Shown here piece by piece: positions 1 to 64,000 of a stretch of DNA of 64,000 nt. This DNA comes from a virus. The stretch is taken from IMG/VR virus record IMGVR_UViG_3300025889_000002, positions 1 to 64,000 of that record; one strand, written 5' to 3'. The notes beneath the pieces are model-generated. The model saw only the letters and a list, made by a program, of their open reading frames with translations. It searched no databases and was not told the origin of the DNA. A program made the translations under genes and the position numbers. Numbering within the stretch: position 1 is the first letter of the stretch; every line of letters begins with the position of its first letter.

Positions 1-116
1 GAAACTCTCAGTATTGGGTCAAATATTGATCTTGAGTGGGATATCCTACACGAGTTCTTCGAAGCACTCCCCACGCAAGGGCTTAACCGCTTCATCGGCC
101 ACTATATCAGCGGCTT
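1..116 (+). repeat. 116-bp exact repeat of 40350-40465
   Basis: gaaactctcagtattggg...cagcggctt is identical in both; first mismatch at 117 (c) versus 40466 (t). Confidence 0.95.
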
Positions 117-432
117 CGATCTTCGCTTTATCCTGAACCGCGCTATCGTCCTTGGCGTCCAGTTGCCGCCTAGCGTCATGTTCCCTCGCGAAATTAAGCC
201 GTGGTCGGATAACGTGTTCGACACCATGGTCGCATGGGCAGGACCGAAAGACCGGATCAGCCTCGACAATCTTTGCAAGGCCCTCGGCATTCCCGGCAAG
301 GATGGCTTCGACGGCTCGATGGTGGCTGAAGCATGGGCGAACGGTGAGCATGAACGTATAGCCGCTTATTGCAAAAGCGACATAGAGAGGGTAAGGGCTG
401 TTTACAGAAAATTTCAAGCGGTTGGCTACTAA
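1..432 (+). CDS. 3'-5' exonuclease (DnaQ/PolB-exo-like), 3' part, truncated by window start
   Basis: Homologous to the complete copy at 40110-40781 (GHYISGFDLRF, DTM, YCKSD). Confidence 0.8.
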   Translation, partial: ETLSIGSNIDLEWDILHEFFEALPTQGLNRFIGHYISGFDLRFILNRAIVLGVQLPPSVMFPREIKPWSDNVFDTMVAWAGPKDRISLDNLCKALGIPGKDGFDGSMVAEAWANGEHERIAAYCKSDIERVRAVYRKFQAVGY

Positions 433-977
433 TGGAAATCTGGAAAACAATTCCTGAATTTGAGGGCCTTTATGAGGCAAGTAATTTTGGCAACATCCGC
501 AGCCTAGACCGCTGGCATGAGGGAGTTTTTGGAAGATCTAAAAAGGTTATGCGAAAGCGTTGGCCGGGAAGGCCGATCCAGCCCTATGTCAACAAGGAGC
601 GTGGTGGTTATCGTTACGTAAACCTGCACAAAGAGAAGTCGCAGCATATGAGGCGAGTTGCCCGAATGGTGGCTTCGGCTTTTTTGGGGCCGTGTCCAGA
701 AGGGAAAGTGGTTTGCCACAACAATGGCATTCCCCACGATGATCGCCTTGAGAACTTGAGATACGATACCCCTAAGGCCAATAACGCGGACCAGATAAAG
801 CACGGGACTGCCATTTTGGGCGAGCGCAGTCCTAATTGCAAAATTAGCGACAATGACGTTCGCTTTATCCGTCGCAGCAAGCTTTCCCCTAGGATTTTGG
901 CAGAGCGTTTTGGCGTTCATCCCAACCACATAACCAACATCCGGTGTCGCCTTAAGCGCGCCAGAGTGGAGGATTAA
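432..977 (+). CDS. NUMOD4-HNH homing endonuclease, absent from unit B
   Basis: MEIWKTIPEFEGLYEASNFGNIRS (NUMOD4) and CHNNGIPHDDRLENL (HNH); start overlaps the exo stop (TAATG). Confidence 0.85.
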   Translation: MEIWKTIPEFEGLYEASNFGNIRSLDRWHEGVFGRSKKVMRKRWPGRPIQPYVNKERGGYRYVNLHKEKSQHMRRVARMVASAFLGPCPEGKVVCHNNGIPHDDRLENLRYDTPKANNADQIKHGTAILGERSPNCKISDNDVRFIRRSKLSPRILAERFGVHPNHITNIRCRLKRARVED

Positions 978-979
978 TC

Positions 980-1564
980 ATGAGCAAAGCAATCATCACC
1001 GCGCTGGCGAAGGTTCTGCCTACGCTTGAGAATGCCAAGAAGAACGCGGCCAACCCGCACTTCAAAAGCAAGTATGCCAACCTATCGGCAGTCATGGAGG
1101 CTGTCGAGCCGATCAAGGCGCACGGTCTCTGGTATCGCCAGCAATCCCACGACAAGCCCGATGGAGCATGTATCGAAACCATCTACATGCACGAAAGCGG
1201 CGAGGAAATGAGCGCGGGCCTGACGTTCGTGAAGGCGGACAAGCAAAACGCGCAGGGCTTTGGATCCGCAATGACCTATGCGCGGCGCTATAGCCTGCAA
1301 ACGGCGTTCGGTCTGGATGCCGAGGATGATGATGGAAACGCTGCTAGCGCACCGAAGCAACATCCTGCACCCAAGGTCGAAACAATCACCGACGCCCAGC
1401 GCGAAGAACTCATGCTGCTGTGTGAGAGCCTCAATTTCCCAGTTGACCGGGTTCTTACAGCGAAAAAGATAGCAGACCTTAGCGATTTGCCCGCGACAAG
1501 TTTTAAAGGGGCAATGAAATGGATTGGCGACGAGGCCAAGAAGATGGAGAATAATAATGCTTAG
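980..1564 (+). CDS. erf: ERF-family ssDNA annealing protein
   Basis: [34 protein letters not shown] motifs. Confidence 0.9.
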   Translation: MSKAIITALAKVLPTLENAKKNAANPHFKSKYANLSAVMEAVEPIKAHGLWYRQQSHDKPDGACIETIYMHESGEEMSAGLTFVKADKQNAQGFGSAMTYARRYSLQTAFGLDAEDDDGNAASAPKQHPAPKVETITDAQREELMLLCESLNFPVDRVLTAKKIADLSDLPATSFKGAMKWIGDEAKKMENNNA

Positions 1565-1946
1565 AACATTCGCAGCGGGCCGACTTGGCCAAGACGCAAA
1601 GCACACCACAACGCAAAGCGGCACGGATATTTGCCGTTTCTCGCTCGCCACCGATGTAGGGTATGGTGAAAACAAGCAAACCATCTGGTTGGACGTTTCC
1701 AAGTTCGGCAAGGGCGCTGAAGGTCTGGCGCGCATCCTGCGCAAAGGTTCGGCTGTTGCCGTCACTGGCGAACTCTCAACGCGGGAATACGAAGGCAAGA
1801 CGTATCTACAATGCAAAGCTGACGACGTTACGATCCTGAACACTCCCGGCGATGGACGCGGTGAGCGCAAGCAATCGTATGACAGCGGCAATCAAGGTGG
1901 TGGCTGGGGCAATGACGGCCAGGACGACGGATACGCACCTTTCTAG
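1557..1946 (+). CDS. ssb: Single-stranded DNA-binding protein
   Basis: GRLGQDA, FSLAT, LRKGSAVAVTGEL; Gly-rich tail ending DDGYAPF. Confidence 0.9.
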   Translation: MLRTFAAGRLGQDAKHTTTQSGTDICRFSLATDVGYGENKQTIWLDVSKFGKGAEGLARILRKGSAVAVTGELSTREYEGKTYLQCKADDVTILNTPGDGRGERKQSYDSGNQGGGWGNDGQDDGYAPF

Positions 1947-2020
1947 TTACGGTCAGGCAATATCGAATACGGTTGCCTAGTGGAAGCTACGCGTCGGGCC
2001 GTAGCCGTGAAAAGCCCGAC
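1947..2020 (+). ncRNA. Conserved hairpin plus H-type pseudoknot downstream of ssb
   Basis: S1 gctacg/cgtagc and S2 gtcgggc/gcccgac; each stem shows a compensatory change versus the copy at 41762-41834. Confidence 0.75.
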
Positions 2021-2037
2021 AATTTCAACCAAGGAGA

Positions 2038-2334
2038 ATGACGATGTTTATACCCGATAAAGCTAATGATGTTGAACTTGCTGACGGCAGCTGGCTGGCT
2101 GCAACTCAGATATTCGAGATGCAAAACGACACTGGGCCTGAATGTTGCGGCACACTAGGCTTTGCAATGGGGACTGCCATGGCCTTGGGAAATATCGCCG
2201 CAGCCTATGTGACGGGTGCCACCCCTAAACAGAAGAAAGACTTTCTGAAAATAATCCAGCGCACGGTTAAAGACTCATTCGACGAACCCATTACCACGGC
2301 GACCATCCGTGGTGTGGATGGTGTAACTCACTAA
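2038..2334 (+). CDS. Hypothetical protein
   Basis: AAGGAG RBS; coupled to the next gene. Confidence 0.65.
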   Translation: MTMFIPDKANDVELADGSWLAATQIFEMQNDTGPECCGTLGFAMGTAMALGNIAAAYVTGATPKQKKDFLKIIQRTVKDSFDEPITTATIRGVDGVTH

Positions 2335-2654
2335 TGCCCAAGGTCAATCACAACCGCATACGCCAGAAGTACAGCGCCAAGCCTACGGAGCGTGAACGTC
2401 AGTATCACCGCTGGTGCATCGATAACTTCCCATGCGCGTGCGGTTGTGGCTGTCCTTCAGAGATTGCGCACCACGTTCTCTCATCCATGCCGGAAAAGCG
2501 GTGGCGGCGCGATCATGAAGTGGTTGTTCCGCTCACTGCCGCCCACCATTTTGACCTGCACCTTGGCAATGCCCGCAAGATCGAGGCGGAATGGGGTGTG
2601 CCAGAGCGCGCGGTGGAACTGCGCAAGCGAGCTTACGAGTGCTATGTGTTATGA
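2334..2654 (+). CDS. DUF968-like Cys/His (HNHc-like) protein
   Basis: PCACGC, AHH, VVPLTAAHH; same position as 41855-42196. Confidence 0.55.
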   Translation: MPKVNHNRIRQKYSAKPTERERQYHRWCIDNFPCACGCGCPSEIAHHVLSSMPEKRWRRDHEVVVPLTAAHHFDLHLGNARKIEAEWGVPERAVELRKRAYECYVL

Positions 2655-3040
2655 GCCGCACGATATTCCTGATCGGAGAAAGTCAGCGCGACTATGCCAA
2701 GCGGTCAATTGATGAAGCCCCTGCGGACTATGTGTGCAAGATTGCCAAGGCTACCAGGAGCGACCGTCAGAACCGGAAAATGTGGGCGATGATTAAGGAC
2801 ATGTGCCAGCAGATCGAGGGCATGAACCGTTTTACCGCCGATCAAGTCAAGCTGCAATTCCTGAACGCTTTAGGCGTGGAAATGACTTTCCTGCCAGAGC
2901 TGGATGGGCAAGGTATGTTCCCGGTCGGGATGCGCAGTTCCACACTAACCAAAGAGCAATTTGCCGGACTGATAACGCTTATGCTCGCATACGGCGACAA
3001 GCATGAGGTTCGGTGGAGTAAAGAAAGTTTAGAGCCATGA
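2651..3040 (+). CDS. ninB: NinB-family recombination protein
   Basis: RSDRQNRKMWAMI and GMRSSTLTKEQFAGLI...AYG motifs. Confidence 0.8.
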   Translation: MSRTIFLIGESQRDYAKRSIDEAPADYVCKIAKATRSDRQNRKMWAMIKDMCQQIEGMNRFTADQVKLQFLNALGVEMTFLPELDGQGMFPVGMRSSTLTKEQFAGLITLMLAYGDKHEVRWSKESLEP

Positions 3041-3630
3041 AAGTTCTCATAGCCTGCGAATATAGCGCCGTTGTGCGCGATGCCTTCCGCGCCCGCGGCT
3101 TCGACGCTTGGAGTTGCGACCTGTTGCCGTGTGAGCGCGATCCGCAATGGCATATCCAAGGCGATGCACTTTCGATCCTTGGCGATGGATGGGATATGAT
3201 GATCGCTCACCCCCCCTGCACGCATTTGGCAGTCAGCGGAGCGCGCTGGTTCAAGGACAAGCAGGAAGAACAGGCTGAAGCGCTTGAGTTCGTCCGTCTC
3301 CTGCTAAACGCACCGATCCGGCATATCGCTCTGGAAAATCCGGTCAGCATCATTTCAAGCCATATCCGCAAGCCTGACTGTACCTATCAGCCATGGGAGC
3401 ATGGCCACGGCGAGGTGAAGCGCACCTGTCTGTGGCTTAAGAACCTGCCCACCCTGAAGCCCTCTAATATTGTCGAGGGCCGGGAGGCTAAGGTGCACAA
3501 GATGCCGCCTGGACCTGATCGCTGGAAAGAGCGGTCCCGCACTCCTGTTGGCGTTGCTAAAGCCATGGCTGAGCAATGGGGCGACTACCTTCTATCACTT
3601 CCGAAACACAAGGAGGCAATCAATGCTTGA
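3037..3630 (+). CDS. Phage DNA cytosine-methyltransferase-like protein
   Basis: VLIACEYS, AHPPC, LENPV, RWKERSRT motifs. Confidence 0.75.
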   Translation: MKVLIACEYSAVVRDAFRARGFDAWSCDLLPCERDPQWHIQGDALSILGDGWDMMIAHPPCTHLAVSGARWFKDKQEEQAEALEFVRLLLNAPIRHIALENPVSIISSHIRKPDCTYQPWEHGHGEVKRTCLWLKNLPTLKPSNIVEGREAKVHKMPPGPDRWKERSRTPVGVAKAMAEQWGDYLLSLPKHKEAINA

Positions 3631-3944
3631 AGACCCATCTGTAACATACGCCCGCGCCTGCAATGACGCTCAATGGGCGGCCAAACTCGAATCCCGTCTG
3701 GCAGCACGCAAGCAAGCCCGACTTAACGGCGAAACACAGGTATCAGCGCATCGCCGCACTCTTTCAGTAAAGTTCTCGAAATGACCCCTTCCGAATATCT
3801 CCACCTAAAAGCCACGACATTGCGCAAGGCAGCTAACAATCCCCGCAAGGGATATGGCGAGGAAACGCGCGATTGCATGATCTACGCAGCCACACAGCTT
3901 GAAGTGACGGCAGACGAGATCCACGCCAAGTTTAACGAGGAAGA

Positions 3945-4667
3945 ATGATGCTTGCCATCGATTTTGCAGAGCCAGAGCCATCGGAAGACTTTGCCGAATA
4001 TCGCGACACCATGCGCCGCAGTAGCCAAATGTATCTAACCGCGATCCAGACCGCCAAGGGGACACATTGGCTTTGCGGCCATCATCGCGGGCCGGATAAC
4101 ACGCACACCATTGCCGGAAAGACACAATGCAAAAAGTGCCGACGCGATAAAATCAACAGTGCGCTGAAGGTGATTGCGCAGCGTCAAGCTGTAGAGCGCG
4201 CCCTTGCTGTTCATGCTGCCGAGATGGAAGATCGGCGCATTGAGAGGCGTAAAGGCGAAAAGCAGCGCGAGGCCGAACGCTACAGGCGCGAGCGAGAGGA
4301 GAAGCGCCGGTTGCGCGATCAGGCCAACCGTAGAGCCAATGAAATACGTGCTTCTATTGTAGAGCGCACGATCATACACCCTGCGAATGGCCGCATTCCT
4401 TTGCATGATTTAATCCAGGCTGTTGCTACTGCGTTCGGCATTGACCCTGAGGGTGTGCGCAGCAAGGCGAGGGGGAAGAATTTCCTATATGCCCGATGCG
4501 TGCTTGTTAAAATCCTGCAAGAGCGGGGCGCGTCATATCCCGTCATTGGAAGGCTGCTAGGTGGCCGCGATCATAGCACCACGATCAACGCCTATCACAT
4601 GTTCCCGACATATTGCCGGAAAGACCCGCGTGTCGCCAGCACATACGAAAAGTATAAGGACCGCTAA
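3945..4667 (+). CDS. Protein with Cys/His knuckle, coiled coil and C-terminal DnaA domain IV-like HTH
   Basis: SYPVIGRLLGGRDHSTTINA resembles the DnaA C-terminal signature. Confidence 0.75.
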   Translation: MMLAIDFAEPEPSEDFAEYRDTMRRSSQMYLTAIQTAKGTHWLCGHHRGPDNTHTIAGKTQCKKCRRDKINSALKVIAQRQAVERALAVHAAEMEDRRIERRKGEKQREAERYRREREEKRRLRDQANRRANEIRASIVERTIIHPANGRIPLHDLIQAVATAFGIDPEGVRSKARGKNFLYARCVLVKILQERGASYPVIGRLLGGRDHSTTINAYHMFPTYCRKDPRVASTYEKYKDR

Positions 4668-5008
4668 TGATCCTGCTACCTTACCCTGCGCCGCCCCTGT
4701 GGCCGAACAAGCGCGCCCATTGGGCCAAGAAAGCCCGCGAGACAAAGAAGCATCGTGCATGGGCGCATGGGGCCGCACTGGCGGCAAAGCCCTCTGCTGA
4801 CGGGGAGCCTATTCCGGTGCGAATCACGCTTTACCCAAAACCCAAAGGGCCAGCCCCGGACAAAGACAACGTTGTTGCCAGCGCAAAGGCGTATCTCGAT
4901 GGAATAGCTGAAGCGATGGGAATCAATGATCGTGCGTTCGCCTCGCCAATTGTTCGCATATCGGGAGAGCGACTTAGCCAGATGGGGATTGAAATTGGAA
5001 AAGCCTAA
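4667..5008 (+). CDS. RusA-like Holliday junction resolvase
   Basis: LPYPAPPLWPN, PDKDN, KAYLDGIA, GIND. Confidence 0.75.
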   Translation: MILLPYPAPPLWPNKRAHWAKKARETKKHRAWAHGAALAAKPSADGEPIPVRITLYPKPKGPAPDKDNVVASAKAYLDGIAEAMGINDRAFASPIVRISGERLSQMGIEIGKA

Positions 5009-5226
5009 AGCAGCACCGCCGTACTTTCCCTATCGCGACCACAGAACGATTGAGCAAATCGCGCGCGGTGAGCCACGGCCAGAGTTTATGCGCTCGGTTG
5101 TGGTGCATCCACTAGGACGTACACTAGCTGACTTGCTATAGATATGAGCTTGTGGCAATAAGGCGGCGGGGAGCGTTAGCGCGCTCGACCCGCCTATTTT
5201 CTAAACGCCTGAAACGGAGGCGATGA

Positions 5227-5514
5227 ATGACAGAGTATCTAGACAAGCCAGTTCGTAAGCGCAAGGTTCTTACTCTAAAACTGGAAACCCCCAAAGAAGC
5301 GCTTGAACAAGTCTCCGCTGATCCTACCAGGTTCACGCGGCGCGAAGACTGTTTCTTCATGGTGTTCAATGAACAAGGCCATATGCCTAAGAGGGTATAC
5401 GGTCCGGACGAGATACACACGGCATATAAGCATGCTAGCCAATTGGCGCGCGAGACAGGCTATACTTTCCATGTCATGCGTAGCTGGCGGGTAGTGAAGC
5501 CGAGGGATGAATAA
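5227..5514 (+). CDS. Hypothetical protein
   Basis: GGAGG RBS; preceded by GC-rich hairpin 5161-5195 and a TTGCTA-N17-CAATAA promoter-like sequence. Confidence 0.65.
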   Translation: MTEYLDKPVRKRKVLTLKLETPKEALEQVSADPTRFTRREDCFFMVFNEQGHMPKRVYGPDEIHTAYKHASQLARETGYTFHVMRSWRVVKPRDE

Positions 5515-6251
5515 TGGCCGTTCCATTCATGCCCCTCTATGTTGCCGATTATATGGCCGATACGGCTCACCTGACCACAGTCGAACACGGTGCCTACCTT
5601 CTGCTGATAATGACCTATTGGCAGAGGGGGGAAGCGTTGCCAGACGATGATAAAAAGTTGGCCAGAATTGTTGGCTTACAGGGCCGAAACTGGAAGCGCG
5701 TCAGGCAGGAAATTGAGCCCTTTTTTGAGTTCCGAGACAACAAATGGGTGCATCAGAGGATCGAGCATCAATTGACTGTGATGAGGTCTCAGAGCCGCGC
5801 TAACTCATTGAATGGAAAGAAAGGAGGTTTAGCGAAGGCTAAAGGTTCGCCTAGCGAAAATCTAGCGAAACATAAGCGAACGCTAAGCCATACAGATATA
5901 GATATAGATACAGTAGAACCTAAAGGTTCTATTTCCGCTAGCGCGAAAAAGCCGAGCAAGAAGACCCTGCCTAAAGACTGGTTTCCAGAGGCTTTTAGCC
6001 CGTCCAGCAAATGCGCCAAGATAATCGGAACGTGGTCGCCTAGCGATATGTCGGATCACCTTGAACACTTCAGGGCGCATCATGAAGCGAGGGGCACGAA
6101 ATTTGAGAACTGGCAATCTGCTTGGCAGACTTGGGTGATAAACAGCGACAAGTTCAAGCCCCGCCAGCAAGTAGATAGCGCACGTGGTGGGTCGCTTGCA
6201 GATATTGGTGATGAAGTAAGAGGATTGCTGAATTATGGACAAGGTAACTGA
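5514..6251 (+). CDS. Replication initiator, YdaU/DUF1376 family
   Basis: PFMPLYVADYMADTAHLTTVEHGAYLLLIMTYW; C-terminal NWQSAWQTWV domain. Confidence 0.85.
   Translation: MAVPFMPLYVADYMADTAHLTTVEHGAYLLLIMTYWQRGEALPDDDKKLARIVGLQGRNWKRVRQEIEPFFEFRDNKWVHQRIEHQLTVMRSQSRANSLNGKKGGLAKAKGSPSENLAKHKRTLSHTDIDIDTVEPKGSISASAKKPSKKTLPKDWFPEAFSPSSKCAKIIGTWSPSDMSDHLEHFRAHHEARGTKFENWQSAWQTWVINSDKFKPRQQVDSARGGSLADIGDEVRGLLNYGQGN
5830..5930 (+). promoter_or_regulatory. Putative replication origin (iterons) inside the initiator gene
   Basis: TAGCGAA at 5830, 5852 and 5863, AAGCGAA at 5874 (11-bp phasing), then GATATA repeats and palindrome AGAACCTAAAGGTTCT at 5915-5930. Confidence 0.7.
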
Positions 6252-6594
6252 ATTACAGCGCTGTTTTGCGCTGGTGAGGCCTGTTGGAATGTCTGACTCG
6301 GCTGCCAGGGATTGGCTTTTGGCAGCCGCTGCGGAGGTCGATGAGTTTGCTACATATCGGCCTGACCAGTTTCGTTTTGCCTGTGCGGCCATCAGGAAGA
6401 CGGCCACGCATCACGGCCAGATAGTTCCTGGCATTTTGGCAAAGCAATTCTACGAGTGGGAAACCGTTTCAGGACACCATCGGAAAGGACTGGCTGCGCT
6501 ATGTGGGGGCAAGAAGCCTGACACTGCGCAGATTGAAAATCGCGGAGGCGTAAAGCGCATAGGCGATCTCACTAAGGATTTTGGCAATGAATGA
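6235..6594 (+). CDS. Hypothetical protein in the helicase-loader position
   Basis: Overlaps the initiator 3' end; function inferred from position only. Confidence 0.6.
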   Translation: MDKVTELQRCFALVRPVGMSDSAARDWLLAAAAEVDEFATYRPDQFRFACAAIRKTATHHGQIVPGILAKQFYEWETVSGHHRKGLAALCGGKKPDTAQIENRGGVKRIGDLTKDFGNE

Positions 6595-6763
6595 GCGCGA
6601 GCACCGCCAAGCCGATTTCAGGGCATGGGTGGCGAGCCTGAATGCGCAGCGCGACAGGGCCAACGTCACCCGCAGACGGTATCGTATCATTGAGAAAGAC
6701 GGGCTTATGTCGATGGAAGACTGCTGGCCTGCCCGCTAACACACATTACCCAAGGAGATAGGA

Positions 6764-7363
6764 ATGGAAGCTGTAACGATAGGGCGGGCCACGCTGTATT
6801 GTGGGGACTGCCTCGACATTATCCCGGCGCTTGGAAAGGTGGACGCGGTGGTGACCGATCCGCCGTATCCAAACAACGCTGGCCATTTTGTCGAGGACAT
6901 TCCCGCAGCCGTTCAAATGATGGCACAGGTTGAAGCGCCCCATTGGCTGGTCTTCTGGACGGAAATGGAGTTCCCGCCAGTTGTTCAGCCGATGGTTGCC
7001 GCTCACATTTGGCACCGGACCAACACGAACCGGCCCGACAATTACGAACCTATTTTTGAGTTCCACGAAGACGGCAAGAAACGCGCAAGCCGCGTCTTTC
7101 CTTATTGCGTCATCTTCCCCGGCCTGACCGGAATAGAGGCTACCGGGCACCCGACCGAAAAGAACGTTGATCTGATGGCCGCGCTAATCAAGCGCACCAC
7201 GGGCACCATTCTTGATCCGTTCCTTGGCAGTGGTGCGACGGGCGTGGCCGCAATGAAGCAGGGCCGCGACTTCATCGGGATTGAAAGGGAAGAGCGTTAC
7301 TTCGACATCGCCTGCAAGCGTATTGAAGACGCCCAGAGGCAAGGAGATATGTTCATTGCCTAA
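6764..7363 (+). CDS. DNA amino-methyltransferase (N6A/N4C, beta class)
   Basis: TDPPY, HPTEK, ILDPFLGSGATG, FIGIE. Confidence 0.9.
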   Translation: MEAVTIGRATLYCGDCLDIIPALGKVDAVVTDPPYPNNAGHFVEDIPAAVQMMAQVEAPHWLVFWTEMEFPPVVQPMVAAHIWHRTNTNRPDNYEPIFEFHEDGKKRASRVFPYCVIFPGLTGIEATGHPTEKNVDLMAALIKRTTGTILDPFLGSGATGVAAMKQGRDFIGIEREERYFDIACKRIEDAQRQGDMFIA

Positions 7364-7618
7364 AGCCCAAATCCCCGCGCCTGGATTTACAGAATGTCAT
7401 GGCAGACGGCCACCCGGCTGGGCATCACTTCCGCAATCGACAAAGTTCTACGCACAGATACGCGGGGGAAGCCCTGAGACTGCGGGATTCGTCGATTCGG
7501 TTCCGTGGGTTTTGGAAAGAGCGAATTTCCGCCACGGCGACCACGCAGGCGACATTGTGGCTGCTAGATTGGTTGAGCAGATAAAAACTGAAGGCAGACA
7601 GGATAACGGGAGTTACGA

Positions 7619-8389
7619 ATGAGAGTTGAGCGAATAGGATTGGCCACGATGTATCTCGGAGACTGCCGGGAAGTGGTTAGCGTTCTTTCGGGTGTGTCAT
7701 GTGTGGTTACTAGTCCGCCATATAATCAGATGGAGGGAATCAAAGATCGTAAGCCTAGCGGGATTTGGGCGCAAAAAGGTGGTGGTGCTGGGTTTGTAGA
7801 TGCATGGAAAACGAGCGGTTATTCCGATGACACCCCAGAATCAGAGTATCAGACAGAACAATCCGATTTATTCTCAGCAATCGCTAACGCGTGCACTGCT
7901 GATGCATCGCTTTTCTACAATCACCAGTTGAGATGGCGGGATGGAGAATGTTTACACCCTGTCCAATGGTTCACGCCGGATGGCTGGGCGCTACGTTCAG
8001 AAATAATCTGGGATCGGGCGGGAGGCATGATGTTTAACGCCCGAATGTTTTGCCGTTTTGATGAGCGAGTGCTTTGGTTTGTGCGTGGAAAAAAATGGAA
8101 GTGGAACCAAGATCAAGTAGGTATGGGGACCGTCTGGCGGATTCCAAGAGCGCAAAACAAAGACCACCCTGTTGCCTACCCCGTTGAACTTCCAAAGCGA
8201 TGCATTCTAGCCACGACCGACCCTGATGATATTGTTTTGGACCCCTATTCAGGTTCAGCTTCGACCGGCGTGGCAGCTGTTCAAAACGGGCGGCGCTATA
8301 TCGGGATAGAGCGCGAAGAAAAGTATTTCGATGCAGCTTGCAAACGCATTGAAGATGCACAGCGACAGGCTGACCTGTTCATTCCATGA
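7619..8389 (+). CDS. DNA amino-methyltransferase (probably N4C, beta class)
   Basis: TSPPY, HPVAYP, VLDPYSGSASTG. Confidence 0.9.
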   Translation: MRVERIGLATMYLGDCREVVSVLSGVSCVVTSPPYNQMEGIKDRKPSGIWAQKGGGAGFVDAWKTSGYSDDTPESEYQTEQSDLFSAIANACTADASLFYNHQLRWRDGECLHPVQWFTPDGWALRSEIIWDRAGGMMFNARMFCRFDERVLWFVRGKKWKWNQDQVGMGTVWRIPRAQNKDHPVAYPVELPKRCILATTDPDDIVLDPYSGSASTGVAAVQNGRRYIGIEREEKYFDAACKRIEDAQRQADLFIP

Positions 8390-8468
8390 CAAGCAACACC
8401 GGCCACCCCGGCGACATCGTAGGGGCAAGGTTGGTGGAATAAATGCGACGAGTTGAGTGTGATTGTGG

Positions 8469-8544
8469 TTGACCGATGGTCACAGGCGGGCTAGAAGGTT
8501 TTCATCGAAAGGGGCAATGCTCCACCAACGAAAGGGAAAATGAA
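8469..8544 (+). promoter_or_regulatory. Cassette promoter with operator-like palindrome and conserved leader
   Basis: TTGACC-N17-TAGAAG; TGACC-GAT-GGTCA overlaps the -35; leader matches 48595-48628. Confidence 0.65.
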
Positions 8545-8748
8545 ATGGCTACTTTTCAGAAAAACGGTCGGACCTACACCATTACCGGAACGCAGGATAA
8601 TTCGGCAACTGCCGCACACCTGCGCGGGCGCGGATTTGATGGGGTGGTTTATTTTGCTGAATCGCAGCCGGTAGGTCGCCAGCGTAAACCTTTCGTTGGT
8701 ATGTTTTACCGCTCGGTTAAGACCGGCCAGTTCCACAGCGCAATCTAA
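8545..8748 (+). CDS. Small hypothetical cargo protein
   Basis: AAGGGA RBS directly after the promoter. Confidence 0.65.
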   Translation: MATFQKNGRTYTITGTQDNSATAAHLRGRGFDGVVYFAESQPVGRQRKPFVGMFYRSVKTGQFHSAI

Positions 8749-8758
8749 GGATCAGGCA

Positions 8759-8932
8759 ATGAATAAACTCGACTTTCTTACATCCCTCCGCGGCAAAGCC
8801 CTCAGCGAGGGAAATGCTGACGCATGGCGCGATTACGACATGCAAATCCGCGCCGAACTGGCTTATCTTCGTGCAGAGGTTAAGCTTGGCCGTCGCGATG
8901 CAGAAACATTCCGAATGGTCGCTCGCGCATGA
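8759..8932 (+). CDS. Small hypothetical cargo protein
   Basis: AAGGA RBS; ATGA overlap with the HTH gene. Confidence 0.6.
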   Translation: MNKLDFLTSLRGKALSEGNADAWRDYDMQIRAELAYLRAEVKLGRRDAETFRMVARA

Positions 8933-9129
8933 CCCCCAAACAATTCCGTAAAATCCGCGAGCGGGCTGGTTATAGTGTTGACCAGCTTGCCGCAGTTCTC
9001 CGCATTAGCGACGGTCGATCCGTAAGGCGTTGGGAAGATGGAAGCCGCAAGGTATCCGGCCCCGTGTCTCTGATAATGTCGGCTTTGGAGCAGGGCTTAC
9101 TTACTGGCGAAGATCTTCTAAATCTTTAA
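8929..9129 (+). CDS. XRE-type HTH regulator
   Basis: IRERAGYSVDQLAAVLRISDGRSVRRWEDG; homologue at 49032-49247. Confidence 0.85.
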   Translation: MTPKQFRKIRERAGYSVDQLAAVLRISDGRSVRRWEDGSRKVSGPVSLIMSALEQGLLTGEDLLNL

Positions 9130-9183
9130 TGGGCCTGTCGCTATTTTATAGACATTCTTTTGAGTTTGGTTTAGGTGTTTCCA

Positions 9184-9921
9184 ATGGAAAAATTCAAAAC
9201 CATTCCAATAGCGGAACTTAAAAAGTCTTTGGATTATAATCCTGAAACGGGAATATTCCTAAGAAAGATTGACCCGTCCGTTAGGGGGTCGCTTAGGGCA
9301 AGGTGGGGCAATAAGCCGACATCACCAAACCCAAACAAGCACGGGTATCTTCTGGTTAGTGTAGGTGCGGTGCAGTTTCTCGCCCATCGCGTGGCGTGGG
9401 CAATCCATTACGGAGAATGGCCCCAAGGGCAGATAGATCACATAAATCACTGCCGAAGCGATAACAGGATTTCCAATCTTAGGGTTGTGAATGACGCGGG
9501 AAACAAGAAGAACATGTCACTCAGGACCGATAACAAAAGTGGATGTGCTGGCGTTTCATGGCGTGAAAATAGGCAGAAGTGGCGCGCCAGAATTCATGTT
9601 GATGGCAAGGAAGTCTGCTTAGGTCATTTCGAAAATAAGGAATCCGCAATCGCAGTCAGAGCGAAGGCGTTAAAGGAATATCAATTTCACAAAAACCACG
9701 GAAACCCAAGCCATGATAACCCGCGTAACAACCGAGAACGGCCAGGATCTAGGCGAGTGGGAAACGCAGCACCCTATCCGCGCTGGCGAGGTAATCACCG
9801 ATGGCGGGCAGGAATACGAAGCCATGTTCTATCAGGGCGGTGGCTTGATTGTGAGGGAAGTATGAGCAAAGGTCTCGTGGTTTTAGCGATGCTCGCATTC
9901 CGCAAGGAACAGCAACCATGA
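9184..9921 (+). CDS. HNH-AP2 endonuclease (3' extension doubtful)
   Basis: AHRVAW, IDHINHCRSDNRISNLR, NKSGCAGVSW...KWRARI. Confidence 0.85.
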   Translation: MEKFKTIPIAELKKSLDYNPETGIFLRKIDPSVRGSLRARWGNKPTSPNPNKHGYLLVSVGAVQFLAHRVAWAIHYGEWPQGQIDHINHCRSDNRISNLRVVNDAGNKKNMSLRTDNKSGCAGVSWRENRQKWRARIHVDGKEVCLGHFENKESAIAVRAKALKEYQFHKNHGNPSHDNPRNNRERPGSRRVGNAAPYPRWRGNHRWRAGIRSHVLSGRWLDCEGSMSKGLVVLAMLAFRKEQQP

Positions 9922-10277
9922 GCCTCTACAGCGAACTTTCGTGGGCCGGCCCTAACTTCTACGGCCAGACATTCACCGCCCACCACTTCCACCACTGCGC
10001 AGCCCGTGACGAGCATATGCGCCTAGAACGCGCCCGAAGGATGGCGAGAGCAGCAGTCAGGAGTGTTAGGCATGGGTGATAGAGTAGAACGAAAGCTAAC
10101 CCTTTATCGCGATGATAGCACCGCGCAGGTTGTCTACGATCGCGTGAAGACATGGTTCTGGACGGCAGGGAATACCGTGCTGGTCGTGAGTCGTTATGAC
10201 ACCGATACGGGAGGCGAGCATCATTACATTCATTGGCCACGCGAACGTTTCTGCTGGTTTAAGGACGAACCCCGCCA

Positions 10278-10612
10278 TGACTAAAACAAGCGACCAAGAG
10301 GTGATCCAGGCGGATCGTGAGGTAGTGGATCGCATCATGTGCGATGACCCCGACGCGCCCGACTTCGACTACGCATATCGCGAGGTTGCAGCCCACCGCA
10401 TGACAGAGCGCGCGGCAATTGTGGCGTGGTTGAGGGCGGAGGCTCGTTCGAACTACAACACCGCATTTGAGTGCTGGAAGGAATCGCGACAGACCGGGGA
10501 CGCCGGCACTGGTTCAATCGGTGATAGCGCTTTCCACGAATATCAGATCAAGGATCGCATCATAGACGCCATCGAACGCGGTGACCACACGGAGACAAGC
10601 CATGAGCAATGA
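10278..10612 (+). CDS. Hypothetical protein, mosaic with 49429-49722
   Basis: N-terminal half is shared with the unit B homologue. Confidence 0.7.
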
Positions 10613-10880
10613 GATCGACTGGACTAAGCCGCGAACGCATAGCCTCTAACGGTGTAGCATCCATAACCGATGTCAGGGAGTGTGAGGCAATCGTGGCAGA
10701 GCGGAGGCAGGACCCGTTGGTGGAAGCTATAGCGGAACTGGTTCACGATGCCATGATGTGGGCCGTTGGCTGTGGTGGCGAGCCTAGAAATTGGGCGGGT
10801 GGCAAAAGCTTGGGTGAGGAAATGGCGCGGGAATACGCCATGGAGATCATCAAGAAACCGAAGATCGTAGAGGCATAACA

Positions 10881-11375
10881 ATGACCGAGATAGAGTGGAG
10901 CGCACCGCTTGATTTGAGTGAATTGCGAGAAATACTTAATGACTTTTTCCCTAACGATTTGCGCGTTTACGATTCTTGCCGAGGTCGCGGCGAGAGAGTG
11001 TTCGCGGATAGTATGCGGTATAGAGGTTATGAAATCCGCAACCGCACCACAAAGCCCGCCAATGCGCCTTCGCCGGAGTTGGTGGAGAGCCTTAAATCCA
11101 TGCGCGATCATTTAGATTTAGCGCGCAACAGGATTAGGGCCACCGCAATCAATTTCTCAGGCCTTGATGAACCGCGCTCCTATGAAGCATCGTATTGGGC
11201 GAATGAGGCAGACGAGCATGTGAAACAGTTTGACGCCATCCTCGCAGAACTAGAGCCGGTCGATCCTGACGAAGCATTGATTGACCAAGTTCTAGGCGAC
11301 CACGGCGGATTCGATGCTCGCACGGAAGCCATGCTTCGAGACGCAATCAAGCGCGTTAGAGCGGAGAAGGGGTGA
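10881..11375 (+). CDS. Mosaic hypothetical protein
   Basis: Shares only linkers and ends with 50092-50586. Confidence 0.7.
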   Translation: MTEIEWSAPLDLSELREILNDFFPNDLRVYDSCRGRGERVFADSMRYRGYEIRNRTTKPANAPSPELVESLKSMRDHLDLARNRIRATAINFSGLDEPRSYEASYWANEADEHVKQFDAILAELEPVDPDEALIDQVLGDHGGFDARTEAMLRDAIKRVRAEKG

Positions 11376-11560
11376 TGGAGACTTATTCAAACCAAGGTCC
11401 GCAGTGCCCTTATTGCGATAGGCAATATACGGCAGATGATTCGTTCTATTACGATGAAAGCGGATATACCGAAGAAACGTGCGACGAATGCGGCAAGACA
11501 TTTGACGTAGAGGTTTGCCATACTGTTGCATGGTCATGTGTGCAGCGTGATGAGGAATAA
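11372..11560 (+). CDS. Small zinc-ribbon protein
   Basis: CPYC...CDECG. Confidence 0.6.
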   Translation: MMETYSNQGPQCPYCDRQYTADDSFYYDESGYTEETCDECGKTFDVEVCHTVAWSCVQRDEE

Positions 11561-11589
11561 CCGCCGCACTACCCCTAACCACTCCCCAC

Positions 11590-11618
11590 TTGCCCAGACA
11601 GACAATAAAGGCTAGATA
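11590..11618 (+). promoter_or_regulatory. Putative late promoter upstream of terminase
   Basis: TTGCCC-N17-TAGATA, boxes conserved at 50764-50792. Confidence 0.65.
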
Positions 11619-11624
11619 GAAACC

Positions 11625-11699
11625 ATGAACATCGAACGCGCAATCGGTCTGGTGATACTTGTCCTGCTGGTGATCTTCCTGGCGCGGCTGGTTGTATGA
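11625..11699 (+). CDS. 24-aa hydrophobic peptide, probably leaderless
   Basis: MNIERAIGLVILVLLVIFLARLVV; ATG 6 nt after the -10 box. Confidence 0.45.
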   Translation: MNIERAIGLVILVLLVIFLARLVV

Positions 11700-11726
11700 C
11701 TTTGAATTTTTTCAATGGAAATCAAG

Positions 11727-12032
11727 ATGGCGCACGGGGGTAAGCGGCCCGGTGCCGGTAGGCCTAAAGGGGCTAAGGACAAGCTGACACGCGAAGCGGG
11801 TGCCAGTCTTGCTGAGATAGCACGCGAGCACACTGAGTCTGCCATTGAGACACTTGTGCAGATTGCGGTATCTGGAGAGAGTGAAGCAGCTAGAGTAAGT
11901 GCGGCCAACGCGCTGCTTGATCGTGGCTATGGCAGGGCTCCGCAGTCAATCGAACACACAGGCGAGGTCACATTCAGCAAAGCCACTGAACTGTCAGACG
12001 ACGATCTAGCCAAGCTGGCAACAGGTCAGTGA
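11727..12032 (+). CDS. terS: Terminase small subunit (putative)
   Basis: GGKRPGAGRPKG, AANALLDRGYG; immediately upstream of terL. Confidence 0.75.
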   Translation: MAHGGKRPGAGRPKGAKDKLTREAGASLAEIAREHTESAIETLVQIAVSGESEAARVSAANALLDRGYGRAPQSIEHTGEVTFSKATELSDDDLAKLATGQ

Positions 12033-13582
12033 CCACGATCACGCCGCAGGAGGCCGCAACAGAACTCCTGCGCAGACGACGCGCCAGAACCAACCTTGTC
12101 GATTACGCCCGCTACATCGACGTTCCCGGCGCGCCAGTTACAGAAGACGATCCCGACTGCGAGACGTTCAAGCCCGTCGAGACTGTTCTAGCCGAGCATC
12201 ACGAAATTATCCTCAACGCCACGCAGCGCTGCATAGAGCGTCATCGCGGGCGCACGATGCTGTTCCTGCCCCCTGGTAGCGCCAAGTCGACGTATGCCAC
12301 TGTTGTGTCGTCCACATGGGCTTTAGGTAGGCAGCCCGGGTACAAGGTTATCAATGTCAGTTATGCCAGCGATATAGCAAAGAAGTTTGGCCGCCGAATG
12401 AGGGCGATAACCAAGCAGAAGAAGTTCGAGAACCTTTTTGCCACTAGCCTTTCAAAAGAAAGTAGCGCTGCTGACGAATGGGCCTTGTTGAATGAATCTG
12501 AATTCATGGCTGGCGGTATTCTGTCTGGCATAACCGGGAACCGTGCAGATTTCGTATGTATTGACGACCCCATTCGCGGGCGACGTGACGCGGATTCGGA
12601 AACAATTCGGAAGAACACCCGAGATGCATACGATGAGGATGTTCTAACCCGCTTGAAGCCTGGGGGTAGCGTAATGATAACGCAAACCAGATGGCACATG
12701 GATGACCTTGCTGGTTCAATATTACCTGATGATTGGAAGGGTGAAAGCGGCATGATTGAATGCCGTGATGGCGAGACGTGGGAAGTTATCTGCATTCCTG
12801 CCAAGGCTGAGCGGCACGATGACATGCTTGGCCGATTGCCCGGGGAATACATCTGGCCAGAATGGTTCGGCCCTGAGCATTGGGCACCTTTCGAGCGCAT
12901 GCCAAGGACGTGGAATGCCCTCTACCAGCAACGCCCTGCCCCAGACACAGGCGATTACTTCAAGCGTGAATGGATCATCGAGACGGACAACGCGCCTCCG
13001 CGCGAAACCATGCAGATATTCGGCGCGTCCGATTATGCCGTGACCGCTGACGGCGGCGACTACACCGTTCATGTCGTGATGGGCATCGATCACACTGGCC
13101 GCTTGTGGCTGCTGGACCTATGGCGGCAACAGGCATCGTCCGATGTATGGGTGGATAGCCTGTGTTCGCTGGTAAAGCAATGGCGACCGATAGGCTGGGC
13201 TGAGGAAACGGGTCAGATCAAGTCCGGCGTCGGCCCGTTCCTGGTCAAGCGCATGCTTGAAACGGAAGCTTACGTGGCGCGCGAGCAATTCCCGACGCGA
13301 GGGGATAAGGCGGTGCGCGCACAGTCTATCCGTGGCCGCATGGCAATGCAGGGGCTGCATGTGCCAAGAGGTGCGCCATGGCTACCTGCGCTGATCAGTG
13401 AAATGATGTCTTTCCCGGTCGGTTCGCATGACGATCAGGTCGATGCGCTTGGATTGGCGGGCCAGCTCATTGCAAAAATGGATTTTGGTGCTACACCTGA
13501 AGACGCTAAACCGAAACCGGGAGCGCCGCCGCGTGTTGTTGCGGATGGTGTCATTGCTCCACCACTTAGGGCGCGTAGATGA
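12029..13582 (+). CDS. terL: Terminase large subunit
   Basis: PPGSAKS Walker A, CIDDP Walker B, QTRWH, HDDQVDA. Confidence 0.95.
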   Translation: MTTITPQEAATELLRRRRARTNLVDYARYIDVPGAPVTEDDPDCETFKPVETVLAEHHEIILNATQRCIERHRGRTMLFLPPGSAKSTYATVVSSTWALGRQPGYKVINVSYASDIAKKFGRRMRAITKQKKFENLFATSLSKESSAADEWALLNESEFMAGGILSGITGNRADFVCIDDPIRGRRDADSETIRKNTRDAYDEDVLTRLKPGGSVMITQTRWHMDDLAGSILPDDWKGESGMIECRDGETWEVICIPAKAERHDDMLGRLPGEYIWPEWFGPEHWAPFERMPRTWNALYQQRPAPDTGDYFKREWIIETDNAPPRETMQIFGASDYAVTADGGDYTVHVVMGIDHTGRLWLLDLWRQQASSDVWVDSLCSLVKQWRPIGWAEETGQIKSGVGPFLVKRMLETEAYVAREQFPTRGDKAVRAQSIRGRMAMQGLHVPRGAPWLPALISEMMSFPVGSHDDQVDALGLAGQLIAKMDFGATPEDAKPKPGAPPRVVADGVIAPPLRARR

Positions 13583-15879
13583 ACGAATCCCGCAACTTTA
13601 CCGGAACGACCGAAGAAGCGCGCGAGAAAGCATCTGCGCCAATCCTTCAGGCGCTCAAGCGTTCACAGGATGCGTTTCGGGAGTGGGACGCCACCTGCCA
13701 CGGTATCGATGACCTCTATTCGCGCCACGGCTCAAGCTACGAGCGCCTGCTTGATATGGCCGCTTATGGCGACGGCGAGATGGATCTGTTCTGGTCCTCG
13801 TCCGAAGTTCTCAAGCCTGCTGTTTATGCCCGCCCGCCTGTCCCGGCCATTGCGCCGATCTTCAAGGATGGTGGCCCGGTAAAGTCCACTACTGCCGAAT
13901 TGCTGGAGCGTGCGGCTGTATCGACGTTCAAGCAGACCGGCATCGATGATGTCATGCAGTCGGTGCGTGATGATCTGTTGTTCTCTGGGCGCGGCGTCAT
14001 GTGGCTGCGTTACGAAAGCGAAGGCGGCAAGAAGGTCTGTGTCGAACACCTGGACCGTGATGACTTCCTGCATGATGTGGCACGCAAGTGGTCTGGTGTT
14101 GGCTGGGCTGCTGGCGGCTTCTGGATGTCCGAAGACGAGATCAAGGAGCGGTTCAAAGGCATTACGCAGGAGCAGATCGATCAGATCGAGTTCATGGAAT
14201 GCCGCGACGAAGCGAACCGGCAAGAAAAGGGTATGTCCCCCAAGGCGCGCGTGTGGGAAGTCTGGCACCGCGCGAACAACCGCGTCTATTGGGTAACGGA
14301 AGGGCTGGACGTTTATCTTGACGACAGCGAACCGCACCTGAAGCTTGAGGGCTTCTTTCCTTGCCCGCGTCCGGCTTATGGCACCTTGCAGCGTCGTTCG
14401 CTTATTCCTGTGCCTGACTTCGAACGCTACGGCGGCATGTTCGCCAAGATCAACACGCTGACGGCCCGCATTTACCTGTTGCTCGATCAGGTGAAGATGA
14501 AGGGTATTATCCCTGGCGGTGGGGATATAGCATCGGCCATTGAATCGCTGATGAAGTCCGAGGACGACAGCATCCTCATTGCGGTTCCCGGCGCTGCACT
14601 GATGGAAGGCGCGGCTGCGGTTGTGTGGATGCCATTGCAGGAACTTGCAGCGGCTATCACCGCGCTGATCGATGCTCGCCGTCAGCTTATCGAAGACTTC
14701 TATCAGCTTTCCGGCATATCCGACATCATGCGCGGTGCTACCGAGGCAGAGGAAACCCTTGGCGCGCAGCAGTTGAAGGCGCAGTTCGGTTCGGTGCGTG
14801 TTCGCCAGAAGATCGACGAGATGCAGCGGATCGCGGCAGAGGCGGTTAAGATTGCCTCCGAGATACTGGCTGAGAAATTCGACGGCAAGACGTTGCTGGA
14901 GATGTCGCAGATGGATTTGCCGACGCGGGCTGACATCAAGAAGCGCATCAAGGAAATCGAAGACGCGGCTGAGAAAGAACTCAAGGCGCTTGAAAAGAAC
15001 GTCATGCAGGCCGGGGGCAATATGGACCCTGAACAAGCGCAGCAGATGTTCCAGCAACAACAGCAGGCCATAGTCGGCAAATATGGTCCGATGCTGGAGG
15101 AAGCTGAAAACCTCGTTCCGATCGACGACGTGGTTGACCTGTTGCGGGATGATCGTGCGCGTTCGTTTGCTTTCGAGATTGAAACCGACAGCACAATCAT
15201 GGTCGACGAGATTGCGGAAAAGAGCGCCCGCAATGAGTTCATGGGTGTATTCAACAACGCCACGCAGGGCCTTATGGGTCTGGCCGGTATGGGTGAACCG
15301 GGGGCAAAGCTTGCCGGTGAACTGATGAAGTTCGTTCTGGCTCCCTATCGTGTCGGCAGACAGCTTGACGGGGCGATTGATGACTTTGTGAAGCAGGCCC
15401 CTGCTATGCTGGCCTCTCAGCAAGGTGAGGGTGACGAGCAAGGTGTTGCGGCACTGGCTGAGGCTGAGATGGAAAAGGCCAAGGCCCAGATGGCCAAGGT
15501 CGAAGCCGATAGCGCGCTCAAACAGGCTGAAAACCAGCGCAAGTTTGCCGAATTGCAGGTTAAGGCGCAGAAGGATCAATCCGACGCACAAGCAAAGATG
15601 GCCAAGCTGGAGCAGGATGCCAACGCCAACGCAATCAAGGCGCAGGAAGCTTTGGCCAAGGTGGATCTACTGCGCGCCCAGACCATGAAGGCGATGGCCG
15701 AAGCAGGTATAGCCATAGACACGGCGCAATTGGACGAGTTCAAGTCCCTTGCAGACATCGACATCAAGCAAAGCCAGGAGCAGCGCGCTATCGTGAACGA
15801 TCAGCGCCAAGCAGAGCGTGCCGACCGGCAGGAAGCGCGCGAAGTGATGCAGCCTGCCGAACGGGAGTTCCCGCAATGA
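13579..15879 (+). CDS. Portal protein with long C-terminal coiled coil
   Basis: Follows terL; SGISDIMRG, ETLGAQQLK motifs. Confidence 0.85.
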   Translation: MNESRNFTGTTEEAREKASAPILQALKRSQDAFREWDATCHGIDDLYSRHGSSYERLLDMAAYGDGEMDLFWSSSEVLKPAVYARPPVPAIAPIFKDGGPVKSTTAELLERAAVSTFKQTGIDDVMQSVRDDLLFSGRGVMWLRYESEGGKKVCVEHLDRDDFLHDVARKWSGVGWAAGGFWMSEDEIKERFKGITQEQIDQIEFMECRDEANRQEKGMSPKARVWEVWHRANNRVYWVTEGLDVYLDDSEPHLKLEGFFPCPRPAYGTLQRRSLIPVPDFERYGGMFAKINTLTARIYLLLDQVKMKGIIPGGGDIASAIESLMKSEDDSILIAVPGAALMEGAAAVVWMPLQELAAAITALIDARRQLIEDFYQLSGISDIMRGATEAEETLGAQQLKAQFGSVRVRQKIDEMQRIAAEAVKIASEILAEKFDGKTLLEMSQMDLPTRADIKKRIKEIEDAAEKELKALEKNVMQAGGNMDPEQAQQMFQQQQQAIVGKYGPMLEEAENLVPIDDVVDLLRDDRARSFAFEIETDSTIMVDEIAEKSARNEFMGVFNNATQGLMGLAGMGEPGAKLAGELMKFVLAPYRVGRQLDGAIDDFVKQAPAMLASQQGEGDEQGVAALAEAEMEKAKAQMAKVEADSALKQAENQRKFAELQVKAQKDQSDAQAKMAKLEQDANANAIKAQEALAKVDLLRAQTMKAMAEAGIAIDTAQLDEFKSLADIDIKQSQEQRAIVNDQRQAERADRQEAREVMQPAEREFPQ

Positions 15880-16055
15880 GCGGCTTCCCTGTAACCATAG
15901 TCGACAGCGGTGGTTATCCAGTCACCCATGTTCCTGCTGACACAACGCCTGTCGCGGCTGCGCCCGCTAACGTGGTTGATGAAGGCGGCTATCCGATCAC
16001 GATTGTTGAAAGCGGCGGCCTACCGCTGACCCTTATTGGCTACACACCGGAGTAA
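15876..16055 (+). CDS. Small protein with V-x-x-GG(Y/L)P repeats
   Basis: Homologue at 55026-55181. Confidence 0.7.
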   Translation: MSGFPVTIVDSGGYPVTHVPADTTPVAAAPANVVDEGGYPITIVESGGLPLTLIGYTPE

Positions 16056-16060
16056 ATGAA

Positions 16061-16315
16061 ATGGCAGATGCAAACAGATTGATTGGCTTGGGCGTCCCCG
16101 AACCAACCGCCGTGGAAATGGCCGCGCAGATCGAAGCGCAGGAAGGCAATGCCGACCGTTTGAAGGAATTGGGCGTTGTGCCTGAACTGGCAACAGAACT
16201 GGCCGGTCAGATTGACGCTGAGGGCACTACCAACGCGCCGAAGCTGGTCGACTACAGCATGATACCCGACATTGCGGTGGAGGTCGTGGCGCAGATCGAG
16301 GCGGATAGGGCTTAG
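16061..16315 (+). CDS. Small three-repeat helical protein
   Basis: L..LG....A.E.A.QI.A repeated three times; homologue at 55194-55451. Confidence 0.75.
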   Translation: MADANRLIGLGVPEPTAVEMAAQIEAQEGNADRLKELGVVPELATELAGQIDAEGTTNAPKLVDYSMIPDIAVEVVAQIEADRA

Positions 16316-16348
16316 CAAGCTTGTGACGGGGAAACGAAAGGAACTGAC

Positions 16349-16504
16349 ATGACTACGAAGAAAGAGCAGGAAAAGATCGACAAGGACGACAACGGCCTGT
16401 CGGATCGTCTGAAGACCATGGACCCGCGCTTCGATGAGAAGGGCAAGGATGTCGAAACCGAGAAGAAAGAGGGCCAGACCTCGACTGCGAGCAAGTCGAA
16501 GTAA
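16349..16504 (+). CDS. Small charged protein
   Basis: AAGGA RBS; homologue at 55584-55733. Confidence 0.7.
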   Translation: MTTKKEQEKIDKDDNGLSDRLKTMDPRFDEKGKDVETEKKEGQTSTASKSK

Positions 16505-16887
16505 TGCCTCTTTACGATTTCCGATGCGAGAATGAACACCGCTTTGAGCGGTTCGTCTCGCTTGCGTCCTTCGGGGATCGTCAGACATGCGAGTGCGGGG
16601 CTGGCGCCAAACGACTTATCAGCGCGCCTAGAGTGATTTCGGACAGCATGGAGCCGACACTTGGGCCTGATGGGAAGATGCATACCAGTCTCGCCTCGTA
16701 TCGTCATTCCTGCACTGCCGAGGGCAACCCGCAGGGCGAAACATATCTAGAGCTTGGGCGGGAAGAATTGCCTGAGTTCAAAGCGCCGGAGTTCGACCGA
16801 CGCAAGAGGCGTGAGGACATCCGCGCCGGGATCCAGGATGTCAAAGAGGGCCGCGTTCCGCCCGTTGTTGTAGGGGATCTACCATGA
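16504..16887 (+). CDS. FmdB-like zinc-ribbon protein
   Basis: MPLYDFRC..H.FE...CECG...RLISAP. Confidence 0.8.
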   Translation: MPLYDFRCENEHRFERFVSLASFGDRQTCECGAGAKRLISAPRVISDSMEPTLGPDGKMHTSLASYRHSCTAEGNPQGETYLELGREELPEFKAPEFDRRKRREDIRAGIQDVKEGRVPPVVVGDLP

Positions 16888-18080
16888 CTGAATTAGCCGA
16901 AGCAGAAAGCAACTCGACAGTCCTTGAGGAAAACGTGCCTGCGGGCGTGTCCGGTGGCGGTGAGCCTAAACTGGAGCCTGAAGAACCGACATCGTTGCGC
17001 GACACGCTTGCCGACGAACTCAAGAAGGATGCCGAAAGCCAGAAGGAGCCTGCCAAGGATGACGCCTACGCCGCCAAGGGAGCCGATGGGGACGAAGATG
17101 GCGAGGCCGAAGGAAAGGCGGACAAGGCCGATAAAGACGACGCCAAACCCAAGGAAAAGGCAGAGGGCGACGTAAAGCCTGCCAAGGAGCGGGCTGAAGA
17201 CGGCAAGTTCAAGGCGAAAGAAGCGAAAGAGGCAAAAGACGCCAAGGAAGCGGAAGGCGAAAAGCCGGGGCATTACCAGGCACCTGAGAAATTCCTGCCC
17301 GATGCGCGGGAAAAGTGGCTCAATGTGCCCAAGCCGGTGCAGCGCGACATCGACAACATGGCGCGCGAGCACGAAGCCGAGGTGACGCAGCTTCGTGAAG
17401 CAACGCAGCGGTATGAAAGCATCCGTCAATTCGATGAGTTGGCGCAAAGCAATGGCCGCGACCTGACAGAAAGCCTGACGAAGCTCAACGAGATCGAGAA
17501 CGTCATGCAGCAGAATCCCTATGCGGGTCTGAACATGATTCTGCAGGAAATCGGGCCGCGCAAGCCGGATGGCTCGCCTGTGTCGCTTTACGAAGTGGCG
17601 CAGTTCGTGGCGCAGCAGGGGCCGGACAAGTGGCAGCAGATGGTATCGGTGCAGCCGCAACAGCAGCAGCCGCAGGAAAACCCCGAGGTTGCGCAGTTGA
17701 AGCAGCAGATTGCGCAGATGCAGGTCCAGCAGACCGCGCAGAGCGTGATCGAACCATTCAAGGCAGAGCATCCCCGTTACGATGAATTGAAGGGGGATAT
17801 TGCAATGTTCCTGAAGTCTGGTAGGATACCAGCTAGCTTGAGCGCGGCAGACCGTTTGGAGGCTGCTTATTACATGGCTGAGAGGTTAAACCCTCCTTCC
17901 GATGTGCAGGACGCCCCGACGAAGCCAAGCCCTGACGCAGACCGCCGCGTTGACGACCTCAGCGGCACGAAATCCATCAAGTCCGCGCCGGGTTCTGCAT
18001 CTCCTGATATGGCTCCTCAGCGCGGTGGTTCCATCGCCGACATTCTTCGCGAAGAAGCACGAAGATCACGTCGAGCATAA
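16884..18080 (+). CDS. Capsid scaffolding protein (putative)
   Basis: Acidic low-complexity N-terminus, RAEDGKF motif, position directly before the capsid gene. Confidence 0.7.
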   Translation: MTELAEAESNSTVLEENVPAGVSGGGEPKLEPEEPTSLRDTLADELKKDAESQKEPAKDDAYAAKGADGDEDGEAEGKADKADKDDAKPKEKAEGDVKPAKERAEDGKFKAKEAKEAKDAKEAEGEKPGHYQAPEKFLPDAREKWLNVPKPVQRDIDNMAREHEAEVTQLREATQRYESIRQFDELAQSNGRDLTESLTKLNEIENVMQQNPYAGLNMILQEIGPRKPDGSPVSLYEVAQFVAQQGPDKWQQMVSVQPQQQQPQENPEVAQLKQQIAQMQVQQTAQSVIEPFKAEHPRYDELKGDIAMFLKSGRIPASLSAADRLEAAYYMAERLNPPSDVQDAPTKPSPDADRRVDDLSGTKSIKSAPGSASPDMAPQRGGSIADILREEARRSRRA

Positions 18081-18095
18081 TTGAGGGGTAGCGCA

Positions 18096-19106
18096 ATGGC
18101 TATCGTTTCAGATCGTAACTACGGGCAGATTCTGACTGCCTCCGTTGCTCGTCGTTCGTCCGACGTGCAAAATATCGTTTACAACTCCACTCCCCTGACA
18201 GCGATCCTTAAGGACATGGGGAAGATCAAGCAGAAGCGCGCGGGCGGGCCGGAACTTCGTGTCCCGATCATGTTCGACAAGCTCGAAGCACAGTGGTTCA
18301 CTGGCTACGACAAGCTGCAGATCACTCCCAAGGAACTGCTGAACAGCGCGGTCTACAACTGGTCGCGTTGCGTTGGTATGTTCTCGCTCACCGGCACTGA
18401 ACTGCTTTACAACAGCGGTGAAGACGAAGTTATCGACCTCATGGAAACCTACATGGATGCTGCTGAGCAGTCCGTGAAGGAAGCCTTCGAGGAAGGTCTC
18501 GTCGGTGATGGTACGGCAGACGGTGGTCGCCAGATGACGGGCCTTGGTTCGGCGGTTCCCATCGTCACCAATACCGGCGTATATGGCGGAATCGACCGTG
18601 CAACGGTTCCTAACTGGCGCACGTCCACCTTCGACATCCCGGCTGGCGATGTTGCGGGCTACACCACTTGGGACAGCACCACGGCACGGGCGATCATCGA
18701 AAAGATCACCCTGCAGCGTTCGCGCGGTGGCCGTTATCCTGACCTGATCATTGCCGACGCCAATTCGTATGCTGCCATCTCGGCTGCATTCGTGGCACAC
18801 CAGCGTCTCGCATCGGAACGTCTGGCACGCCTTGGCTTCACCGGCATGACGATCATCACCCCGGCAGGCCCGGTCGACGTGATCGCAGCAGGCGGTATCG
18901 GCAATGTCATGCCCGCAGATACGTTCTTCGGCATCGATACGCAGGGTATGGCGATCTACACGTTCCCCGGTCAGGAATTCGTTCCTTTCCATCCGGGCAA
19001 CGGCATGCGTCCTATCAATCAGGATGCGGTGGCTCAGGGTGTGGTCTGGACAGGGCAGCTTGTCCTTGAAAACCCGCTCTTCACCTATCGCGCCATCACG
19101 GCCTAA
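18096..19106 (+). CDS. Major capsid protein
   Basis: ~336 aa; GGPELRVPI, GDGTADGGRQMTGL, YGGIDR; strongly biased codons. Confidence 0.9.
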   Translation: MAIVSDRNYGQILTASVARRSSDVQNIVYNSTPLTAILKDMGKIKQKRAGGPELRVPIMFDKLEAQWFTGYDKLQITPKELLNSAVYNWSRCVGMFSLTGTELLYNSGEDEVIDLMETYMDAAEQSVKEAFEEGLVGDGTADGGRQMTGLGSAVPIVTNTGVYGGIDRATVPNWRTSTFDIPAGDVAGYTTWDSTTARAIIEKITLQRSRGGRYPDLIIADANSYAAISAAFVAHQRLASERLARLGFTGMTIITPAGPVDVIAAGGIGNVMPADTFFGIDTQGMAIYTFPGQEFVPFHPGNGMRPINQDAVAQGVVWTGQLVLENPLFTYRAITA

Positions 19107-19121
19107 AGAGAGGACTGAAAC

Positions 19122-19439
19122 ATGGTTACTTCACCTTTCCGCACCACTGGCCAGCTTGGCCCGGATCTGCACCAGCAGGTTACTCCGGGCGAAGTCTGGT
19201 ACGACAATCCCGATCTTGTCAGCCCCGTCGTGGGGACTCGCGAGACCGGCGACGACGGTTTCGACTATGTCTGGGTTCGCGCTTCTGCGACCATCTCGGC
19301 AGCATCGGCACCGGGCACGCAGGTTTCGATCACGGTTCCTGCTTACACGGCAGCGGCTGGCGCAGGCGGGTTTTATGCCCCGATTGCCGGTGTAACATCC
19401 GGCGATTACTTCTGGGCCAAGAAGGGTTCGACCCTTTAA
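19122..19439 (+). CDS. Putative capsid decoration protein
   Basis: Directly after capsid; nearly identical protein in unit B. Confidence 0.55.
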   Translation: MVTSPFRTTGQLGPDLHQQVTPGEVWYDNPDLVSPVVGTRETGDDGFDYVWVRASATISAASAPGTQVSITVPAYTAAAGAGGFYAPIAGVTSGDYFWAKKGSTL

Positions 19440-19444
19440 TTCGG

Positions 19445-19470
19445 TGGGGGGCCTTTGTGCCCCCTTCCTT
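19445..19470 (+). terminator. Hairpin after the capsid operon (terminator-like)
   Basis: GGGGGC/GCCCCC stem followed by pyrimidines; a different hairpin occupies the same place at 58701-58732. Confidence 0.5.
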
Positions 19471-19492
19471 CCTCTAGTTGGAGCGTCCATCC

Positions 19493-20227
19493 ATGACACA
19501 GTTAGCAGTTATCGACGAACGGGACCTTTCGGTTACGCCCGTATTCAAAGTTATCCAGGTTGAAGACATCAACGCCTCCGAGCGCGCGGGCCATCTTGTG
19601 ATGAAGACGCGCGAAGTCGTAGAGGTGCGCATTGCGGGTTATCGCGATGTGAAGGTTTTCCCCTCTGACGCTGTATGGCGGCGCGAAGGCAACAGGGCGA
19701 TCACCTATGCCGAACGCTGGCCTGAACAGTACGCATCCTATCACAATGGCGACGACCAGATGGCAGTGGGCACGCCGCTTGAAATGCTGCGTCCGTATGG
19801 CATTTCGGAATCGATGATTTCGGTCTGCCGCGCGCTGAAGGTGTATTCGATTGAAGCCCTGTATTCTCTTGAGGATCGGGGCCTCAAGGCGCTCGGCATG
19901 AACGGCAATCGGCTAAAGGACGCGGCCCGCCAGTTTATGTCCGAGCGCCAAACCACTGCATCGGCACTGTCCGAGGTTGAAGCCCTTAAGCAGCGCATTG
20001 CCGAGCTTGAGGCATCTGGTTCCAAGGTCGAGGTTCCCAAGGAACTGCCGACTGATGACGATGTGGAGGCTGCGCTGGCTGCATCCGATAGCGAGTTTGA
20101 GGGTATGAGCGACGACAATATCAAGGAAGAGATCGCGTTGCTTGCAGGTTCCAAGCCGCGCGGGAACCCCTCTCGCGCCACATTAGTCAACTCCCTGCGC
20201 GAATTGCGCGAAGCAAAGGCGGCATAA
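19493..20227 (+). CDS. Conserved phage protein with HhH-like core
   Basis: GTPLEML, VYSIEAL, LGMNG; homologue at 58753-59487. Confidence 0.7.
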   Translation: MTQLAVIDERDLSVTPVFKVIQVEDINASERAGHLVMKTREVVEVRIAGYRDVKVFPSDAVWRREGNRAITYAERWPEQYASYHNGDDQMAVGTPLEMLRPYGISESMISVCRALKVYSIEALYSLEDRGLKALGMNGNRLKDAARQFMSERQTTASALSEVEALKQRIAELEASGSKVEVPKELPTDDDVEAALAASDSEFEGMSDDNIKEEIALLAGSKPRGNPSRATLVNSLRELREAKAA

Positions 20228-20950
20228 ATGACGGTTCTTGCGGCTCTCCAATCGGCGGCTCTGCGGCTTGCAGGCCGGAGGCCGCAGACCTTCTTCGATG
20301 CGTCTGGCCAGCTTGAGCAGGAACTGTGTGATCTTGTAAACGAGGTTGCACAGGACATCGCGCAATACACCGATTGGCAACAGCTTATCCGCCTGCATAC
20401 GATTGTGGGTGACGGGGCGACTTCGGAATTTCCTCTGCCCGACGATTATGGCAGCTTTCCTATCAAGGGAGACGTGCAGGACTATACGACGTGGGCGTGG
20501 GGGTATCACCACTACACCGACCTCGATACGTTCCTGTTCGATCAGGCGCGCAACTTCAACGCACTACCGGGCGGCTGGATTATCTACGGCGACCTGATGC
20601 GGTTCTCGCCTGTTCCGGGTGAGACTGTGCAGGCGCGCTTCCCGTATCTGACAAAGAACATCGTCCGTGCGTTTTCCACAGTTCCGAAAGAAGAGTTCAC
20701 GGCAGACGACGATACGTTTCTTCTGCCCGAACGCCTTCTGACGCTTGGACTCGTATGGCGCTGGCGCGAGAATAAAGGTCTTGCTAGCACTGGCGACCAG
20801 GAAGCGTATATCAAGGCTCTCGACGATTACGCAGCAAAGAGTAAGGGGCCGGTTGTGATCAGACGTAACGGCGCAAGGCACTTTCCAGGAACGCACGCCG
20901 CCTTTCCATGGCCCCTCGGTGAGGGTGCCAATTACTGGCCCGCTGGCTGA
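20228..20950 (+). CDS. Tail tubular A / head-tail adaptor protein
   Basis: FPLPDDY, LLTLGLVWRWR; position. Confidence 0.7.
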   Translation: MTVLAALQSAALRLAGRRPQTFFDASGQLEQELCDLVNEVAQDIAQYTDWQQLIRLHTIVGDGATSEFPLPDDYGSFPIKGDVQDYTTWAWGYHHYTDLDTFLFDQARNFNALPGGWIIYGDLMRFSPVPGETVQARFPYLTKNIVRAFSTVPKEEFTADDDTFLLPERLLTLGLVWRWRENKGLASTGDQEAYIKALDDYAAKSKGPVVIRRNGARHFPGTHAAFPWPLGEGANYWPAG

Positions 20951-22866
20951 TGGTTTATCCTCGCCGCCGAATGCAACCCAAGCCAAGGCGCTCGCAGACG
21001 CGTAAGTGGCCTGCGCCTGTCTCCGGCTGGGTATCCAATCGCATGCTGTCTGATCCCAAGTCCATTGAGGGGCCGGGCGCTGCGGTCATGGATAACTTCT
21101 TTCCCCGCTCGACGGGTGTTGCGCTGCGCAGGGGCAAAGCGCGCTATGCCACGCTTGAAGATGAGGCGTTGGATGTCGAGGCTTTGTTCACCTATCACGA
21201 TGGCACAAGCGAGCAGATGTTTGCGGCAAATGAAACGACCATTTATGACGTAACCAACGTGGTATTCCCTGAGCCGCAAGACCTGGGCGATGGTGACGGC
21301 GATTCCTTCGGGGACGGTGAAGGCAATATCATTGGCTGGAACTCGACGGCGGGCCTTGATGTGGCAGGCGGTTATACCTCCGGCGACTGGTCGGTTATCC
21401 AGTTTGCCACAACAGGCGGGATTTACCTTGTCGGGGTCAATGGTTCGGATCTGGGCTTTATCTTCGACGGTGAGCGGTTTTATCCGGCTGTCGATGGCGG
21501 CACGACGCAGCTTAATTATGACGGGCTGACAGAAGACTTCGTAACCGGCGAAACGATCACGGGCGGCACAAGCGGGGCGACAGCTACGCTATGGCGGCAA
21601 GAAGTGGCAACCGATACAACCGGACAGCTATTCCTCTACAACGTGACAGGCACGTTCGTGGATGACGATGTTCTGACGGGTGAAACGGCAGGGGAGGCAG
21701 ATGCGATTGGCGCGCCTATTCCTGACGTAGCGCCGGGGATGGACTTCGGATCGCTGACTAGCGCAGACATGTCGTTCGTGTGGTCCTACAAGAACAGGCT
21801 CTATTTCGCGCAGAAGAACAGCCTTTCGGCATGGTATCTCGACGTTGATAGCATCGGCGGCACGGCAACCGAATTTCCGATGGGGGGCATTTTCGCCAAC
21901 GGCGGTTCGCTGATGTTCGGGCAGCGGTGGTCGCTGGAATCGGGCGGTTCTGGCGGTCTGTCGGAGCAGAACATATTCGTGTCGACCGAAGGCGAGGTGG
22001 CTATCTATCAGGGCACGTCGCCTAACGAAGCCTCTACATGGTCGCTGGTCGGGGTTTATCGCATTGGTGCGCCGCTTGGGAAACGCGCTTACATTCGCGG
22101 AGGTGGCGACTTGGCCATTGCCACGTCGGTCGGGCTGGTGCCGCTTTCCAAGGCTATTTCGCTGGATGTCACGGCCATGAACGTAGCATCGATCAGCTAC
22201 AAGATTGCCGACGCTTGGACGGAGGCTGTCAATCTGCGCGGAGAGCAGAACTGGCAGTGCATGATATGGCCGGAAAAGAAGATGGCCGTTATCGCGTTGC
22301 CAGACATGGTGGGGGGCAGCGATCCGGTGATGTTCGTTTCCAATACCGAAACGGGCGCATGGGGGCGTTATACGAACTGGCAGGGCCTTTCGATGGCGGT
22401 CTATCAGGGACAGCTTTATTTCGGCTCGCCTGAGGGGCGTATCTATCAGGCAGAAACAGGCGGGCTGGATGATGGGGAAACCTATTCGGGCGCAGTTGTG
22501 CCGCTGTTCGATGACATGGCGTTCTCTGCCGGCTCCAAGGTTGGCAAGATGGCGCGTGCGCGCGTGCGTGCCTCGACTACGATTGTCGATAATGTATCCC
22601 TGTTGGCCGATTATGACGTGACGCTTCCGCCTGCTCCCGATGCGACTGCCGTGTTCGCGTCCAACACATGGGGCGCAGGCGTATGGGGGCAATCGACATG
22701 GGATTCCGCAACGCCGAACGTGCTTAATCAGGAATGGCGATCTGCGGGCGCTATCGGGTATTCGCTTGCACCGTGTTACCAAGTAAGTAGCGGAAGTCCT
22801 GCGTCGATACAGGTCGAATTGATCGATATTGAAATGCTCTACGATGTCGCTGAGGCGGTGACTTGA
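20950..22866 (+). CDS. Tail tubular B / DNA stabilisation (nozzle) protein
   Basis: PAPVSGW, beta-propeller-like YKNRLYF and YQG repeats; position. Confidence 0.75.
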   Translation: MVYPRRRMQPKPRRSQTRKWPAPVSGWVSNRMLSDPKSIEGPGAAVMDNFFPRSTGVALRRGKARYATLEDEALDVEALFTYHDGTSEQMFAANETTIYDVTNVVFPEPQDLGDGDGDSFGDGEGNIIGWNSTAGLDVAGGYTSGDWSVIQFATTGGIYLVGVNGSDLGFIFDGERFYPAVDGGTTQLNYDGLTEDFVTGETITGGTSGATATLWRQEVATDTTGQLFLYNVTGTFVDDDVLTGETAGEADAIGAPIPDVAPGMDFGSLTSADMSFVWSYKNRLYFAQKNSLSAWYLDVDSIGGTATEFPMGGIFANGGSLMFGQRWSLESGGSGGLSEQNIFVSTEGEVAIYQGTSPNEASTWSLVGVYRIGAPLGKRAYIRGGGDLAIATSVGLVPLSKAISLDVTAMNVASISYKIADAWTEAVNLRGEQNWQCMIWPEKKMAVIALPDMVGGSDPVMFVSNTETGAWGRYTNWQGLSMAVYQGQLYFGSPEGRIYQAETGGLDDGETYSGAVVPLFDDMAFSAGSKVGKMARARVRASTTIVDNVSLLADYDVTLPPAPDATAVFASNTWGAGVWGQSTWDSATPNVLNQEWRSAGAIGYSLAPCYQVSSGSPASIQVELIDIEMLYDVAEAVT

Positions 22867-23267
22867 TCGTAACCGGCGAACACGTCGCGCAATTCGTTTC
22901 CCAAAAGATAGGCGTGGGGTTGTGCCCACCTTACACGACGCTTGGGCTAGAGCGCGATGGTGTGCTTGTCGGCGGTGTCGTGCTGAATTGCTGGGAGGGT
23001 GCAGACATACATCTAACGGCAGCGGGGGCGCATTGGACGCCGGGTTTTATGCGTGCTGTAGGACGGTATGTTTTTGATCAGCTTGGATGCCTGCGTTTCA
23101 CGATGGAAACGGAAAAGCCTGCAGTGGCGGAATATGCCAAGAGGCTCGGCGGTGTGGTTGAGGGGAGATTAAGGGACCACTTTGGCGAGGGCCGCGATGC
23201 GATCATTATCGGGGTCTTGAAAAAGGATTACGCTTACTATAGACATGGCGAAACCGAGCGCCGCTGA
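22863..23267 (+). CDS. GNAT-like (DUF2824-type) virion assembly protein
   Basis: YVFDQLGCLR, KRLGGVVEGRLR. Confidence 0.7.
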   Translation: MIVTGEHVAQFVSQKIGVGLCPPYTTLGLERDGVLVGGVVLNCWEGADIHLTAAGAHWTPGFMRAVGRYVFDQLGCLRFTMETEKPAVAEYAKRLGGVVEGRLRDHFGEGRDAIIIGVLKKDYAYYRHGETERR

Positions 23268-23304
23268 ATTCCTTCAGGTGCTTCCACTAAACAGGAAGCA
23301 TGCC

Positions 23305-24123
23305 TTGAAATCTCCTAAGCAGCCAACTCCGCCAGATCCTAACGTGGTCGCGCAAGCCCAAGCCGGGATGAACATCGACACGGCTCTTGCTCAGCAGAGC
23401 CTCAACATGGTTGATACGGTGAACCCGTGGGGCACGACCAGCTATGCGCAAAACGGCCAGACAAGCTTTGTCGATAGCAACGGTCAGCGCGTTACGCTGC
23501 CGCGCTATACCCAAACCACTAACTTATCGCCAGAACAACAGGCGATTTTCGACGCCTCGCAGGGCGCGCAGACGAACCTTGCCAATATCGCGCAGGAACA
23601 GTCTGGCCGTGTGCAGGAAACTCTTTCCGACCCGTTCCAGTTTACCAATCAGGATGCAGCCGATTGGGCCTATGATCTGGGCCAGTCACGCATTGCTCCC
23701 CAGCAGCAGCAGACCGAAGCCGCGCTTCGTGATCGGCTGATCAATTCCGGCATTCGCCCCGGCACACAGGCTTGGGATTCGGAGATGGCCCGCATGACGC
23801 AGGGCTTTAACGATCAGAACAACCAGTTAGCTTTGCAGGGCCGTGGACAGGCGTTTTCCGAGAACCTTGCCACGCGGAATCAGTCGCTTAATGAGTTGTC
23901 CGCGCTACTCTCCGGCTCGCAGGTATCGAACCCTGCGCAGATGTCGTCTGCCACGCCTCAAGTAGGGGTCGGTGGGGTCGATTATTCCGGCATGGTCCAG
24001 AACAATTACAACAACCAGATGCAGCAGTATAACGCCCAGATGCAAAATCGCGGCGGTATGCTCGGTGGCTTATTTGGCTTGGCAGGCTCGCTTGGCGGCG
24101 CTGCTATTCGAAGGGGTTTCTGA
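23305..24123 (+). CDS. DNA ejection/pilot protein 1 (probable TTG start)
   Basis: MKSPKQPTPPDP, Gln-rich body, Gly-rich hydrophobic C-terminus; B homologue starts GTG at the equivalent site. Confidence 0.7.
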   Translation: MKSPKQPTPPDPNVVAQAQAGMNIDTALAQQSLNMVDTVNPWGTTSYAQNGQTSFVDSNGQRVTLPRYTQTTNLSPEQQAIFDASQGAQTNLANIAQEQSGRVQETLSDPFQFTNQDAADWAYDLGQSRIAPQQQQTEAALRDRLINSGIRPGTQAWDSEMARMTQGFNDQNNQLALQGRGQAFSENLATRNQSLNELSALLSGSQVSNPAQMSSATPQVGVGGVDYSGMVQNNYNNQMQQYNAQMQNRGGMLGGLFGLAGSLGGAAIRRGF

Positions 24124-24887
24124 TGATCCTCCCACAGTCTGCAATGGCCGCAGTCGATCCCGTAGCGCAGGCTTTGACGCCTGAAGCCGCGTTCACTTGG
24201 GCGCATGGTGGCTTGAAGATGACGCCGGAACAAGCGGCAATGCAGCGTCAACAGGGTATGGCGCGTAGCCGGGGTGATTACTCGCCTATCCAGCATTGGA
24301 CACAGGGCCTTGCGCGTGTGGCGGATAACGTCATGGGTGCACTAGAGGCACGTAAAGCCGACAAGCAGATTGCAGCGGGTGCAGATGCAGACCGCGCGCT
24401 GATGGAAGCGATTGCGGGCGGTGGTGTGGATGACACCATGATCGCCCGCGCACTAATGGACCCTAATGTAGGGCAGGGCGTGAAAGAGTTTGCGGGCATG
24501 GAGTATGCCGCGCGTAGGCCCAAGCAACAGGCTCCGCTAGAGGTTGAGCGGCTAGCTATGCTGGCGAACGATCCCAGCGCAGCGCCTTACGTGCGCGAGG
24601 CAGCAGCGGCCAAGCTTCGCAATCAAAACGATCCGCTTATCACAACGACCTTGCCGGGTGACAGGTTCTATTCGGGGCCGCAATCCGGTCTGGCAGCAGC
24701 ATTGGGAGGAGGTGGTCAAGAATCTGGGGCACAGTCTACGGCGGTGCCTCCCGAGGCGGTGGCGGACCTAATGGCCGATCCGTCACCGCAGGCTATGGCA
24801 GAGTTTGATGACGCATTCGGACAGGGTGCGGCAGAGCGCGCTCTAGGAGGTCAGGCGTCCGCGCCTGATCCCTTTCCCGCAAGTTAG
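24123..24887 (+). CDS. DNA ejection protein 2
   Basis: PIQHWTQGLARV; Ala/Gly-rich; position. Confidence 0.65.
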   Translation: MILPQSAMAAVDPVAQALTPEAAFTWAHGGLKMTPEQAAMQRQQGMARSRGDYSPIQHWTQGLARVADNVMGALEARKADKQIAAGADADRALMEAIAGGGVDDTMIARALMDPNVGQGVKEFAGMEYAARRPKQQAPLEVERLAMLANDPSAAPYVREAAAAKLRNQNDPLITTTLPGDRFYSGPQSGLAAALGGGGQESGAQSTAVPPEAVADLMADPSPQAMAEFDDAFGQGAAERALGGQASAPDPFPAS

Positions 24888-24894
24888 CGGAAAC

Positions 24895-25269
24895 ATGCTC
24901 GACAACATCACTATGCAGGCCGAAAGTAATGGCAGGCGTTATGGTGCAGGCGGTGGACTGCTGCGCTCACCTAAGGGAGCGATGGGGGAAATGCAGGTAA
25001 TGCCAGCGACAGCCCGAGATCCCGGCTATGGCGTGCGCCCTTGGGACGGTTCGTCGCCGGATGATCTAGCCCGCGTTGGCCGCGATTATCGCAGGGCCAT
25101 GGAGCGGGAGTTCGGCGGGGACTATGCGGCGATGTTCGGGGCTTATAACGCTGGGCCTGGCCGCGTAAGGCAATTGCTGGATCGTTACGGCGGCGACTGG
25201 TTGCGCTATGCTCCTGCTGAAACCCGTAACTATGTAAACAAAAACATGCGCGCTCTGAGGGGCAGATAA
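24895..25269 (+). CDS. Lytic transglycosylase (SLT domain)
   Basis: QAES, SPKGAMGEMQVMPAT, AYNAGPG, ETRNYV. Confidence 0.9.
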   Translation: MLDNITMQAESNGRRYGAGGGLLRSPKGAMGEMQVMPATARDPGYGVRPWDGSSPDDLARVGRDYRRAMEREFGGDYAAMFGAYNAGPGRVRQLLDRYGGDWLRYAPAETRNYVNKNMRALRGR

Positions 25270-28025
25270 TGGCTGAAAATCGTTTCCAGAAATATGTCCA
25301 GCCACAGCAGGGCGTAGTGTTCACCGATCCGAACGCGGCGGCGGAGCAGCAGCGCGAAGAAGATCGCCTTGCGATGGATCGCGAGCGCATTAGGTTAGCT
25401 CGCGAAGCTGCCGACAGAGCAGCGGCTAACGACGCCATCACGCGCGAAGAAAAGGCTGCTGAAAAAGCGCAAGCTGACAAGGAGGCTGCGGCACTAGAGG
25501 CCGCGCAGCGTAGCCAAGTGCGCGAAACTGCCGCTACTATGAGCACGGTTATCGAGAAAGCAAAGGAGGCGAAGCGTAGATCGAACGATTGGTTCGCTAC
25601 TGGCTTTGGCGCGGAAACTGCTCTTGATTGGGGCGGCTCGGCAGCGGCAGACGTTCGAGAACTGCTTGCGCCGATTAAGGCTAATCAGGCTTTCACCACG
25701 CTTCAGAAAATGCGCGAGGCTTCGCCAACTGGTGGCGCGCTTGGTGCGGTATCCGAACGCGAACTTGCCCTGCTTCAAAGCACGATCACCGGCCTTGAGC
25801 AGTCGCAGTCTGATGCGCAATTCCAGTATGCAATGGACGAGATTGTCCAGCGTTACACGCGCGCCCTTGCCGCGCTGGAAGATGGCGACCGCTATTACCG
25901 TGAAAACGGCTCGATGGAAGGCTATGTCGGCCCTTCAGATGAATATCTGAACAGCTACAATCCTGACAATCCAGAGCCTAGAGGAGCCGCGGGTTCCGGC
26001 GCTACGCAAACCAGCCTTGAACTGCCGCAGGAATACCAGGATCGTCACGCGGCCTATCTGCGCCAGAATTGGGGCAATATCACGCCTGATGGTTATGCGC
26101 AGTTCCGTGCTGGGCTTGATAACGAGTTCCCAGAGTACGGCTCGCCTAACCTTGAGGCATACCGCGATATTGTTCCCTCCTTCAACCAGATGGCGGCAGA
26201 GGGGCAACCTCCTGAAGCCGCAGGGCAGGTTCCTGCTGCAACGCGCGAACTGTCTGGATTCGATCAGTTCCGTAATAATATTATCTCAGACCCTTTAGGT
26301 ACAGGGGTAACGTCCGCGATCAATAGTGCCACAGGCGGCCTTCCTGATTTGCTCGCGGGTCGCAGGTTGCAGGCGGCGGAAGAGCTTAACCCTAAAGCAG
26401 CCTTTGTGGGCGACCTTGTTGGCAGTACGGCAGGATCTGCACTTTTTGGTAGCGGCCTGACTGTTGCGGGGGCGGGCAAGTTCGCTCCGTTTCTCGGTGA
26501 TGCGCTTTACGGGACAATGTACGGCGCAACCAGCGATGAAGACCCTGTAACTGGCGCATTGCTTGGCTTAGGTTCGTCTATAGTGGGCGACCAGGCTGGT
26601 AAATACGCGGGCCGTGCAATCAACTCGATCCGTCTGCCTGATATGAACCTTTCCGAAGGGCAGCGGGTCATTACCCAGACGGTGCGCGAAGCGGGTAATC
26701 AGGATGAAATCGCACGCGCGCTAATGAGCGCCGATGAACTTGGCGTGCCGATGACGCTGGCCGACGCATCTCCTGAATTACAGTCTCTTGCCGGTTCGGC
26801 AGTTCGCTTCTCTCCGACCACGGCGGGCGTAGCGCGGCAGACCATGGCGCGCAGGAACGAAGGCCAGTTTGACCGGCTTGCCGAGGCAGTGGCGCGTGAT
26901 CTTGGCCCGGTTGAGAATATCCCTCAGCGCAGCGCCGATCTATTGCAGCAGGCACGCACTAATGCAGGGCCGTTGTATGAGCAGGCTTATGCGGCTCCAG
27001 GTGCGGATATGGTGGACCTTACCGACCTTGCCGACCGTCCGACATTCGAAAAGGCATTGCGCGAAGCCTATAACGAGGTGCTTGACGAAGGTCTTGACCC
27101 GTCTGCCGCTGGCATTGTCCAGACTGAAGGTGGCATGGTCATGGCCTCGCCGTCATGGCAGTCCTTGGACTATGCGAAGCGCGGTCTGGACAACATTATT
27201 GAACGCGGTATTCGGCAAGGCGATATGCCGGAAGTACGCCGTGCACAGGCTATGAAATCAACCCTATTGCAGCGCATGGATGAAGCCAATCCCGCCTATG
27301 CGGAGGCTCGTCGCGCTTATGCAGGGCCAGCGCAGGAGCGTTCGTTTATGGAGCGTGGACGCAACGTGTTCAAAGAAGATTCCGAACAGTTGGGCGTGGA
27401 TATAGCCAATCTGACGCCGGAACAAATCGGCCAAACGAGGCTCGGCGTTCAAAGCGGCACGATGCGCGAGGCGCGCAAGGTGCGGAACAACGGCAACCCG
27501 TGGGGTAGAATGGACAACCCTGAACGGGAAGCCATCTATAAAAATGTCTATGCCAGCGCCGAAGATGCCGACATCGCGCGGCTGCTGTCTCAGCGGGACC
27601 TGGAACTTCAGCTTGCAGGAAGCGCCAATCGTCTCATTGGCAACAGCGCCACGGCGGAACGCGAGATTCAAGACGAGTTCTTCAAGCATCGCACCGGCAT
27701 GGGCGGCGATGTCGCAATGGGTATTGTTGAAACCGGCGCGCTCGGTGGGCCGTGGCTGACCGTAGGCAAAGGTATTGCAGATCGCGTGTTCAAGGATCGT
27801 CGCGAAAAAGCTGCAGCAACCGCAAACCGCGCACTAGCCGACGATCTTGGCCCGCTGTTGCTCAATCAGTCGCCTACAAGCTCGGTTGATGCCTTGTCGC
27901 AGATGATGGCTGAGGATGAAGCCTATCGCGCTATTGCGGAAAGCCTGACGCAGCAGGGTGACATGTGGGGCCGCCGTATCGGAACAGGGGCAGCTACGGC
28001 GCTAACCGATTACCTGGCTTACTAA
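25269..28025 (+). CDS. Large DNA ejection / internal virion protein
   Basis: 918 aa; GGALGAVSERE, Gly-rich membrane-like central segment. Confidence 0.7.
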   Translation: MAENRFQKYVQPQQGVVFTDPNAAAEQQREEDRLAMDRERIRLAREAADRAAANDAITREEKAAEKAQADKEAAALEAAQRSQVRETAATMSTVIEKAKEAKRRSNDWFATGFGAETALDWGGSAAADVRELLAPIKANQAFTTLQKMREASPTGGALGAVSERELALLQSTITGLEQSQSDAQFQYAMDEIVQRYTRALAALEDGDRYYRENGSMEGYVGPSDEYLNSYNPDNPEPRGAAGSGATQTSLELPQEYQDRHAAYLRQNWGNITPDGYAQFRAGLDNEFPEYGSPNLEAYRDIVPSFNQMAAEGQPPEAAGQVPAATRELSGFDQFRNNIISDPLGTGVTSAINSATGGLPDLLAGRRLQAAEELNPKAAFVGDLVGSTAGSALFGSGLTVAGAGKFAPFLGDALYGTMYGATSDEDPVTGALLGLGSSIVGDQAGKYAGRAINSIRLPDMNLSEGQRVITQTVREAGNQDEIARALMSADELGVPMTLADASPELQSLAGSAVRFSPTTAGVARQTMARRNEGQFDRLAEAVARDLGPVENIPQRSADLLQQARTNAGPLYEQAYAAPGADMVDLTDLADRPTFEKALREAYNEVLDEGLDPSAAGIVQTEGGMVMASPSWQSLDYAKRGLDNIIERGIRQGDMPEVRRAQAMKSTLLQRMDEANPAYAEARRAYAGPAQERSFMERGRNVFKEDSEQLGVDIANLTPEQIGQTRLGVQSGTMREARKVRNNGNPWGRMDNPEREAIYKNVYASAEDADIARLLSQRDLELQLAGSANRLIGNSATAEREIQDEFFKHRTGMGGDVAMGIVETGALGGPWLTVGKGIADRVFKDRREKAAATANRALADDLGPLLLNQSPTSSVDALSQMMAEDEAYRAIAESLTQQGDMWGRRIGTGAATALTDYLAY

Positions 28026-28265
28026 GAGGCAGACCGAGAGAACCCCGCCGATTGCATATAGCGGCCAGCGGGGTTTCGGTTCTTCATAACCTGCTTTGAA
28101 TCCGGCCAGATAGGCTTGGCGCACCATGCGGTCTTTGATGCCCTGCAATGACGCTTCGTTAAGCCTGCGACGTGAACGGCGCGCAAGAAAGCCTTCTGCC
28201 TCGCTTTCCTTGAAACGGGCGCGGTGTATTTCCCGCTCAATAGCCTCGATATTCGCGTCTGCCAT
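28002..28265 (-). CDS. Opposite-strand small membrane protein (moron-like)
   Basis: C-terminal TM WPLYAIGGVLSVCLLV; minus-strand TTGTTA-N17-TATCAA upstream. Confidence 0.5.
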   Translation of the reverse strand: MADANIEAIEREIHRARFKESEAEGFLARRSRRRLNEASLQGIKDRMVRQAYLAGFKAGYEEPKPRWPLYAIGGVLSVCLLVSQVIG

Positions 28266-28362
28266 GCCGGTCTTGATAGCATTCGCCCTATCGTGTAACA
28301 AGGGACAACGCGGTTGAATCCACCTCACGCGATTGCCTTGAAACGCAAGCGGAGTTCAACCT

Positions 28363-29148
28363 GTGCCACGAAATTCATCTGGCGATTATTCTCTACCGGC
28401 TGGCACCACTGTCAACACAGGGGATACGCTGCTGGTTAGCCAGCACAATCCACCATTCCAGGATGTCGCACAGGCGCTTTCATCGTCTCTCGACCGTGAC
28501 GGTAAGGGCGGAATGCGCGCCAACCTGCAGATGAATGGTAACAAGATCACGGGCGCGGCACCGGGAACTGATCCTACAGACGTTGCTACCGTGTCTCAAT
28601 TGCCCGTTGGTGCGACATCGGGTGTCCCTATCGGGGCGGTAATCGACTATTGGGGGGCAACACCTCCTGCAGATTACCTCTTTGCTGCAGGTCAGGCTGT
28701 TTCGCGTACGACTTACGCGGCGCTGTTCGCGGTTATCGGCACAAGCGCGGGCGCTGGCGATGGATCCACTACGTTCAATCTTCCCGATTATCGCGGCAGG
28801 GTCGGGGCTGGACGTGAGAATATGGCAACACCTGCAACAACTCGCCTCAATACGCTGTCGAGTTCAACGCTTGGTGCTTCTGGCGGTGCGCAGACGCACA
28901 CCCTGACCGAAGCGCAGATGCCGGTTCATAACCACAGCGTTACCGATCCAGGCCACTCTCACACTTATACGCGGCCTGTGTTCGCCTTGGGCAATCCCAC
29001 GACGACAGATTCCGCGCTGGCTTCCACCTCATCGGCTACGACCAACCTTGCCACGACCGGCATAACAATCGGCAACAAAGGTGGAGGTGAGGCGCATAAC
29101 ATCGTCCAGCCCACCATCATCTGTCAAAAAATAATCAGGATAAGCTAA
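28363..29148 (+). CDS. Tail fibre protein with tail-collar domain
   Basis: MPRNSSGDYSLPAG anchor; GQAVSRTTYAALFAVIGT...TTFNLPD.RGR. Confidence 0.9.
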   Translation: MPRNSSGDYSLPAGTTVNTGDTLLVSQHNPPFQDVAQALSSSLDRDGKGGMRANLQMNGNKITGAAPGTDPTDVATVSQLPVGATSGVPIGAVIDYWGATPPADYLFAAGQAVSRTTYAALFAVIGTSAGAGDGSTTFNLPDYRGRVGAGRENMATPATTRLNTLSSSTLGASGGAQTHTLTEAQMPVHNHSVTDPGHSHTYTRPVFALGNPTTTDSALASTSSATTNLATTGITIGNKGGGEAHNIVQPTIICQKIIRIS

Positions 29149-30941
29149 TGGCTGTCATTCCTCCCAGAGACTTGAACGCGGCAGCTTCGGTTTCCGATAC
29201 TGATGTTCTAATCGTCGACAAAGGGTCTTCGGTTGAAAAGGCCCTGCCGTCACAGATCGTGGATGCGGCTATTCCCTTGGCCTCACAGGTCGAAGCTGAG
29301 GCTGGAACTGACAACGCCAAACGCGTCACGCCGCTACGGGTCAAGCAGGCGATCGATGCCATTGGTGTTTCTGCGGATTCTCTGGCTGCTGGATTGGCAA
29401 CCCGCGTTTCGACCTCTGCACTGGCCGATCCTGAAGGTGCTGCGCTAGCGGGCTTTAAACAGCTCGGTGTCGGTGCGGCGAACAGAAACGTACTGGAGAA
29501 ACTGCGAGACACCATAAGCGCCAAGGATTTCGGCGCAGCGGGTGACGGCGTGACGAATGATACACCTGCGCTTCAGGCTGCGATTGACAGCTTCGGCGCT
29601 GGTGGCGGTACGGTTATCGTTCCGTACGGGATGCGCTGCCTGGTCGACGCCAGCCTGACCGTGAAGTCCAACGTCTCACTGGTTGGACCGCACGAATATA
29701 TCGGGTCGCCCAACAATAATACGGACGCGCCCTACGGCAGTGTCGGCGGGGCTCTGATCGTCAATTCCAGCGCGACAATCACCCTGAAGGGCGGCGCGTC
29801 TTTGAAGGGCCTGCTAATCTACCGCAAGGGCATGACGTTCCCTGCGGCGAACTCGTCTGCCTTCGCTGGCACGGCGGTAACGATTGGCGGCGATGATGCC
29901 GCCGCTTCCTGCTCCATGATCCTTGGGTTCGAAAAGGCCGTCCTTAGCGATGGATACCAGCGCCCCCGCTTCTACAATTTGTGGCTGGATAACGTCAACG
30001 GCATTTCGATAACCGATGCCTATGACATCCCGCGCATCGAAAATGTGCATTGCTGGCCTTTCGCCACGATTGAGCAATATGCCATTGACCTCTTGCCCTC
30101 GCAACTACAGCGCAGCGGCACGGCGTTCCTGCTTGAAGGGGTGTCGGATTGGGTCAAGCTGAATAACTGCTTCGCCTATGGCTATTCGCGCGGGTTCGAT
30201 CTTAACAACGTCAACACGCCCACGCTGGTTAGCTGCACCGTGGACGGCACGGCCCCACCTAATGTGCTGGCAGGTTCGCGCGGTTTCTCGATTCGTGGCA
30301 CGTCCTATGACGCAAAGCTTATCGGGTGCCAGGCTGCGAGTCAGGAAATCGGGTTCTATCTCGACACGGACGCGAATATCCAGAACCAGCTCATCGATTG
30401 CATCGCTTGGAACGGCACCAGCCACGGCTTCTTTATCGGGTCGGGCGATTGGGTGTTTATGGGTGGCGCTACGCGACAAGTCTCGAACGGTATTCTTTAC
30501 AACAATGCCGCATCGCGGGTGACGTTGCGCGGGTTTCAGTTCGGGGCCTCGCTTACCAACCCGATTAACCTCAACGTCACGCCGACTACCGGCTTCGTGG
30601 ACTTCGACGGGGTGCAGGCCCCATCGGTTGCGGCGGGCGGTACGTTGGTTGCGGGCACCTCTGCCACAATCTCGGTGGCATCCGCGCAGCCATTGCTTGT
30701 CCCCGCGACGGGGCGGGCTTTCAACATTACCGGAAGCACCAACTTTAGCAACCTGCAAAGCGGGTGGGCGGGGCGTGAAGTTACGCTGATTTTTACTGGC
30801 GCGCTGACCGTTGTGAGCGGTACGGGCGCACCCGACGCCATTCGCCTGAAGGGAAATTCCAACTTTACCACCACGGCGGGCTCTACTTTGACCTTGTGGC
30901 ATAACGGTACGCAATGGTATGAAAAATCAAGCGCGGCATGA
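29148..30941 (+). CDS. Tailspike with pectate-lyase-like beta helix (putative depolymerase)
   Basis: ISAKDFGAAGDGVTNDTPALQAAID followed by beta-helix repeats. Confidence 0.85.
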   Translation: MAVIPPRDLNAAASVSDTDVLIVDKGSSVEKALPSQIVDAAIPLASQVEAEAGTDNAKRVTPLRVKQAIDAIGVSADSLAAGLATRVSTSALADPEGAALAGFKQLGVGAANRNVLEKLRDTISAKDFGAAGDGVTNDTPALQAAIDSFGAGGGTVIVPYGMRCLVDASLTVKSNVSLVGPHEYIGSPNNNTDAPYGSVGGALIVNSSATITLKGGASLKGLLIYRKGMTFPAANSSAFAGTAVTIGGDDAAASCSMILGFEKAVLSDGYQRPRFYNLWLDNVNGISITDAYDIPRIENVHCWPFATIEQYAIDLLPSQLQRSGTAFLLEGVSDWVKLNNCFAYGYSRGFDLNNVNTPTLVSCTVDGTAPPNVLAGSRGFSIRGTSYDAKLIGCQAASQEIGFYLDTDANIQNQLIDCIAWNGTSHGFFIGSGDWVFMGGATRQVSNGILYNNAASRVTLRGFQFGASLTNPINLNVTPTTGFVDFDGVQAPSVAAGGTLVAGTSATISVASAQPLLVPATGRAFNITGSTNFSNLQSGWAGREVTLIFTGALTVVSGTGAPDAIRLKGNSNFTTTAGSTLTLWHNGTQWYEKSSAA

Positions 30942-31159
30942 TCGCCGGCTCGTATCGAAGGAAAATGACATGAAACACTACGCCGTATCGTCCATGTTCT
31001 ACGCAACCCGCAAACCCAAGCCCCTGCCGCCTGTGCTTCAGCCGAAGCCGTTTGTCGACGACGCGCGGGGATGAAAACTATTCTCGCCGTGATCGGTCTG
31101 CTATGGATCGTGAGTAGCCTGGAGCGTCACCGGCGCTTCTGGGCGACGGCGAGGCTCTG

Positions 31160-31513
31160 GTGATGCCGGATTCAGGAAACGCAGAACAAATCAGAATGGT
31201 TGCCGAGCAAGTGGCGGACACAGCCATATCTCGGTTCGCGTCGCAACATCCCGAGATAAGAAGGGGCACCGTGGTTTCTGAAATACCCGCACCACTAAAG
31301 TGGGCGGCTGCTGTGGTCGCAGCCCTATTCACCGCGGGGACTGCAACCCTCGCATTCTGGTTGTTCAATTCGGTTTCGCTGATGAGCGTCACCTTGGCGC
31401 GCATGGACGAGCGCATGGCCAATTACGCCACCGCCCAGGAGGCTCGGATCGACCAGCTTGAAGGTCGGGTCGAAGGGCTGGAATTATATCACCGACAGGG
31501 ACCTGTGAGATGA
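31160..31513 (+). CDS. Single-TM lysis-region protein
   Basis: Hydrophobic segment then coiled coil; start uncertain. Confidence 0.6.
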   Translation: MMPDSGNAEQIRMVAEQVADTAISRFASQHPEIRRGTVVSEIPAPLKWAAAVVAALFTAGTATLAFWLFNSVSLMSVTLARMDERMANYATAQEARIDQLEGRVEGLELYHRQGPVR

Positions 31514-31854
31514 AATGGACCGAATTTCTCCGCGGACACAACGGCGGACTGGAGATCAATCGGCTTGTTGGCTTCATCGGCGGTGTTGCCTACATCGCCA
31601 GCGCCATCACGTTCCAATGGTGGAACTGGGCAACCTTCGACGTCACGGCCTTCTGCCTAGCCTTCTCTGGCGGCTTGTCGGTCATCGTGGGTGGCACGGC
31701 TGGCGCGGTGGCCCTGAAGGATCGGCAGGTAGCTTCTGCCGCTGTCATCGCCGAAACAGGCAGCAAACCTGCCAAGCCCCCTGCACCCGCTCCGAAGCCG
31801 CAAGAGGGGCTGGATGATGGGGCAGAAGACAAGCGGCCTCCGTATGCTCGGTGA
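31510..31854 (+). CDS. Putative holin
   Basis: Two TM segments; directly before the endolysin. Confidence 0.6.
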   Translation: MKWTEFLRGHNGGLEINRLVGFIGGVAYIASAITFQWWNWATFDVTAFCLAFSGGLSVIVGGTAGAVALKDRQVASAAVIAETGSKPAKPPAPAPKPQEGLDDGAEDKRPPYAR

Positions 31855-32629
31855 ACCGCAATGGGCCTTAATCTTTGGCGCGGCCCGCAAGCGCGGAGCA
31901 ACGTGGGATGACCTCGCAGACGTAAACGCCTTCAAGCGCGAGATCGAGGTGGCCTTGGATGACGGCACCATCATCGTCACGGGGAACAAGCCCCCCGAAG
32001 TCCTGCCATGGGCAGACATGCTTGCCAGCATCACGAACACGAACGCCCCAGCCCTCACGCAAGACGATTACGAGCGCGCCGCCGTCGAGTTGGGCAATGG
32101 TGTCACCCCCAAGCACATGCGTGCCAGCAAGACGGTTGAGGCGCCGCGTGGGGCATTCGATGACAATGGCCGGCCTTCGATCCTCTACGAGCGCCACGTA
32201 TTCGCCCGCAACACCACGCCCAAGGGGCGGTTCAATTCATCCTACCCCGACCTGTCGGCCATCCGTGGCTATGGTGCAGGCGGCTATGGGCCGTTCTCGT
32301 CGCAATACACCAAATTGCAGCGCGCCTACGCGCTAGATCCGGAATCGGCTTTTGAGGCGTGTTCATGGGGCGCGTTTCAGGTGCTTGGTGAGAATGCGGT
32401 GCAACTAGGTTATGCGTCTGCCCGCGATATGGCCTGCGAACTGGCCAAGAGCGAAGCGGCGCACCTCGATAGCTATGTGCGATTCATCAAGGTCAATGGA
32501 CTGGCAGACGAACTAGGCAGATGCCGCGCTGGCGATCCTGAAAGCTGCATACCCTTTGTCGAGCGATACAACGGCAGCGGGTTTCGCAAATTCAGTTACC
32601 ATGTCAAATTCGCGGAGGCTCTGCTATGA
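31844..32629 (+). CDS. Endolysin, N-acetylmuramidase (DUF3380 family)
   Basis: ILYERHVF, SWGAFQVLGEN, YNG. Confidence 0.9.
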   Translation: MLGEPQWALIFGAARKRGATWDDLADVNAFKREIEVALDDGTIIVTGNKPPEVLPWADMLASITNTNAPALTQDDYERAAVELGNGVTPKHMRASKTVEAPRGAFDDNGRPSILYERHVFARNTTPKGRFNSSYPDLSAIRGYGAGGYGPFSSQYTKLQRAYALDPESAFEACSWGAFQVLGENAVQLGYASARDMACELAKSEAAHLDSYVRFIKVNGLADELGRCRAGDPESCIPFVERYNGSGFRKFSYHVKFAEALL

Positions 32630-32965
32630 ACGATAGGCTATGCAAAGCAATGCCCACGATAGCCCTTGCGCTGACCTGCTTGGCGCTTGGCCTGTTTATA
32701 GGAGTTACGGCATGATTGCGGAAGTAGCTACCCTTTACGAAACCAACGCGCGTTCGATTCCTGACATGCTTCGCCAAGCGGCGGATAGCATCGAAGAGGA
32801 AGCCAGCGAAGATTGCTCACCGACCGTTGCCATGGTGGCTGTCCAAATATCAGAAAGCGGTCAGGTGCATGTTTATGGATGGGGCGACACTGATGACCTC
32901 CGCGCTATTGGCCTAATGGAGCGCGGAAAGCATAGCCTCTTGGCTTCTATCGAGGAACTTACGGC

Positions 32966-33337
32966 ATGATTACCACATTCTTTGCCTCGACCATCAATAA
33001 GGTATTCGCAGGTGTCGTTCTCGCGCTTCTGGTGGCCCTTGGGATAGCCATGTGGTCGAACGCCCGCAAGGACGCCACAATTGAAACCCTGCGCAACGCA
33101 GTGGCCGTCTCGGAGGCACAGCATAGCGTAACCGCTGCATCACTGGACTCACTGACCCGCCGCATGAAGGAGCTTGTCGAACAAGGGCAGTTGCGGGAAA
33201 GCCTGCTAGCCGAAGCCATGAAGGAAGCGGAAGAAGAAACGTCCGAATTGCAGGACGAAGCCGACGCCCTACGCAAGGAAGGTGTTACCGACCAGTGTGT
33301 GACGCCCGCTGGGGTGCTTCGAAGCCGTGGCTTGTGA
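32966..33337 (+). CDS. Inner-membrane spanin (Rz-like)
   Basis: N-terminal TM, periplasmic coiled coil, C-terminal Cys. Confidence 0.7.
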   Translation: MITTFFASTINKVFAGVVLALLVALGIAMWSNARKDATIETLRNAVAVSEAQHSVTAASLDSLTRRMKELVEQGQLRESLLAEAMKEAEEETSELQDEADALRKEGVTDQCVTPAGVLRSRGL

Positions 33338-33455
33338 TGCTGCGGCGGGTCAGGATTTGAACCTGAGACTGACCCGCCTTCGATCCACTAGGGCCATCGA
33401 CGCAGCGCTCTATCCTACAGGGCTTGGCTCCCTTCTGAGCTACGCCGCCGCAGCA
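33338..33455 (-). ncRNA. tRNA-like structured RNA (non-canonical)
   Basis: TAGCTCAG D-arm start, TCAGG-TTCAAAT-CCTGA T-arm, 11-bp terminal stem; enlarged arms, no CCA. Confidence 0.65.
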
Positions 33456-33467
33456 AGGAGAAACTAG

Positions 33468-33737
33468 ATGAAACGCATCGCCATCGCAAGCCTGTTGTTG
33501 CTTTCCGCCTGCAATCACCCGCAGCCTGGAATTGAGATACGTGAAATCCCGGTTGTCGTACCATCCCCTTGCTTGGCCAAAGACGACATCCCACCCGAAC
33601 CAGCCCAAGTAGGCGACCAGCTAACCGGCAATGCCGCGTCAGACCTGCTTATCGTGGCGGCGTCTGCGCTGGAATTGCGGGCGGCGGTTATCACGATGAG
33701 AAGCGCGCTTTTGGCTTGTGCGGAGGGTGAGGGTTAG
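33468..33737 (+). CDS. Outer-membrane spanin lipoprotein (Rz1-like)
   Basis: Signal peptide with lipobox LSAC, Pro-rich, two further Cys. Confidence 0.8.
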   Translation: MKRIAIASLLLLSACNHPQPGIEIREIPVVVPSPCLAKDDIPPEPAQVGDQLTGNAASDLLIVAASALELRAAVITMRSALLACAEGEG

Positions 33738-36700
33738 CTGTTCCTGTAGGCGCTATATGCGTCCGCAACATCGGCAAGAGCGTTGGCGTGGAACCCTTCG
33801 TCAATGGCACTGTAATGTTCAGCGCGTTTGCGAAGGTCGGCCACGACAATAGCGATAGCGGCGTCTGCGTCAGGCAGCCAGCAATCAACCATCTCAGCCA
33901 CGTCTGTTTCAGACAAGCTTGGGAAGTTCCGGCGGATCATCGCCTTCGCCACTTCATCCCTAAGCATACCACACTCCTTCCCCTGCGCCGTCATCCGGCA
34001 TTCTCGGTTAGTATGCCAGAGGGTTTGGGCGCATGAACCGCGCTTTCGTCCTTCGGATCGAGCCCTTCGGTCTCGCCGGTTCCCGCTTCAATCGCTTGCG
34101 CGAGTATCCGGCTCAGCTCGGGGTCTGGCTTAGGCGGGTGGCACCATTCGCAAGGGCGGATGCATAAACAAGAACCCTCGCCTTCATCGTAGGTGTCGCA
34201 TTGCCAATCCCACGAGCATCCGTAGATAAAGCCTTCGCCGTGGCAATTCGCGCAATCGCTTTCATCAAAATCCCAGTAGGGGTCATCCCCCCGCTCAATA
34301 CCAATCGGCATCGGTCTGCTCCATAAAACCAAGGGGGTAATTTTCTGGCAAGGGCATCCAAATGGCACCGCGCAGAAAATCATCGCCCAGAGGAAAGGCG
34401 TCTTCGCCATCAAGCGGACCATCGTCGCTCATCATCGCAAGGGATGACGAGCAGCCATCATCGCAGACTATGACAACCTTTTGCCCTGGTTGCGGCGGGT
34501 CGATTTCCCAAGACGCCCACGCGTCAGGGATTGAAGCCTTTGGTGGAGACGGCACGGCTCCATCGCGAAGCGACGAAAGCCCGCCCGGACGCACATCATC
34601 CTTATCCATCACACCCTCCCTCCGTTAAGCGCATCCAGAGCGGCTTTAAGCAAAGACCTGCGGGGTGTTTCCATGGGCAATATCCGCCCGGTGTAGCGAT
34701 GACCTCCGCCGAATGCGTGGGGATCGCGATTAGTGCGGGTAAGGCGTTCTATGCGGCTCACTTTGCGGCTCCTTTCAGGGATCGGATGGCTTGGGCAACA
34801 TCGTTGCAAGCCTCATTGTAGATGTCGGGCCGCATGTCTCCAGCAGACGCAGAGGCATCAACGTAGTGCTGCGCATAGCGTTCGCCTTCAGCAGACTCCG
34901 CCGCCCGCTCGTATGCCTCTCGCACCTGTTCCTCCAACCGAGTGTTACGGGCTTCGAGTGCGGCGATGTGGTCGCGGGCAGCAAGGAACGTGCACTCAGG
35001 GCGACCGCACTTGCAATCGAGCAAGACAAGCATGTCCTGCGTCTGCTGTGCTAGATCACTCACTGGCCTGATCCTTCGTTGAGTAGGTTGTCGATGCGAG
35101 TGATAGCCTCCCATGCGATTGCATCGTTCATTTCATGCCCACCGCCGGGGTCGCCTTCGCAAACCGCACAGCCACGACAATTGTTGCTTATGCGCTCCAG
35201 ATACTCCCTCACTGTCATGAACCCTTCCCGCTCTCGCGTGGGGGCGGATAGGGCGGCGCAAGAGGGGCATGGCAGACCTAAATCAGACGGCAGCATGGTG
35301 CGGTGGCCAACGGGTGGATCGACTGCATAAACTCGAGCGGCTTCACGCGCCGCTGCCACCTTGTCGGCTTCGGTTTCGCAGGCGTCCTTATCCCAAGCCA
35401 GTTTTGCCAAAAGGCCCGTTGCCGCCTCGACGTTTGCCACCCAGTCGGCAAACTCATCCCGATAGCGGTCGTCGTCCCATTCATACGGCCCGCGCCCTTC
35501 CAGCAGCCAGCGATGCCCGTTGAGCGCGCGTTTAATGTGGCCAAGTGCGATTGCCACAATGTAGCGATCACGGTCGAGCAGATGGCGCATGTCTTCCAAC
35601 CCCGCCGCGCTCGGCTCGGTCTTGGCGGATTTCAGCATTTCTCCTGCTTTGTTACCATCGGTCATGTGTTATTTCCTCGTCTGGCGAGACTAACGGCACG
35701 GTGACGCAAATTCTTGCATGCCTTGCATCTCTTATATCCCGTCTTTTTGTTTATATATGTATTCTCTGGCGTGTACTCGTGGCCCCGTCCACAATGGGTC
35801 ATCCCCTGAGTGGCCATCTTCCTAGAAATGCCACTGTTGCCCCTCTGAATGTTCACAATGTGGGTAACGGGCTCAAGGTGTTCTGGATTGCAACACGCCC
35901 GATTGCGGCACAAGTGGTCAACTACTAAGTCTGTAGGAACCCGCCCCTTAGTAAGATGGTAGGCAAATCGGTGAGACGATACCCGACCGAGCGGCTTGAA
36001 GTTGAATGACCCATAGCACTTAGGATTTAGATAGCCTTTCCACATCCAGCATTGGTCGCGCGTTCCGCGGTCTATTTTTGACCAAAACCTATCCTTCACT
36101 TTTTGCGAGATCGCTTCTGGGTCTGGGATGGGTTTGATTTTAATAGGCATCACCTCGATCCTTTAAATATCCGCGCAAACAGTCCGGGCCTCTCCATGGG
36201 CAGGATGCGCGCGTTGTAGTGGTAGCCGCCGCCAAAGTTCTGGCGGGGTGCGAACCTGTGGCTGCGTTCGTATGTGTGCGAGCGGGTCATGATGCGCCTC
36301 GGGCTTTGGCGATGGCGGCGCGGGCGCGTCGCTCACACTGTCCCTTGATCGTGAATCCGCCATGCTCGCGCAGGCATTCCTCCAGCGCTTCCAGTAATTC
36401 CGGTGCGGCTGCGATTAGGCGAGCGTTTGCCTCCCAAGGATCCGTCCCGGCTTCACGATGCTTGGCCAGCGTGATTGCATCCCTCGCTTCCGGATCAGAG
36501 GCTTGGCAGATGATGCCTCCACGGAATTGCCCCTGCTCGGTGACAGGTGCGCGGACACAACCCCAATCGTCATACTCATCGGGTCGGTAAGCCCACGGTC
36601 CCGGCGTGTGGTTCGTTCCCATCTCAAACACTCCCTGCCATTGATTGTGCGTCGTCTATGGATATGCCCTGCGCTGCCAGCGATCGCACAAGTGCGGCAA

Positions 36701-38634
36701 AGGCGTCTGCATGTCGCTGCTCGACCTCGGGATATTCGCCTGTGCCGTCTGCTGCCATTTCCACGGCCAGGTTGGCGTCCTTCATTTCGAGATAGGCTTC
36801 CTTGATGGTCATGGCTGCTTCCTTTTGGCGAGGATGGCGCGAAGGCCAGCCAATGCATTGGCTTGTTGATCGATGAGGCTGCGGAGATTGCCTTTGGCGT
36901 CCCGCATCTCTGCGTTGGACAGGGCGTCATACGCCGCAGGGAAAAGTCGTACCGCCTCCATCGCCTCATCCAGTTGAGCACGTAGGTCTGCTATCTCTGC
37001 CGTGAGGGGGCGGGCGGCTTCGGTGCGGTGGCGGGCAAAGGCTTTGACGATGGGAAAGTGGTCACCTTGTCCCAGCCGAATTTCTTTGGCCTGCCAGTCT
37101 TGGCCACCGGCTTCCAAAAGACGAACTGCACCATTCCGATCAGCCTGCGTCACCTCCGGCACGTCCTTGGTCCTATCCATGGGTTTCTCCTGTGGGGGTT
37201 TCGGTGTGTTCTTTTCGAATTTCGCGCTCACGGATAAAAATCCGGTCTAGGGTATCATGCGGAACCAGCTCAATCACCGCTCTACGGAAGGCGTCTGCAT
37301 CTTGAATATCGTGCATCCGCTGATTGATAAGCGTGAGACGCTTCTGGATGCTCTGATGCTTTAAACCCAACGCCTCGACAGACCGCTTATCCCCCTCAGC
37401 TTTCGCTCCCATCAATTCATTCTGAATGCGGACAAGCTCGGTTACCAATTGCCGTCTCTCGCTAAGGCATTCATCCTTGGAATAGTTCGCAGCCGACTGA
37501 ATTAGGTCATCTTCAGCGACGAAACCCGCCTGAGCCACGGGAGCAACAACAGTTCGGCGCGCCCTACGCTGAAGGCTGCGTGATGTGCCTTTATACATAT
37601 CAGGCCTCCATCCAATTCCGCCTGCGCGGATCAACGCCGTGATAAGCACGCATAGCCGCAGCATGGTGTTCCGCGTCGAAAACGTCCTGACGTTCGATCA
37701 TCTCCCGCAGTTCCGCGTCGTCTCCCGTGTCGATTGCAGCCTGTGCTTCATCCATCCACTGTTGGCGGGTGAAGAGAGGGTAATCGGCCTTGGGGAGGTC
37801 GCCTGAGAGGATGGCGTAAGCACGCTCGCGGTGCGGCAAGCTGCGGGCCGTCTGGTTGTAGGCGGTTAGGGCGCGGGTGAGCGGGGTTACGGCGTTCATG
37901 CCAGACCTCCGCGCGGGCATTCCCAGTCGCATTCTTCGGATCCTGCCTTTGAGCAGTAACCGTCCGGCATCATCCCACAGTCGAAGTTATTCCGGCAATG
38001 CTCCCACGTCTCGCCGCAGCAATCGCAAAGACCATCATCATCCTCTGGTCCGCAATGATATTCGGCAACCGCTTCAGCGTCCGGATAGCCACACTGGCGG
38101 CATTCGTCGGGAAGGTGAGCGCCATCTTCCAGCCACTCCGATCGAGCGATAAGACCGCCGCAGGAAGGGCACCAATGTCCATCCTCGTTGACAGACCAGC
38201 AAGCCACTTCGTCATCCAACGTCATGCGCCTTGCTCCAGCGCGAGATCCGCGTCTTCTACCGCCTCGGCAGCCTTGCGAAGGTGATCCTGCGCGCAGATG
38301 GATGAGTCCAGAACTGCATCAATCAGTTCATAAGCCTGCTTGAGGCGGCTGTCGTACCAATCGGTGGATTGGCTCTGCACCCCACCCTCGGCGCGTTCGA
38401 TCTTGGAGGGGGTCATTTCCAGCTCTCCACCTGATCGCAAAGCGGGCAGAACCCATCAGCAGCGGGTGTTGAAAAAGCCTTCCGGTCCGCCTCTGTTGCG
38501 GTGCGCACCCTTGTGATGCGGTATATCCCGCCAGCCAAGCGCGGCTCGCCATCTTTGTAGATGAATGCGGCGCAATGGTTCGGCAGGTTCGCGGAGAGGA
38601 TCATTGCCTCATATCCGCTGTCTTGCTCAGCCAT
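33734..38634 (-). other. Leftward operon of about 14 coupled small hypothetical genes
   Basis: Contiguous or overlapping minus-strand ORFs, e.g. 33734-33994, 34295-34612, 35060-35665, 36287-36631, 36624-36812, 37896-38225. Confidence 0.75.
35662..36153 (-). CDS. HNH endonuclease
   Basis: RFWSKI..CW.W, SHRFAY, DHLCRNRACCNPEHL, THCGRGH...CKAC. Confidence 0.9.
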   Translation of the reverse strand: MMPIKIKPIPDPEAISQKVKDRFWSKIDRGTRDQCWMWKGYLNPKCYGSFNFKPLGRVSSHRFAYHLTKGRVPTDLVVDHLCRNRACCNPEHLEPVTHIVNIQRGNSGISRKMATQGMTHCGRGHEYTPENTYINKKTGYKRCKACKNLRHRAVSLARRGNNT

Positions 38635-38691
38635 CGGTGAAACTCCCACCCGACAGATCTGCGGGATGCAGTCCTTCGTCGGTGTGGGGCC

Positions 38692-38782
38692 TTTCTGTAC
38701 GACTTTAGCACCCATGTCAACAACAGAATGTGCGATTATCGAAAATAAATGTCTTGCACGGGGTGCGATTATCATGCAGAAG
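38692..38782. promoter_or_regulatory. Divergent early promoters with three operator-like sites
   Basis: Left TTGACA-N17-CAGAAA, right TTGCAC-N17-CAGAAG; GTGCGATTATC at 38730 and 38763. Confidence 0.65.
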
Positions 38783-38788
38783 CTGGTT

Positions 38789-38992
38789 ATGGAAAATGCA
38801 AAATCATATGCGAGCCGGGTGATTGATGCACTTGGGGGCACAACCAGCGTGGCGAAGGAAATAGATTCGCCAAAGTCTACAGTTCATAGCTGGAGGGTCA
38901 ACGGTATTCCGTCTTCCAGGCTATCTCACCTCAAGCTGCTTGCGTGGTCAAAACGCATCGACTTGCCCGAACAGGATATTGGCAATGAGTGA
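38789..38992 (+). CDS. Cro-like HTH protein
   Basis: VIDALGGTTSVAKEI...STVHSWRVNGIP. Confidence 0.8.
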   Translation: MENAKSYASRVIDALGGTTSVAKEIDSPKSTVHSWRVNGIPSSRLSHLKLLAWSKRIDLPEQDIGNE

Positions 38993-39233
38993 ATGGCAAG
39001 ACATTTCGACTGCGCCGAAGGATGGGACGTGGATACTGGTAGCGGGCACCGTTTGGGCCGGCGAAGTCGCCGGCATTGCAAGAAACGCAAAGCCTGAAGT
39101 GAGTATAGCGAACTACACAGGCGGCAACAGCGATTATCCCGGCGATTGGTGGAATGAGGCTGGTGGAGATTATTACGCTTGCTGGTGCCAACCCACCCAC
39201 TGGCAGCCCCTTCCCACCCCTCCCGAACAGTAA
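38985..39233 (+). CDS. DUF551-like protein
   Basis: WQDISTAPKDGT...PTHWQPLP. Confidence 0.8.
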   Translation: MSEWQDISTAPKDGTWILVAGTVWAGEVAGIARNAKPEVSIANYTGGNSDYPGDWWNEAGGDYYACWCQPTHWQPLPTPPEQ

Positions 39234-39555
39234 GGAACGCATGATGGAATACTACGAACACAAGCCGGTTGAATACCCAAACCTACCCATCGGACTTCGC
39301 ATCCTGTCATGGGCTATCGGCGCTGCAATAGGCACTGCGCTTTATCTGGTGGCCTATCACCTTGCACAGGTTCTTGCGGCATGACCCCCGACTACCGCGA
39401 CCGCTACTTGCAATCCAGGATCCAGTTAGCCGACACCAAGGCTGCTCTTGGAAATGTGACCCACGCACTCCTACTCGCCTGCAAAGCTTTGGAGAGCGAG
39501 GGCCACGATGTCAGCCACCTTAGAACAGCCGCAACAGAGACTGAAGGATTACGCT

Positions 39556-40113
39556 ATGAATAGGCCAGTGGAGATAACCCCTGCTGTCCTGCGCGATCTC
39601 ATATCATACGATCCGGAAACTGGCGATATGGTATGGAAAGAAAGGCCCGCAAAGTTTTTCATCGGAGCGAAAAGGGACGGCGATTGGTCGGCTAAGCAGT
39701 GGAATAGTCGGCTAGCGGGTAAGCCAGCTTTGGCTTCGGTTGCCGCTACCGGTTGCCTCAACGGAAGCGTTTTTGCGCAACCCCTTCTGGCTCATCGCGT
39801 GGCGTGGGCCATCTACCATGGAGAATGGCCTAAAAATGAAATTGACCACATCAATGGGAATAGGGCCGATAACCGAATTGTTAATCTACGAGATGTTCCG
39901 CGCTCTTTGAACGTCAAAAACTGCAAACGCCGAAAAGACAACACTTCAGGTTTCGCAGGAGTGTACCGGTATAAGAACCGATACCTCGCCCATCTTCGCA
40001 TTAACGGAAAACTGAAGATCGTTGCTCGGTGTGACACGCCAGAAGAAGCTTTCGCCATTCGCGAGCAGGAAAAACTCAAATATGGCTTTCACCCAAACCA
40101 CGGAAGAGATTGA
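39556..40113 (+). CDS. HNH-AP2 endonuclease
   Basis: YDPETG, AHRVAW, IDHINGNRADNRIVNLR, NTSGFAGV. Confidence 0.9.
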   Translation: MNRPVEITPAVLRDLISYDPETGDMVWKERPAKFFIGAKRDGDWSAKQWNSRLAGKPALASVAATGCLNGSVFAQPLLAHRVAWAIYHGEWPKNEIDHINGNRADNRIVNLRDVPRSLNVKNCKRRKDNTSGFAGVYRYKNRYLAHLRINGKLKIVARCDTPEEAFAIREQEKLKYGFHPNHGRD

Positions 40114-40781
40114 GAATGAACGATATTTTTCTTGATTGCGAGACACTGCCAAGCCAATCGGCTGAATACCGCGCAGAGGTCCGCGACAGCATTACCGCCC
40201 CGGCACAATACAAGAAGCCGGAAAGCATTGCGCAGTGGATCGCAGACAACGGCGATGCGGCGGCTGACGAGATTGTAGCCAAGACTAGCTTTAATCCCGC
40301 GCACGGCCATATCTGCACGATTGGTTTTGCGATTGGTGATGAGCCAGTAGAAACTCTCAGTATTGGGTCAAATATTGATCTTGAGTGGGATATCCTACAC
40401 GAGTTCTTCGAAGCACTCCCCACGCAAGGGCTTAACCGCTTCATCGGCCACTATATCAGCGGCTTTGATCTGCGCTTTATCCTGAACCGCGCAATCGTGC
40501 TTGGCGTCCAATTGCCGCCTAGCGTCATGTTCCCCCGCGACATTAAGCCGTGGTCGGATAATGTGTTCGACACGATGGTAGCATGGGCGGGGCCGCGCGA
40601 TAAGATCAGCCTAGACGATCTGTGCAAGGCTCTCGGCATTCCCGGCAAGGATGGCTTTGACGGATCGATGGTGGCTGAAGCATGGGCGAACGGCGAGCAT
40701 GACAAGATCGCCAGCTATGCAAAGGATGATGTCGAGCGCGTGCGTTCGGTGTTCCGCAAGTTCGCAGAAGTGGGCTACTGA
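40110..40781 (+). CDS. 3'-5' exonuclease (DEDD), spans the A/B junction
   Basis: FLDCET, GHYISGFDLRF, DTM, YAKDD. Confidence 0.8.
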   Translation: MRMNDIFLDCETLPSQSAEYRAEVRDSITAPAQYKKPESIAQWIADNGDAAADEIVAKTSFNPAHGHICTIGFAIGDEPVETLSIGSNIDLEWDILHEFFEALPTQGLNRFIGHYISGFDLRFILNRAIVLGVQLPPSVMFPRDIKPWSDNVFDTMVAWAGPRDKISLDDLCKALGIPGKDGFDGSMVAEAWANGEHDKIASYAKDDVERVRSVFRKFAEVGY

Positions 40782-40782
40782 T

Positions 40783-41367
40783 ATGAGCAAAGCAATCATT
40801 ACCGCACTGGCGAAGGTTTTGCCGACGCTTGAGAACGCCAAGAAGAACGCGGCTAACCCGCACTTCAAAAGCAAGTATGCCAACCTGTCGGCGGTCATGG
40901 AAGCCGTCGAGCCGATCAAGGCACACGGTCTATGGTATCGCCAGCAGCCCCACGACAAGCCTGATGGTGCATGTATCGAAACCATATATCTGCACGAAAG
41001 CGGCGAGGAAATGAGCGCGGGTTTGACGTTCGTAAAGGCCGACAAGCAGAACGCACAGGGCTTTGGATCTGCAATGACCTATGCGCGGCGCTATAGCCTG
41101 CAAACGGCGTTCGGTCTGGATGCCGAGGATGACGATGGCAATGCGGCCTGCCCGCCCAAGCAACAGCCTGCACCCAAGGTCGAGACAATCACCGACGCCC
41201 AGCGCGAAGAACTCATGCTGCTGTGTGACCGGCTTAACGTCCCTGTTGACCGCTTCCTGAGCGTTGGCGGGGTCAAGGATTTAAGAGAAGTTCCCGCATC
41301 ACAGTTTGGACAAGCCAAGCAGTGGATCGAAGCGGAAGGCAAGAAACTGGAGAACAACAATGCTTAA
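40783..41367 (+). CDS. erf: ERF-family ssDNA annealing protein
   Basis: Near-identical N-domain to 980-1564. Confidence 0.9.
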
Positions 41368-41761
41368 TCGTGCAATGATCATTGGCCACCTTGGCGCTGA
41401 TCCTGAAATTCGCTCCTTCCAATCGGGAGGTAAGGTCGCAAACCTGCGCATTGCCACTACGGAAAAATGGAAAAAAGACGGCGAGCAGCAAGAGCGCACC
41501 GAATGGCACAGCGTTGCGATTATGAATGATGGGCTTGTCGGTGTGGTTGAACGCTTCCTGCGCAAAGGCAGTAAGGTCTACATTGAAGGCCAGCTTCAGA
41601 CGCGCAAGTGGCAGGACCAGTCTGGCAATGACCGCTACAGCACCGAGATTGTTTTACGCGGCTTCGGTGGATCGCTTGTGATGCTCGATGGCGCGCAAGG
41701 CCAGAGCAACAACGACAGCTACAATCAGGACGCTGGCGATAGCGGCGGCGGTTGGGGTTAA
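41360..41761 (+). CDS. ssb: Single-stranded DNA-binding protein (cellular-type sequence, no acidic tip)
   Basis: [37 protein letters not shown]. Confidence 0.9.
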
Positions 41762-41834
41762 GTTACGGTCAGGCAATATCGAATACGGTTGCCTGAGGAA
41801 GCCACGCGGCGGGCCGTGGCCGTTAGAGCCCGCC
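41762..41834 (+). ncRNA. Hairpin plus H-type pseudoknot, copy B
   Basis: S1 gccacg/cgtggc, S2 ggcgggc/gcccgcc. Confidence 0.75.
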
Positions 41835-41854
41835 AATCAATTCAGGAGAAACAC

Positions 41855-42196
41855 ATGCTCCCCCGTAAAATCGCCAAGAAGGGAAACCGCACCGCGCGCT
41901 GGAAAAGCCAAGCCCATTGCACCTTCGTTCGTGGACATCATTGTTCCGTTCCAGGATGCGAGGAAATGCCTATCGAGGTGGCTCATGTCCGCTGCGGTTC
42001 GGATGCAGGAATGGGTCGCAAGCCGTCAGACTGGCACACGATAAGCCTTTGTCGCGAGCATCACTCCCAGCAGCACGCTATCGGGGAAGGTTCGTTCGAA
42101 GACCTGTATAGCATCGACATGTCCGAACTGGCAGAAGAGTTTGCCAAGGCCTCGCCCAAGTGGCGGGAGATACAAGAGGCGCGGCGCAATGGGTAG
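41855..42196 (+). CDS. DUF968-like protein
   Basis: CSVPGC, AHVR, KPSD, LCREHH..QH. Confidence 0.7.
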   Translation: MLPRKIAKKGNRTARWKSQAHCTFVRGHHCSVPGCEEMPIEVAHVRCGSDAGMGRKPSDWHTISLCREHHSQQHAIGEGSFEDLYSIDMSELAEEFAKASPKWREIQEARRNG

Positions 42197-42581
42197 CCGC
42201 ACGATATTCCTGATAGGTGAAAGCCAGCGCGACTATGCCAAGCGGTCCATTGATGAAGCCCCTGCGGACTATGTTTGCAAGATCACGAAGGTAACACGTA
42301 GCGATAAGCAGAACCGCAAGCTTTGGGCCATGATTCGAGACATCCAGGAACAGGTGCCCGAAACCGCGACACGTTCGGCTGACGATGTGAAGTGTCAATT
42401 CCTGAATACGCTCGGTGTAGAGATGCGCTATTTACCAACGCTTGATGGGGGCGGCGTCTTCCCAACCGGAATGCGCTCGTCACAACTCAACAAAGAGCAA
42501 TTCGCAGCGCTGATTGAATTGATCTTCGCTTGGGGCGCGCGTCACGAAATCAGGTGGAGTAAGGAGAGTTTAGAGCCATGA
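42189..42581 (+). CDS. ninB: NinB-family protein
   Basis: Homologue of 2651-3040. Confidence 0.8.
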   Translation: MGSRTIFLIGESQRDYAKRSIDEAPADYVCKITKVTRSDKQNRKLWAMIRDIQEQVPETATRSADDVKCQFLNTLGVEMRYLPTLDGGGVFPTGMRSSQLNKEQFAALIELIFAWGARHEIRWSKESLEP

Positions 42582-43147
42582 GAGTTCTGGTAGCATGTGA
42601 ATATAGCGCGGTTGTGCGTGATGCCTTCCGTGCCCGCGGCTTCGATGCCCGTGATATAGAGGGCTTTCCCGGTTATGTTGTCACGGCCTGCGGGCAGGTG
42701 TTCAGCCGTAACCACCCGACCGGACCGCTCCGTTGGTTCAAGCCGCTAAAAGGCCACATTGATAAGAAGGGCTATCATGGTCTGACGCTGTGCAACTCTG
42801 ACGGGCACTTCCCCCGCCGTGTGCATCGCTTGATTGCAGATGCTTTTCATCCGAACCCGGACGACCTTCCCTGCGTCCGCCACATCAATGGCAATCCTGG
42901 AGATAACCGGGCTGAAAATCTCGCGTGGTCCACTTACGCAGAAAATGAGGCTGATAAATGGGCGCACGGGACCTGGAATACCCGTCGCAACGGGAAGCTT
43001 TCCATCCCCCAAGTAAAGGCTATCAAGCGCCAGATTGCTGCTGGCGAGGTGCACCAAGAGATTGCCGACAAATACGGTGTCAGCAGAATCACCGTGACCC
43101 GTATAGCCAAAGGCACGACGTGGGGAGATGTCCCATGCGTGTCCTGA
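42578..43147 (+). CDS. HNH endonuclease fused to the first ~24 codons of the methyltransferase
   Basis: MRVLVACEYSAVVRDAFRARGFDA then DIEGFPGY, VHRLIA, VRHINGNPGDNRAENL. Confidence 0.85.
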   Translation: MRVLVACEYSAVVRDAFRARGFDARDIEGFPGYVVTACGQVFSRNHPTGPLRWFKPLKGHIDKKGYHGLTLCNSDGHFPRRVHRLIADAFHPNPDDLPCVRHINGNPGDNRAENLAWSTYAENEADKWAHGTWNTRRNGKLSIPQVKAIKRQIAAGEVHQEIADKYGVSRITVTRIAKGTTWGDVPCVS

Positions 43148-43728
43148 TTGGTTGCGAGTTTTCCGGCTCTGTCCGTGAAGCGTTTCGCACAAAGGGATTT
43201 GAAGCATACTCATGCGACATTCTCCCTGCTGAAGATGCCAGCCCGTTCCACATCGAGGGCGACGTCCTCGACGTTCTGAATGACGGTTGGGCACTTGGAA
43301 TTTTCCATCCGCCATGCACTCACTTGGCAGTAAGCGGCGCACGCTGGTTCAAGGACAAGCGGCAAGAACAGGCGGAGGCGTTGGAGTTCGTCCGCACCCT
43401 GCTTGAGGCGCCAATCCCACATATTGCTCTGGAGAACCCCGTCAGCATCATATCAAGCCGCATCCGCAAGCCAGACTGCACCTATCAGCCGTAGGAGCAC
43501 GGGCACGGCGAGATCAAGCGAAGCTGCCTGTGGCTCAAGAACCTGCCGCCGATTAAGCCATCTAAAGTGGTCGATGGACGGGAAGCGAGGGTTCATAAGA
43601 TGGCTCCTGGACCTGACCGTTGGAAAGAACGATCCCGAACTCTTGAGGGTGTAGCCAAAGCTATGGCCGATCAGTGGGGCGACTACCTTTTATCACTTCC
43701 GAAATACAAGGAGGCAATCAATGCTTGA
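43135..43728 (+). pseudogene. Cytosine-methyltransferase-like gene with in-frame TAG at 43492
   Basis: Same length (594 nt) as 3037-3630; the TGG Trp codon is TAG here and the frame is intact afterwards. Confidence 0.75.
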
Positions 43729-44045
43729 AGACCCTACCGTTACCTACGCCCGCGCCTGCAATGACGCTCAATGGGCGGCTAAACTCGAATCCCGTCTGGC
43801 ATCACGCAAGCAAGCCCGACAGTCTGGCGAGACACAGGTATCAGCCCACCGTCGCACTCTCAGCCCACGTTACGCAAAATGAGCGCCGCTGAATACCTAC
43901 GCCACAAAGCCACCATTCTGCGCAAAGCCGCTGACAATCCCCGCAAGGGCTACAGCGAAGAGACACGCGGGAACATGATCTACGCGGCAACGCAGCTTAA
44001 TGTTGCTGCCGACGAATTGCAGAACGAATTTAACGAGGAAGACTG

Positions 44046-44765
44046 ATGTTAGCCATCGACTTTGCAGAGCCCGAACCATCGGAAGACTTTGCGGACTATC
44101 GCGATTCCATGCGCCGTAGCAGCCAAACGTTCCTGACTGCGATCCAGACAGCGAAAGGGACACATTGGCTTTGTGGCCATCATCGCGGGCCGGATAACAC
44201 GCATACCATAGCCGGAAAGACGCAATGCAAGAAGTGTCGCCGAAATAAAATTAACAGCGTTCTAAAGGTGATTGCGCAGCGCCAAGCTGTAGAGCGCGCC
44301 CTTGCTGTTCATGCGGCGGAGATGGAAGAACGTAGGATTGAAAGGCGTAAAGGCGAAAAGCAACGCGAGGCCGAGCGCTACAGGCGCGAGCGAGAGGAAA
44401 AGCGCCGGTTGCGCGATCAGGCCAACCGAAGGGCCAATGAAATACGTGCTGCTATTGTAGAGCGCACGATCATACACCCTGCGAATGGCCGCATTCCTTT
44501 GCATGATTTAATCCAGGCTGTTGCCACTGCGTTCGGCATTGACCCTGAGGGTGTGCGCAGCAAGGCGAGGGGTAAGAATTTCCTATATGCCCGATGCGTG
44601 CTTGTGAAAATCCTGCAAGAGCGAGGCGCGTCATATCCCGTCATTGGAAGGCTGTTAGGCGGTCGCGATCATAGCACCACGATCAACGCCTATCACATGT
44701 TCCCGACATATTGCCGGAAAGACCCGCGTGTCGCCAGCACATACGAAAAGTATAAGGACCGCTAA
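44046..44765 (+). CDS. DnaA C-terminal domain protein
   Basis: Near-identical to 3945-4667. Confidence 0.75.
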   Translation: MLAIDFAEPEPSEDFADYRDSMRRSSQTFLTAIQTAKGTHWLCGHHRGPDNTHTIAGKTQCKKCRRNKINSVLKVIAQRQAVERALAVHAAEMEERRIERRKGEKQREAERYRREREEKRRLRDQANRRANEIRAAIVERTIIHPANGRIPLHDLIQAVATAFGIDPEGVRSKARGKNFLYARCVLVKILQERGASYPVIGRLLGGRDHSTTINAYHMFPTYCRKDPRVASTYEKYKDR

Positions 44766-45103
44766 TGATCCTGCTACCTTACCCTGCGCCGCCCCTGTGG
44801 CCGAACAAGCGCGCCCATTGGGCCAAGAAAGCCCGAGAGACAAAGAAGCATCGTGCATGGGCGCATGGGGCCGCACTGGCGGCAAAGCCCTCCGCTGACG
44901 GGGAGCCCATTCCGGTGCGAATCACGCTTTACCCAAAACCCAAAGGGCCAGCACCGGACAAAGACAACGTTGTTGCCAGCGCAAAGGCTTATCTCGATGG
45001 GATAGCTGAAGCGATGGGAGTCAATGATCGTGCGTTCGCCTCGCCAATTGTTCGCATATCGGGAGAGCGCCTTAGCCAGATGGGGATTGAAATTGGCAAA
45101 TAA
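44765..45103 (+). CDS. RusA-like resolvase
   Basis: Near-identical to 4667-5008. Confidence 0.75.
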   Translation: MILLPYPAPPLWPNKRAHWAKKARETKKHRAWAHGAALAAKPSADGEPIPVRITLYPKPKGPAPDKDNVVASAKAYLDGIAEAMGVNDRAFASPIVRISGERLSQMGIEIGK

Positions 45104-45243
45104 CCCTAAATTATGCGCGCACCATCAAACTCGGCGTCATGGGTTCTTTCACTCTGCCTGTACGAATTGCGGGGCGCTGTTTGTTGTGGTTCGCAAAGAT
45201 CAGGTTGACGCTGCTTTTAGGCGCGTATTGTTGGGGAAATGAG

Positions 45244-45849
45244 ATGCAGCCCTACGATCCAGTTTTGACAGTGATAGCCAACGAGGCCCGCGTGCGTACT
45301 CCGCATGTCTTTCACCTGATACACGCCATGAAGGCCGGTAAGTTCCACCAGGCTGCGTTCGCGCAATTCACAGGGCTAGAGGAACGCCATGTCGAACGGA
45401 TGCTAGAGGCAATCGAAAAACACGGCGTGGAGATTAAGGCGAAGCGTCAGCAGACGACACGGGGGCACCGCCTGCCCGATGACTGGACCTTGCCACAGGA
45501 ATGGCGCGACTGGGCAATCAAGGAACGCAAGTGGGAGCCTTCTGTGGTATTGGAAGAAGCCGCGAACTTTGCCGATTACTGGCATGGCGTATCCGGCACG
45601 AAAGGCACGAAACTGGACTGGCAGGCAACGTGGCGCAATTGGGTTCGCAATTCCCGGCGCGCCACTGGCGATTATGTGCCAGTAGAGCAGCGCCAGACAG
45701 CGGAGGGCTGGGTAGCGTATTGCGAGCAGCAGCTACAGCGGTGCAAGGAAAAGAACTATCGTCAGGGCATCGAGGAATGGACTGCGAAGCTGAACGCGGC
45801 GCGCGATAAGGTAGCTGCCAATGTTCTGCCATTCCGGCGCGAAGCCTAA
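45244..45849 (+). CDS. Replication-associated protein with initiator-type C-terminal domain
   Basis: RGHRLPDDW, FADYW, KLDWQATWRNWVRN; occupies the initiator slot. Confidence 0.6.
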   Translation: MQPYDPVLTVIANEARVRTPHVFHLIHAMKAGKFHQAAFAQFTGLEERHVERMLEAIEKHGVEIKAKRQQTTRGHRLPDDWTLPQEWRDWAIKERKWEPSVVLEEAANFADYWHGVSGTKGTKLDWQATWRNWVRNSRRATGDYVPVEQRQTAEGWVAYCEQQLQRCKEKNYRQGIEEWTAKLNAARDKVAANVLPFRREA

Positions 45850-45870
45850 ATTATTTTTTCTCCTGTCATT

Positions 45871-45905
45871 TTCCACTTTACAAGGTGGAATATCCACTAC
45901 ATAAA
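45871..45905 (+). promoter_or_regulatory. Cassette promoter B1 with inverted repeats
   Basis: TTTACA-N17-CATAAA; TTCCAC-N8-GTGGAA and GTGGA-ATA-TCCAC. Confidence 0.65.
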
Positions 45906-46688
45906 GGGGACATAGACAAGGAGATACGAAATGACGGTTCAGTTTCAGATCAACGGCCAGACCCGCATCGGCAAAGTCATTGCGCGTGGGTATGGGAAAG
46001 TTGATTCGCCAGAGTCGTTTGAGGTTGAAGTCAACAAATACGGCTTCACCAAGTGGATCCCCGTCAAGGACTGCAAGGTCATCTAATGGATAGGGAATTC
46101 TGGGCCGCTCCCATTGGTGACAACCGATTGAGCGGCCTGCTCTCCGAACTTTGGGAGGCAATCGAGGACTGCGACGATCCCGACCGCCTTTATCGATTTC
46201 ATCGCCGCTTAACGATGGGAATTGTGAACCATGCCAAACGCCGAGAAAATGAACTGCGAGACGTGTAGGGGTTGGGGTGTCAACGATATGACAGGACAAA
46301 CTTGTCAGCACTGCAATGGAAAAGGAACTATTGAGCAATCCTCAAAGGTTGCCGTTGCTTCGTCACACTGGCGCAGCGGCAAAAGCCTTGATAGCCTCGG
46401 AGCCGATGGGCAGGAGGTCGCAACTGTCAATAATTCCTTGACGGTTCAAGTGCAAGACCGCCTTGAAGGCTTGCGGGAGTGGGTAGACGATAACTGCCCC
46501 GAAGGCGTGGCTGGTATTCCCGACGATGTGCGCTGGCTCTTGTCCTATGCCGAATCTGTAGCAGCCGCAGATCTGAAACAACGCCTAAGCGATGCGGTCA
46601 CGCTGCTTTATACGCATGGCGTGATTACCGAAAAGATGCGCGCCCATGCTCGGCGCAACCTGTAAGCAATCGTTACAAGTTGGAAACT

Positions 46689-46841
46689 ATGACCGATTGG
46701 CGTGAACACCTAACCCCCGAAGAGGCCAAGCGCCTCGACGATATCGAAACGGAAAAGCTGACCCTGCGCCGTGAACATCGCCGCATCTTTGATCGTGCGC
46801 GCAAGCGAGCAGTAAGGGGCTTGCAATCCAAATCAGGATAG
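46689..46841 (+). CDS. 50-aa basic helical protein, paralogue of 48004-48168
   Basis: MTDWREHLTPEEAKRL...RRIFDRARKRA. Confidence 0.7.
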   Translation: MTDWREHLTPEEAKRLDDIETEKLTLRREHRRIFDRARKRAVRGLQSKSG

Positions 46842-46853
46842 CGCATAAAGTTT

Positions 46854-47300
46854 GGGCCGGAACGCTGGTGGAAGCGCCCGGCCCGATTGCTTTGAACAAG
46901 CCCCTTATAGGCCCCGCAATCGGACAATGCAAGGTTCGAATTGGCGCTTGGCCTAATCCACCCAAAAAGCTGCCTTGATCGACCACGTGCGCCGAGTTTT
47001 TCCGGCAAAGTGCAATCGGTCACAACGTGTTGAGTGCCACGTAAAAGCGGCTCCAGGGGTTCTTTTGCCTGTGACAAGGGATGCCTCGGGTGTTTACCCC
47101 CGCACCGCCGATGCGTGAACCGCGCTAAGGCATGGCCGAACCACGTAATGCCGCTCGCAAGAGTGAAATCGAGGACGACGCTCTAAACGGTCGAGACTAT
47201 CGCTGGCCACGATCCCGGAAGGGCAAAAGGCAGGTTCGGAATAAACGAGGCTAAAGGTTCAGGTGATCCGTCGCTATCGGTAAGGTAGCACCTCGACGGG
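46854..47300 (+). ncRNA. Candidate large structured non-coding RNA
   Basis: TTGCAA-N17-CATAAA upstream; many nested stems; no credible plus-strand ORF. Confidence 0.6.
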
Positions 47301-47330
47301 GGTATGGGCTATGTCCAAAGGAGACGCAGA

Positions 47331-47552
47331 ATGGAAAAGAGACCAGTGCCGGCCCCCGGATACACAAAGATAAGCGGGCATCGATCACCTCCGAAAAGCA
47401 TGGGCACAAACCTGTACGTGCAAATACGCGCTGGCCACTGCGACCCTACGCCATGGCCTGTAGCAACCACGCGGTGGAAATGGCAGAGAGATGAAGCAGG
47501 CAACGTGATCGAACACGCGGGCGATGTGGTCGCGATTCGCCGGGCGGAATAA
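47331..47552 (+). CDS. Hypothetical protein, homologue of the unit A ORF ending at 7622
   Basis: PAPG(Y/F)T, Y.QIR.G, PW, HAGD(V/I)VA. Confidence 0.7.
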   Translation: MEKRPVPAPGYTKISGHRSPPKSMGTNLYVQIRAGHCDPTPWPVATTRWKWQRDEAGNVIEHAGDVVAIRRAE

Positions 47553-47597
47553 TTGTCCGCTTGACATAGGTGGAAATCCGCTTATTGTGGCGGACAA
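47553..47597 (+). promoter_or_regulatory. Cassette promoter B2
   Basis: TTGACA-N16-TATTGT flanked by perfect inverted repeat TTGTCCGC/GCGGACAA. Confidence 0.65.
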
Positions 47598-47609
47598 GGA
47601 GAAAAAAAT

Positions 47610-48011
47610 ATGTCTTGGAATCTTTGGGATAAGGAAGCTGAGATTTCCACCATGCTCGGATGCGTGTTCGATAAAATCGAAGGTGCGGAAGATGGCTCGG
47701 ATGAAATCAAGTTCTACGAAAATGGCGTAGAGCGCTTCCGTATGTATCACACACAGGATTGCTGCGAGCATGTCAGGCTTGAGGATACCGCTGGCGACAT
47801 AGCGGATCTGATTGGCTCACCTATCCTCGAGGCGGAATGTGTCACAAACAGCGAAGACGATCCGCCTGAATATGCCGATAGCTGGACGTGGACGTTCTAC
47901 AAGCTTGGCACCATCAAGGGCCATGTGACCTTGCGCTGGCTAGGTGAGAGTAACGGATACTACAGCGAAAGCGTAGATCTTGCGGACATGCAGAAGATCG
48001 GCAATGCCTGA
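47610..48011 (+). CDS. Acidic hypothetical phage protein
   Basis: MYHTQDCCE, TWTFYKL, RWLGESNGYYSE; AAGGAG RBS. Confidence 0.75.
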   Translation: MSWNLWDKEAEISTMLGCVFDKIEGAEDGSDEIKFYENGVERFRMYHTQDCCEHVRLEDTAGDIADLIGSPILEAECVTNSEDDPPEYADSWTWTFYKLGTIKGHVTLRWLGESNGYYSESVDLADMQKIGNA

Positions 48012-48168
48012 TTGGCGCGACACATTGACCGAAGATGAGGCGCAAAGGCTGGAAGAGATACCAGCCGAACGGTATGCGCTTTCGGCGGAATATCGCAGGA
48101 TATTTGATCGGGCTCGCAAGCGGGCAGATCGCGGCAGAGTACGCAAGCACAGGGCGGAGAAGCAGTGA
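48004..48168 (+). CDS. Small basic helical protein, paralogue of 46689-46841
   Basis: MPDWRDTLTEDEAQRL...RRIFDRARKRA. Confidence 0.7.
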   Translation: MPDWRDTLTEDEAQRLEEIPAERYALSAEYRRIFDRARKRADRGRVRKHRAEKQ

Positions 48169-48170
48169 TG
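48132..48170 (+). repeat. 39-bp exact direct repeat with 49211-49249
   Basis: cggcagagtacgcaagcacagggcggagaagcagtgatg. Confidence 0.9.
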
Positions 48171-48545
48171 GATGATGAAAAACTATGGACCCTGCGCGGT
48201 ATATGGTCGCAGATGACCGCCGCTGAGCAAGACGTTGTTTTCATGCTCGCAGACCGCAAGTTCACTAAGTCTCGCAAGCGCGACCTGATTGCGCGCCTTG
48301 AACATCTGATTGAGCAAATCGAATACGTGCAGGAGGGTGGGACATGAGCCTCTACAGCGAACTTTCGTGGGCCGGCCCTAACTTCTACGGCCAGACGTTC
48401 ACAGCCCACCACTTCTACCACTGCGCAGCCCGTGACGAGCATATGCGCCTTGAACGCGCCAGAAGGATGGCGAGAGCGGCAGTCAGGAGTGTTAGGCATG
48501 GGTGAGCAATTCAAGCGCGTCGAATAATTTTCGGGATGGTGCATT

Positions 48546-48628
48546 TTCCTCTTTACAAGGCGGAACAATGGCCCTAGAACGGACTTAACGAAACGGGGCA
48601 CTGCCCCACCAGACAAGGGAAATTGAAA
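48546..48628 (+). promoter_or_regulatory. Cassette promoter B3 and conserved leader
   Basis: TTTACA-N17-TAGAAC; GGGGCACTGCCCCACCA leader like 8511-8527. Confidence 0.65.
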
Positions 48629-49031
48629 ATGACTTACGGATGGACCACTACGAAGAACGAAGCAGGCTTCACTTGGGCCGTTACCGCAACCGAATGGAGT
48701 GAAGAACTCGGTCGCGGTGTTAGCAAAGTTCTCAAGTCTGGCACAGTCGCAACCCGTGCCAAGGCAGCAGGCGCCGCAAAGCGTTGGGTTCTCTTTTTTC
48801 GTCGCGGGGGCTCGATCTGATGGCCACCTACAAGAACCCTTGGCACAAAGATGGGCGCCCAGAGTATGGGCCGCTTGATTATGTGACAGACGTAGAGCCC
48901 AAAGAATACCGCGGGTATTTGATATATAATCGCAATCCAGTCGTCTGGGATGTGGTAAAAGACGGCGTGTGCGTAACGCAACTTGCAGGTTCTCGTGGCG
49001 CTCGTGACGCAATCGACAGGATTTTAAGGAA

Positions 49032-49247
49032 ATGACTCCCACAGAGTTCAAAGCAATCCGAAACGGTGCAGGGTATTCTCAAAATGCCCTCGCTGACCTC
49101 CTGCGCATATCTGATGGCAGAACCGTGCGCAGATGGGAGGATGGGTCCAGACCCGTCACAGGGCCTATTTCGATCCTCATGGAGGGCTTGAGGGATGGCT
49201 GGTTCCATGACGGCAGAGTACGCAAGCACAGGGCGGAGAAGCAGTGA
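49032..49247 (+). CDS. XRE-type HTH regulator
   Basis: Homologue of 8929-9129. Confidence 0.85.
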   Translation: MTPTEFKAIRNGAGYSQNALADLLRISDGRTVRRWEDGSRPVTGPISILMEGLRDGWFHDGRVRKHRAEKQ

Positions 49248-50091
49248 TGAGCAAGTCACCATTAGAGCACCTTCTTTCAGAGTTTACCGAATGGCCCGAC
49301 AGCGAGCTTGTCCAGCTTTGTCTCGCACCGCCTCCCGGAGAGCACAAGGGCGGACCCGTTGTAGCTGCAACACTTGGCCAACTTCGCAGGAGCGTCTTGA
49401 AGGAGCAGCCCAGCATTGGAACTCACCCATGACTAAAACAATCGACCAAGAGGTGATCCAGGCGGATCGTGAGTTGGTTGATTGCATCATGTGCGATGAT
49501 CCAGCCGCGCCTGACTTTGAGTACGCATACCGCGAGGTTGCAGCCCACCGCATGACAGAGCGCGCGGCAATCGTGGCGTGGTTGATAAGGCAGGCGGTCT
49601 ATTACACCGAGATAGACGAAGGTTATCACGCTAACGCCGTTTCAGATGCCGCAGACGCTATCGAACGCGGCGGCCACATGGAGACAATCAAGCGCGTTCG
49701 AGCAGAAGGGGCGCAGGGATGAGTGGCCTAATCTTGGGGAGTGGTATTGGAACGCGCGTCGTGGTTCGCGCGTCATAGGCTACAAACCCAAAGCCACCAC
49801 CGAAGCAAAGCCCGACGACACCCGCCTCATGGCAATCATCGAACGCATAGCCTCTAACGGCGTAGCATCCATAACCGATGTCAGGGAGTGTGAGGCAATC
49901 GTGGCAGAGCGGAGGCCGGTTGATCCGTTGGTTGAGAGCGTAGCGGAACTGGTTCACGATGCCATGATGTGGGGCGTTGGATGCGGCGGGGAGCCTAGTA
50001 ATTGGGCAGGCAAGAAAAGTCTCGGTGAGGAAATGGCGCGCGAATACGCCAAGGAAATTATCAAGAAACTCAAGATCGTAGAGGCATAACA

Positions 50092-50586
50092 ATGACCGAG
50101 ATAGACTGGAACGCACCGCTTGAGGCCGTGCATGATGATGGCAGGGTTGTTAGTGTAACTAAAAGTCGCGGTTGGGAGTGTGCCGATGCCGATGGTGAGT
50201 ATCGTTTAGACGGAATCCCTGAAAGCATGTATGCTCCGTATTTCAGCAGTACCGGGCGCGGTGACGATCCTTCGTGGCAAATCCGCAACCGCACCACAAA
50301 GCCCGCCAATGCGCCTTCGCCGGAGTTCATGCAGTCGGTAAAGGCATTGGCCAAAGGTGCGCTAATGCAGTGGTCGAGCGGAGTGTATCACGATCACGCA
50401 AAAGCCATCCTCGCAGAACTAGAGCCTAAGCCCGATGCTTTGGATGAAGAGTTCGATAAGTGGATTGAAGGCTACTGCGGCAAGTTCGATCCAGAAGAAA
50501 CAAACATACGCTTTACGGCAAACGAAATGCGTAAAGCATTCAAGGGCGGTTCCGCAATCAAGCGCGTTAGAGCGGAGAAGGGGTGA
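50092..50586 (+). CDS. Mosaic hypothetical protein
   Basis: Shares linkers with 10881-11375. Confidence 0.7.
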   Translation: MTEIDWNAPLEAVHDDGRVVSVTKSRGWECADADGEYRLDGIPESMYAPYFSSTGRGDDPSWQIRNRTTKPANAPSPEFMQSVKALAKGALMQWSSGVYHDHAKAILAELEPKPDALDEEFDKWIEGYCGKFDPEETNIRFTANEMRKAFKGGSAIKRVRAEKG

Positions 50587-50851
50587 TGGGTGACTATGAA
50601 GCCGTACCGTGCCAGAGACCTGCGGGCCTTAGCGATAGCGATGTTATCATAACCCACGAATACACGCGAGGATGGGGAAGCTGTTGCTACAAGCGCAAGG
50701 TGGCCGACATTGATTGGTCTTTGGTGTTTGGCATTCATCGCGCACCCATAACCCAAACCCCACTTGCCCACAAAGGCAATACAGGCTAGATAGGGCAGTA
50801 TGGCTTCGACCCCTAAAATCCTGCACATGATTTTTTTCAAAGGAAATCAAG

Positions 50852-51157
50852 ATGGCGCACGGGGGTAAGCGTCCCGGTGCCGGTAGGCCTAAAGGGGCTA
50901 AGGACAAGCTGACACGCGAAGCGGGTGCTAGCCTTGCTGAGATAGCGCGGGAACACACGGAATCCGCCATAGAGACACTTGTGCAGATTGCGGTTTCTGG
51001 TGAGAGCGAGGCTGCTAGGGTGAGTGCAGCAAACGCGCTGCTTGATCGTGGTTACGGTAGGGCTCCACAGTCAATCGAACACACGGGCGAGGTCGCATTC
51101 AGCAAAGCCACTGAACTGTCAGACGACGAACTGGCAAAGCTGGCAACCGGGCGGTGA
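50852..51157 (+). CDS. terS: Terminase small subunit (putative)
   Basis: Near-identical to 11727-12032. Confidence 0.75.
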   Translation: MAHGGKRPGAGRPKGAKDKLTREAGASLAEIAREHTESAIETLVQIAVSGESEAARVSAANALLDRGYGRAPQSIEHTGEVAFSKATELSDDELAKLATGR

Positions 51158-52704
51158 CGATAACTCAGCAGGAGGCTGCAACGGAACTCCTGCGCCGCCG
51201 CCGCGCCAGATCCAGCCTTGTTGATTATGCCCGCTATATCGATGTTCCCGGCGCACCTGTCACTGAAGACGATCCCGACTGCGAGACATTCAAACCGGTC
51301 GAAACTGTTCTAGCCGAGCATCACGAAATCATCCTGAACGCCACACAGCGGTGCATAGAGCGCCACCGTGGGCGAACGATGCTGTTCCTGCCCCCTGGTA
51401 GTGCGAAGTCGACATACGCAACGGTCGTGTCATCAACATGGGCGCTGGGTAGGCAAGAGGGGTACAAGGTTATCAATGTCAGCTATGCCAGCGACATAGC
51501 TAAGAAGTTTGGCCGCCGAATGAGGGCGATAACCAAGCAGAAGAAGTTCGAAAATCTATTCTCCACCAGTTTATCGAAAGAGAGTAGCGCCGCTGATGAG
51601 TGGGCCTTGTTGAATGAATCTGAATTCATGGCTGGCGGCATTCTTTCTGGCATAACCGGGAACCGTGCAGATTTCGTATGTATTGACGATCCCATTCGCG
51701 GGCGACGTGACGCGGATTCGGAAACAATTCGGAAGAACACCCGCGATGCATACGATGATGATGTTCTAACCCGCTTGAAGCCCGGTGGGAGCGTGATGAT
51801 TACGCAAACGCGCTGGCATGAAATGGACCTTGCTGGCTCTATCCTGCCTGAAGGATGGAATGGCGAAAGCGGCATGATTGAGTGCCGTGATGGCGAGACG
51901 TGGGAAGTTATCTGCATTCCTGCCAAGGCTGAGCGTCACGACGACATGCTTGGGCGTTTGCCGGGTGAGTATATCTGGCCAGAATGGTTCGGTCCTGAGC
52001 ATTGGGCTCCGTTCGAGCGGATGCCCCGTACATGGAATGCCCTCTACCAACAGCGACCAGCCCCCGACACAGGCGACTACTTCAAGCGCGAATGGATTAT
52101 CGAGGAAGATGCTGTTCCACCTCTCCAGACCATGCAGATATTCGGTGCATCCGATTATGCCGTGACCGCAAACGGCGGCGATTACACGGTGCATGTCGTC
52201 ATGGGGATAGATCACACGGGCCGCTTGTGGCTGCTTGACCTATGGCGGCAACAGGCATCGTCCGATGTATGGGTGGATAGCCTGTGTGCGTTGGTGAAGC
52301 AGTGGAAGCCGATAGGATGGGCAGAGGAAACCGGGCAGATCAAGTCGGGCGTTGGCCCGTTCCTGGTGAAGCGGATGCTTGAGACTGAGGCTTACGTGGC
52401 CCGCGAGCAGTTCCCGACACGCGGCGACAAAGCGGTGCGAGCCCAGTCCATTCGTGGGCGCATGGCAATGCAGGGGCTGCACGTTCCCCGTGGTGCGCCA
52501 TGGTTGCCAACACTCATTTCCGAGATGATGTCTTTCCCCGTCGGCAGTCACGACGATCAGGTCGATGCGCTGGGTTTGGCAGGACAGTTGATTGCGAAGA
52601 TGGATTTCGGTAAGACACCTGAAGACGAGAAACCTAAACCGGGGGCACCGCCGCGCGTCGTGGCGGATGGTGTTATCGCCCCGCCATTGAGGATGAGGCG
52701 GTAA
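51154..52704 (+). CDS. terL: Terminase large subunit
   Basis: Same motifs as 12029-13582. Confidence 0.95.
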   Translation: MTITQQEAATELLRRRRARSSLVDYARYIDVPGAPVTEDDPDCETFKPVETVLAEHHEIILNATQRCIERHRGRTMLFLPPGSAKSTYATVVSSTWALGRQEGYKVINVSYASDIAKKFGRRMRAITKQKKFENLFSTSLSKESSAADEWALLNESEFMAGGILSGITGNRADFVCIDDPIRGRRDADSETIRKNTRDAYDDDVLTRLKPGGSVMITQTRWHEMDLAGSILPEGWNGESGMIECRDGETWEVICIPAKAERHDDMLGRLPGEYIWPEWFGPEHWAPFERMPRTWNALYQQRPAPDTGDYFKREWIIEEDAVPPLQTMQIFGASDYAVTANGGDYTVHVVMGIDHTGRLWLLDLWRQQASSDVWVDSLCALVKQWKPIGWAEETGQIKSGVGPFLVKRMLETEAYVAREQFPTRGDKAVRAQSIRGRMAMQGLHVPRGAPWLPTLISEMMSFPVGSHDDQVDALGLAGQLIAKMDFGKTPEDEKPKPGAPPRVVADGVIAPPLRMRR

Positions 52705-52710
52705 GGCATA

Positions 52711-55026
52711 GTGATGGACAGCACCCAAGACTTCACCGGCACGCCTGAGCAGACGCGCGAGAAAGCCTCCGCGCCTATCCTGCAGGCCCTCAAGCGCTCG
52801 CAGGACGCGTTCAAGGAATGGGACGCCACCTGCCACGGTATCGATGACATCTACTCGCGCCACGGATCGTCCTATGAAACCCTGATGACCGATTATGGCG
52901 GATCCAGCTGGAAAGATGCACAGATGGACCTGTTCTGGTCATCGTCGGAAGTGCTGAAACCTGCAGTGTATGCGCGCCCGCCTGTTCCTGCGATTGCGCC
53001 GATCTTCAAGGATGGTGGCCGTCTGAAGTCAACCACGGCTGAATTGCTTGAGCGTGCGGCGGTATCGACCTTCAAGAAGACTGGCATTGACGATGTGATG
53101 CAGTCGGTGCGCGATGACCTGCTGTTCTCCGGCCGCGGTGTCATGTGGCTGCGGTATGAGAGCGACGATGGAAAGCGCGTCTGTGTAGAACACCTCGATC
53201 GCGATGACTTCCTGCATGACGTGGCCCGCAAGTGGTCTGCCGTCGGCTGGGTGGCTGGCGGTTTCTGGATGTCTCGTGAAGAGATCAAGGAGCGGTTCAA
53301 GGGTCTGACTGAAGACCAGATGGACACCATCAAGTTCCTTGAGCGCCGCGACGTGGACAACCGCGACGAAAAGGCAATGACTGCCAAGGCGCGTGTGTGG
53401 GAGGTCTGGCACAAGGCCAACAACCGCGTTTACTGGGTTACTGAGGGTCTGGATGTCTATCTGGACGATGGTGAGCCCCACCTGAAGCTTGATGAGTTCT
53501 TCCCCTGCCCACGGCCAGCCTATGGCACGCTGCAGCGGCGTAGCCTTATTCCTGTGCCCGACTTCGAACGCTATTCAGGCATGTTCGCCAAGATCAACAC
53601 GCTGACGGCGCGCATTTACCTGCTGCTTGATCAGGTCAAGATGAAGGGCCTTATCCCTGCAGGAGGGGACATTGCAGACGCCATCCACCAGGTTATGCGC
53701 TCGGATGACGACAGCATCGTTATCGGTGTTCCTGGCGCTGCCATGATGGAGGGCGCCGCAGTAGTGCAATGGTTGCCACTCGACCAGATCGCCGCCGCCA
53801 TTACGGGCCTGATCGAAGCCCGCCGCCAGCTGATCGAAGACTTCTACCAGCTTTCCGGAATATCGGACATCATGCGCGGTGCGACACAGGCGGAAGAAAC
53901 GCTTGGCGCCCAGCAGTTGAAGGCGCAGTTCGGTTCTGTGCGTGTGCGCCAAAAGATCGACGAGATGCAGCGGATTGCGGCTGAAGCGGTCAAGATCGCA
54001 TCGGAGATACTGGCCGAAAAGTTCGACGGTGACACGCTGCTTGCCATGTCGCAGATGGAATTGCCGACACGCAAGGACATCGAAAAGCGGCTTAAGGAGA
54101 TTGAAAGCGCCGCCGAAAAGGAAATGAAGGCGCTGGCTGACAAGGCCATGGAAGGCGGGCAGGACATGGATCCTGCACAGGCCCAGCAGATGCTTCAACA
54201 GGCGCAACAGGAGATTGTCTCCCGCTATGCGCCGATGTTCGAAGAAGCCGAGAACCTTGTGCCGATCGATGACGTGGTGGACCTGCTGCGCGATGACCGG
54301 GCGCGCTCGTTTGCCTTCGAGATCGAGACCGATTCCACTATCATGGTGGATGAGATTGCCGAGAAACAGGCCCGCAACGAGTTCATGGGGGCGTTCAACA
54401 GCGCCACGCAGGGGCTTATGGGGCTGGCTGGCATGGGTGAGCCCGGGGCCAAGCTTGCGGGTGAGTTGATGAAGTTCGTGCTGGCGCCCTATCGCGTCGG
54501 CCGGCAGATGGACACGGCGATTGACGACTTCGTGAAGCAGGCGCCTGCGATGATGGCAGGACAGGGTGAAGGTGAAGATCAGCAGGGCGTTGCGGCACTG
54601 GCTGAAGCCGAGATGGAAAAGGCCAAGGCTCAGATGGCCAAGGTCGAGGCCGATAGCGCGCTCAAGCAGGCTGAAAACCAACGCAAGTTCGCTGAATTGC
54701 AGGTAAAGGCGCAGAAGGATCAGGCGGACGCTCAGGCCAAGATGGTCAAACTGCAGCAGGATGCGGATGCAATGGGAATCAAGGCGCAGGAAGCGTTGGC
54801 CAATGTCGATCTGCTGCGGGCACAGACCATGAAGGCCATGTCCGAGGCTGGAATAGCTATCGACACCGCGCAGCTTGACGAGTTCCGTTCGCTGTCGGAC
54901 ATTGAGATCAAGCGCAGCCAGGAACAGCGCGCCATCGCCAATGACGCAAGGCAGGCTGCACGGGCCGATCGCCAAGAGGTGCGGGAGGTTATGGAGCCGC
55001 CCGAAACCGAGATGGAGGACGATTGA
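52711..55026 (+). CDS. Portal protein
   Basis: Homologue of 13579-15879. Confidence 0.85.
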   Translation: MMDSTQDFTGTPEQTREKASAPILQALKRSQDAFKEWDATCHGIDDIYSRHGSSYETLMTDYGGSSWKDAQMDLFWSSSEVLKPAVYARPPVPAIAPIFKDGGRLKSTTAELLERAAVSTFKKTGIDDVMQSVRDDLLFSGRGVMWLRYESDDGKRVCVEHLDRDDFLHDVARKWSAVGWVAGGFWMSREEIKERFKGLTEDQMDTIKFLERRDVDNRDEKAMTAKARVWEVWHKANNRVYWVTEGLDVYLDDGEPHLKLDEFFPCPRPAYGTLQRRSLIPVPDFERYSGMFAKINTLTARIYLLLDQVKMKGLIPAGGDIADAIHQVMRSDDDSIVIGVPGAAMMEGAAVVQWLPLDQIAAAITGLIEARRQLIEDFYQLSGISDIMRGATQAEETLGAQQLKAQFGSVRVRQKIDEMQRIAAEAVKIASEILAEKFDGDTLLAMSQMELPTRKDIEKRLKEIESAAEKEMKALADKAMEGGQDMDPAQAQQMLQQAQQEIVSRYAPMFEEAENLVPIDDVVDLLRDDRARSFAFEIETDSTIMVDEIAEKQARNEFMGAFNSATQGLMGLAGMGEPGAKLAGELMKFVLAPYRVGRQMDTAIDDFVKQAPAMMAGQGEGEDQQGVAALAEAEMEKAKAQMAKVEADSALKQAENQRKFAELQVKAQKDQADAQAKMVKLQQDADAMGIKAQEALANVDLLRAQTMKAMSEAGIAIDTAQLDEFRSLSDIEIKRSQEQRAIANDARQAARADRQEVREVMEPPETEMEDD

Positions 55027-55193
55027 TGAACGTCACCATAGTTGAAAGCGGGGGCTATCCCGTTACGCCTGTAGATGACGGCGCACCTCCTGCCGAAGTG
55101 GTCGATGAAGGCGGTTATCCCATTACCATCGTGGAAAGCGGCGGCGTTCCGTTCGTTCTCAATAATTACACACCCGCATAAGGACTGAGTGAC

Positions 55194-55451
55194 ATGGCGA
55201 ATGCAGAAAGATTGATGGCTCTGGGCGTAACAGGCCCGATGGCTGTGGAAATGGCGGCACAGATCGAAGCGCAGGAAGGCAATGCCGACCGTCTTCGTGA
55301 ACTGGGCATGGTCCCTTCGCTTGCCGCGGAACTGGCTGGCCAGATCGACGCTGAAGGCGCGACCGACGCGCCGAAGCTTGCCGCGCATAGCATGGTGCCC
55401 GATGTCGCGGTGGAAACCGTGGCGCAGATCGAGGCTGACAGGGCTGAATAA
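55194..55451 (+). CDS. Small three-repeat helical protein
   Basis: Homologue of 16061-16315. Confidence 0.75.
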   Translation: MANAERLMALGVTGPMAVEMAAQIEAQEGNADRLRELGMVPSLAAELAGQIDAEGATDAPKLAAHSMVPDVAVETVAQIEADRAE

Positions 55452-55742
55452 TGCCGGGGCTTGTCCGTCGTCTGGTCGATACTGGCATGTCCTATCAGCA
55501 GGCCCAGCAGTTCAGCGACCTGTCTGGAAGCGACATTGCGACACCAGTTACATAACTTGCGACGGAAAATGAAAGGAACTGACATGACTACGAAGAAAGA
55601 ACAGGAAAAGATCGACAACGACGACAACGGCCTTGCCGATCGCATGAAGACGATGGACCCGCGCTTCGATGAGAAGGGTAAGCCCGTCGAAGAGGAAAAG
55701 AAGGAAGGTCAGACCAAGACCGCCAGCAAATAGGAGGCTGTC

Positions 55743-56126
55743 ATTCCGTTGTACGATTTTTTGTGCGAGAACTATCATCGTTTCGAACGGTTCGTTCCGC
55801 TTGCGTCCTTTGAAGATCGTCAGGAATGCGAATGCGGGGCCGGTGCTTCGCGTCTTATCAGTGCGCCAAGGATCATATCGGACAGCATAGAGCCGACCAT
55901 GGGGCCAGACGGTAAGATGCACACCAGTCTCGCATCGTATCGCCACAGCTGCACGCCAGAGGGTAATTCCCGCGGCGAAAAGTTCGAAGAGTTGGGGCGG
56001 GATGAATTGCCCGCTTTCAAGGCGCCGGAATTCGACCGACGCAAACGGCGTGACGACATCCGCGCCGGGATCCAGGATGTCAAAGAGGGCCGCGTTCCGC
56101 CCGTTGTTACCGGGGATACACCATGA
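55743..56126 (+). CDS. FmdB-like zinc-ribbon protein (possible ATT start)
   Basis: Homologue of 16504-16887; AGGAGG-N5-ATT. Confidence 0.75.
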   Translation: MPLYDFLCENYHRFERFVPLASFEDRQECECGAGASRLISAPRIISDSIEPTMGPDGKMHTSLASYRHSCTPEGNSRGEKFEELGRDELPAFKAPEFDRRKRRDDIRAGIQDVKEGRVPPVVTGDTP

Positions 56127-57334
56127 CCGATCTAGCCGATATTGAGACTGTTTCGACCAACCTTGAGGAAACCACGCCTTCCAGCCCGTCCGGTGGGGGC
56201 GTTGTTAATCCGCCTGCCGAAGATGGCAAGGAGGAAACCTCTCTGCGCGATACGCTGGCCGACGAACTGAAGAAGGACGAAGGCCGCAACAAAACTGAAA
56301 AGCCGGAGAAGCCTGAGAAAGCTGAAAAGCCCGCAAAGGAGCCTGCCAAAGATGACGCCGACGCCGCCAAGGGAACCGATGGGGACGAAGATGGCGAGAC
56401 CGAAGGAAAGGCGCAGCAGGGCGATAAAGACAACGCCGAACACAAGGAAAAGGCAGCGGCCAAGCCCGACGATGTAGAGGGTGACAAGGGGCGTGCTGAA
56501 GGCAAGACTGAAGACAAGCCCGGGCATTATCAGCCGCCGAAGAACTTCCTGCCCGATGCGCGCGAAAAGTGGCTCAATGTTCCGCGCCCTGTGCAGCGCG
56601 ACATCGACAACATGGCTCGCGAATACGAAACGCAGGTGCAGCAGTATCAGAAGGCTACGGAACGCTACGAATCCCTGCGCGAGTTCGATGAACTGGCACA
56701 GACGAACGGGCGCGATCTGACCGAGAGCCTGACGAAGCTCAACGAGATTGAGAATCTGATGCAATCCAACCCGATTGCGGGCTTGAACGCTATCCTGCAG
56801 GAGATTGGCCCCCGTCGCGCTGACGGAACGGCGCCCTCTCTGCGCGAAGTGGCTGCATTCATCGCTCAGCAGCCGGATGACAAGTATCAACAGATGGTAG
56901 CACAACGTCCGCAGCAGCAAGAGCAGCAGGCTGACCCTCAGGTTGAGGCACTGCAGCGCCAGATTTACGAGATGCAGATTCAGCAGACGGCCCAGAATGT
57001 CATCGAACCATTCAAGGCCGAGCATCCGCGCTACAATGAATTGCAAGGGGCTATTGATAAAATACTTCGTTCTGGTATGGTGCCTTCTAGCTTGAGTGCG
57101 CCTGACCGACTGGCAGCGGCTTACGACATGGCTGAGAGGCTTAACCCTCCTTCGAATGTCGAACAGCCCGCCTCACAGGCAAACCCTGACGCAGATGCCC
57201 GCGTTGATGACCTCAGCGGCACGAAATCCATCAAATCTGCGCCGGGGTCAGCATCACCCGATCTCGAACCCGACCGCAGCGGCCCAACACGCGACATCCT
57301 ACGCGAGGAAATGCGCAGGCGTCGTGCAAGCTAA
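56123..57334 (+). CDS. Scaffolding protein (putative)
   Basis: Homologue of 16884-18080. Confidence 0.7.
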   Translation: MTDLADIETVSTNLEETTPSSPSGGGVVNPPAEDGKEETSLRDTLADELKKDEGRNKTEKPEKPEKAEKPAKEPAKDDADAAKGTDGDEDGETEGKAQQGDKDNAEHKEKAAAKPDDVEGDKGRAEGKTEDKPGHYQPPKNFLPDAREKWLNVPRPVQRDIDNMAREYETQVQQYQKATERYESLREFDELAQTNGRDLTESLTKLNEIENLMQSNPIAGLNAILQEIGPRRADGTAPSLREVAAFIAQQPDDKYQQMVAQRPQQQEQQADPQVEALQRQIYEMQIQQTAQNVIEPFKAEHPRYNELQGAIDKILRSGMVPSSLSAPDRLAAAYDMAERLNPPSNVEQPASQANPDADARVDDLSGTKSIKSAPGSASPDLEPDRSGPTRDILREEMRRRRAS

Positions 57335-57347
57335 GAGGGGATAGGAC

Positions 57348-58358
57348 ATGCCTATCGTTTCAGATCGTAACTACGGGCAGATTCTGACTGCCTCGGTTGC
57401 ACGTCGTTCGCGCGATGTGCAGAATATCGTCTACAACTCCACTCCACTGACTCGCATCCTGCGGGACCAGAATCGCATCAAGATGAAAACTGCCGGCGGG
57501 CCGGAACTTCGTGTTCCGATCATGTTCGACAAGCTGGATGCACAGTGGTTCACCGGCTATGACAAGCTGCAGATCACGCCCAAGGAGCTGCTGAACTCGG
57601 CAGTCTTCAACTGGTCGCGGTGTGTCGGCATGTTCTCGCTTACTGGCACCGAACTGCTTTACAACAGCGGCGAAGATGAAGTCATCGATCTCATGGAAAC
57701 CTACATGGATGCTGCAGAGCAGTCCGTGAAGGAAGCCTTCGAAGAAGGTATCGTGGGCGATGGCACTGCCGACGGCGGTCGCCAGATGATCGGCTGGGGT
57801 GCTGCTATCCCGACCGTGACCAACACGGGCGTTTATGGCGGAATCGATCGTGCAACAGTTCCTAACTGGCGTACCTCGACCTTCGACATCCCGGCAGGCG
57901 ATGTCTCGGGCTTCACCACGTTCGACAGCACCACGGCTCGCCAGATCATCGAACGGATTACCCTGCAGCGCTCGCGCGGCGGTCGTTATCCCGACTTGAT
58001 CATCGCGGATGCCAAGTCCTACGAAGTCATCTCTTCGGCCTTTGTCGCTCATCAGCGGCTGGCTTCGGAACGCCTCGCGCGTCTCGGCTTCCAGGGCATG
58101 TCGATCGTCACTGGCGCAGGCATCGTCGATGTCGTGGCAGCTGGCGGTATCGGCAACGTCATGCCGGAGAATACCTTCTTCGGTATCGATACCAAGGGCA
58201 TGTCGATCTACACCTTCCCGGGTCAGGAATTCGTTCCTTTCCATCCGGGCAACGGTATGCGTCCGATCAACCAGGATGCGGTGGCTCAGGGTGTGGTATG
58301 GACGGGACAGCTTGTCCTCGAAAACCCGCTCTTCACCTATCGCGCCATCACGGCCTAA
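57348..58358 (+). CDS. Major capsid protein
   Basis: Homologue of 18096-19106. Confidence 0.9.
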   Translation: MPIVSDRNYGQILTASVARRSRDVQNIVYNSTPLTRILRDQNRIKMKTAGGPELRVPIMFDKLDAQWFTGYDKLQITPKELLNSAVFNWSRCVGMFSLTGTELLYNSGEDEVIDLMETYMDAAEQSVKEAFEEGIVGDGTADGGRQMIGWGAAIPTVTNTGVYGGIDRATVPNWRTSTFDIPAGDVSGFTTFDSTTARQIIERITLQRSRGGRYPDLIIADAKSYEVISSAFVAHQRLASERLARLGFQGMSIVTGAGIVDVVAAGGIGNVMPENTFFGIDTKGMSIYTFPGQEFVPFHPGNGMRPINQDAVAQGVVWTGQLVLENPLFTYRAITA

Positions 58359-58374
58359 CCGAGAGGATTGAAAA

Positions 58375-58692
58375 ATGGTTACTTCACCTTTCCGCACCAC
58401 TGGCCAGCTTGGCCCCGATCTGCACCAACAGGTCACTCCGGGCGAAGTCTGGTACGATAACCCGGATCTCGTCAGCCCCGTCGTGGGCACGCGGGAAACC
58501 GGCGATGATGGCTTCGATTATGTCTGGGTTCGCGCCTCGGCAAACGTCGCAGCAGCATCGGCTCCGGGCACGCAGGTATCGATCACGGTTCCTGCCTACA
58601 CTGCGGCTGCAGGCGCGGGCGGTTTCTACGCTCCGATTGCAGGCGTAACGTCCGGCGATTACTTTTGGGCCAAGAAGGGCTCAACACTTTGA
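58375..58692 (+). CDS. Putative capsid decoration protein
   Basis: Three amino-acid differences from 19122-19439. Confidence 0.55.
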   Translation: MVTSPFRTTGQLGPDLHQQVTPGEVWYDNPDLVSPVVGTRETGDDGFDYVWVRASANVAAASAPGTQVSITVPAYTAAAGAGGFYAPIAGVTSGDYFWAKKGSTL

Positions 58693-58752
58693 TCGTCACG
58701 CGGGGGAGGTTTCGGCTTCCCCCGTTATTTTCTCTAATTGGAGCGTCCATCC

Positions 58753-59487
58753 ATGACTGAAGCCGTACTTATCGACGAACGTGACCTTCAGGTCACTCCC
58801 ATGTTCAAGGTCATCCAGGTCGAAGACATCAACGCCTCGGAACGCGAAGGCCACCTCGTGATGAAAACTCGCGAAGTGGTCGAAGTCCGCATTGCCGGCG
58901 CGCGCGATGTGAAGGTGTTTCCCTCGGATGAAGTCTGGCGCCGCGAAGGCAATAGGGCGATTACCTATGCCGAACGCTGGCCTGAACAATACGCCACCTA
59001 TCACAACGGCGACACGCAGCAGGCGCTAGGCACGCCGCTGGAAATGCTGCGCCCCTATGGCATCTCGGAATCGATGGTTTCGGTCTGCCGCGCGCTCAAG
59101 ATTTATTCGGTTGAGGCCCTGTATGCTCTAGAGGGTGCGGGTCTCAAGGCGCTCGGTATGAACGGCAATCGGCTAAAGGACGCGGCCCGTCAGTTCATGG
59201 CCGAGCGCCAATCTTCTGTCAGCGCCATGTCGGAAGTCGAAGCCCTGAAGGCTCGCATTGCCGAACTGGAAGCCAATGGTTCGAAGGTGGACATTCCCGC
59301 CGAATTGCCTACTGATGCAGAGATGGATGCGGCGGTGGCTGCTTCCGATGCGGAGTTTGCGGATATGAGCGACGAGGCAATCAAGGAAGAGATCGGGAAG
59401 CTTGCCGGATCCAAACCCCGCGGAACTCCTTCGCGCTCGACACTTGAAAACTCCTTGCGCGAACTTCGCGCTGCAAAGGCTGCTTAA
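58753..59487 (+). CDS. Conserved phage protein
   Basis: Homologue of 19493-20227. Confidence 0.7.
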   Translation: MTEAVLIDERDLQVTPMFKVIQVEDINASEREGHLVMKTREVVEVRIAGARDVKVFPSDEVWRREGNRAITYAERWPEQYATYHNGDTQQALGTPLEMLRPYGISESMVSVCRALKIYSVEALYALEGAGLKALGMNGNRLKDAARQFMAERQSSVSAMSEVEALKARIAELEANGSKVDIPAELPTDAEMDAAVAASDAEFADMSDEAIKEEIGKLAGSKPRGTPSRSTLENSLRELRAAKAA

Positions 59488-60210
59488 ATGACGGTGCTTG
59501 CGGCCCTCCAAAAGGCTAGTATCAGGCTAGTGGGTCGCAAGCCCAATACGTTCTTTGGCGCCAAGGGTCAGTTCGAACTTGAATTGACCGACCTTGTTAA
59601 CGAGGTGGCGCAGGACATTGCCCAGTATCAGGATTGGCAGGAACTTGTCCGCATAGGCACGGTGACGGGCGATGGCGTGGCAACCGATTTCGATCTGCCG
59701 ACCGATTACAGTCGCTTTCCCGTCAAGGGTGCCATTCAGGACTATACGAATTGGGCTTGGGGATATTTCCACTATCAGGACCTCGACACGTTCTTGTATG
59801 ATGAAGCGCGCAACTTCAATGCACTGCCGGGTGGCTGGATCATCTACGGCAATTTGATGCGTTTCTCGCCTGCTCCTGCAACGGATGCGCAGGCCAAATT
59901 CCCTTACATCACGAAGAACATCGTGCGGGATTTCTCAACCAACACGAAAGAGGAATTCACCGATGACCGCGATGAGTTCCTGCTGCCCGAACGCCTGCTG
60001 ACGCTGGGCCTCGTGTGGAGGTGGAGGGAGAATAAGAAACTTGATTCCACTGGCGACCAAGAGGCATTCATCAAGGCTCTGGACGAATACGCTGCCAAGT
60101 CGGGCGGCCCTGTGGTTATCCGTCGCAATGGCGCCCGCGGTATCCCCGGTACGCATCCGGCCTATCCTTGGGAACTTGGACAGGGCGCTAACTACTGGCC
60201 CGTCGGCTGA
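59488..60210 (+). CDS. Tail tubular A / adaptor protein
   Basis: Homologue of 20228-20950. Confidence 0.7.
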   Translation: MTVLAALQKASIRLVGRKPNTFFGAKGQFELELTDLVNEVAQDIAQYQDWQELVRIGTVTGDGVATDFDLPTDYSRFPVKGAIQDYTNWAWGYFHYQDLDTFLYDEARNFNALPGGWIIYGNLMRFSPAPATDAQAKFPYITKNIVRDFSTNTKEEFTDDRDEFLLPERLLTLGLVWRWRENKKLDSTGDQEAFIKALDEYAAKSGGPVVIRRNGARGIPGTHPAYPWELGQGANYWPVG

Positions 60211-62123
60211 TGGTGTACGCACGCCGCCAGTCGCGGCCTAAGCCCCGCCAAGCCCAAACCCGTAAATGGCCCGCCCCTGTGGCCGGCTGGGTTTCCAACA
60301 GGATGCTTTCTGATCCCAAGTCGATCGAAGGCCCTGGCGCTGCGGTGTTGGACAACTTCTTCCCCCGTGCAACTGGTGTGGCCTTTCGCCGCGGGAAAGC
60401 ACGTTACGCCACGCTTGAGAATGACACGCTGGATGTGCAGGCGCTGTTTACCTATGACAATGGCACAAATGAAAGCCTGTTTGCTGCCAATGCAAGCACG
60501 ATCTATGACATTTCGGATGTGATATTCCCTGAAGCGCTCGACATTACCGACGGCGATGGCGATGCACTGGTTGACGATCTGGGCAATATAATCGGATGGA
60601 GTTCGACCGAAGGACTGGACCGCGCCACTGGCTACACGTCGGGCGATTGGTCCGTTATCCAGTTTGCCACCACGGGCGGGATATTCCTTGTTGGCGTAAA
60701 TGGATCGGACATCGGCTTCATCTATGACGGGACCAACTTCTACCCGAACGTCGTGGGCGGCACGACACAGGTCAATTATGACGGCCTGACCGATGATTTC
60801 ACGCCGGGCGAGGTTATTACGGGCGGCACAAGCGGGGCCACAGGCACGCTATGGCAGCAGAAGTCTGCGACCGATACGACGGGCCAACTGTTCCTGATCG
60901 ATGTCACAGGCACATTTGAAGACGATGAAGAACTGACCGGCGCGACCACTGGCGTTGCTGATGTTATCGGTGATCCGGTAATTGCGGCTCCGGGCATGGA
61001 TTTTGGCGCTTACACGTCTGCCGATATGTCTTTCGTGTGGTCCTACAAGAACCGCCTGTATTTCACCCAGAACGATAGCCTGACGGCTTGGTATCTGCCT
61101 GTCGATCAGATTGGCGGCACGGCAAGCGCGTTCCCTATGGGCGGCATTTTCGCCAATGGCGGCTATCTCATGTTCGGACAACGCTGGTCGCTTGAAGCGG
61201 GCGGGTCCGGCGGCCTTTCCGAACAGAACATCTTCGTGTCGTCTGAAGGCGAGGTCGCAATTTATCAGGGCACGTCACCCGATGAACCTTCAACGTGGTC
61301 GCTGGTGGGGGTCTATCGGATTGGAAACCCGCTCGGGAAACGCGCCTACCTTCGCGGCGGCGGTGACTTGGCCATCGCCACGTCTGTCGGTCTTGTTCCC
61401 TTGTCGAAGGCTATTTCGCTGGATGTGACTGCGCTCAACGTGGGCACGATCAGTTACAAGATCGCCGATGCATGGACTGAAGCCGTGCAACTGCGTGGAC
61501 AGCAGAACTGGCAGTGCATGATCTGGCCCGAAAAGAAATTGGCCGCGATTGCTTTGCCCGACATGATCGGCTCCAGCGATCCCGTCATGTTCATTTCGAA
61601 CACTGAAACAGGCGCATGGGCACGCTATACCAACTGGCAGGGACTTTCTCTGGCAGTGTTCCGCGGGCAACTTTATTTCGGATCCACGGGCGGCAAGGTA
61701 TATCAGGCCGAGGTTGGCGGGCAGGACGACGGGGAAACCTATTCCGGTGCCGTTGTGCCGCTGTTCGATGACCTTGAGTTTTCGGCCGGTGCCAAGGTTG
61801 GCAAGATGGCCCGGGCTCGCGTGCGTGCCTCGACCGAGATCGTGGACAATGTTTCCCTGCTGGCCGATTACAACGTGGACCTTCCTCCCGCTCCCGATGC
61901 GACGGGCGTGTTCGCTTCCAACACTTGGGGCGCAGCCGTTTGGGGTGAGGCGACGTGGGGTGCTGCGGTGCCGAGCGTTATTAATCAGGAATGGCGATCG
62001 GCAGGGGCAGTGGGATATTCGATTGCGCCCTGCTACCAGGTGACCAGCGGAGCCCCTGCGCCTCTGGACGTAGAATTGATCGACATCGATATTCTCTACA
62101 ACACGGCAGAGGCGGTGACTTGA
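60210..62123 (+). CDS. Tail tubular B / stabilisation protein
   Basis: Homologue of 20950-22866. Confidence 0.75.
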   Translation: MVYARRQSRPKPRQAQTRKWPAPVAGWVSNRMLSDPKSIEGPGAAVLDNFFPRATGVAFRRGKARYATLENDTLDVQALFTYDNGTNESLFAANASTIYDISDVIFPEALDITDGDGDALVDDLGNIIGWSSTEGLDRATGYTSGDWSVIQFATTGGIFLVGVNGSDIGFIYDGTNFYPNVVGGTTQVNYDGLTDDFTPGEVITGGTSGATGTLWQQKSATDTTGQLFLIDVTGTFEDDEELTGATTGVADVIGDPVIAAPGMDFGAYTSADMSFVWSYKNRLYFTQNDSLTAWYLPVDQIGGTASAFPMGGIFANGGYLMFGQRWSLEAGGSGGLSEQNIFVSSEGEVAIYQGTSPDEPSTWSLVGVYRIGNPLGKRAYLRGGGDLAIATSVGLVPLSKAISLDVTALNVGTISYKIADAWTEAVQLRGQQNWQCMIWPEKKLAAIALPDMIGSSDPVMFISNTETGAWARYTNWQGLSLAVFRGQLYFGSTGGKVYQAEVGGQDDGETYSGAVVPLFDDLEFSAGAKVGKMARARVRASTEIVDNVSLLADYNVDLPPAPDATGVFASNTWGAAVWGEATWGAAVPSVINQEWRSAGAVGYSIAPCYQVTSGAPAPLDVELIDIDILYNTAEAVT

Positions 62124-62524
62124 TCGTAACAGGCGACCACGTTGCCCAGTTCGTATCTCAACGGCTAGGCTTTGCTCTCTGTCCTCCCTTTACTGCACTC
62201 GGCCTTGAGCGCGATGGCGCATTGGTCGGCGGGGTCATTTTCAACCAGTTCGAAGGCGCGGACGTGCATGTCTCGGCAGCAGGGTCTTGCTGGACACGCG
62301 GCTTTTTGCGGGCGGTGGGGTCTTATGTGTTCGACCAGATGGGGTGCCTGCGCATGACATTCACGACCGAGCAACCCGATGTAGCGGAGTATGCCAAGCG
62401 GCTTGGCGGTGATGTGGAAGGCGTGCTTCGGGACCATTACGGGGAAGGCCGGGATGGCGTGATTATCGGGGTATTGCGAAAAGATTGGAAATTCGGTAAC
62501 AAGAGGGCAACCGAGCGCGGCTGA
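62120..62524 (+). CDS. GNAT-like virion assembly protein
   Basis: Homologue of 22863-23267, TTG start. Confidence 0.7.
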   Translation: MIVTGDHVAQFVSQRLGFALCPPFTALGLERDGALVGGVIFNQFEGADVHVSAAGSCWTRGFLRAVGSYVFDQMGCLRMTFTTEQPDVAEYAKRLGGDVEGVLRDHYGEGRDGVIIGVLRKDWKFGNKRATERG

Positions 62525-62564
62525 ACCTTACTTCACGCGCTTTCCGTGAATGGAAAGCGAGCAA

Positions 62565-63383
62565 GTGAAGACACCTAAAGCGCCCCCTCCCCCGGATCCA
62601 GTAGCGACAGCGCAGGCCCAAGCGGGCCTCAATCTGTCAACTGCCATCACGCAGCAGAACCTCAACATGACCGATCAGGTCAATCCTTGGGGAACGACAA
62701 GCTACACGCAGAACGGCAACACGCGATTCCAGGATAGCTTCGGGAATTGGGTGGAGGTTCCACGCTACACCCAGACAACCGAGTTTTCTCCCGAACAGCA
62801 GGCGATCTTCGACAAGTCGCAGGCTGCACAGACGAACCTTGCCGGTATCGCACAGGAACAGTCTGGCCGCGTGTCGGAAGCCTTGGCTGATCCGTTCTCT
62901 TTCAACAATCAGGACGCAGCAGATTGGGCCTATGACCTTAGCCAGTCTCGCATTGCCCCGCAACAGGCGCAGCAGGAAGCGGCTCTCCGCGACAGGCTGA
63001 TCAATCAGGGTATCCGCCCGGGCACAACTGCTTGGGATGCGGAGATGGGCCGTCAGACGCAGGGCTTCAACGACCAGAACAACCAGCTTGCCCTTACGGG
63101 TCGCAATCAGGCATTTTCGGAAGCCCTCGCAACGCGCAATCAGCCGCTTAATGAGTTGTCCGCGCTGCTCTCCGGGTCGCAAGTGTCGAACCCCGCCCAG
63201 ATGTCTGGCGCCACTCCACAGGTCGGCGTCGGCGGTGTGGACTATTCCGGTATGGTCCAGAACAACTACAACAACCAGATGCAGCAGTATAATGCGCAGA
63301 TGCAGAACCGCGGCGGTATGCTGGGAGGACTGTTCGGGCTTGCAGGTTCCTTGGGTGGGGCCGCTATTCGAGGAGGTTTCTGA
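62565..63383 (+). CDS. DNA ejection/pilot protein 1
   Basis: Homologue of 23305-24123. Confidence 0.7.
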   Translation: MKTPKAPPPPDPVATAQAQAGLNLSTAITQQNLNMTDQVNPWGTTSYTQNGNTRFQDSFGNWVEVPRYTQTTEFSPEQQAIFDKSQAAQTNLAGIAQEQSGRVSEALADPFSFNNQDAADWAYDLSQSRIAPQQAQQEAALRDRLINQGIRPGTTAWDAEMGRQTQGFNDQNNQLALTGRNQAFSEALATRNQPLNELSALLSGSQVSNPAQMSGATPQVGVGGVDYSGMVQNNYNNQMQQYNAQMQNRGGMLGGLFGLAGSLGGAAIRGGF

Positions 63384-64000
63384 TGATCCTCCCCCAAGCA
63401 GCAATGGCCGCAGTCGATCCGGTTGCACAGGCTCTTGCGCCGCCTGAAGCCTTCGTCTGGGGGCACGGCGGGCTCAAGATGACCCCGCAACAGGCCATGA
63501 TGCAGCGGGAGCGCGGTATCGCCCGATCGCAAGGTGACTTTTCGCCTATCCAGAATTGGACGCAGGGCTTGGGCCGTGTGGCCGAGAATGTGCTTGGCGC
63601 CCTTGAGGCACGCAAGGCGGATAAGGCTCTTGCTGCAGGTGCGGAAGCCGATCGAGGGCTTGCAGAGGCTATCGCTGCTGGAGGTGTGGATGATGCCACC
63701 ATTGCCCGGGCGCTGATGGATCCGAATGTGGGTCAGGGCGTGCGCGAATTCGCGGGCATGGAATATGCGGCACGTAGGCCAAAGGCGGCGGCTCCTACCA
63801 ACATCGAAAAGCTTATGATCTCGCGCGGCATTCAGCCCGGTTCGCCGGAATGGAATCGCACGCTTGACGCGGCCCTGCAGAACGAAACCGATCCGTTCGT
63901 GACGTTCCAGGGTCCGACCTATGGTTATACCGGCAGGCAATCTGGTCTTGCCGCTGCAATGCAGGGAGGAGGTGGTCCGGTATCTGGAGCGCAGCCGGGT
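63383..64000 (+). CDS. DNA ejection protein 2, truncated by window end
   Basis: N-terminus homologous to 24123-24887. Confidence 0.65.
   Translation, partial: MILPQAAMAAVDPVAQALAPPEAFVWGHGGLKMTPQQAMMQRERGIARSQGDFSPIQNWTQGLGRVAENVLGALEARKADKALAAGAEADRGLAEAIAAGGVDDATIARALMDPNVGQGVREFAGMEYAARRPKAAAPTNIEKLMISRGIQPGSPEWNRTLDAALQNETDPFVTFQGPTYGYTGRQSGLAAAMQGGGGPVSGAQPG

Follow-up and report, generated by a model that had tools for sequence, protein, structure and literature searches.

Two small-gene phage operons in an acr-aca-like layout, with a promoter repeat, a leader hairpin whose stem covaries and an HTH gene in last position

Analysis of the window (the whole stretch of 64,000 nucleotides under study, from the IMG/VR virus record IMGVR_UViG_3300025889_000002) showed two small-gene operons, cassettes A and B, each made of a promoter with an inverted repeat (IR1), a leader hairpin (IR2), a Shine-Dalgarno region, two cargo genes and a last gene for a helix-turn-helix (HTH) protein (Table 1). 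About 35 viral contigs, and also Pseudanabaena phage Pan3, carry the same promoter-hairpin-Shine-Dalgarno frame, almost always around different cargo. Across these loci the anatomy is conserved, the stem of the hairpin covaries, hairpin and HTH are linked whichever of the two a search starts from, and the cargo turns over. We hold with moderate confidence that the cassettes are autoregulated accessory-gene operons of an Aca-like kind, expressed in a burst and with a leader hairpin that acts at the RNA level, and an anti-defence role of the cargo is plausible.

An earlier note, made from the sequence alone, had described a promoter, inverted repeat, leader, cargo and HTH in each cassette, and all of these were found in place. 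Its statements that the terminal genes are homologous and that the cargo of A and B is mutually unrelated were borne out (both terminal genes encode XRE helix-turn-helix proteins of 66-71 aa with 53% identity), and the MSLYSELSW gene has the placement that it gave: past the end of cassette A, at 9918-10079, and ahead of cassette B, at 48344-48505. The genes of 57-71 aa, the overlapping stops and starts, the HTH in last position and the viral record conform to the acr-aca layout. Two DNA methyltransferases precede cassette A. The final 11 codons of HTH B lie inside a 39-bp repeat, which also ends the ORF at 47980-48168.

Table 1. Parts of cassettes A and B with their positions in the window
Feature	Position	Strand	Remark
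Cassette A, whole	8469-9129	+	
A: -35 hexamer TTGACC	8469-8474	+	read from sequence
A: promoter inverted repeat IR1, TGACCgatGGTCA (TGACC-gat-GGTCA)	8470-8482	+	overlaps -35
A: -10-like hexamer TAGAAG	8492-8497	+	17-nt spacer from -35
A: leader hairpin IR2, GGGGCaatGCTCC (GGGGC-aat-GCTCC)	8511-8523	+	one G.U pair
A: ACCA after hairpin	8524-8527	+	hairpin with ACCA, 8511-8527
A: Shine-Dalgarno region AAGGGAAA	8532-8539	+	conserved across loci
Cargo A1, 67 aa	8545-8748	+	no assigned function
Cargo A2, 57 aa	8759-8932	+	no assigned function; stop overlaps HTH A start (ATGA)
HTH A, 66 aa, XRE-type	8929-9129	+	putative autorepressor
Cassette B, whole	48540-49247	+	
B: upstream element TGCATTTTCC	48540-48549	+	just 5' of -35
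B: -35 hexamer TTTACA	48552-48557	+	
B: promoter inverted repeat IR1, GGAACaatGGCCC (GGAAC-aat-GGCCC)	48562-48574	+	imperfect; abuts -10
B: -10-like hexamer TAGAAC	48575-48580	+	
B: leader hairpin IR2, GGGGCactGCCCC (GGGGC-act-GCCCC)	48595-48607	+	with ACCA, 48595-48611
B: Shine-Dalgarno region AAGGGAAA	48615-48622	+	
Cargo B1, 63 aa	48629-48820	+	no assigned function
Cargo B2, 71 aa	48820-49035	+	no assigned function
HTH B, 71 aa, homologue of HTH A	49032-49247	+	putative autorepressor; start overlaps B2 stop (ATGA)

The sigma70-like promoters with an inverted repeat that had been claimed are present by sequence, but neither was flagged in a strict sigma70 scan of the two cassettes (run together with a terminator scan), because the final T is missing from both -10 hexamers. 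A TAGAA[GC] or TATAA-type -10 hexamer stands at the matching position in related loci, the TTGACC of cassette A recurs as the -35 of the sister locus L001, and the upstream element TGCATTTTCC of cassette B is conserved in most related promoters. Judged from sequence only, IR1 lies over the -35 in cassette A and fills the spacer in cassette B and about 28 related promoters. The IR1 of cassette A has five of five Watson-Crick pairs; that of L001 keeps the GACC/GGTC and differs in the centre (agc). The IR1 of cassette B matches the family consensus GGRMM-NWT-KKYCC and is the sole such near-promoter site in the window.

In both leaders a 5-bp G+C hairpin starts 13-14 nt past the -10 and is followed by ACCA and the Shine-Dalgarno site, placing a covarying 5'-UTR hairpin right after the predicted transcription start. 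The exact leader pattern occurred at two sites only in the window, those of cassettes A and B, and a covariance model run over the whole 80.5-kb record gave exactly the same two (E 6e-11 and 7e-9). With covariance model R1, the hairpin of cassette B was the top match of all (39.9 bits, E 2e-10; start 14 nt past the -10), and that of cassette A scored 33.8 bits (E 2e-8; start 13 nt past the -10). Single-sequence folding of the A and B leaders was no better than that of shuffles (z -0.2 and -1.5) and, the strict promoter scan being negative as well, the case for more than chance rests on comparison. Rfam gave no relevant match at E <= 5 around cassettes A and B. A reading as a tRNA-acceptor mimic (stem plus ACCA) was rejected, as the 3' tail differs between loci (GCC, ACT, ATCC), and so was a terminator reading, as the U-run is absent.

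The comparison showed that the inner pairs of the stem covary (GGGGC/GCCCC, GGGCC/GGCCC, GGGCA/TGCCC, GGGAC/GTCCC and CGGGC/GCCCG). Both sides change in three of the five pairs over 27 leaders, with a score of 0.304 against 0.066 for shuffles (0 of 500 reached 0.304), and the pairing in slid controls was just 50-59%. These counts cover leaders with 3-nt loops only, because MAFFT misregistered the stems with 4-5-nt loops in the full leaders; additional stem types were seen with such loops. Over 30 operons, IR2 contained 149 Watson-Crick pairs, 1 G.U pair and 0 mismatches, while IR1 contained 129, 6 and 15, respectively. The non-Watson-Crick pairs of IR2 over all sites were three wobbles, each of them G.U on the sense strand. 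By these pairing patterns IR1 would behave like an operator, in which true mismatches are tolerated, and IR2, unlike it, like a folded strand. A figure of 100% pairing is partly by construction, since most hairpin sites were gathered through a perfect-stem filter, and only the promoter-only set is free of that bias: when promoters were chosen blind to the hairpin, a perfect hairpin began 13-17 nt past the -10 in 16 of 18 distinct promoters.

The search for related loci, run with a 12-sequence subset of the 61-sequence HTH alignment, found 45 HTH-anchored viral loci, and about 30 operons were complete with -35, IR1, -10, hairpin, Shine-Dalgarno site, cargo and HTH. Two scans of genome contigs with the HTH gave no match. 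A search starting from the HTH recovered the hairpin, and motif-only scans starting from the hairpin recovered the HTH on the same strand, 0.2-1.9 kb downstream, in 13 of the 14 evaluable loci. Pan3 was the only GenBank phage having the HTH (52% identity), in the genes Pan3_63/Pan3_62 (ON968454.1), which are annotated as hypothetical proteins only. The Pan3 frame consists of TGCATTTTGTGC, TTGACG, GGACAttttGCCCC, ATATCA, CGGGCgatGCCCG-ACC, a Shine-Dalgarno site, a 66-aa cargo and the HTH; it differs in its single cargo gene, which has no relation to A1, A2, B1 or B2, and in an outer hairpin pair that is flipped (C-G). The terminase has its closest relatives in Brucella phages and a Microcystis phage, a similarity that suggests kinship of the phage group with Brucella phages and with phages that were isolated on cyanobacteria. 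Each cassette belongs to one of two related phage genomes, and its carrier is probably a podovirus-like phage of about 40 kb. The record itself is an odd two-genome concatemer.

HTH A matched HTH_31 at E 5e-5 (under Pfam's cutoff) and phrog_14076, a 'transcriptional regulator', at E 7e-8. A comparison of the HTH with the Aca families had been proposed in the earlier note. When the family profile was searched against the PDB, Aca3 was the nearest solved relative (E 4e-6 and 3.5e-7), in an alignment limited to profile residues 2-37, but the HigA2 antitoxin scored nearly equally (E 6.8e-7), so that the HTH is not assignable to a validated Aca family; on these profile matches it is a generic XRE domain. 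Like Aca3 of Neisseria meningitidis (70 aa; PDB 9vt3), it is small and has a single XRE HTH domain, and the two have the motif TP..[LF]K..R...GL[ST]Q...A........[ST]VRRWE in common, within the N-terminal stretch of about 36 residues that aligns. Autorepression by Aca3 at the acr promoter is known (PMC9410906), and a significant RNA motif was not reported for this regulator (PMC13551039). In Neisseria, Aca3 has its linkage with AcrIIC genes, whereas the present HTH goes with a terminase like those of Brucella and Microcystis phages and with a covarying hairpin.

None of the four cargo proteins of the window matched a family in Pfam, PHROGs, NCBIfam or PADLOC, and tblastn against GenBank phages was empty for A2, B1 and B2. 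A 67-aa homologue of A1 (78% identical) backs the chosen start codon; the AF2 model of A1 is beta-rich (pLDDT 86), and its best Foldseek match in the PDB had an E of 0.5. B1 has 56% identity to the first cargo of the L012 cassette (L012:2122-2295), whose second cargo differs from B2. The AF2 model of B2 (pLDDT 94) has a beta-sheet and a C-terminal helix, and searches with Foldseek against the PDB and BFVD and with VIA-align wide gave a best E of 0.03-0.3 and a best Z of 4.7, none significant. B2 has homologues in bacterial contigs as well. Resemblances of B2 to a Cas/anti-Cas complex (Z 4.1) and to AcrIF entries (Z 2.8-2.9) were at noise level and were discarded.

Mining of the genes upstream of the HTH, which the earlier note had also suggested, gathered about 55 cargo proteins, almost all mutually unrelated and numbering 0 to 7 per cassette; the sole functional hint among them was a DNA methyltransferase in the sister cassettes L001 and L023, where it is translationally coupled to the HTH. 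L001 is similar to cassette A in the promoter-leader region (81% identity) and in the HTH (74%), and its cargo consists of a protein of about 80 aa and a phrog_757 DNA methyltransferase. No cargo matched an anti-defence family or a solved Acr fold in Pfam, PHROGs, NCBIfam, PADLOC or the searches with the A1 and B2 models. The acr-aca-like reading of the cassettes has held and been much strengthened in its architecture, but a validated Aca family for the HTH and an anti-defence match for the cargo were not obtained.

In Aca1, Aca2, Aca10 and Aca12 operons, the promoter carries a DNA inverted repeat, and an RNA motif follows directly on the transcription start (Feussner et al., NAR 2026, PMC13551039). 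The present cassettes are like these dual DNA/RNA acr-aca operons (Aca2 of Pectobacterium phage ZF40; Aca1, Aca10 and Aca12) in having small cargo genes and then a small HTH gene on the same strand, a strong promoter with an inverted repeat, an operator-like covarying hairpin between the predicted start and the first ribosome-binding site, extra motifs inside or beside operons, and highly variable cargo that sometimes includes DNA-modification enzymes. They differ in that the HTH is a COG2944/YiaG-like XRE domain of 55-70 aa, unlike the DUF1870 fold of Aca2, that the elements are much shorter, with a single 5-bp stem, and that no cargo is a known Acr and the binding by the HTH is putative. Characterised Aca operators measure 19-22 bp (PMC12658196), against only 13-15 nt for IR1 and IR2.

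In the proposed mechanism, the promoter would be fired by the host sigma70 RNA polymerase, and the transcript would start a few nt before the 5-bp G+C hairpin, with the ribosome-binding site 8-10 nt beyond the latter. The small cargo and the terminal HTH, with their overlapping stop and start codons, would be translated together. The HTH, probably as a dimer, would bind IR1, within or beside the -35/-10 spacer, turn the promoter off and, IR2 being a look-alike of IR1, would probably also recognise the hairpin in the leader RNA and dampen translation, in a manner comparable to Aca2 and the hairpin-binding Aca1. The outcome would be a burst of cargo protein, early and brief. Cargo would be exchanged by recombination between two constant flanks, the promoter-leader on one side and the HTH gene on the other, and would most plausibly consist of counter-defence or host-takeover proteins.

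The same parts could also make up a generic early-gene or 'moron' cassette, with the HTH as a Cro- or C-like autorepressor, the hairpin as an mRNA stabiliser, translation enhancer or processing site unbound by the HTH, and cargo for host takeover, superinfection exclusion or other non-defence roles; this is a serious possibility, if on the whole an unlikely one. It agrees with the other promoters of unit B, where the upstream box (again TGCATTTTCC), the -35 and the spacer inverted repeat are alike and there is no GGGNN hairpin and no HTH, and with the family promoters L013 and L016, which lack the hairpin. Extra hairpin-ACC-Shine-Dalgarno units before internal cistrons (L020/L024, L035, L009, L014 and L039) are placed just past stop codons, as expected of processing or stabilising elements. 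The cargo has no anti-defence signature, and homologues of B2 (homologue clusters n=14) occur in 26 other viral loci away from the HTH, where other phages have ordinary runs of small genes. However, IR2 is like IR1 in form, GGRNN-N3-5-NNYCC being common to the two, and in L011/L015/L017, L035 and L046 they are a near-identical pair. If the hairpin were purely a stabiliser, a G+C stem of any sequence should serve, but almost no variation is seen across loci in the outer GGG/CCC or in the 3' [AG]CC. Common descent could account for the outer GGG/CCC. The tight linkage of the hairpin to one HTH family and the extreme turnover of the cargo, typical of arms-race genes, also argue against a generic cassette.

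A type II toxin-antitoxin module of HigBA or MqsRA layout, with the upstream small proteins as toxins and the HTH as antitoxin and autorepressor, would fit the order of the genes (toxin first, HTH last) and the profile matches of the HTH to HigA2, HipB and PezA, with weak NCBIfam matches to the MqsA family. We judge it improbable: there is no conserved toxin partner, the cargo is unrelated between loci and extends to a DNA methyltransferase, and L035 has its promoter and hairpin straight before the HTH with zero cargo. The HTH across the family is a bare domain of 55-70 aa with no obvious toxin-binding extension, unlike HigA2/MqsA-type antitoxins, and no cargo matched a toxin family in Pfam, NCBIfam or PADLOC, nor did the A1 and B2 models have a significant toxin-fold match. 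The methyltransferases raise the further idea of a C-protein-like controller that times phage DNA-modification genes, for which speak the coupling in L001 and L023, the methyltransferases flanking cassette A and L014 (3' of the HTH in the latter) and a profile match to C.BclI (E 6e-5). This is very improbable, with methyltransferase cargo in just 2 of about 30 operons, a restriction endonuclease absent from every cassette and the window's own cargo showing no methyltransferase features. That the short motif is merely common to both cassettes through chance resemblance or an assembly artefact could be argued from the folds that equal shuffles and from the concatemeric record, but it is scarcely credible, and is already contradicted by the comparative data: the frame in independent contigs and in a cultured phage, the covariation of the stem, and the exactly two covariance-model matches in 80.5 kb.

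A small-operon frame with swappable genes is the layout in which phages carry anti-defence genes. If the Aca-like reading is true, the catalogued Aca-type regulators would be joined by an HTH family that is new and has an operator of its own, and by a new RNA motif that covaries in the 5' UTR, and the motif together with the HTH would be a precise handle for guilt-by-association mining, turning about 55 orphan cargo proteins into candidate counter-defence genes in a poorly studied phage group. As the member phage Pan3 is cultured, the idea can be tested. More speculatively, and this we regard as doubtful, the unit of GGGNN-loop-NNCCC-ACC hairpin, Shine-Dalgarno site and small ORF may be a portable cassette that is stacked and swapped between a fixed promoter/operator and the terminal HTH, the HTH being a previously undescribed Aca-like family that reads one palindrome both as promoter DNA and as RNA before each cistron and so controls, one gene at a time, the translation of a fast-evolving counter-defence arsenal. 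On the Aca-like reading itself, the hairpin, very short and recurring ahead of internal cistrons, would also offer a compact model of how one HTH could read both DNA and RNA.

Sequence reading found, in both cassettes, every element that the earlier note had listed. Each has a promoter with an inverted repeat (IR1), a leader hairpin (IR2), a Shine-Dalgarno (SD) site, small cargo genes and a terminal XRE-type HTH gene, with stop and start codons overlapping as ATGA and TGATG. As also claimed there, the two HTH proteins were homologous (53% identity), and cargo-versus-cargo comparison showed the cargo proteins to be mutually unrelated. A strict sigma70 scan flagged neither promoter because the -10 hexamers lack the final T, and single-sequence folding of the two leaders was no better than that of shuffled sequence. 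Two sites by themselves are weak evidence; comparison decides between a real arrangement and chance.

Elements of cassettes A and B
Cassette	Element	Position	Strand	Source
A	-35, TTGACC	8469-8474	+	sequence reading
A	IR1, perfect, TGACC-gat-GGTCA	8470-8482	+	sequence reading
A	-10, TAGAAG, after 17-nt spacer	8492-8497	+	sequence reading
A	IR2 hairpin, GGGGC-aat-GCTCC, then ACCA	8511-8523 (hairpin)	+	sequence reading
A	SD region, AAGGGAAA	8532-8539	+	sequence reading
A	cargo A1, 67 aa	8545-8748	+	ORF
A	cargo A2, 57 aa	8759-8932	+	ORF
A	HTH, 66 aa	8929-9129	+	ORF
B	upstream element, TGCATTTTCC	48540-48549	+	sequence reading
B	-35, TTTACA	48552-48557	+	sequence reading
B	IR1, imperfect, GGAAC-aat-GGCCC	48562-48574	+	sequence reading
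B	-10, TAGAAC	48575-48580	+	sequence reading
B	IR2 hairpin, GGGGC-act-GCCCC, then ACCA	48595-48607 (hairpin)	+	sequence reading
B	SD region, AAGGGAAA	48615-48622	+	sequence reading
B	cargo B1, 63 aa	48629-48820	+	ORF
B	cargo B2, 71 aa	48820-49035	+	ORF
B	HTH, 71 aa	49032-49247	+	ORF

The IMG/VR virus record (80,572 bp; class, direct terminal repeats) was resolved by self-comparison into two related phage genomes of ~40.3 kb, head to tail at an offset of ~40.3 kb, so that cassettes A and B are equivalent regions of two related phages. Positions 1-5002 paired with 40350-45100 and 9917-24524 with 48343-63784, at 72-96% identity. For the large terminase, identity was 71% with Microcystis phage Mwe-JY13 and 64% with the Brucella Tb/Pr phages, whose genomes are 38-41 kb. 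Rather than a single phage of 80 kb, the record probably represents either two co-occurring strains assembled into a circular chimera or a heterodimeric concatemer. Two perfect direct copies of a 39-bp sequence (48132-48170 and 49211-49249) flank a segment with an ORF (48165-48347), cassette B and the MSLYSELSW gene, and they give HTH B and the ORF at 47980-48168 a common C-terminal tail, GRVRKHRAEKQ; this looks as if a module had been inserted through recombination at a short linker and had left a scar. An HNH endonuclease (9184-9921; PF13392, E 2e-15; phrog_99, E 3e-62) that separates cassette A from the MSLYSELSW gene has no counterpart at cassette B and is probably a mobile homing-type insertion.

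An HTH-homologue profile retrieved 45 viral loci and also Pseudanabaena phage Pan3, which is cultured, and the same frame stood 5' of most close homologues. From 5' to 3' it comprised a TGCATTTTCC-like box, a TTGAC-type -35, IR1 (GGRMM-NWT-KKYCC) in the spacer abutting a TATAA/CATAAG/TAGAA-type -10, about 13-17 nt with CGAAC or CAGCAAC, the 5-bp G+C hairpin IR2, [AG]CC, SD and ATG. Three checks were aimed at circularity. Among 18 distinct promoters picked on -35, spacer and -10 alone, 16 had a perfect hairpin 13-17 nt after the -10; by our own arithmetic, a 5-bp stem made wholly of G+C would fall in a window of this kind by chance in ~0.2% of cases. The two exceptions, loci L013 (462-520) and L016 (643-700), are same-family promoters (TTGACA, GGGCCgctGGCCC, TATATA, CATCAGCAAC) in which CAGCAAC runs directly into the SD, natural variants without the leader hairpin. 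When IMG/VR was scanned with three leader-only patterns, 14 loci had enough downstream sequence, and 13 of them carried the HTH gene on the same strand at a distance of 0.2-1.9 kb downstream. The remaining locus, L007, has no HTH within 1.9 kb downstream and may be a degenerate cassette or one regulated in trans; its small genes (6450-7320) have two hairpin-ACC-SD units before them, and the first of these genes resembles L009 cargo by eye (N-terminal pattern), a likeness that BLAST did not support. A covariance model from 27 leaders, run on the whole 80.5-kb record, gave exactly two matches, cassettes A and B.

Several loci varied the arrangement. In L026 a second full promoter, IR1 and hairpin (2702-2774) start inside the last codons of the HTH gene, and its regulator may also control an adjacent operon, as has been described for Aca11 and Aca14. 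In L035 (2430-2715) promoter, IR1 (GGGGCtcgatGCCCC) and hairpin lie directly 5' of the HTH frame with zero cargo; an ORF walk broke the HTH at this site into short frames at 2436-2579 and 2576-2713, and the copy may be frameshifted. A more distant marine HTH subfamily (MTPTEFKQARRKLGLSATQLGHILNSDPRTVRRWESEGDARP..., L043-L052) gave weaker, opposite-strand model matches (E 1e-4 to 1e-2).

IR2 is probably a functional RNA structure. Counted on 27 leaders with 3-nt loops, changes on both sides were present in three of the five stem pairs (12 cells), and the covariation score was 0.304 against 0.066 ± 0.024 in shuffles, none of 500 reaching 0.304; sliding the partner by 1-3 columns left only 50-59% pairing. 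The stems were GGGGC/GCCCC, GGGCC/GGCCC, GGGCA/TGCCC and GGGAC/GTCCC, with CGGGC/GCCCG in Pan3 and GGGCG/CGCCC and CGGGG/CCCCG around 4-5-nt loops, while the loops were highly variable (AAT, ACT, GCT, ACC, TTT, CAC, TTCG and others). The sole non-Watson-Crick pairs were three sense-strand G.U (cassette A, L009 and L024). True mismatches occupied 15 of 150 positions in IR1 and none in IR2 of the same operons, as would be expected of a double-stranded DNA element read by half-sites (IR1) and of one that must fold (IR2); most IR2 sites were gathered through a perfect-stem filter, and the hairpin-blind set of 18 promoters is the unbiased sample. The near-invariant outer GGG/CCC fits sequence-specific recognition, but also common descent. 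IR1 and IR2 share the form GGRNN-N3-5-NNYCC and are near-identical in L011, L015 and L017 (GGACCAATGG[CT]CC versus GGGCCAATGGCCC), in L035 (GGGGCgtgatGCCCC versus GGGGCgctGCCCC) and in L046. The hairpin-ACC-SD unit is repeated 5' of internal cistrons in L020 and L024 (three units), L035, L009 and L039, and one unit stands immediately 5' of the HTH gene in L014.

The anti-CRISPR-operon layout proposed earlier agrees with published systems: in the Aca1, Aca2, Aca10 and Aca12 operons a DNA repeat lies on the promoter, transcription begins 10-15 nt further downstream, and the 5' UTR opens with an RNA hairpin (PMC13551039). Aca2 represses translation via its hairpins, Aca1 binds its hairpin (PMC13551039), and Aca3 represses its own promoter (PMC9410906). 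From this shared layout, burst expression with two brakes is proposed. The promoter would fire, cargo and HTH would be translated together, and the HTH would then shut the promoter at IR1, an autorepression rated as probable. The HTH may also bind the RNA form of IR2, which lies 8-10 nt from the SD; this step is proposed tentatively, at just under an even chance.

Pfam gave only sub-threshold HTH_31 and HTH_3 matches to the HTH, and PHROGs the label 'transcriptional regulator'. An exhaustive profile search returned 2,511 cluster representatives at E ≤ 1e-3, the best-scoring mostly 55-90 aa and, where named, XRE or YiaG. The comparison with Aca families suggested in the earlier note was made against solved structures; Aca3 was the best match of the family profile (E 4e-6; 3.5e-7 with a wider profile), and no claim to a validated Aca family follows. 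HigA2 antitoxin was a close second (E 6.8e-7), followed by C.BclI, PezA, Aca2 (3e-4) and Aca1 (5e-3). Because the Aca3 alignment covers the first ~36 residues only and the HigA2 E-value is nearly equal, the HTH is placed by profile among XRE domains in the vicinity of MqsA, HigA and Aca3.

The ~55 cargo proteins from ~30 operons were nearly all mutually unrelated; a B1 homologue (56% identity) is paired with a different second gene in L012, and a DUF3489 protein is common to L035 and L038. Promoter and leader of L001 are 81% identical to those of cassette A over 135 columns (its hairpin being a 4-bp variant) and its HTH is 74% identical to HTH A, yet in place of A1/A2 it carries an ~80-aa protein and a phrog_757 DNA methyltransferase (E 9e-69), the pair also found in L023. 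This is direct evidence for cargo replacement within a fixed frame. Relatives of B2, none accompanied by this HTH, occur in 26 other phage contigs; B2 is therefore a mobile phage accessory gene, independent of the frame. A1, A2, B1 and B2 matched nothing in Pfam, PHROGs, NCBIfam or PADLOC, nor did almost any cargo of the other operons; structure models of B2 (pLDDT 94; beta-sheet and C-terminal helix) and A1 (pLDDT 86) had no significant PDB or BFVD match.

For the proposal that the cargo are anti-defence candidates, the methyltransferase of L001 and L023 is the sole functional hint, and it would point toward restriction evasion. Two N6/N4 methyltransferases preceding cassette A and one 3' of the HTH gene in L014 are consistent with that hint, and a role in counter-defence is plausible, though slightly short of evens. 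Just 5' of the L001 cassette lies a weak PAPS-reductase-like ORF (951-1739; PF01507, E 0.005); PAPS-reductase-type genes have been reported in phage anti-defence hotspots (PMC13551039). A generic early-gene cassette, whose hairpin merely stabilises or processes mRNA, is rather unlikely; in its favour, other promoters of unit B, the genome carrying cassette B, have box, -35 and spacer repeat but no hairpin. Two such promoters (45860-45935, with spacer repeat GTGGAATATCCAC at 45877-45889, and 47555-47612) have a cattttcc box and neither a GGGNN leader hairpin nor an operon-terminal HTH, and there may be several such cassettes side by side, each autoregulated through a different terminal regulator. 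A toxin-antitoxin pair is improbable in view of cargo turnover, a cargo number ranging from 0 to 7, a methyltransferase among the cargo and a bare HTH without extension. Still less probable is a C-protein-like controller of modification genes, and chance is given almost no weight.

Autoregulated operons of the Aca type, anti-defence in style and with motifs in both DNA and RNA, are known already as a kind. Rfam has no family matching the IR2 hairpin. Neither Rfam nor the accessible Aca literature yielded a description of the members seen here: this HTH family, its 13-15-nt operator, the 5-bp covarying hairpin and the repetition of the hairpin 5' of internal cistrons.

Follow-up and report, generated by a model that had tools for sequence, protein, structure and literature searches.

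The Spanin Locus and Its Genome

In the window analyzed here (a stretch of 64,000 nt from an IMG/VR virus record), the i-spanin and o-spanin genes of a phage are separated by 118 nt whose minus strand resembles a tRNA. This raises the question of whether the stretch is a tRNA, the remains of one, a control element of the spanin mRNA, or an RNA gene in its own right. As an initial annotation of the sequence had stated, the 118 nt (33338-33455) fill the entire gap from the i-spanin stop to the o-spanin ribosome binding site (RBS). The genes around the gap are the following.

32966-33337 (+): i-spanin, Rz-like, 123 aa (ORF; phrog_739 and other Rz-like spanin families)
33456-33460 (+): Shine-Dalgarno sequence AGGAG (sequence reading)
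33468-33737 (+): o-spanin lipoprotein, 89 aa, 270 nt, beginning MKRIAIASLLLLSAC (ORF; LLSAC lipobox read from the sequence)

The RNA element has its 3' end directly against the TGA stop of i-spanin (33335-33337). Just upstream of the spanins are genes for a PF11860 muramidase and a probable holin, and 28 homologues of i-spanin were found. On the other side, the final leftward gene (33734-33994, minus strand) overlaps o-spanin, which ends at 33737, at the stop codons (window 33734-33737), leaving no space for a terminator between the convergent operons. The element had been described as lying downstream of the leftward operon; this holds, only with the 270-nt o-spanin gene in between.

The window belongs to an 80,572-bp record with a 100-bp repeat at its termini. 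Self-comparison of the record revealed two related, collinear genomes of ~40 kb joined head to tail.

Record 1-40,350: phage A
Record 40,350-80,572: phage B

Identity between phages A and B ranges from 68 to 100%, varying block by block, and is 73% over the whole spanin region. The record is probably a co-assembly of two co-occurring phages, not a single virus, and its 100-bp end repeat is simply sequence that A and B share. The portal protein is 55% identical to that of Brucella phage Tb, and both phages are Brucella-Tb-like. No integrase was found among the ORFs of phage A, where the early and leftward ORFs were tested for an integrase domain. Four HNH endonuclease genes (HNH_3; one with NUMOD4) are present in this 40-kb phage, consistent with the mosaic, block-wise identity between A and B.

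369-977: HNH endonuclease gene
9175-9921: HNH endonuclease gene
35662-36153 (-): HNH endonuclease gene
39508-40113: HNH endonuclease gene

A homologue of i-spanin was found on a 404-kb contig of Qipengyuania pacifica, meaning that relatives can be prophages. Based on this homologue, the host probably belongs to the Sphingomonadales.

Structure of the Element

The minus strand of the element begins TAGCTCAG and can be divided into the following parts.

33338-33455 (-): the whole closed, tRNA-shaped RNA element, 118 nt (sequence; model R1, described below)
33445-33455 (-): 5' strand of the closing stem, including the part homologous to a tRNA acceptor (inverted repeat)
33407-33440 (-): D arm with a GCTC/GAGC stem (alignments)
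33374-33405 (-): arm replacing the anticodon arm (sequence reading; fold computation)
33350-33366 (-): T arm, TCAGG / TTCAAAT / CCTGA (sequence reading; inverted repeat)
33338-33348 (-): 3' strand of the closing stem, with no CCA after it (inverted repeat; alignment)

The terminal stem noted in the initial annotation (33338-33348/33445-33455) was recovered as a perfect 11-bp inverted repeat, followed by a bulged C (33444) and one further pair (G33443/C33349). In the canonical acceptor register just three of seven pairs form; leader and trailer are base-paired, and a CCA is lacking. The D arm carries a 19-nt insert (33416-33434) in the variable pocket between AG and GGATA, which is missing from every homologue. 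Variation in length is tolerated in this D-loop pocket. The arm in the place of the anticodon arm is irregular in this copy. Its base has 3-4 bp, one of them U.G, and carries a TCGAT/ATCGA stem of 5 bp that ends in a loop of 11 nt holding CTA; a 5-bp stem with a 7-nt anticodon loop and U33 is not formed. The minus-strand start, T arm, TCGAT/ATCGA arm with CTA, enlarged D region and missing CCA listed in that annotation are thus all present.

ARAGORN, which had been named as a check, and Rfam found no tRNA here. With introns disallowed, ARAGORN called no tRNA gene in the whole 80.5-kb record. In Rfam no family reached its gathering score in the window, RF00005 was absent for this copy even at E ≤ 10, and other families gave chance-level fragments at most. 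A small ORF spanning the insert, with 46 aa in phage A and 52 aa in B, was rejected as a coding gene, the frames being different and nothing conserved. The element occurs as a single copy per genome, with no second copies or MITE-like spread, and a search for antisense targets of its variable parts within the phage genome yielded nothing beyond chance.

A Family of Closed tRNA-like RNAs

A 25-nt core of the element has one further occurrence in IMG/VR, in a phage sequence (L005) that is otherwise without nucleotide similarity to this genome over 14 kb. The two elements are identical at 67 core positions, and their middle region is unalignable. Further members were sought with two queries, one made of the D segment together with the 5' acceptor, the other a pattern running from the D arm to the T loop. 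These searches yielded L165, L166, and L187/L188, plus the degenerate L168. Intact homologues therefore sit in four otherwise unrelated phage contexts (L005, L165, L166, and L187). L165 lies within a provirus of Novosphingobium aromaticivorans DSM 12444 and has phage genes on both sides; its neighbors are a GH108 lysozyme (Saro_2985 region) and an Rz-like spanin. Two copies, L011 and L168, are decayed and have lost the D and/or T arms, so that the tRNA shape is dispensable in some lineages. Random decay of a normal tRNA, an outcome that would have spoken against the initial annotation, is not what the family shows, despite the arms lost in these two copies.

A covariance model (R1) was built from four sequences, namely A, L005, L165, and L166. 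It scores A at 90 bits (E 8e-17), L005 at 109, L165 at 99.7, and L166 at 98.7 bits, all four being training sequences. L187, from outside the training set, is an independent match at 75.6 bits. With RF00005, whose gathering score is 29, the homologues reach 26.8-33.7 bits and this copy gives no match. The family was defined by a closing stem that is 9 bp or longer and has a bulged C, an Arg-type D arm (AG..GGATA), a T arm, a 7-nt variable loop (GTC..C), and a variable hairpin in the place of the anticodon arm. This copy, itself part of the training alignment, has every one of these features, and all of its helices pair.

Outside these phages, exact matches to the element-specific sequence numbered zero in 185,579 species genomes, and no host tRNA carries it. 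The element was likewise found in none of 151 sampled alphaproteobacterial genomes. The plain T arm taken alone is generic over many tRNA types and phyla, so that scanning with it is unspecific. Among GenBank phages there is no relative of the spanin region, and in blastn the elements match only 36 nt of tRNA-Met. A literature search found no description of such an RNA. The element is a member of a small, previously undescribed phage RNA family with the body of an Arg tRNA.

Another sequence, L167, contains the 5' half of a Met-type tRNA (1236-1293) with the same GCGGCGGCGTAGCTCAG beginning, followed by unrelated sequence. It may be a tRNA fragment, for example the remnant of an attachment site.

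Covariation and Conserved Bases

Alignment of the five intact members to a cloverleaf-like structure showed that 99.1% of 115 cells pair and that six pairs are changed on both sides, a covariation signal that rests on these few sequences. Of the compensatory pairs, the T stem accounts for three, the outer closing stem for two, and the base of the replacement arm for one. None of 500 shuffles reached the covariation score, and in a control with partners slid by 1-3 columns pairing fell to ~40%. Among the outer pairs of the closing stem, the one at alignment columns 3/123 occurs as four Watson-Crick types, and the one at 5/121 is GC in some members and AU in others. Because these pairs covary beyond the seven of a tRNA acceptor, the sealed end itself appears to be selected. 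In the T stem three of five pairs change on both sides, while the T loop is invariant save for one A/G position. Recurrence of both sequence and structure in four unrelated phage contexts, with compensatory changes, marks the element as more than a product of chance.

The alignment is invariant from the 5' strand of the stem up to and including the D stem, and again in GGATAGAGCGC, the frame of the variable loop, and the T loop. Every base that builds the elbow and core of a tRNA is among these, including the equivalents of U8, A14, G15, G18, G19, A21, C48, G53, U54, U55, C56, A58, and C61. Throughout the family the closing stem has 9-11 bp with a bulged C, the D and T arms are normal, and no CCA is encoded. 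The replacement for the anticodon arm differs in length and sequence in each homologue, and its distal part is unalignable. L165 has a stem of 8 bp closed by a 5-nt loop (GGUAG), L187 a stub capped by GAAA, and the other members a longer irregular hairpin. An anticodon loop (5-bp stem with 7-nt loop) is present in no family member, and CTA is not conserved, which removes the basis for reading the element as an amber suppressor.

Wobble pairs point to the minus strand as the structured one. The pair at the arm base is U.G in four members and G.U in one, and G.U pairs occur in the closing stem of L187 and L011; on the plus strand these conserved pairs would be A.C mismatches. The strand is assigned from G.U pairs in conserved helices only, the G.U counts of minimum free energy (MFE) folds being uninformative. 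The initial proposal of a tRNA-like, minus-strand RNA is thereby borne out structurally, with a cloverleaf body that covaries.

The same annotation had drawn attention to a competing fold.

33344-33353 / 33369-33378 (-): alternative 10-bp helix, mutually exclusive with the T arm (inverted repeat, perfect in this copy)

The helix is indeed perfect here and is included in the computed MFE structure (-51.8 versus -46.9 kcal/mol for the cloverleaf, a preference of ~5 kcal/mol), and it is identical in L005. In L165, L166, and L187, however, it has six broken cells and no compensation. Changes in the T stems of these three members are compensated within the T stem, and the alternative partner does not follow. 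The helix is therefore best read as a trait of the A/L005 sequence and not as a conserved switch, and conformational control finds no footing as a feature of the family.

The Spanin Junction as a Site of Accessory Cargo

Phage B carries a different tRNA-like body at the same junction.

Record 73037-73133 (L006:1495-1591; outside the window) (-): tRNA-like body of phage B (RF00005, 25.7 bits; cut-off 29)

This body is of type II and Ser-like, with a perfect GTGGG/TTCGAAT/CCCAC T arm and a shortened anticodon arm, and no homologues of it were found. It is flanked by the same 8-bp outer stem as in phage A (TGCTGCGG / CCGCAGCA) and by the same block of promoter-like sequence and RBS. From the right arm of this stem onward, which includes the RBS and start, A and B are identical over the first 31 nt and 97% identical over the first 60 nt. 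In L011 a decayed A-type copy lies between the same stem and RBS, and in L010 there is no spacer at all, the i-spanin stop and o-spanin start overlapping as TAATG.

Further relatives hold protein genes in this region.

L003:3436-3789 (= L009) (+): Tad1 (Thoeris anti-defence 1) homologue, 117 aa (PDB 8kbb, E 8e-23; PF24729, 24.9 bits)
L004:3725-4964: HNH endonuclease, 271 aa, phrog_374, within the o-spanin region

The carrier of Tad1 (L003/L009) is a sister phage whose i-spanin is 93% identical, and the gene lies between those for i- and o-spanin. In L004, another sister phage, the HNH gene comes after a leftover 5' fragment of o-spanin and before a new o-spanin whose signal peptide is different; the junction also holds an extra ORF. 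As the slot contains nothing, Tad1, an HNH endonuclease, or tRNA-like RNAs depending on the relative, the i-/o-spanin junction is a hot spot for accessory cargo. It could be useful for locating more anti-defence cargo.

Genomic Context and Putative Transcription

In five of six contexts (A, B, L005, L166, and L187), just 0-3 nt separate the stop of a convergent gene from the 3' end of the element. These genes are i-spanin in A and B, a 52-aa ORF after an endolysin in L005, a head-closure-like gene in L166, and the large terminase in L187. In the remaining context, L165, a gap of 68 nt separates the element from the Rz-like spanin. Upstream of the element, a hexamer scan identified a candidate promoter.

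33461-33489 (-): candidate leftward promoter, TTGCGA (33484-33489), 17-nt spacer, TAGTTT (33461-33466) (hexamer scan)

It stops 5 nt short of the closing stem and overlaps the o-spanin start region. Sequences resembling -35 and -10 hexamers are found in every context, where 5-7 nt separate their end from the closing stem. The number of matching positions among 12 (with background probabilities) is 7 in A, B, and L011 (0.10), 6 in L005 (0.31), 9 in L165 (TTCACA-16-TAGAGT; 0.002), 8 in L166 (0.017), and 6 in L187 (0.31). Fisher's combination over five contexts, calculated by hand, gives about 1e-3. The weak match in A (7/12) lies in coding sequence that is conserved anyway, a stricter promoter scan flagged none at this site, and no terminator was found after the element. 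Taken together, the hexamers suggest that the element may be a separate small gene with its own promoter.

Proposed Function and Alternative Explanations

With slightly more confidence than doubt, the element is regarded here as a selected minus-strand RNA gene, a judgment made from sequence comparison. In the same measure it seems probable that the insert encodes a non-decoding, closed RNA derived from an Arg-type tRNA, and that this RNA is one of a small, conserved family found in phages and prophages whose hosts are of Sphingomonadales type. Transcription would run leftward from the element's own sigma-70-type promoter and start at the first base of the closing stem, giving a discrete RNA that would be about 90-120 nt long and protected by the pairing of its ends. 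The product would adopt an L-shaped fold readable by tRNA-binding proteins while being neither chargeable nor able to decode. On the late mRNA the closing stem would loop the insert out, and o-spanin would still be made since the cassette carries its own strong Shine-Dalgarno sequence.

What such an RNA might do can be stated only with less assurance. Action in trans as a tRNA mimic is put forward tentatively; the RNA could serve as a sponge or competitor, or could display the variable hairpin on a stable scaffold. The finding of Tad1 in a sister phage and of a different tRNA-like body in phage B, both in the same slot, would make the element accessory cargo, possibly for counter-defence. A counter-defence role, which is drawn solely from genomic position, is rather unlikely on present judgment. 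Equally speculative is the wider idea that Sphingomonadales phages carry sealed, anticodon-less tRNA mimics, expressed from their own promoters, as RNA counter-defence. Such mimics would soak up or blind a host reader of the tRNA body, for example a defence nuclease that recognizes the acceptor or the elbow. Their bodies would be swappable within a fixed promoter-stem cassette (Arg-type in A, Ser-type in B), in a slot shared with the protein sponge Tad1. A mimic that has neither an anticodon loop nor a free CCA would not fit the known anticodon nucleases. If true, this would be a different use of the tRNA fold, in which only the body is kept, the end is sealed, and the 'anticodon' arm is swapped; it could mean RNA-level counter-defence or a natural tRNA scaffold. 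The idea is directly testable because one member is in a prophage of the cultured, genetically tractable N. aromaticivorans DSM 12444.

Several other explanations were weighed against a minus-strand RNA gene. The element could be a cis-acting part of the plus-strand late mRNA, looped out between the i-spanin stop and the o-spanin Shine-Dalgarno sequence, with its tRNA likeness reflecting origin only. In this role it might couple the cistrons, block Rho loading or exonucleases, or form a two-way barrier at convergent ends. This agrees with the stop codon abutting one stem arm and AGGAG the other, with the close spacing to convergent stops in most contexts, with the stem and RBS common to A, B, and L011, and with plus-strand folds that are more stable than shuffled sequence (z-score -3.25 versus -2.05, better on the plus strand, in this copy; -4.43 on the plus strand of L005). 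However, the conserved D- and T-loop sequences and tertiary bases are meaningful on the minus strand only, and the conserved wobble pairs become mismatches on the plus strand. Moreover, there is nothing to couple in L005, L165, and L187, whose elements come after the final gene of the operon, and L010 manages with its plain TAATG overlap. A cis role is thus considered unlikely. Still less likely is a functionless origin, in which a captured, decaying pseudo-tRNA or repair filler DNA at a site cut again and again by homing endonucleases is tolerated because of its RBS. Every tRNA detector fails on the sequence, and its acceptor register is shifted. A and B differ in how the anticodon arm is disrupted, with a longer arm in A and a shorter one in B, decay has gone further in L011 and L168, and HNH genes are frequent in these genomes, one of them splitting the o-spanin of L004. 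Decay would not, however, account for 67 identical core positions in phages that are otherwise dissimilar and whose elements are unalignable in the middle, nor for compensatory changes in three helices and intact elbow bases. It also sits poorly with a compact genome and an ancestral state without any spacer.

A selfish mini mobile element, made of a tRNA-derived body with inverted ends that spreads between phages, lands after stop codons and keeps its structure for its own transfer, is an improbable source. It would explain the terminal inverted repeats, the position beside stop codons, the near-identical core in unrelated phages, and the different body between the same 8-bp ends in phage B, yet the element is single-copy, shows no visible target-site duplication at its ends, has no linked transposase or recombinase, and is missing from the species genomes and alphaproteobacterial sample searched above. 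Hardly any weight is given to a decoding tRNA, either an amber suppressor, for which there is a CUA in the loop, or an intron-containing tRNA-Tyr, which ARAGORN run with -i calls at c[33341,33451] (gta anticodon, 18-nt intron). The alignment of homologues contradicts the latter: the sequence called as an intron (GGATAGAGCG) is conserved and makes up the 3' half of the D arm. Against either form stand the loops of the family (GGUAG in L165 and GAAA in L187, with no 5-bp stem and 7-nt loop in any member) and the closed, bulged acceptor without CCA. In addition, all ORFs, including the long ones along the genome, stay open under translation table 11, with no in-frame stops that need read-through. 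An attP site built on a tRNA gene is given no more credence. Phages often integrate into tRNA genes, and the i-spanin homologue in Q. pacifica indicates that relatives can be prophages; nevertheless phage A has no integrase among its ORFs, the element is internal in the Novosphingobium provirus, integration would split the spanin pair, and the element-specific sequence is in no host tRNA. With five intact members and six compensatory pairs, the homologue and covariation analysis that the initial annotation had named favors a minus-strand RNA gene.

Comparison With Known tRNA-like RNAs

tRNA mimicry is known from eukaryotes, plant viruses, and bacterial Y RNAs, and real phage tRNAs were recently shown to defeat defences that cut tRNA. 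Counter-defence tRNAs of phages include the tRNA-Lys of T5, which acts against PARIS (PMC11464382), tRNAs directed against retron effectors (PMC11555353), and anticodon-loop variants (PMC10264068). The present element is similar in being carried by phages, in its canonical D and T arms, and as plausible accessory or counter-defence cargo. Phage tRNAs are complete, chargeable, and decoding, whereas this family has no anticodon loop or CCA and a closed, bulged end of 9-11 bp. Species 1 and 2 of phage T4 are stable tRNA-related RNAs encoded by a phage, non-decoding, and without a known function. The element resembles them in being phage-encoded, tRNA-related, and non-decoding. The genes of the T4 RNAs are part of a cluster of tRNA genes, and the maturation of these RNAs is carried out by tRNA enzymes.

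The mascRNA/MEN-beta family (RF01684) also combines a tRNA shape with the lack of a working anticodon arm and lies beside other transcripts, as does the element. Its elbow is read by tRNA-processing enzymes. mascRNA is eukaryotic, is released by RNase P and RNase Z, and gets a CCA; in contrast, the ends of the element are paired and this pairing covaries. The phage B body gave only weak, chance-level matches to RF01684. YrlA (RF02553) is a non-coding RNA that copies the D/T elbow of tRNA and is sometimes phage-borne. The element resembles its tRNA-mimicking domain in copying the same elbow. In YrlA, however, the acceptor-like stem is capped and the two ends of the RNA lie in the Ro-binding stem, while those of the element lie in the acceptor-like stem itself. 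The sole match to the YrlA model was fragmentary, covering the D arm at 12 bits, and no gene for Rsr was observed. In engineered tRNA scaffold RNAs an arbitrary hairpin takes the place of the anticodon arm and expression is stable (PMC3753655). The element is built alike, with acceptor, D, and T arms kept and the anticodon arm swapped for a hairpin, although the tRNA scaffold is a laboratory design with normal tRNA ends.

A pattern search for over-long tRNAs returned a mixed set that does not belong to the family of the element. Most of these are real tRNAs with long variable arms and perfect 7-bp acceptors. Over-long tRNA-like genes that ARAGORN does not call are present in other IMG/VR phages, namely L133 (5492-5599, minus strand), L140, L142, L147, L148, L150, and L158. 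The one in L133 has a perfect 7-bp acceptor and CCA, and its anticodon arm is a rod of ~19 bp capped by UUCG; in L140 and L158 hairpins are inserted into the D loop. Some of these genes are located in tRNA arrays and others are solitary.
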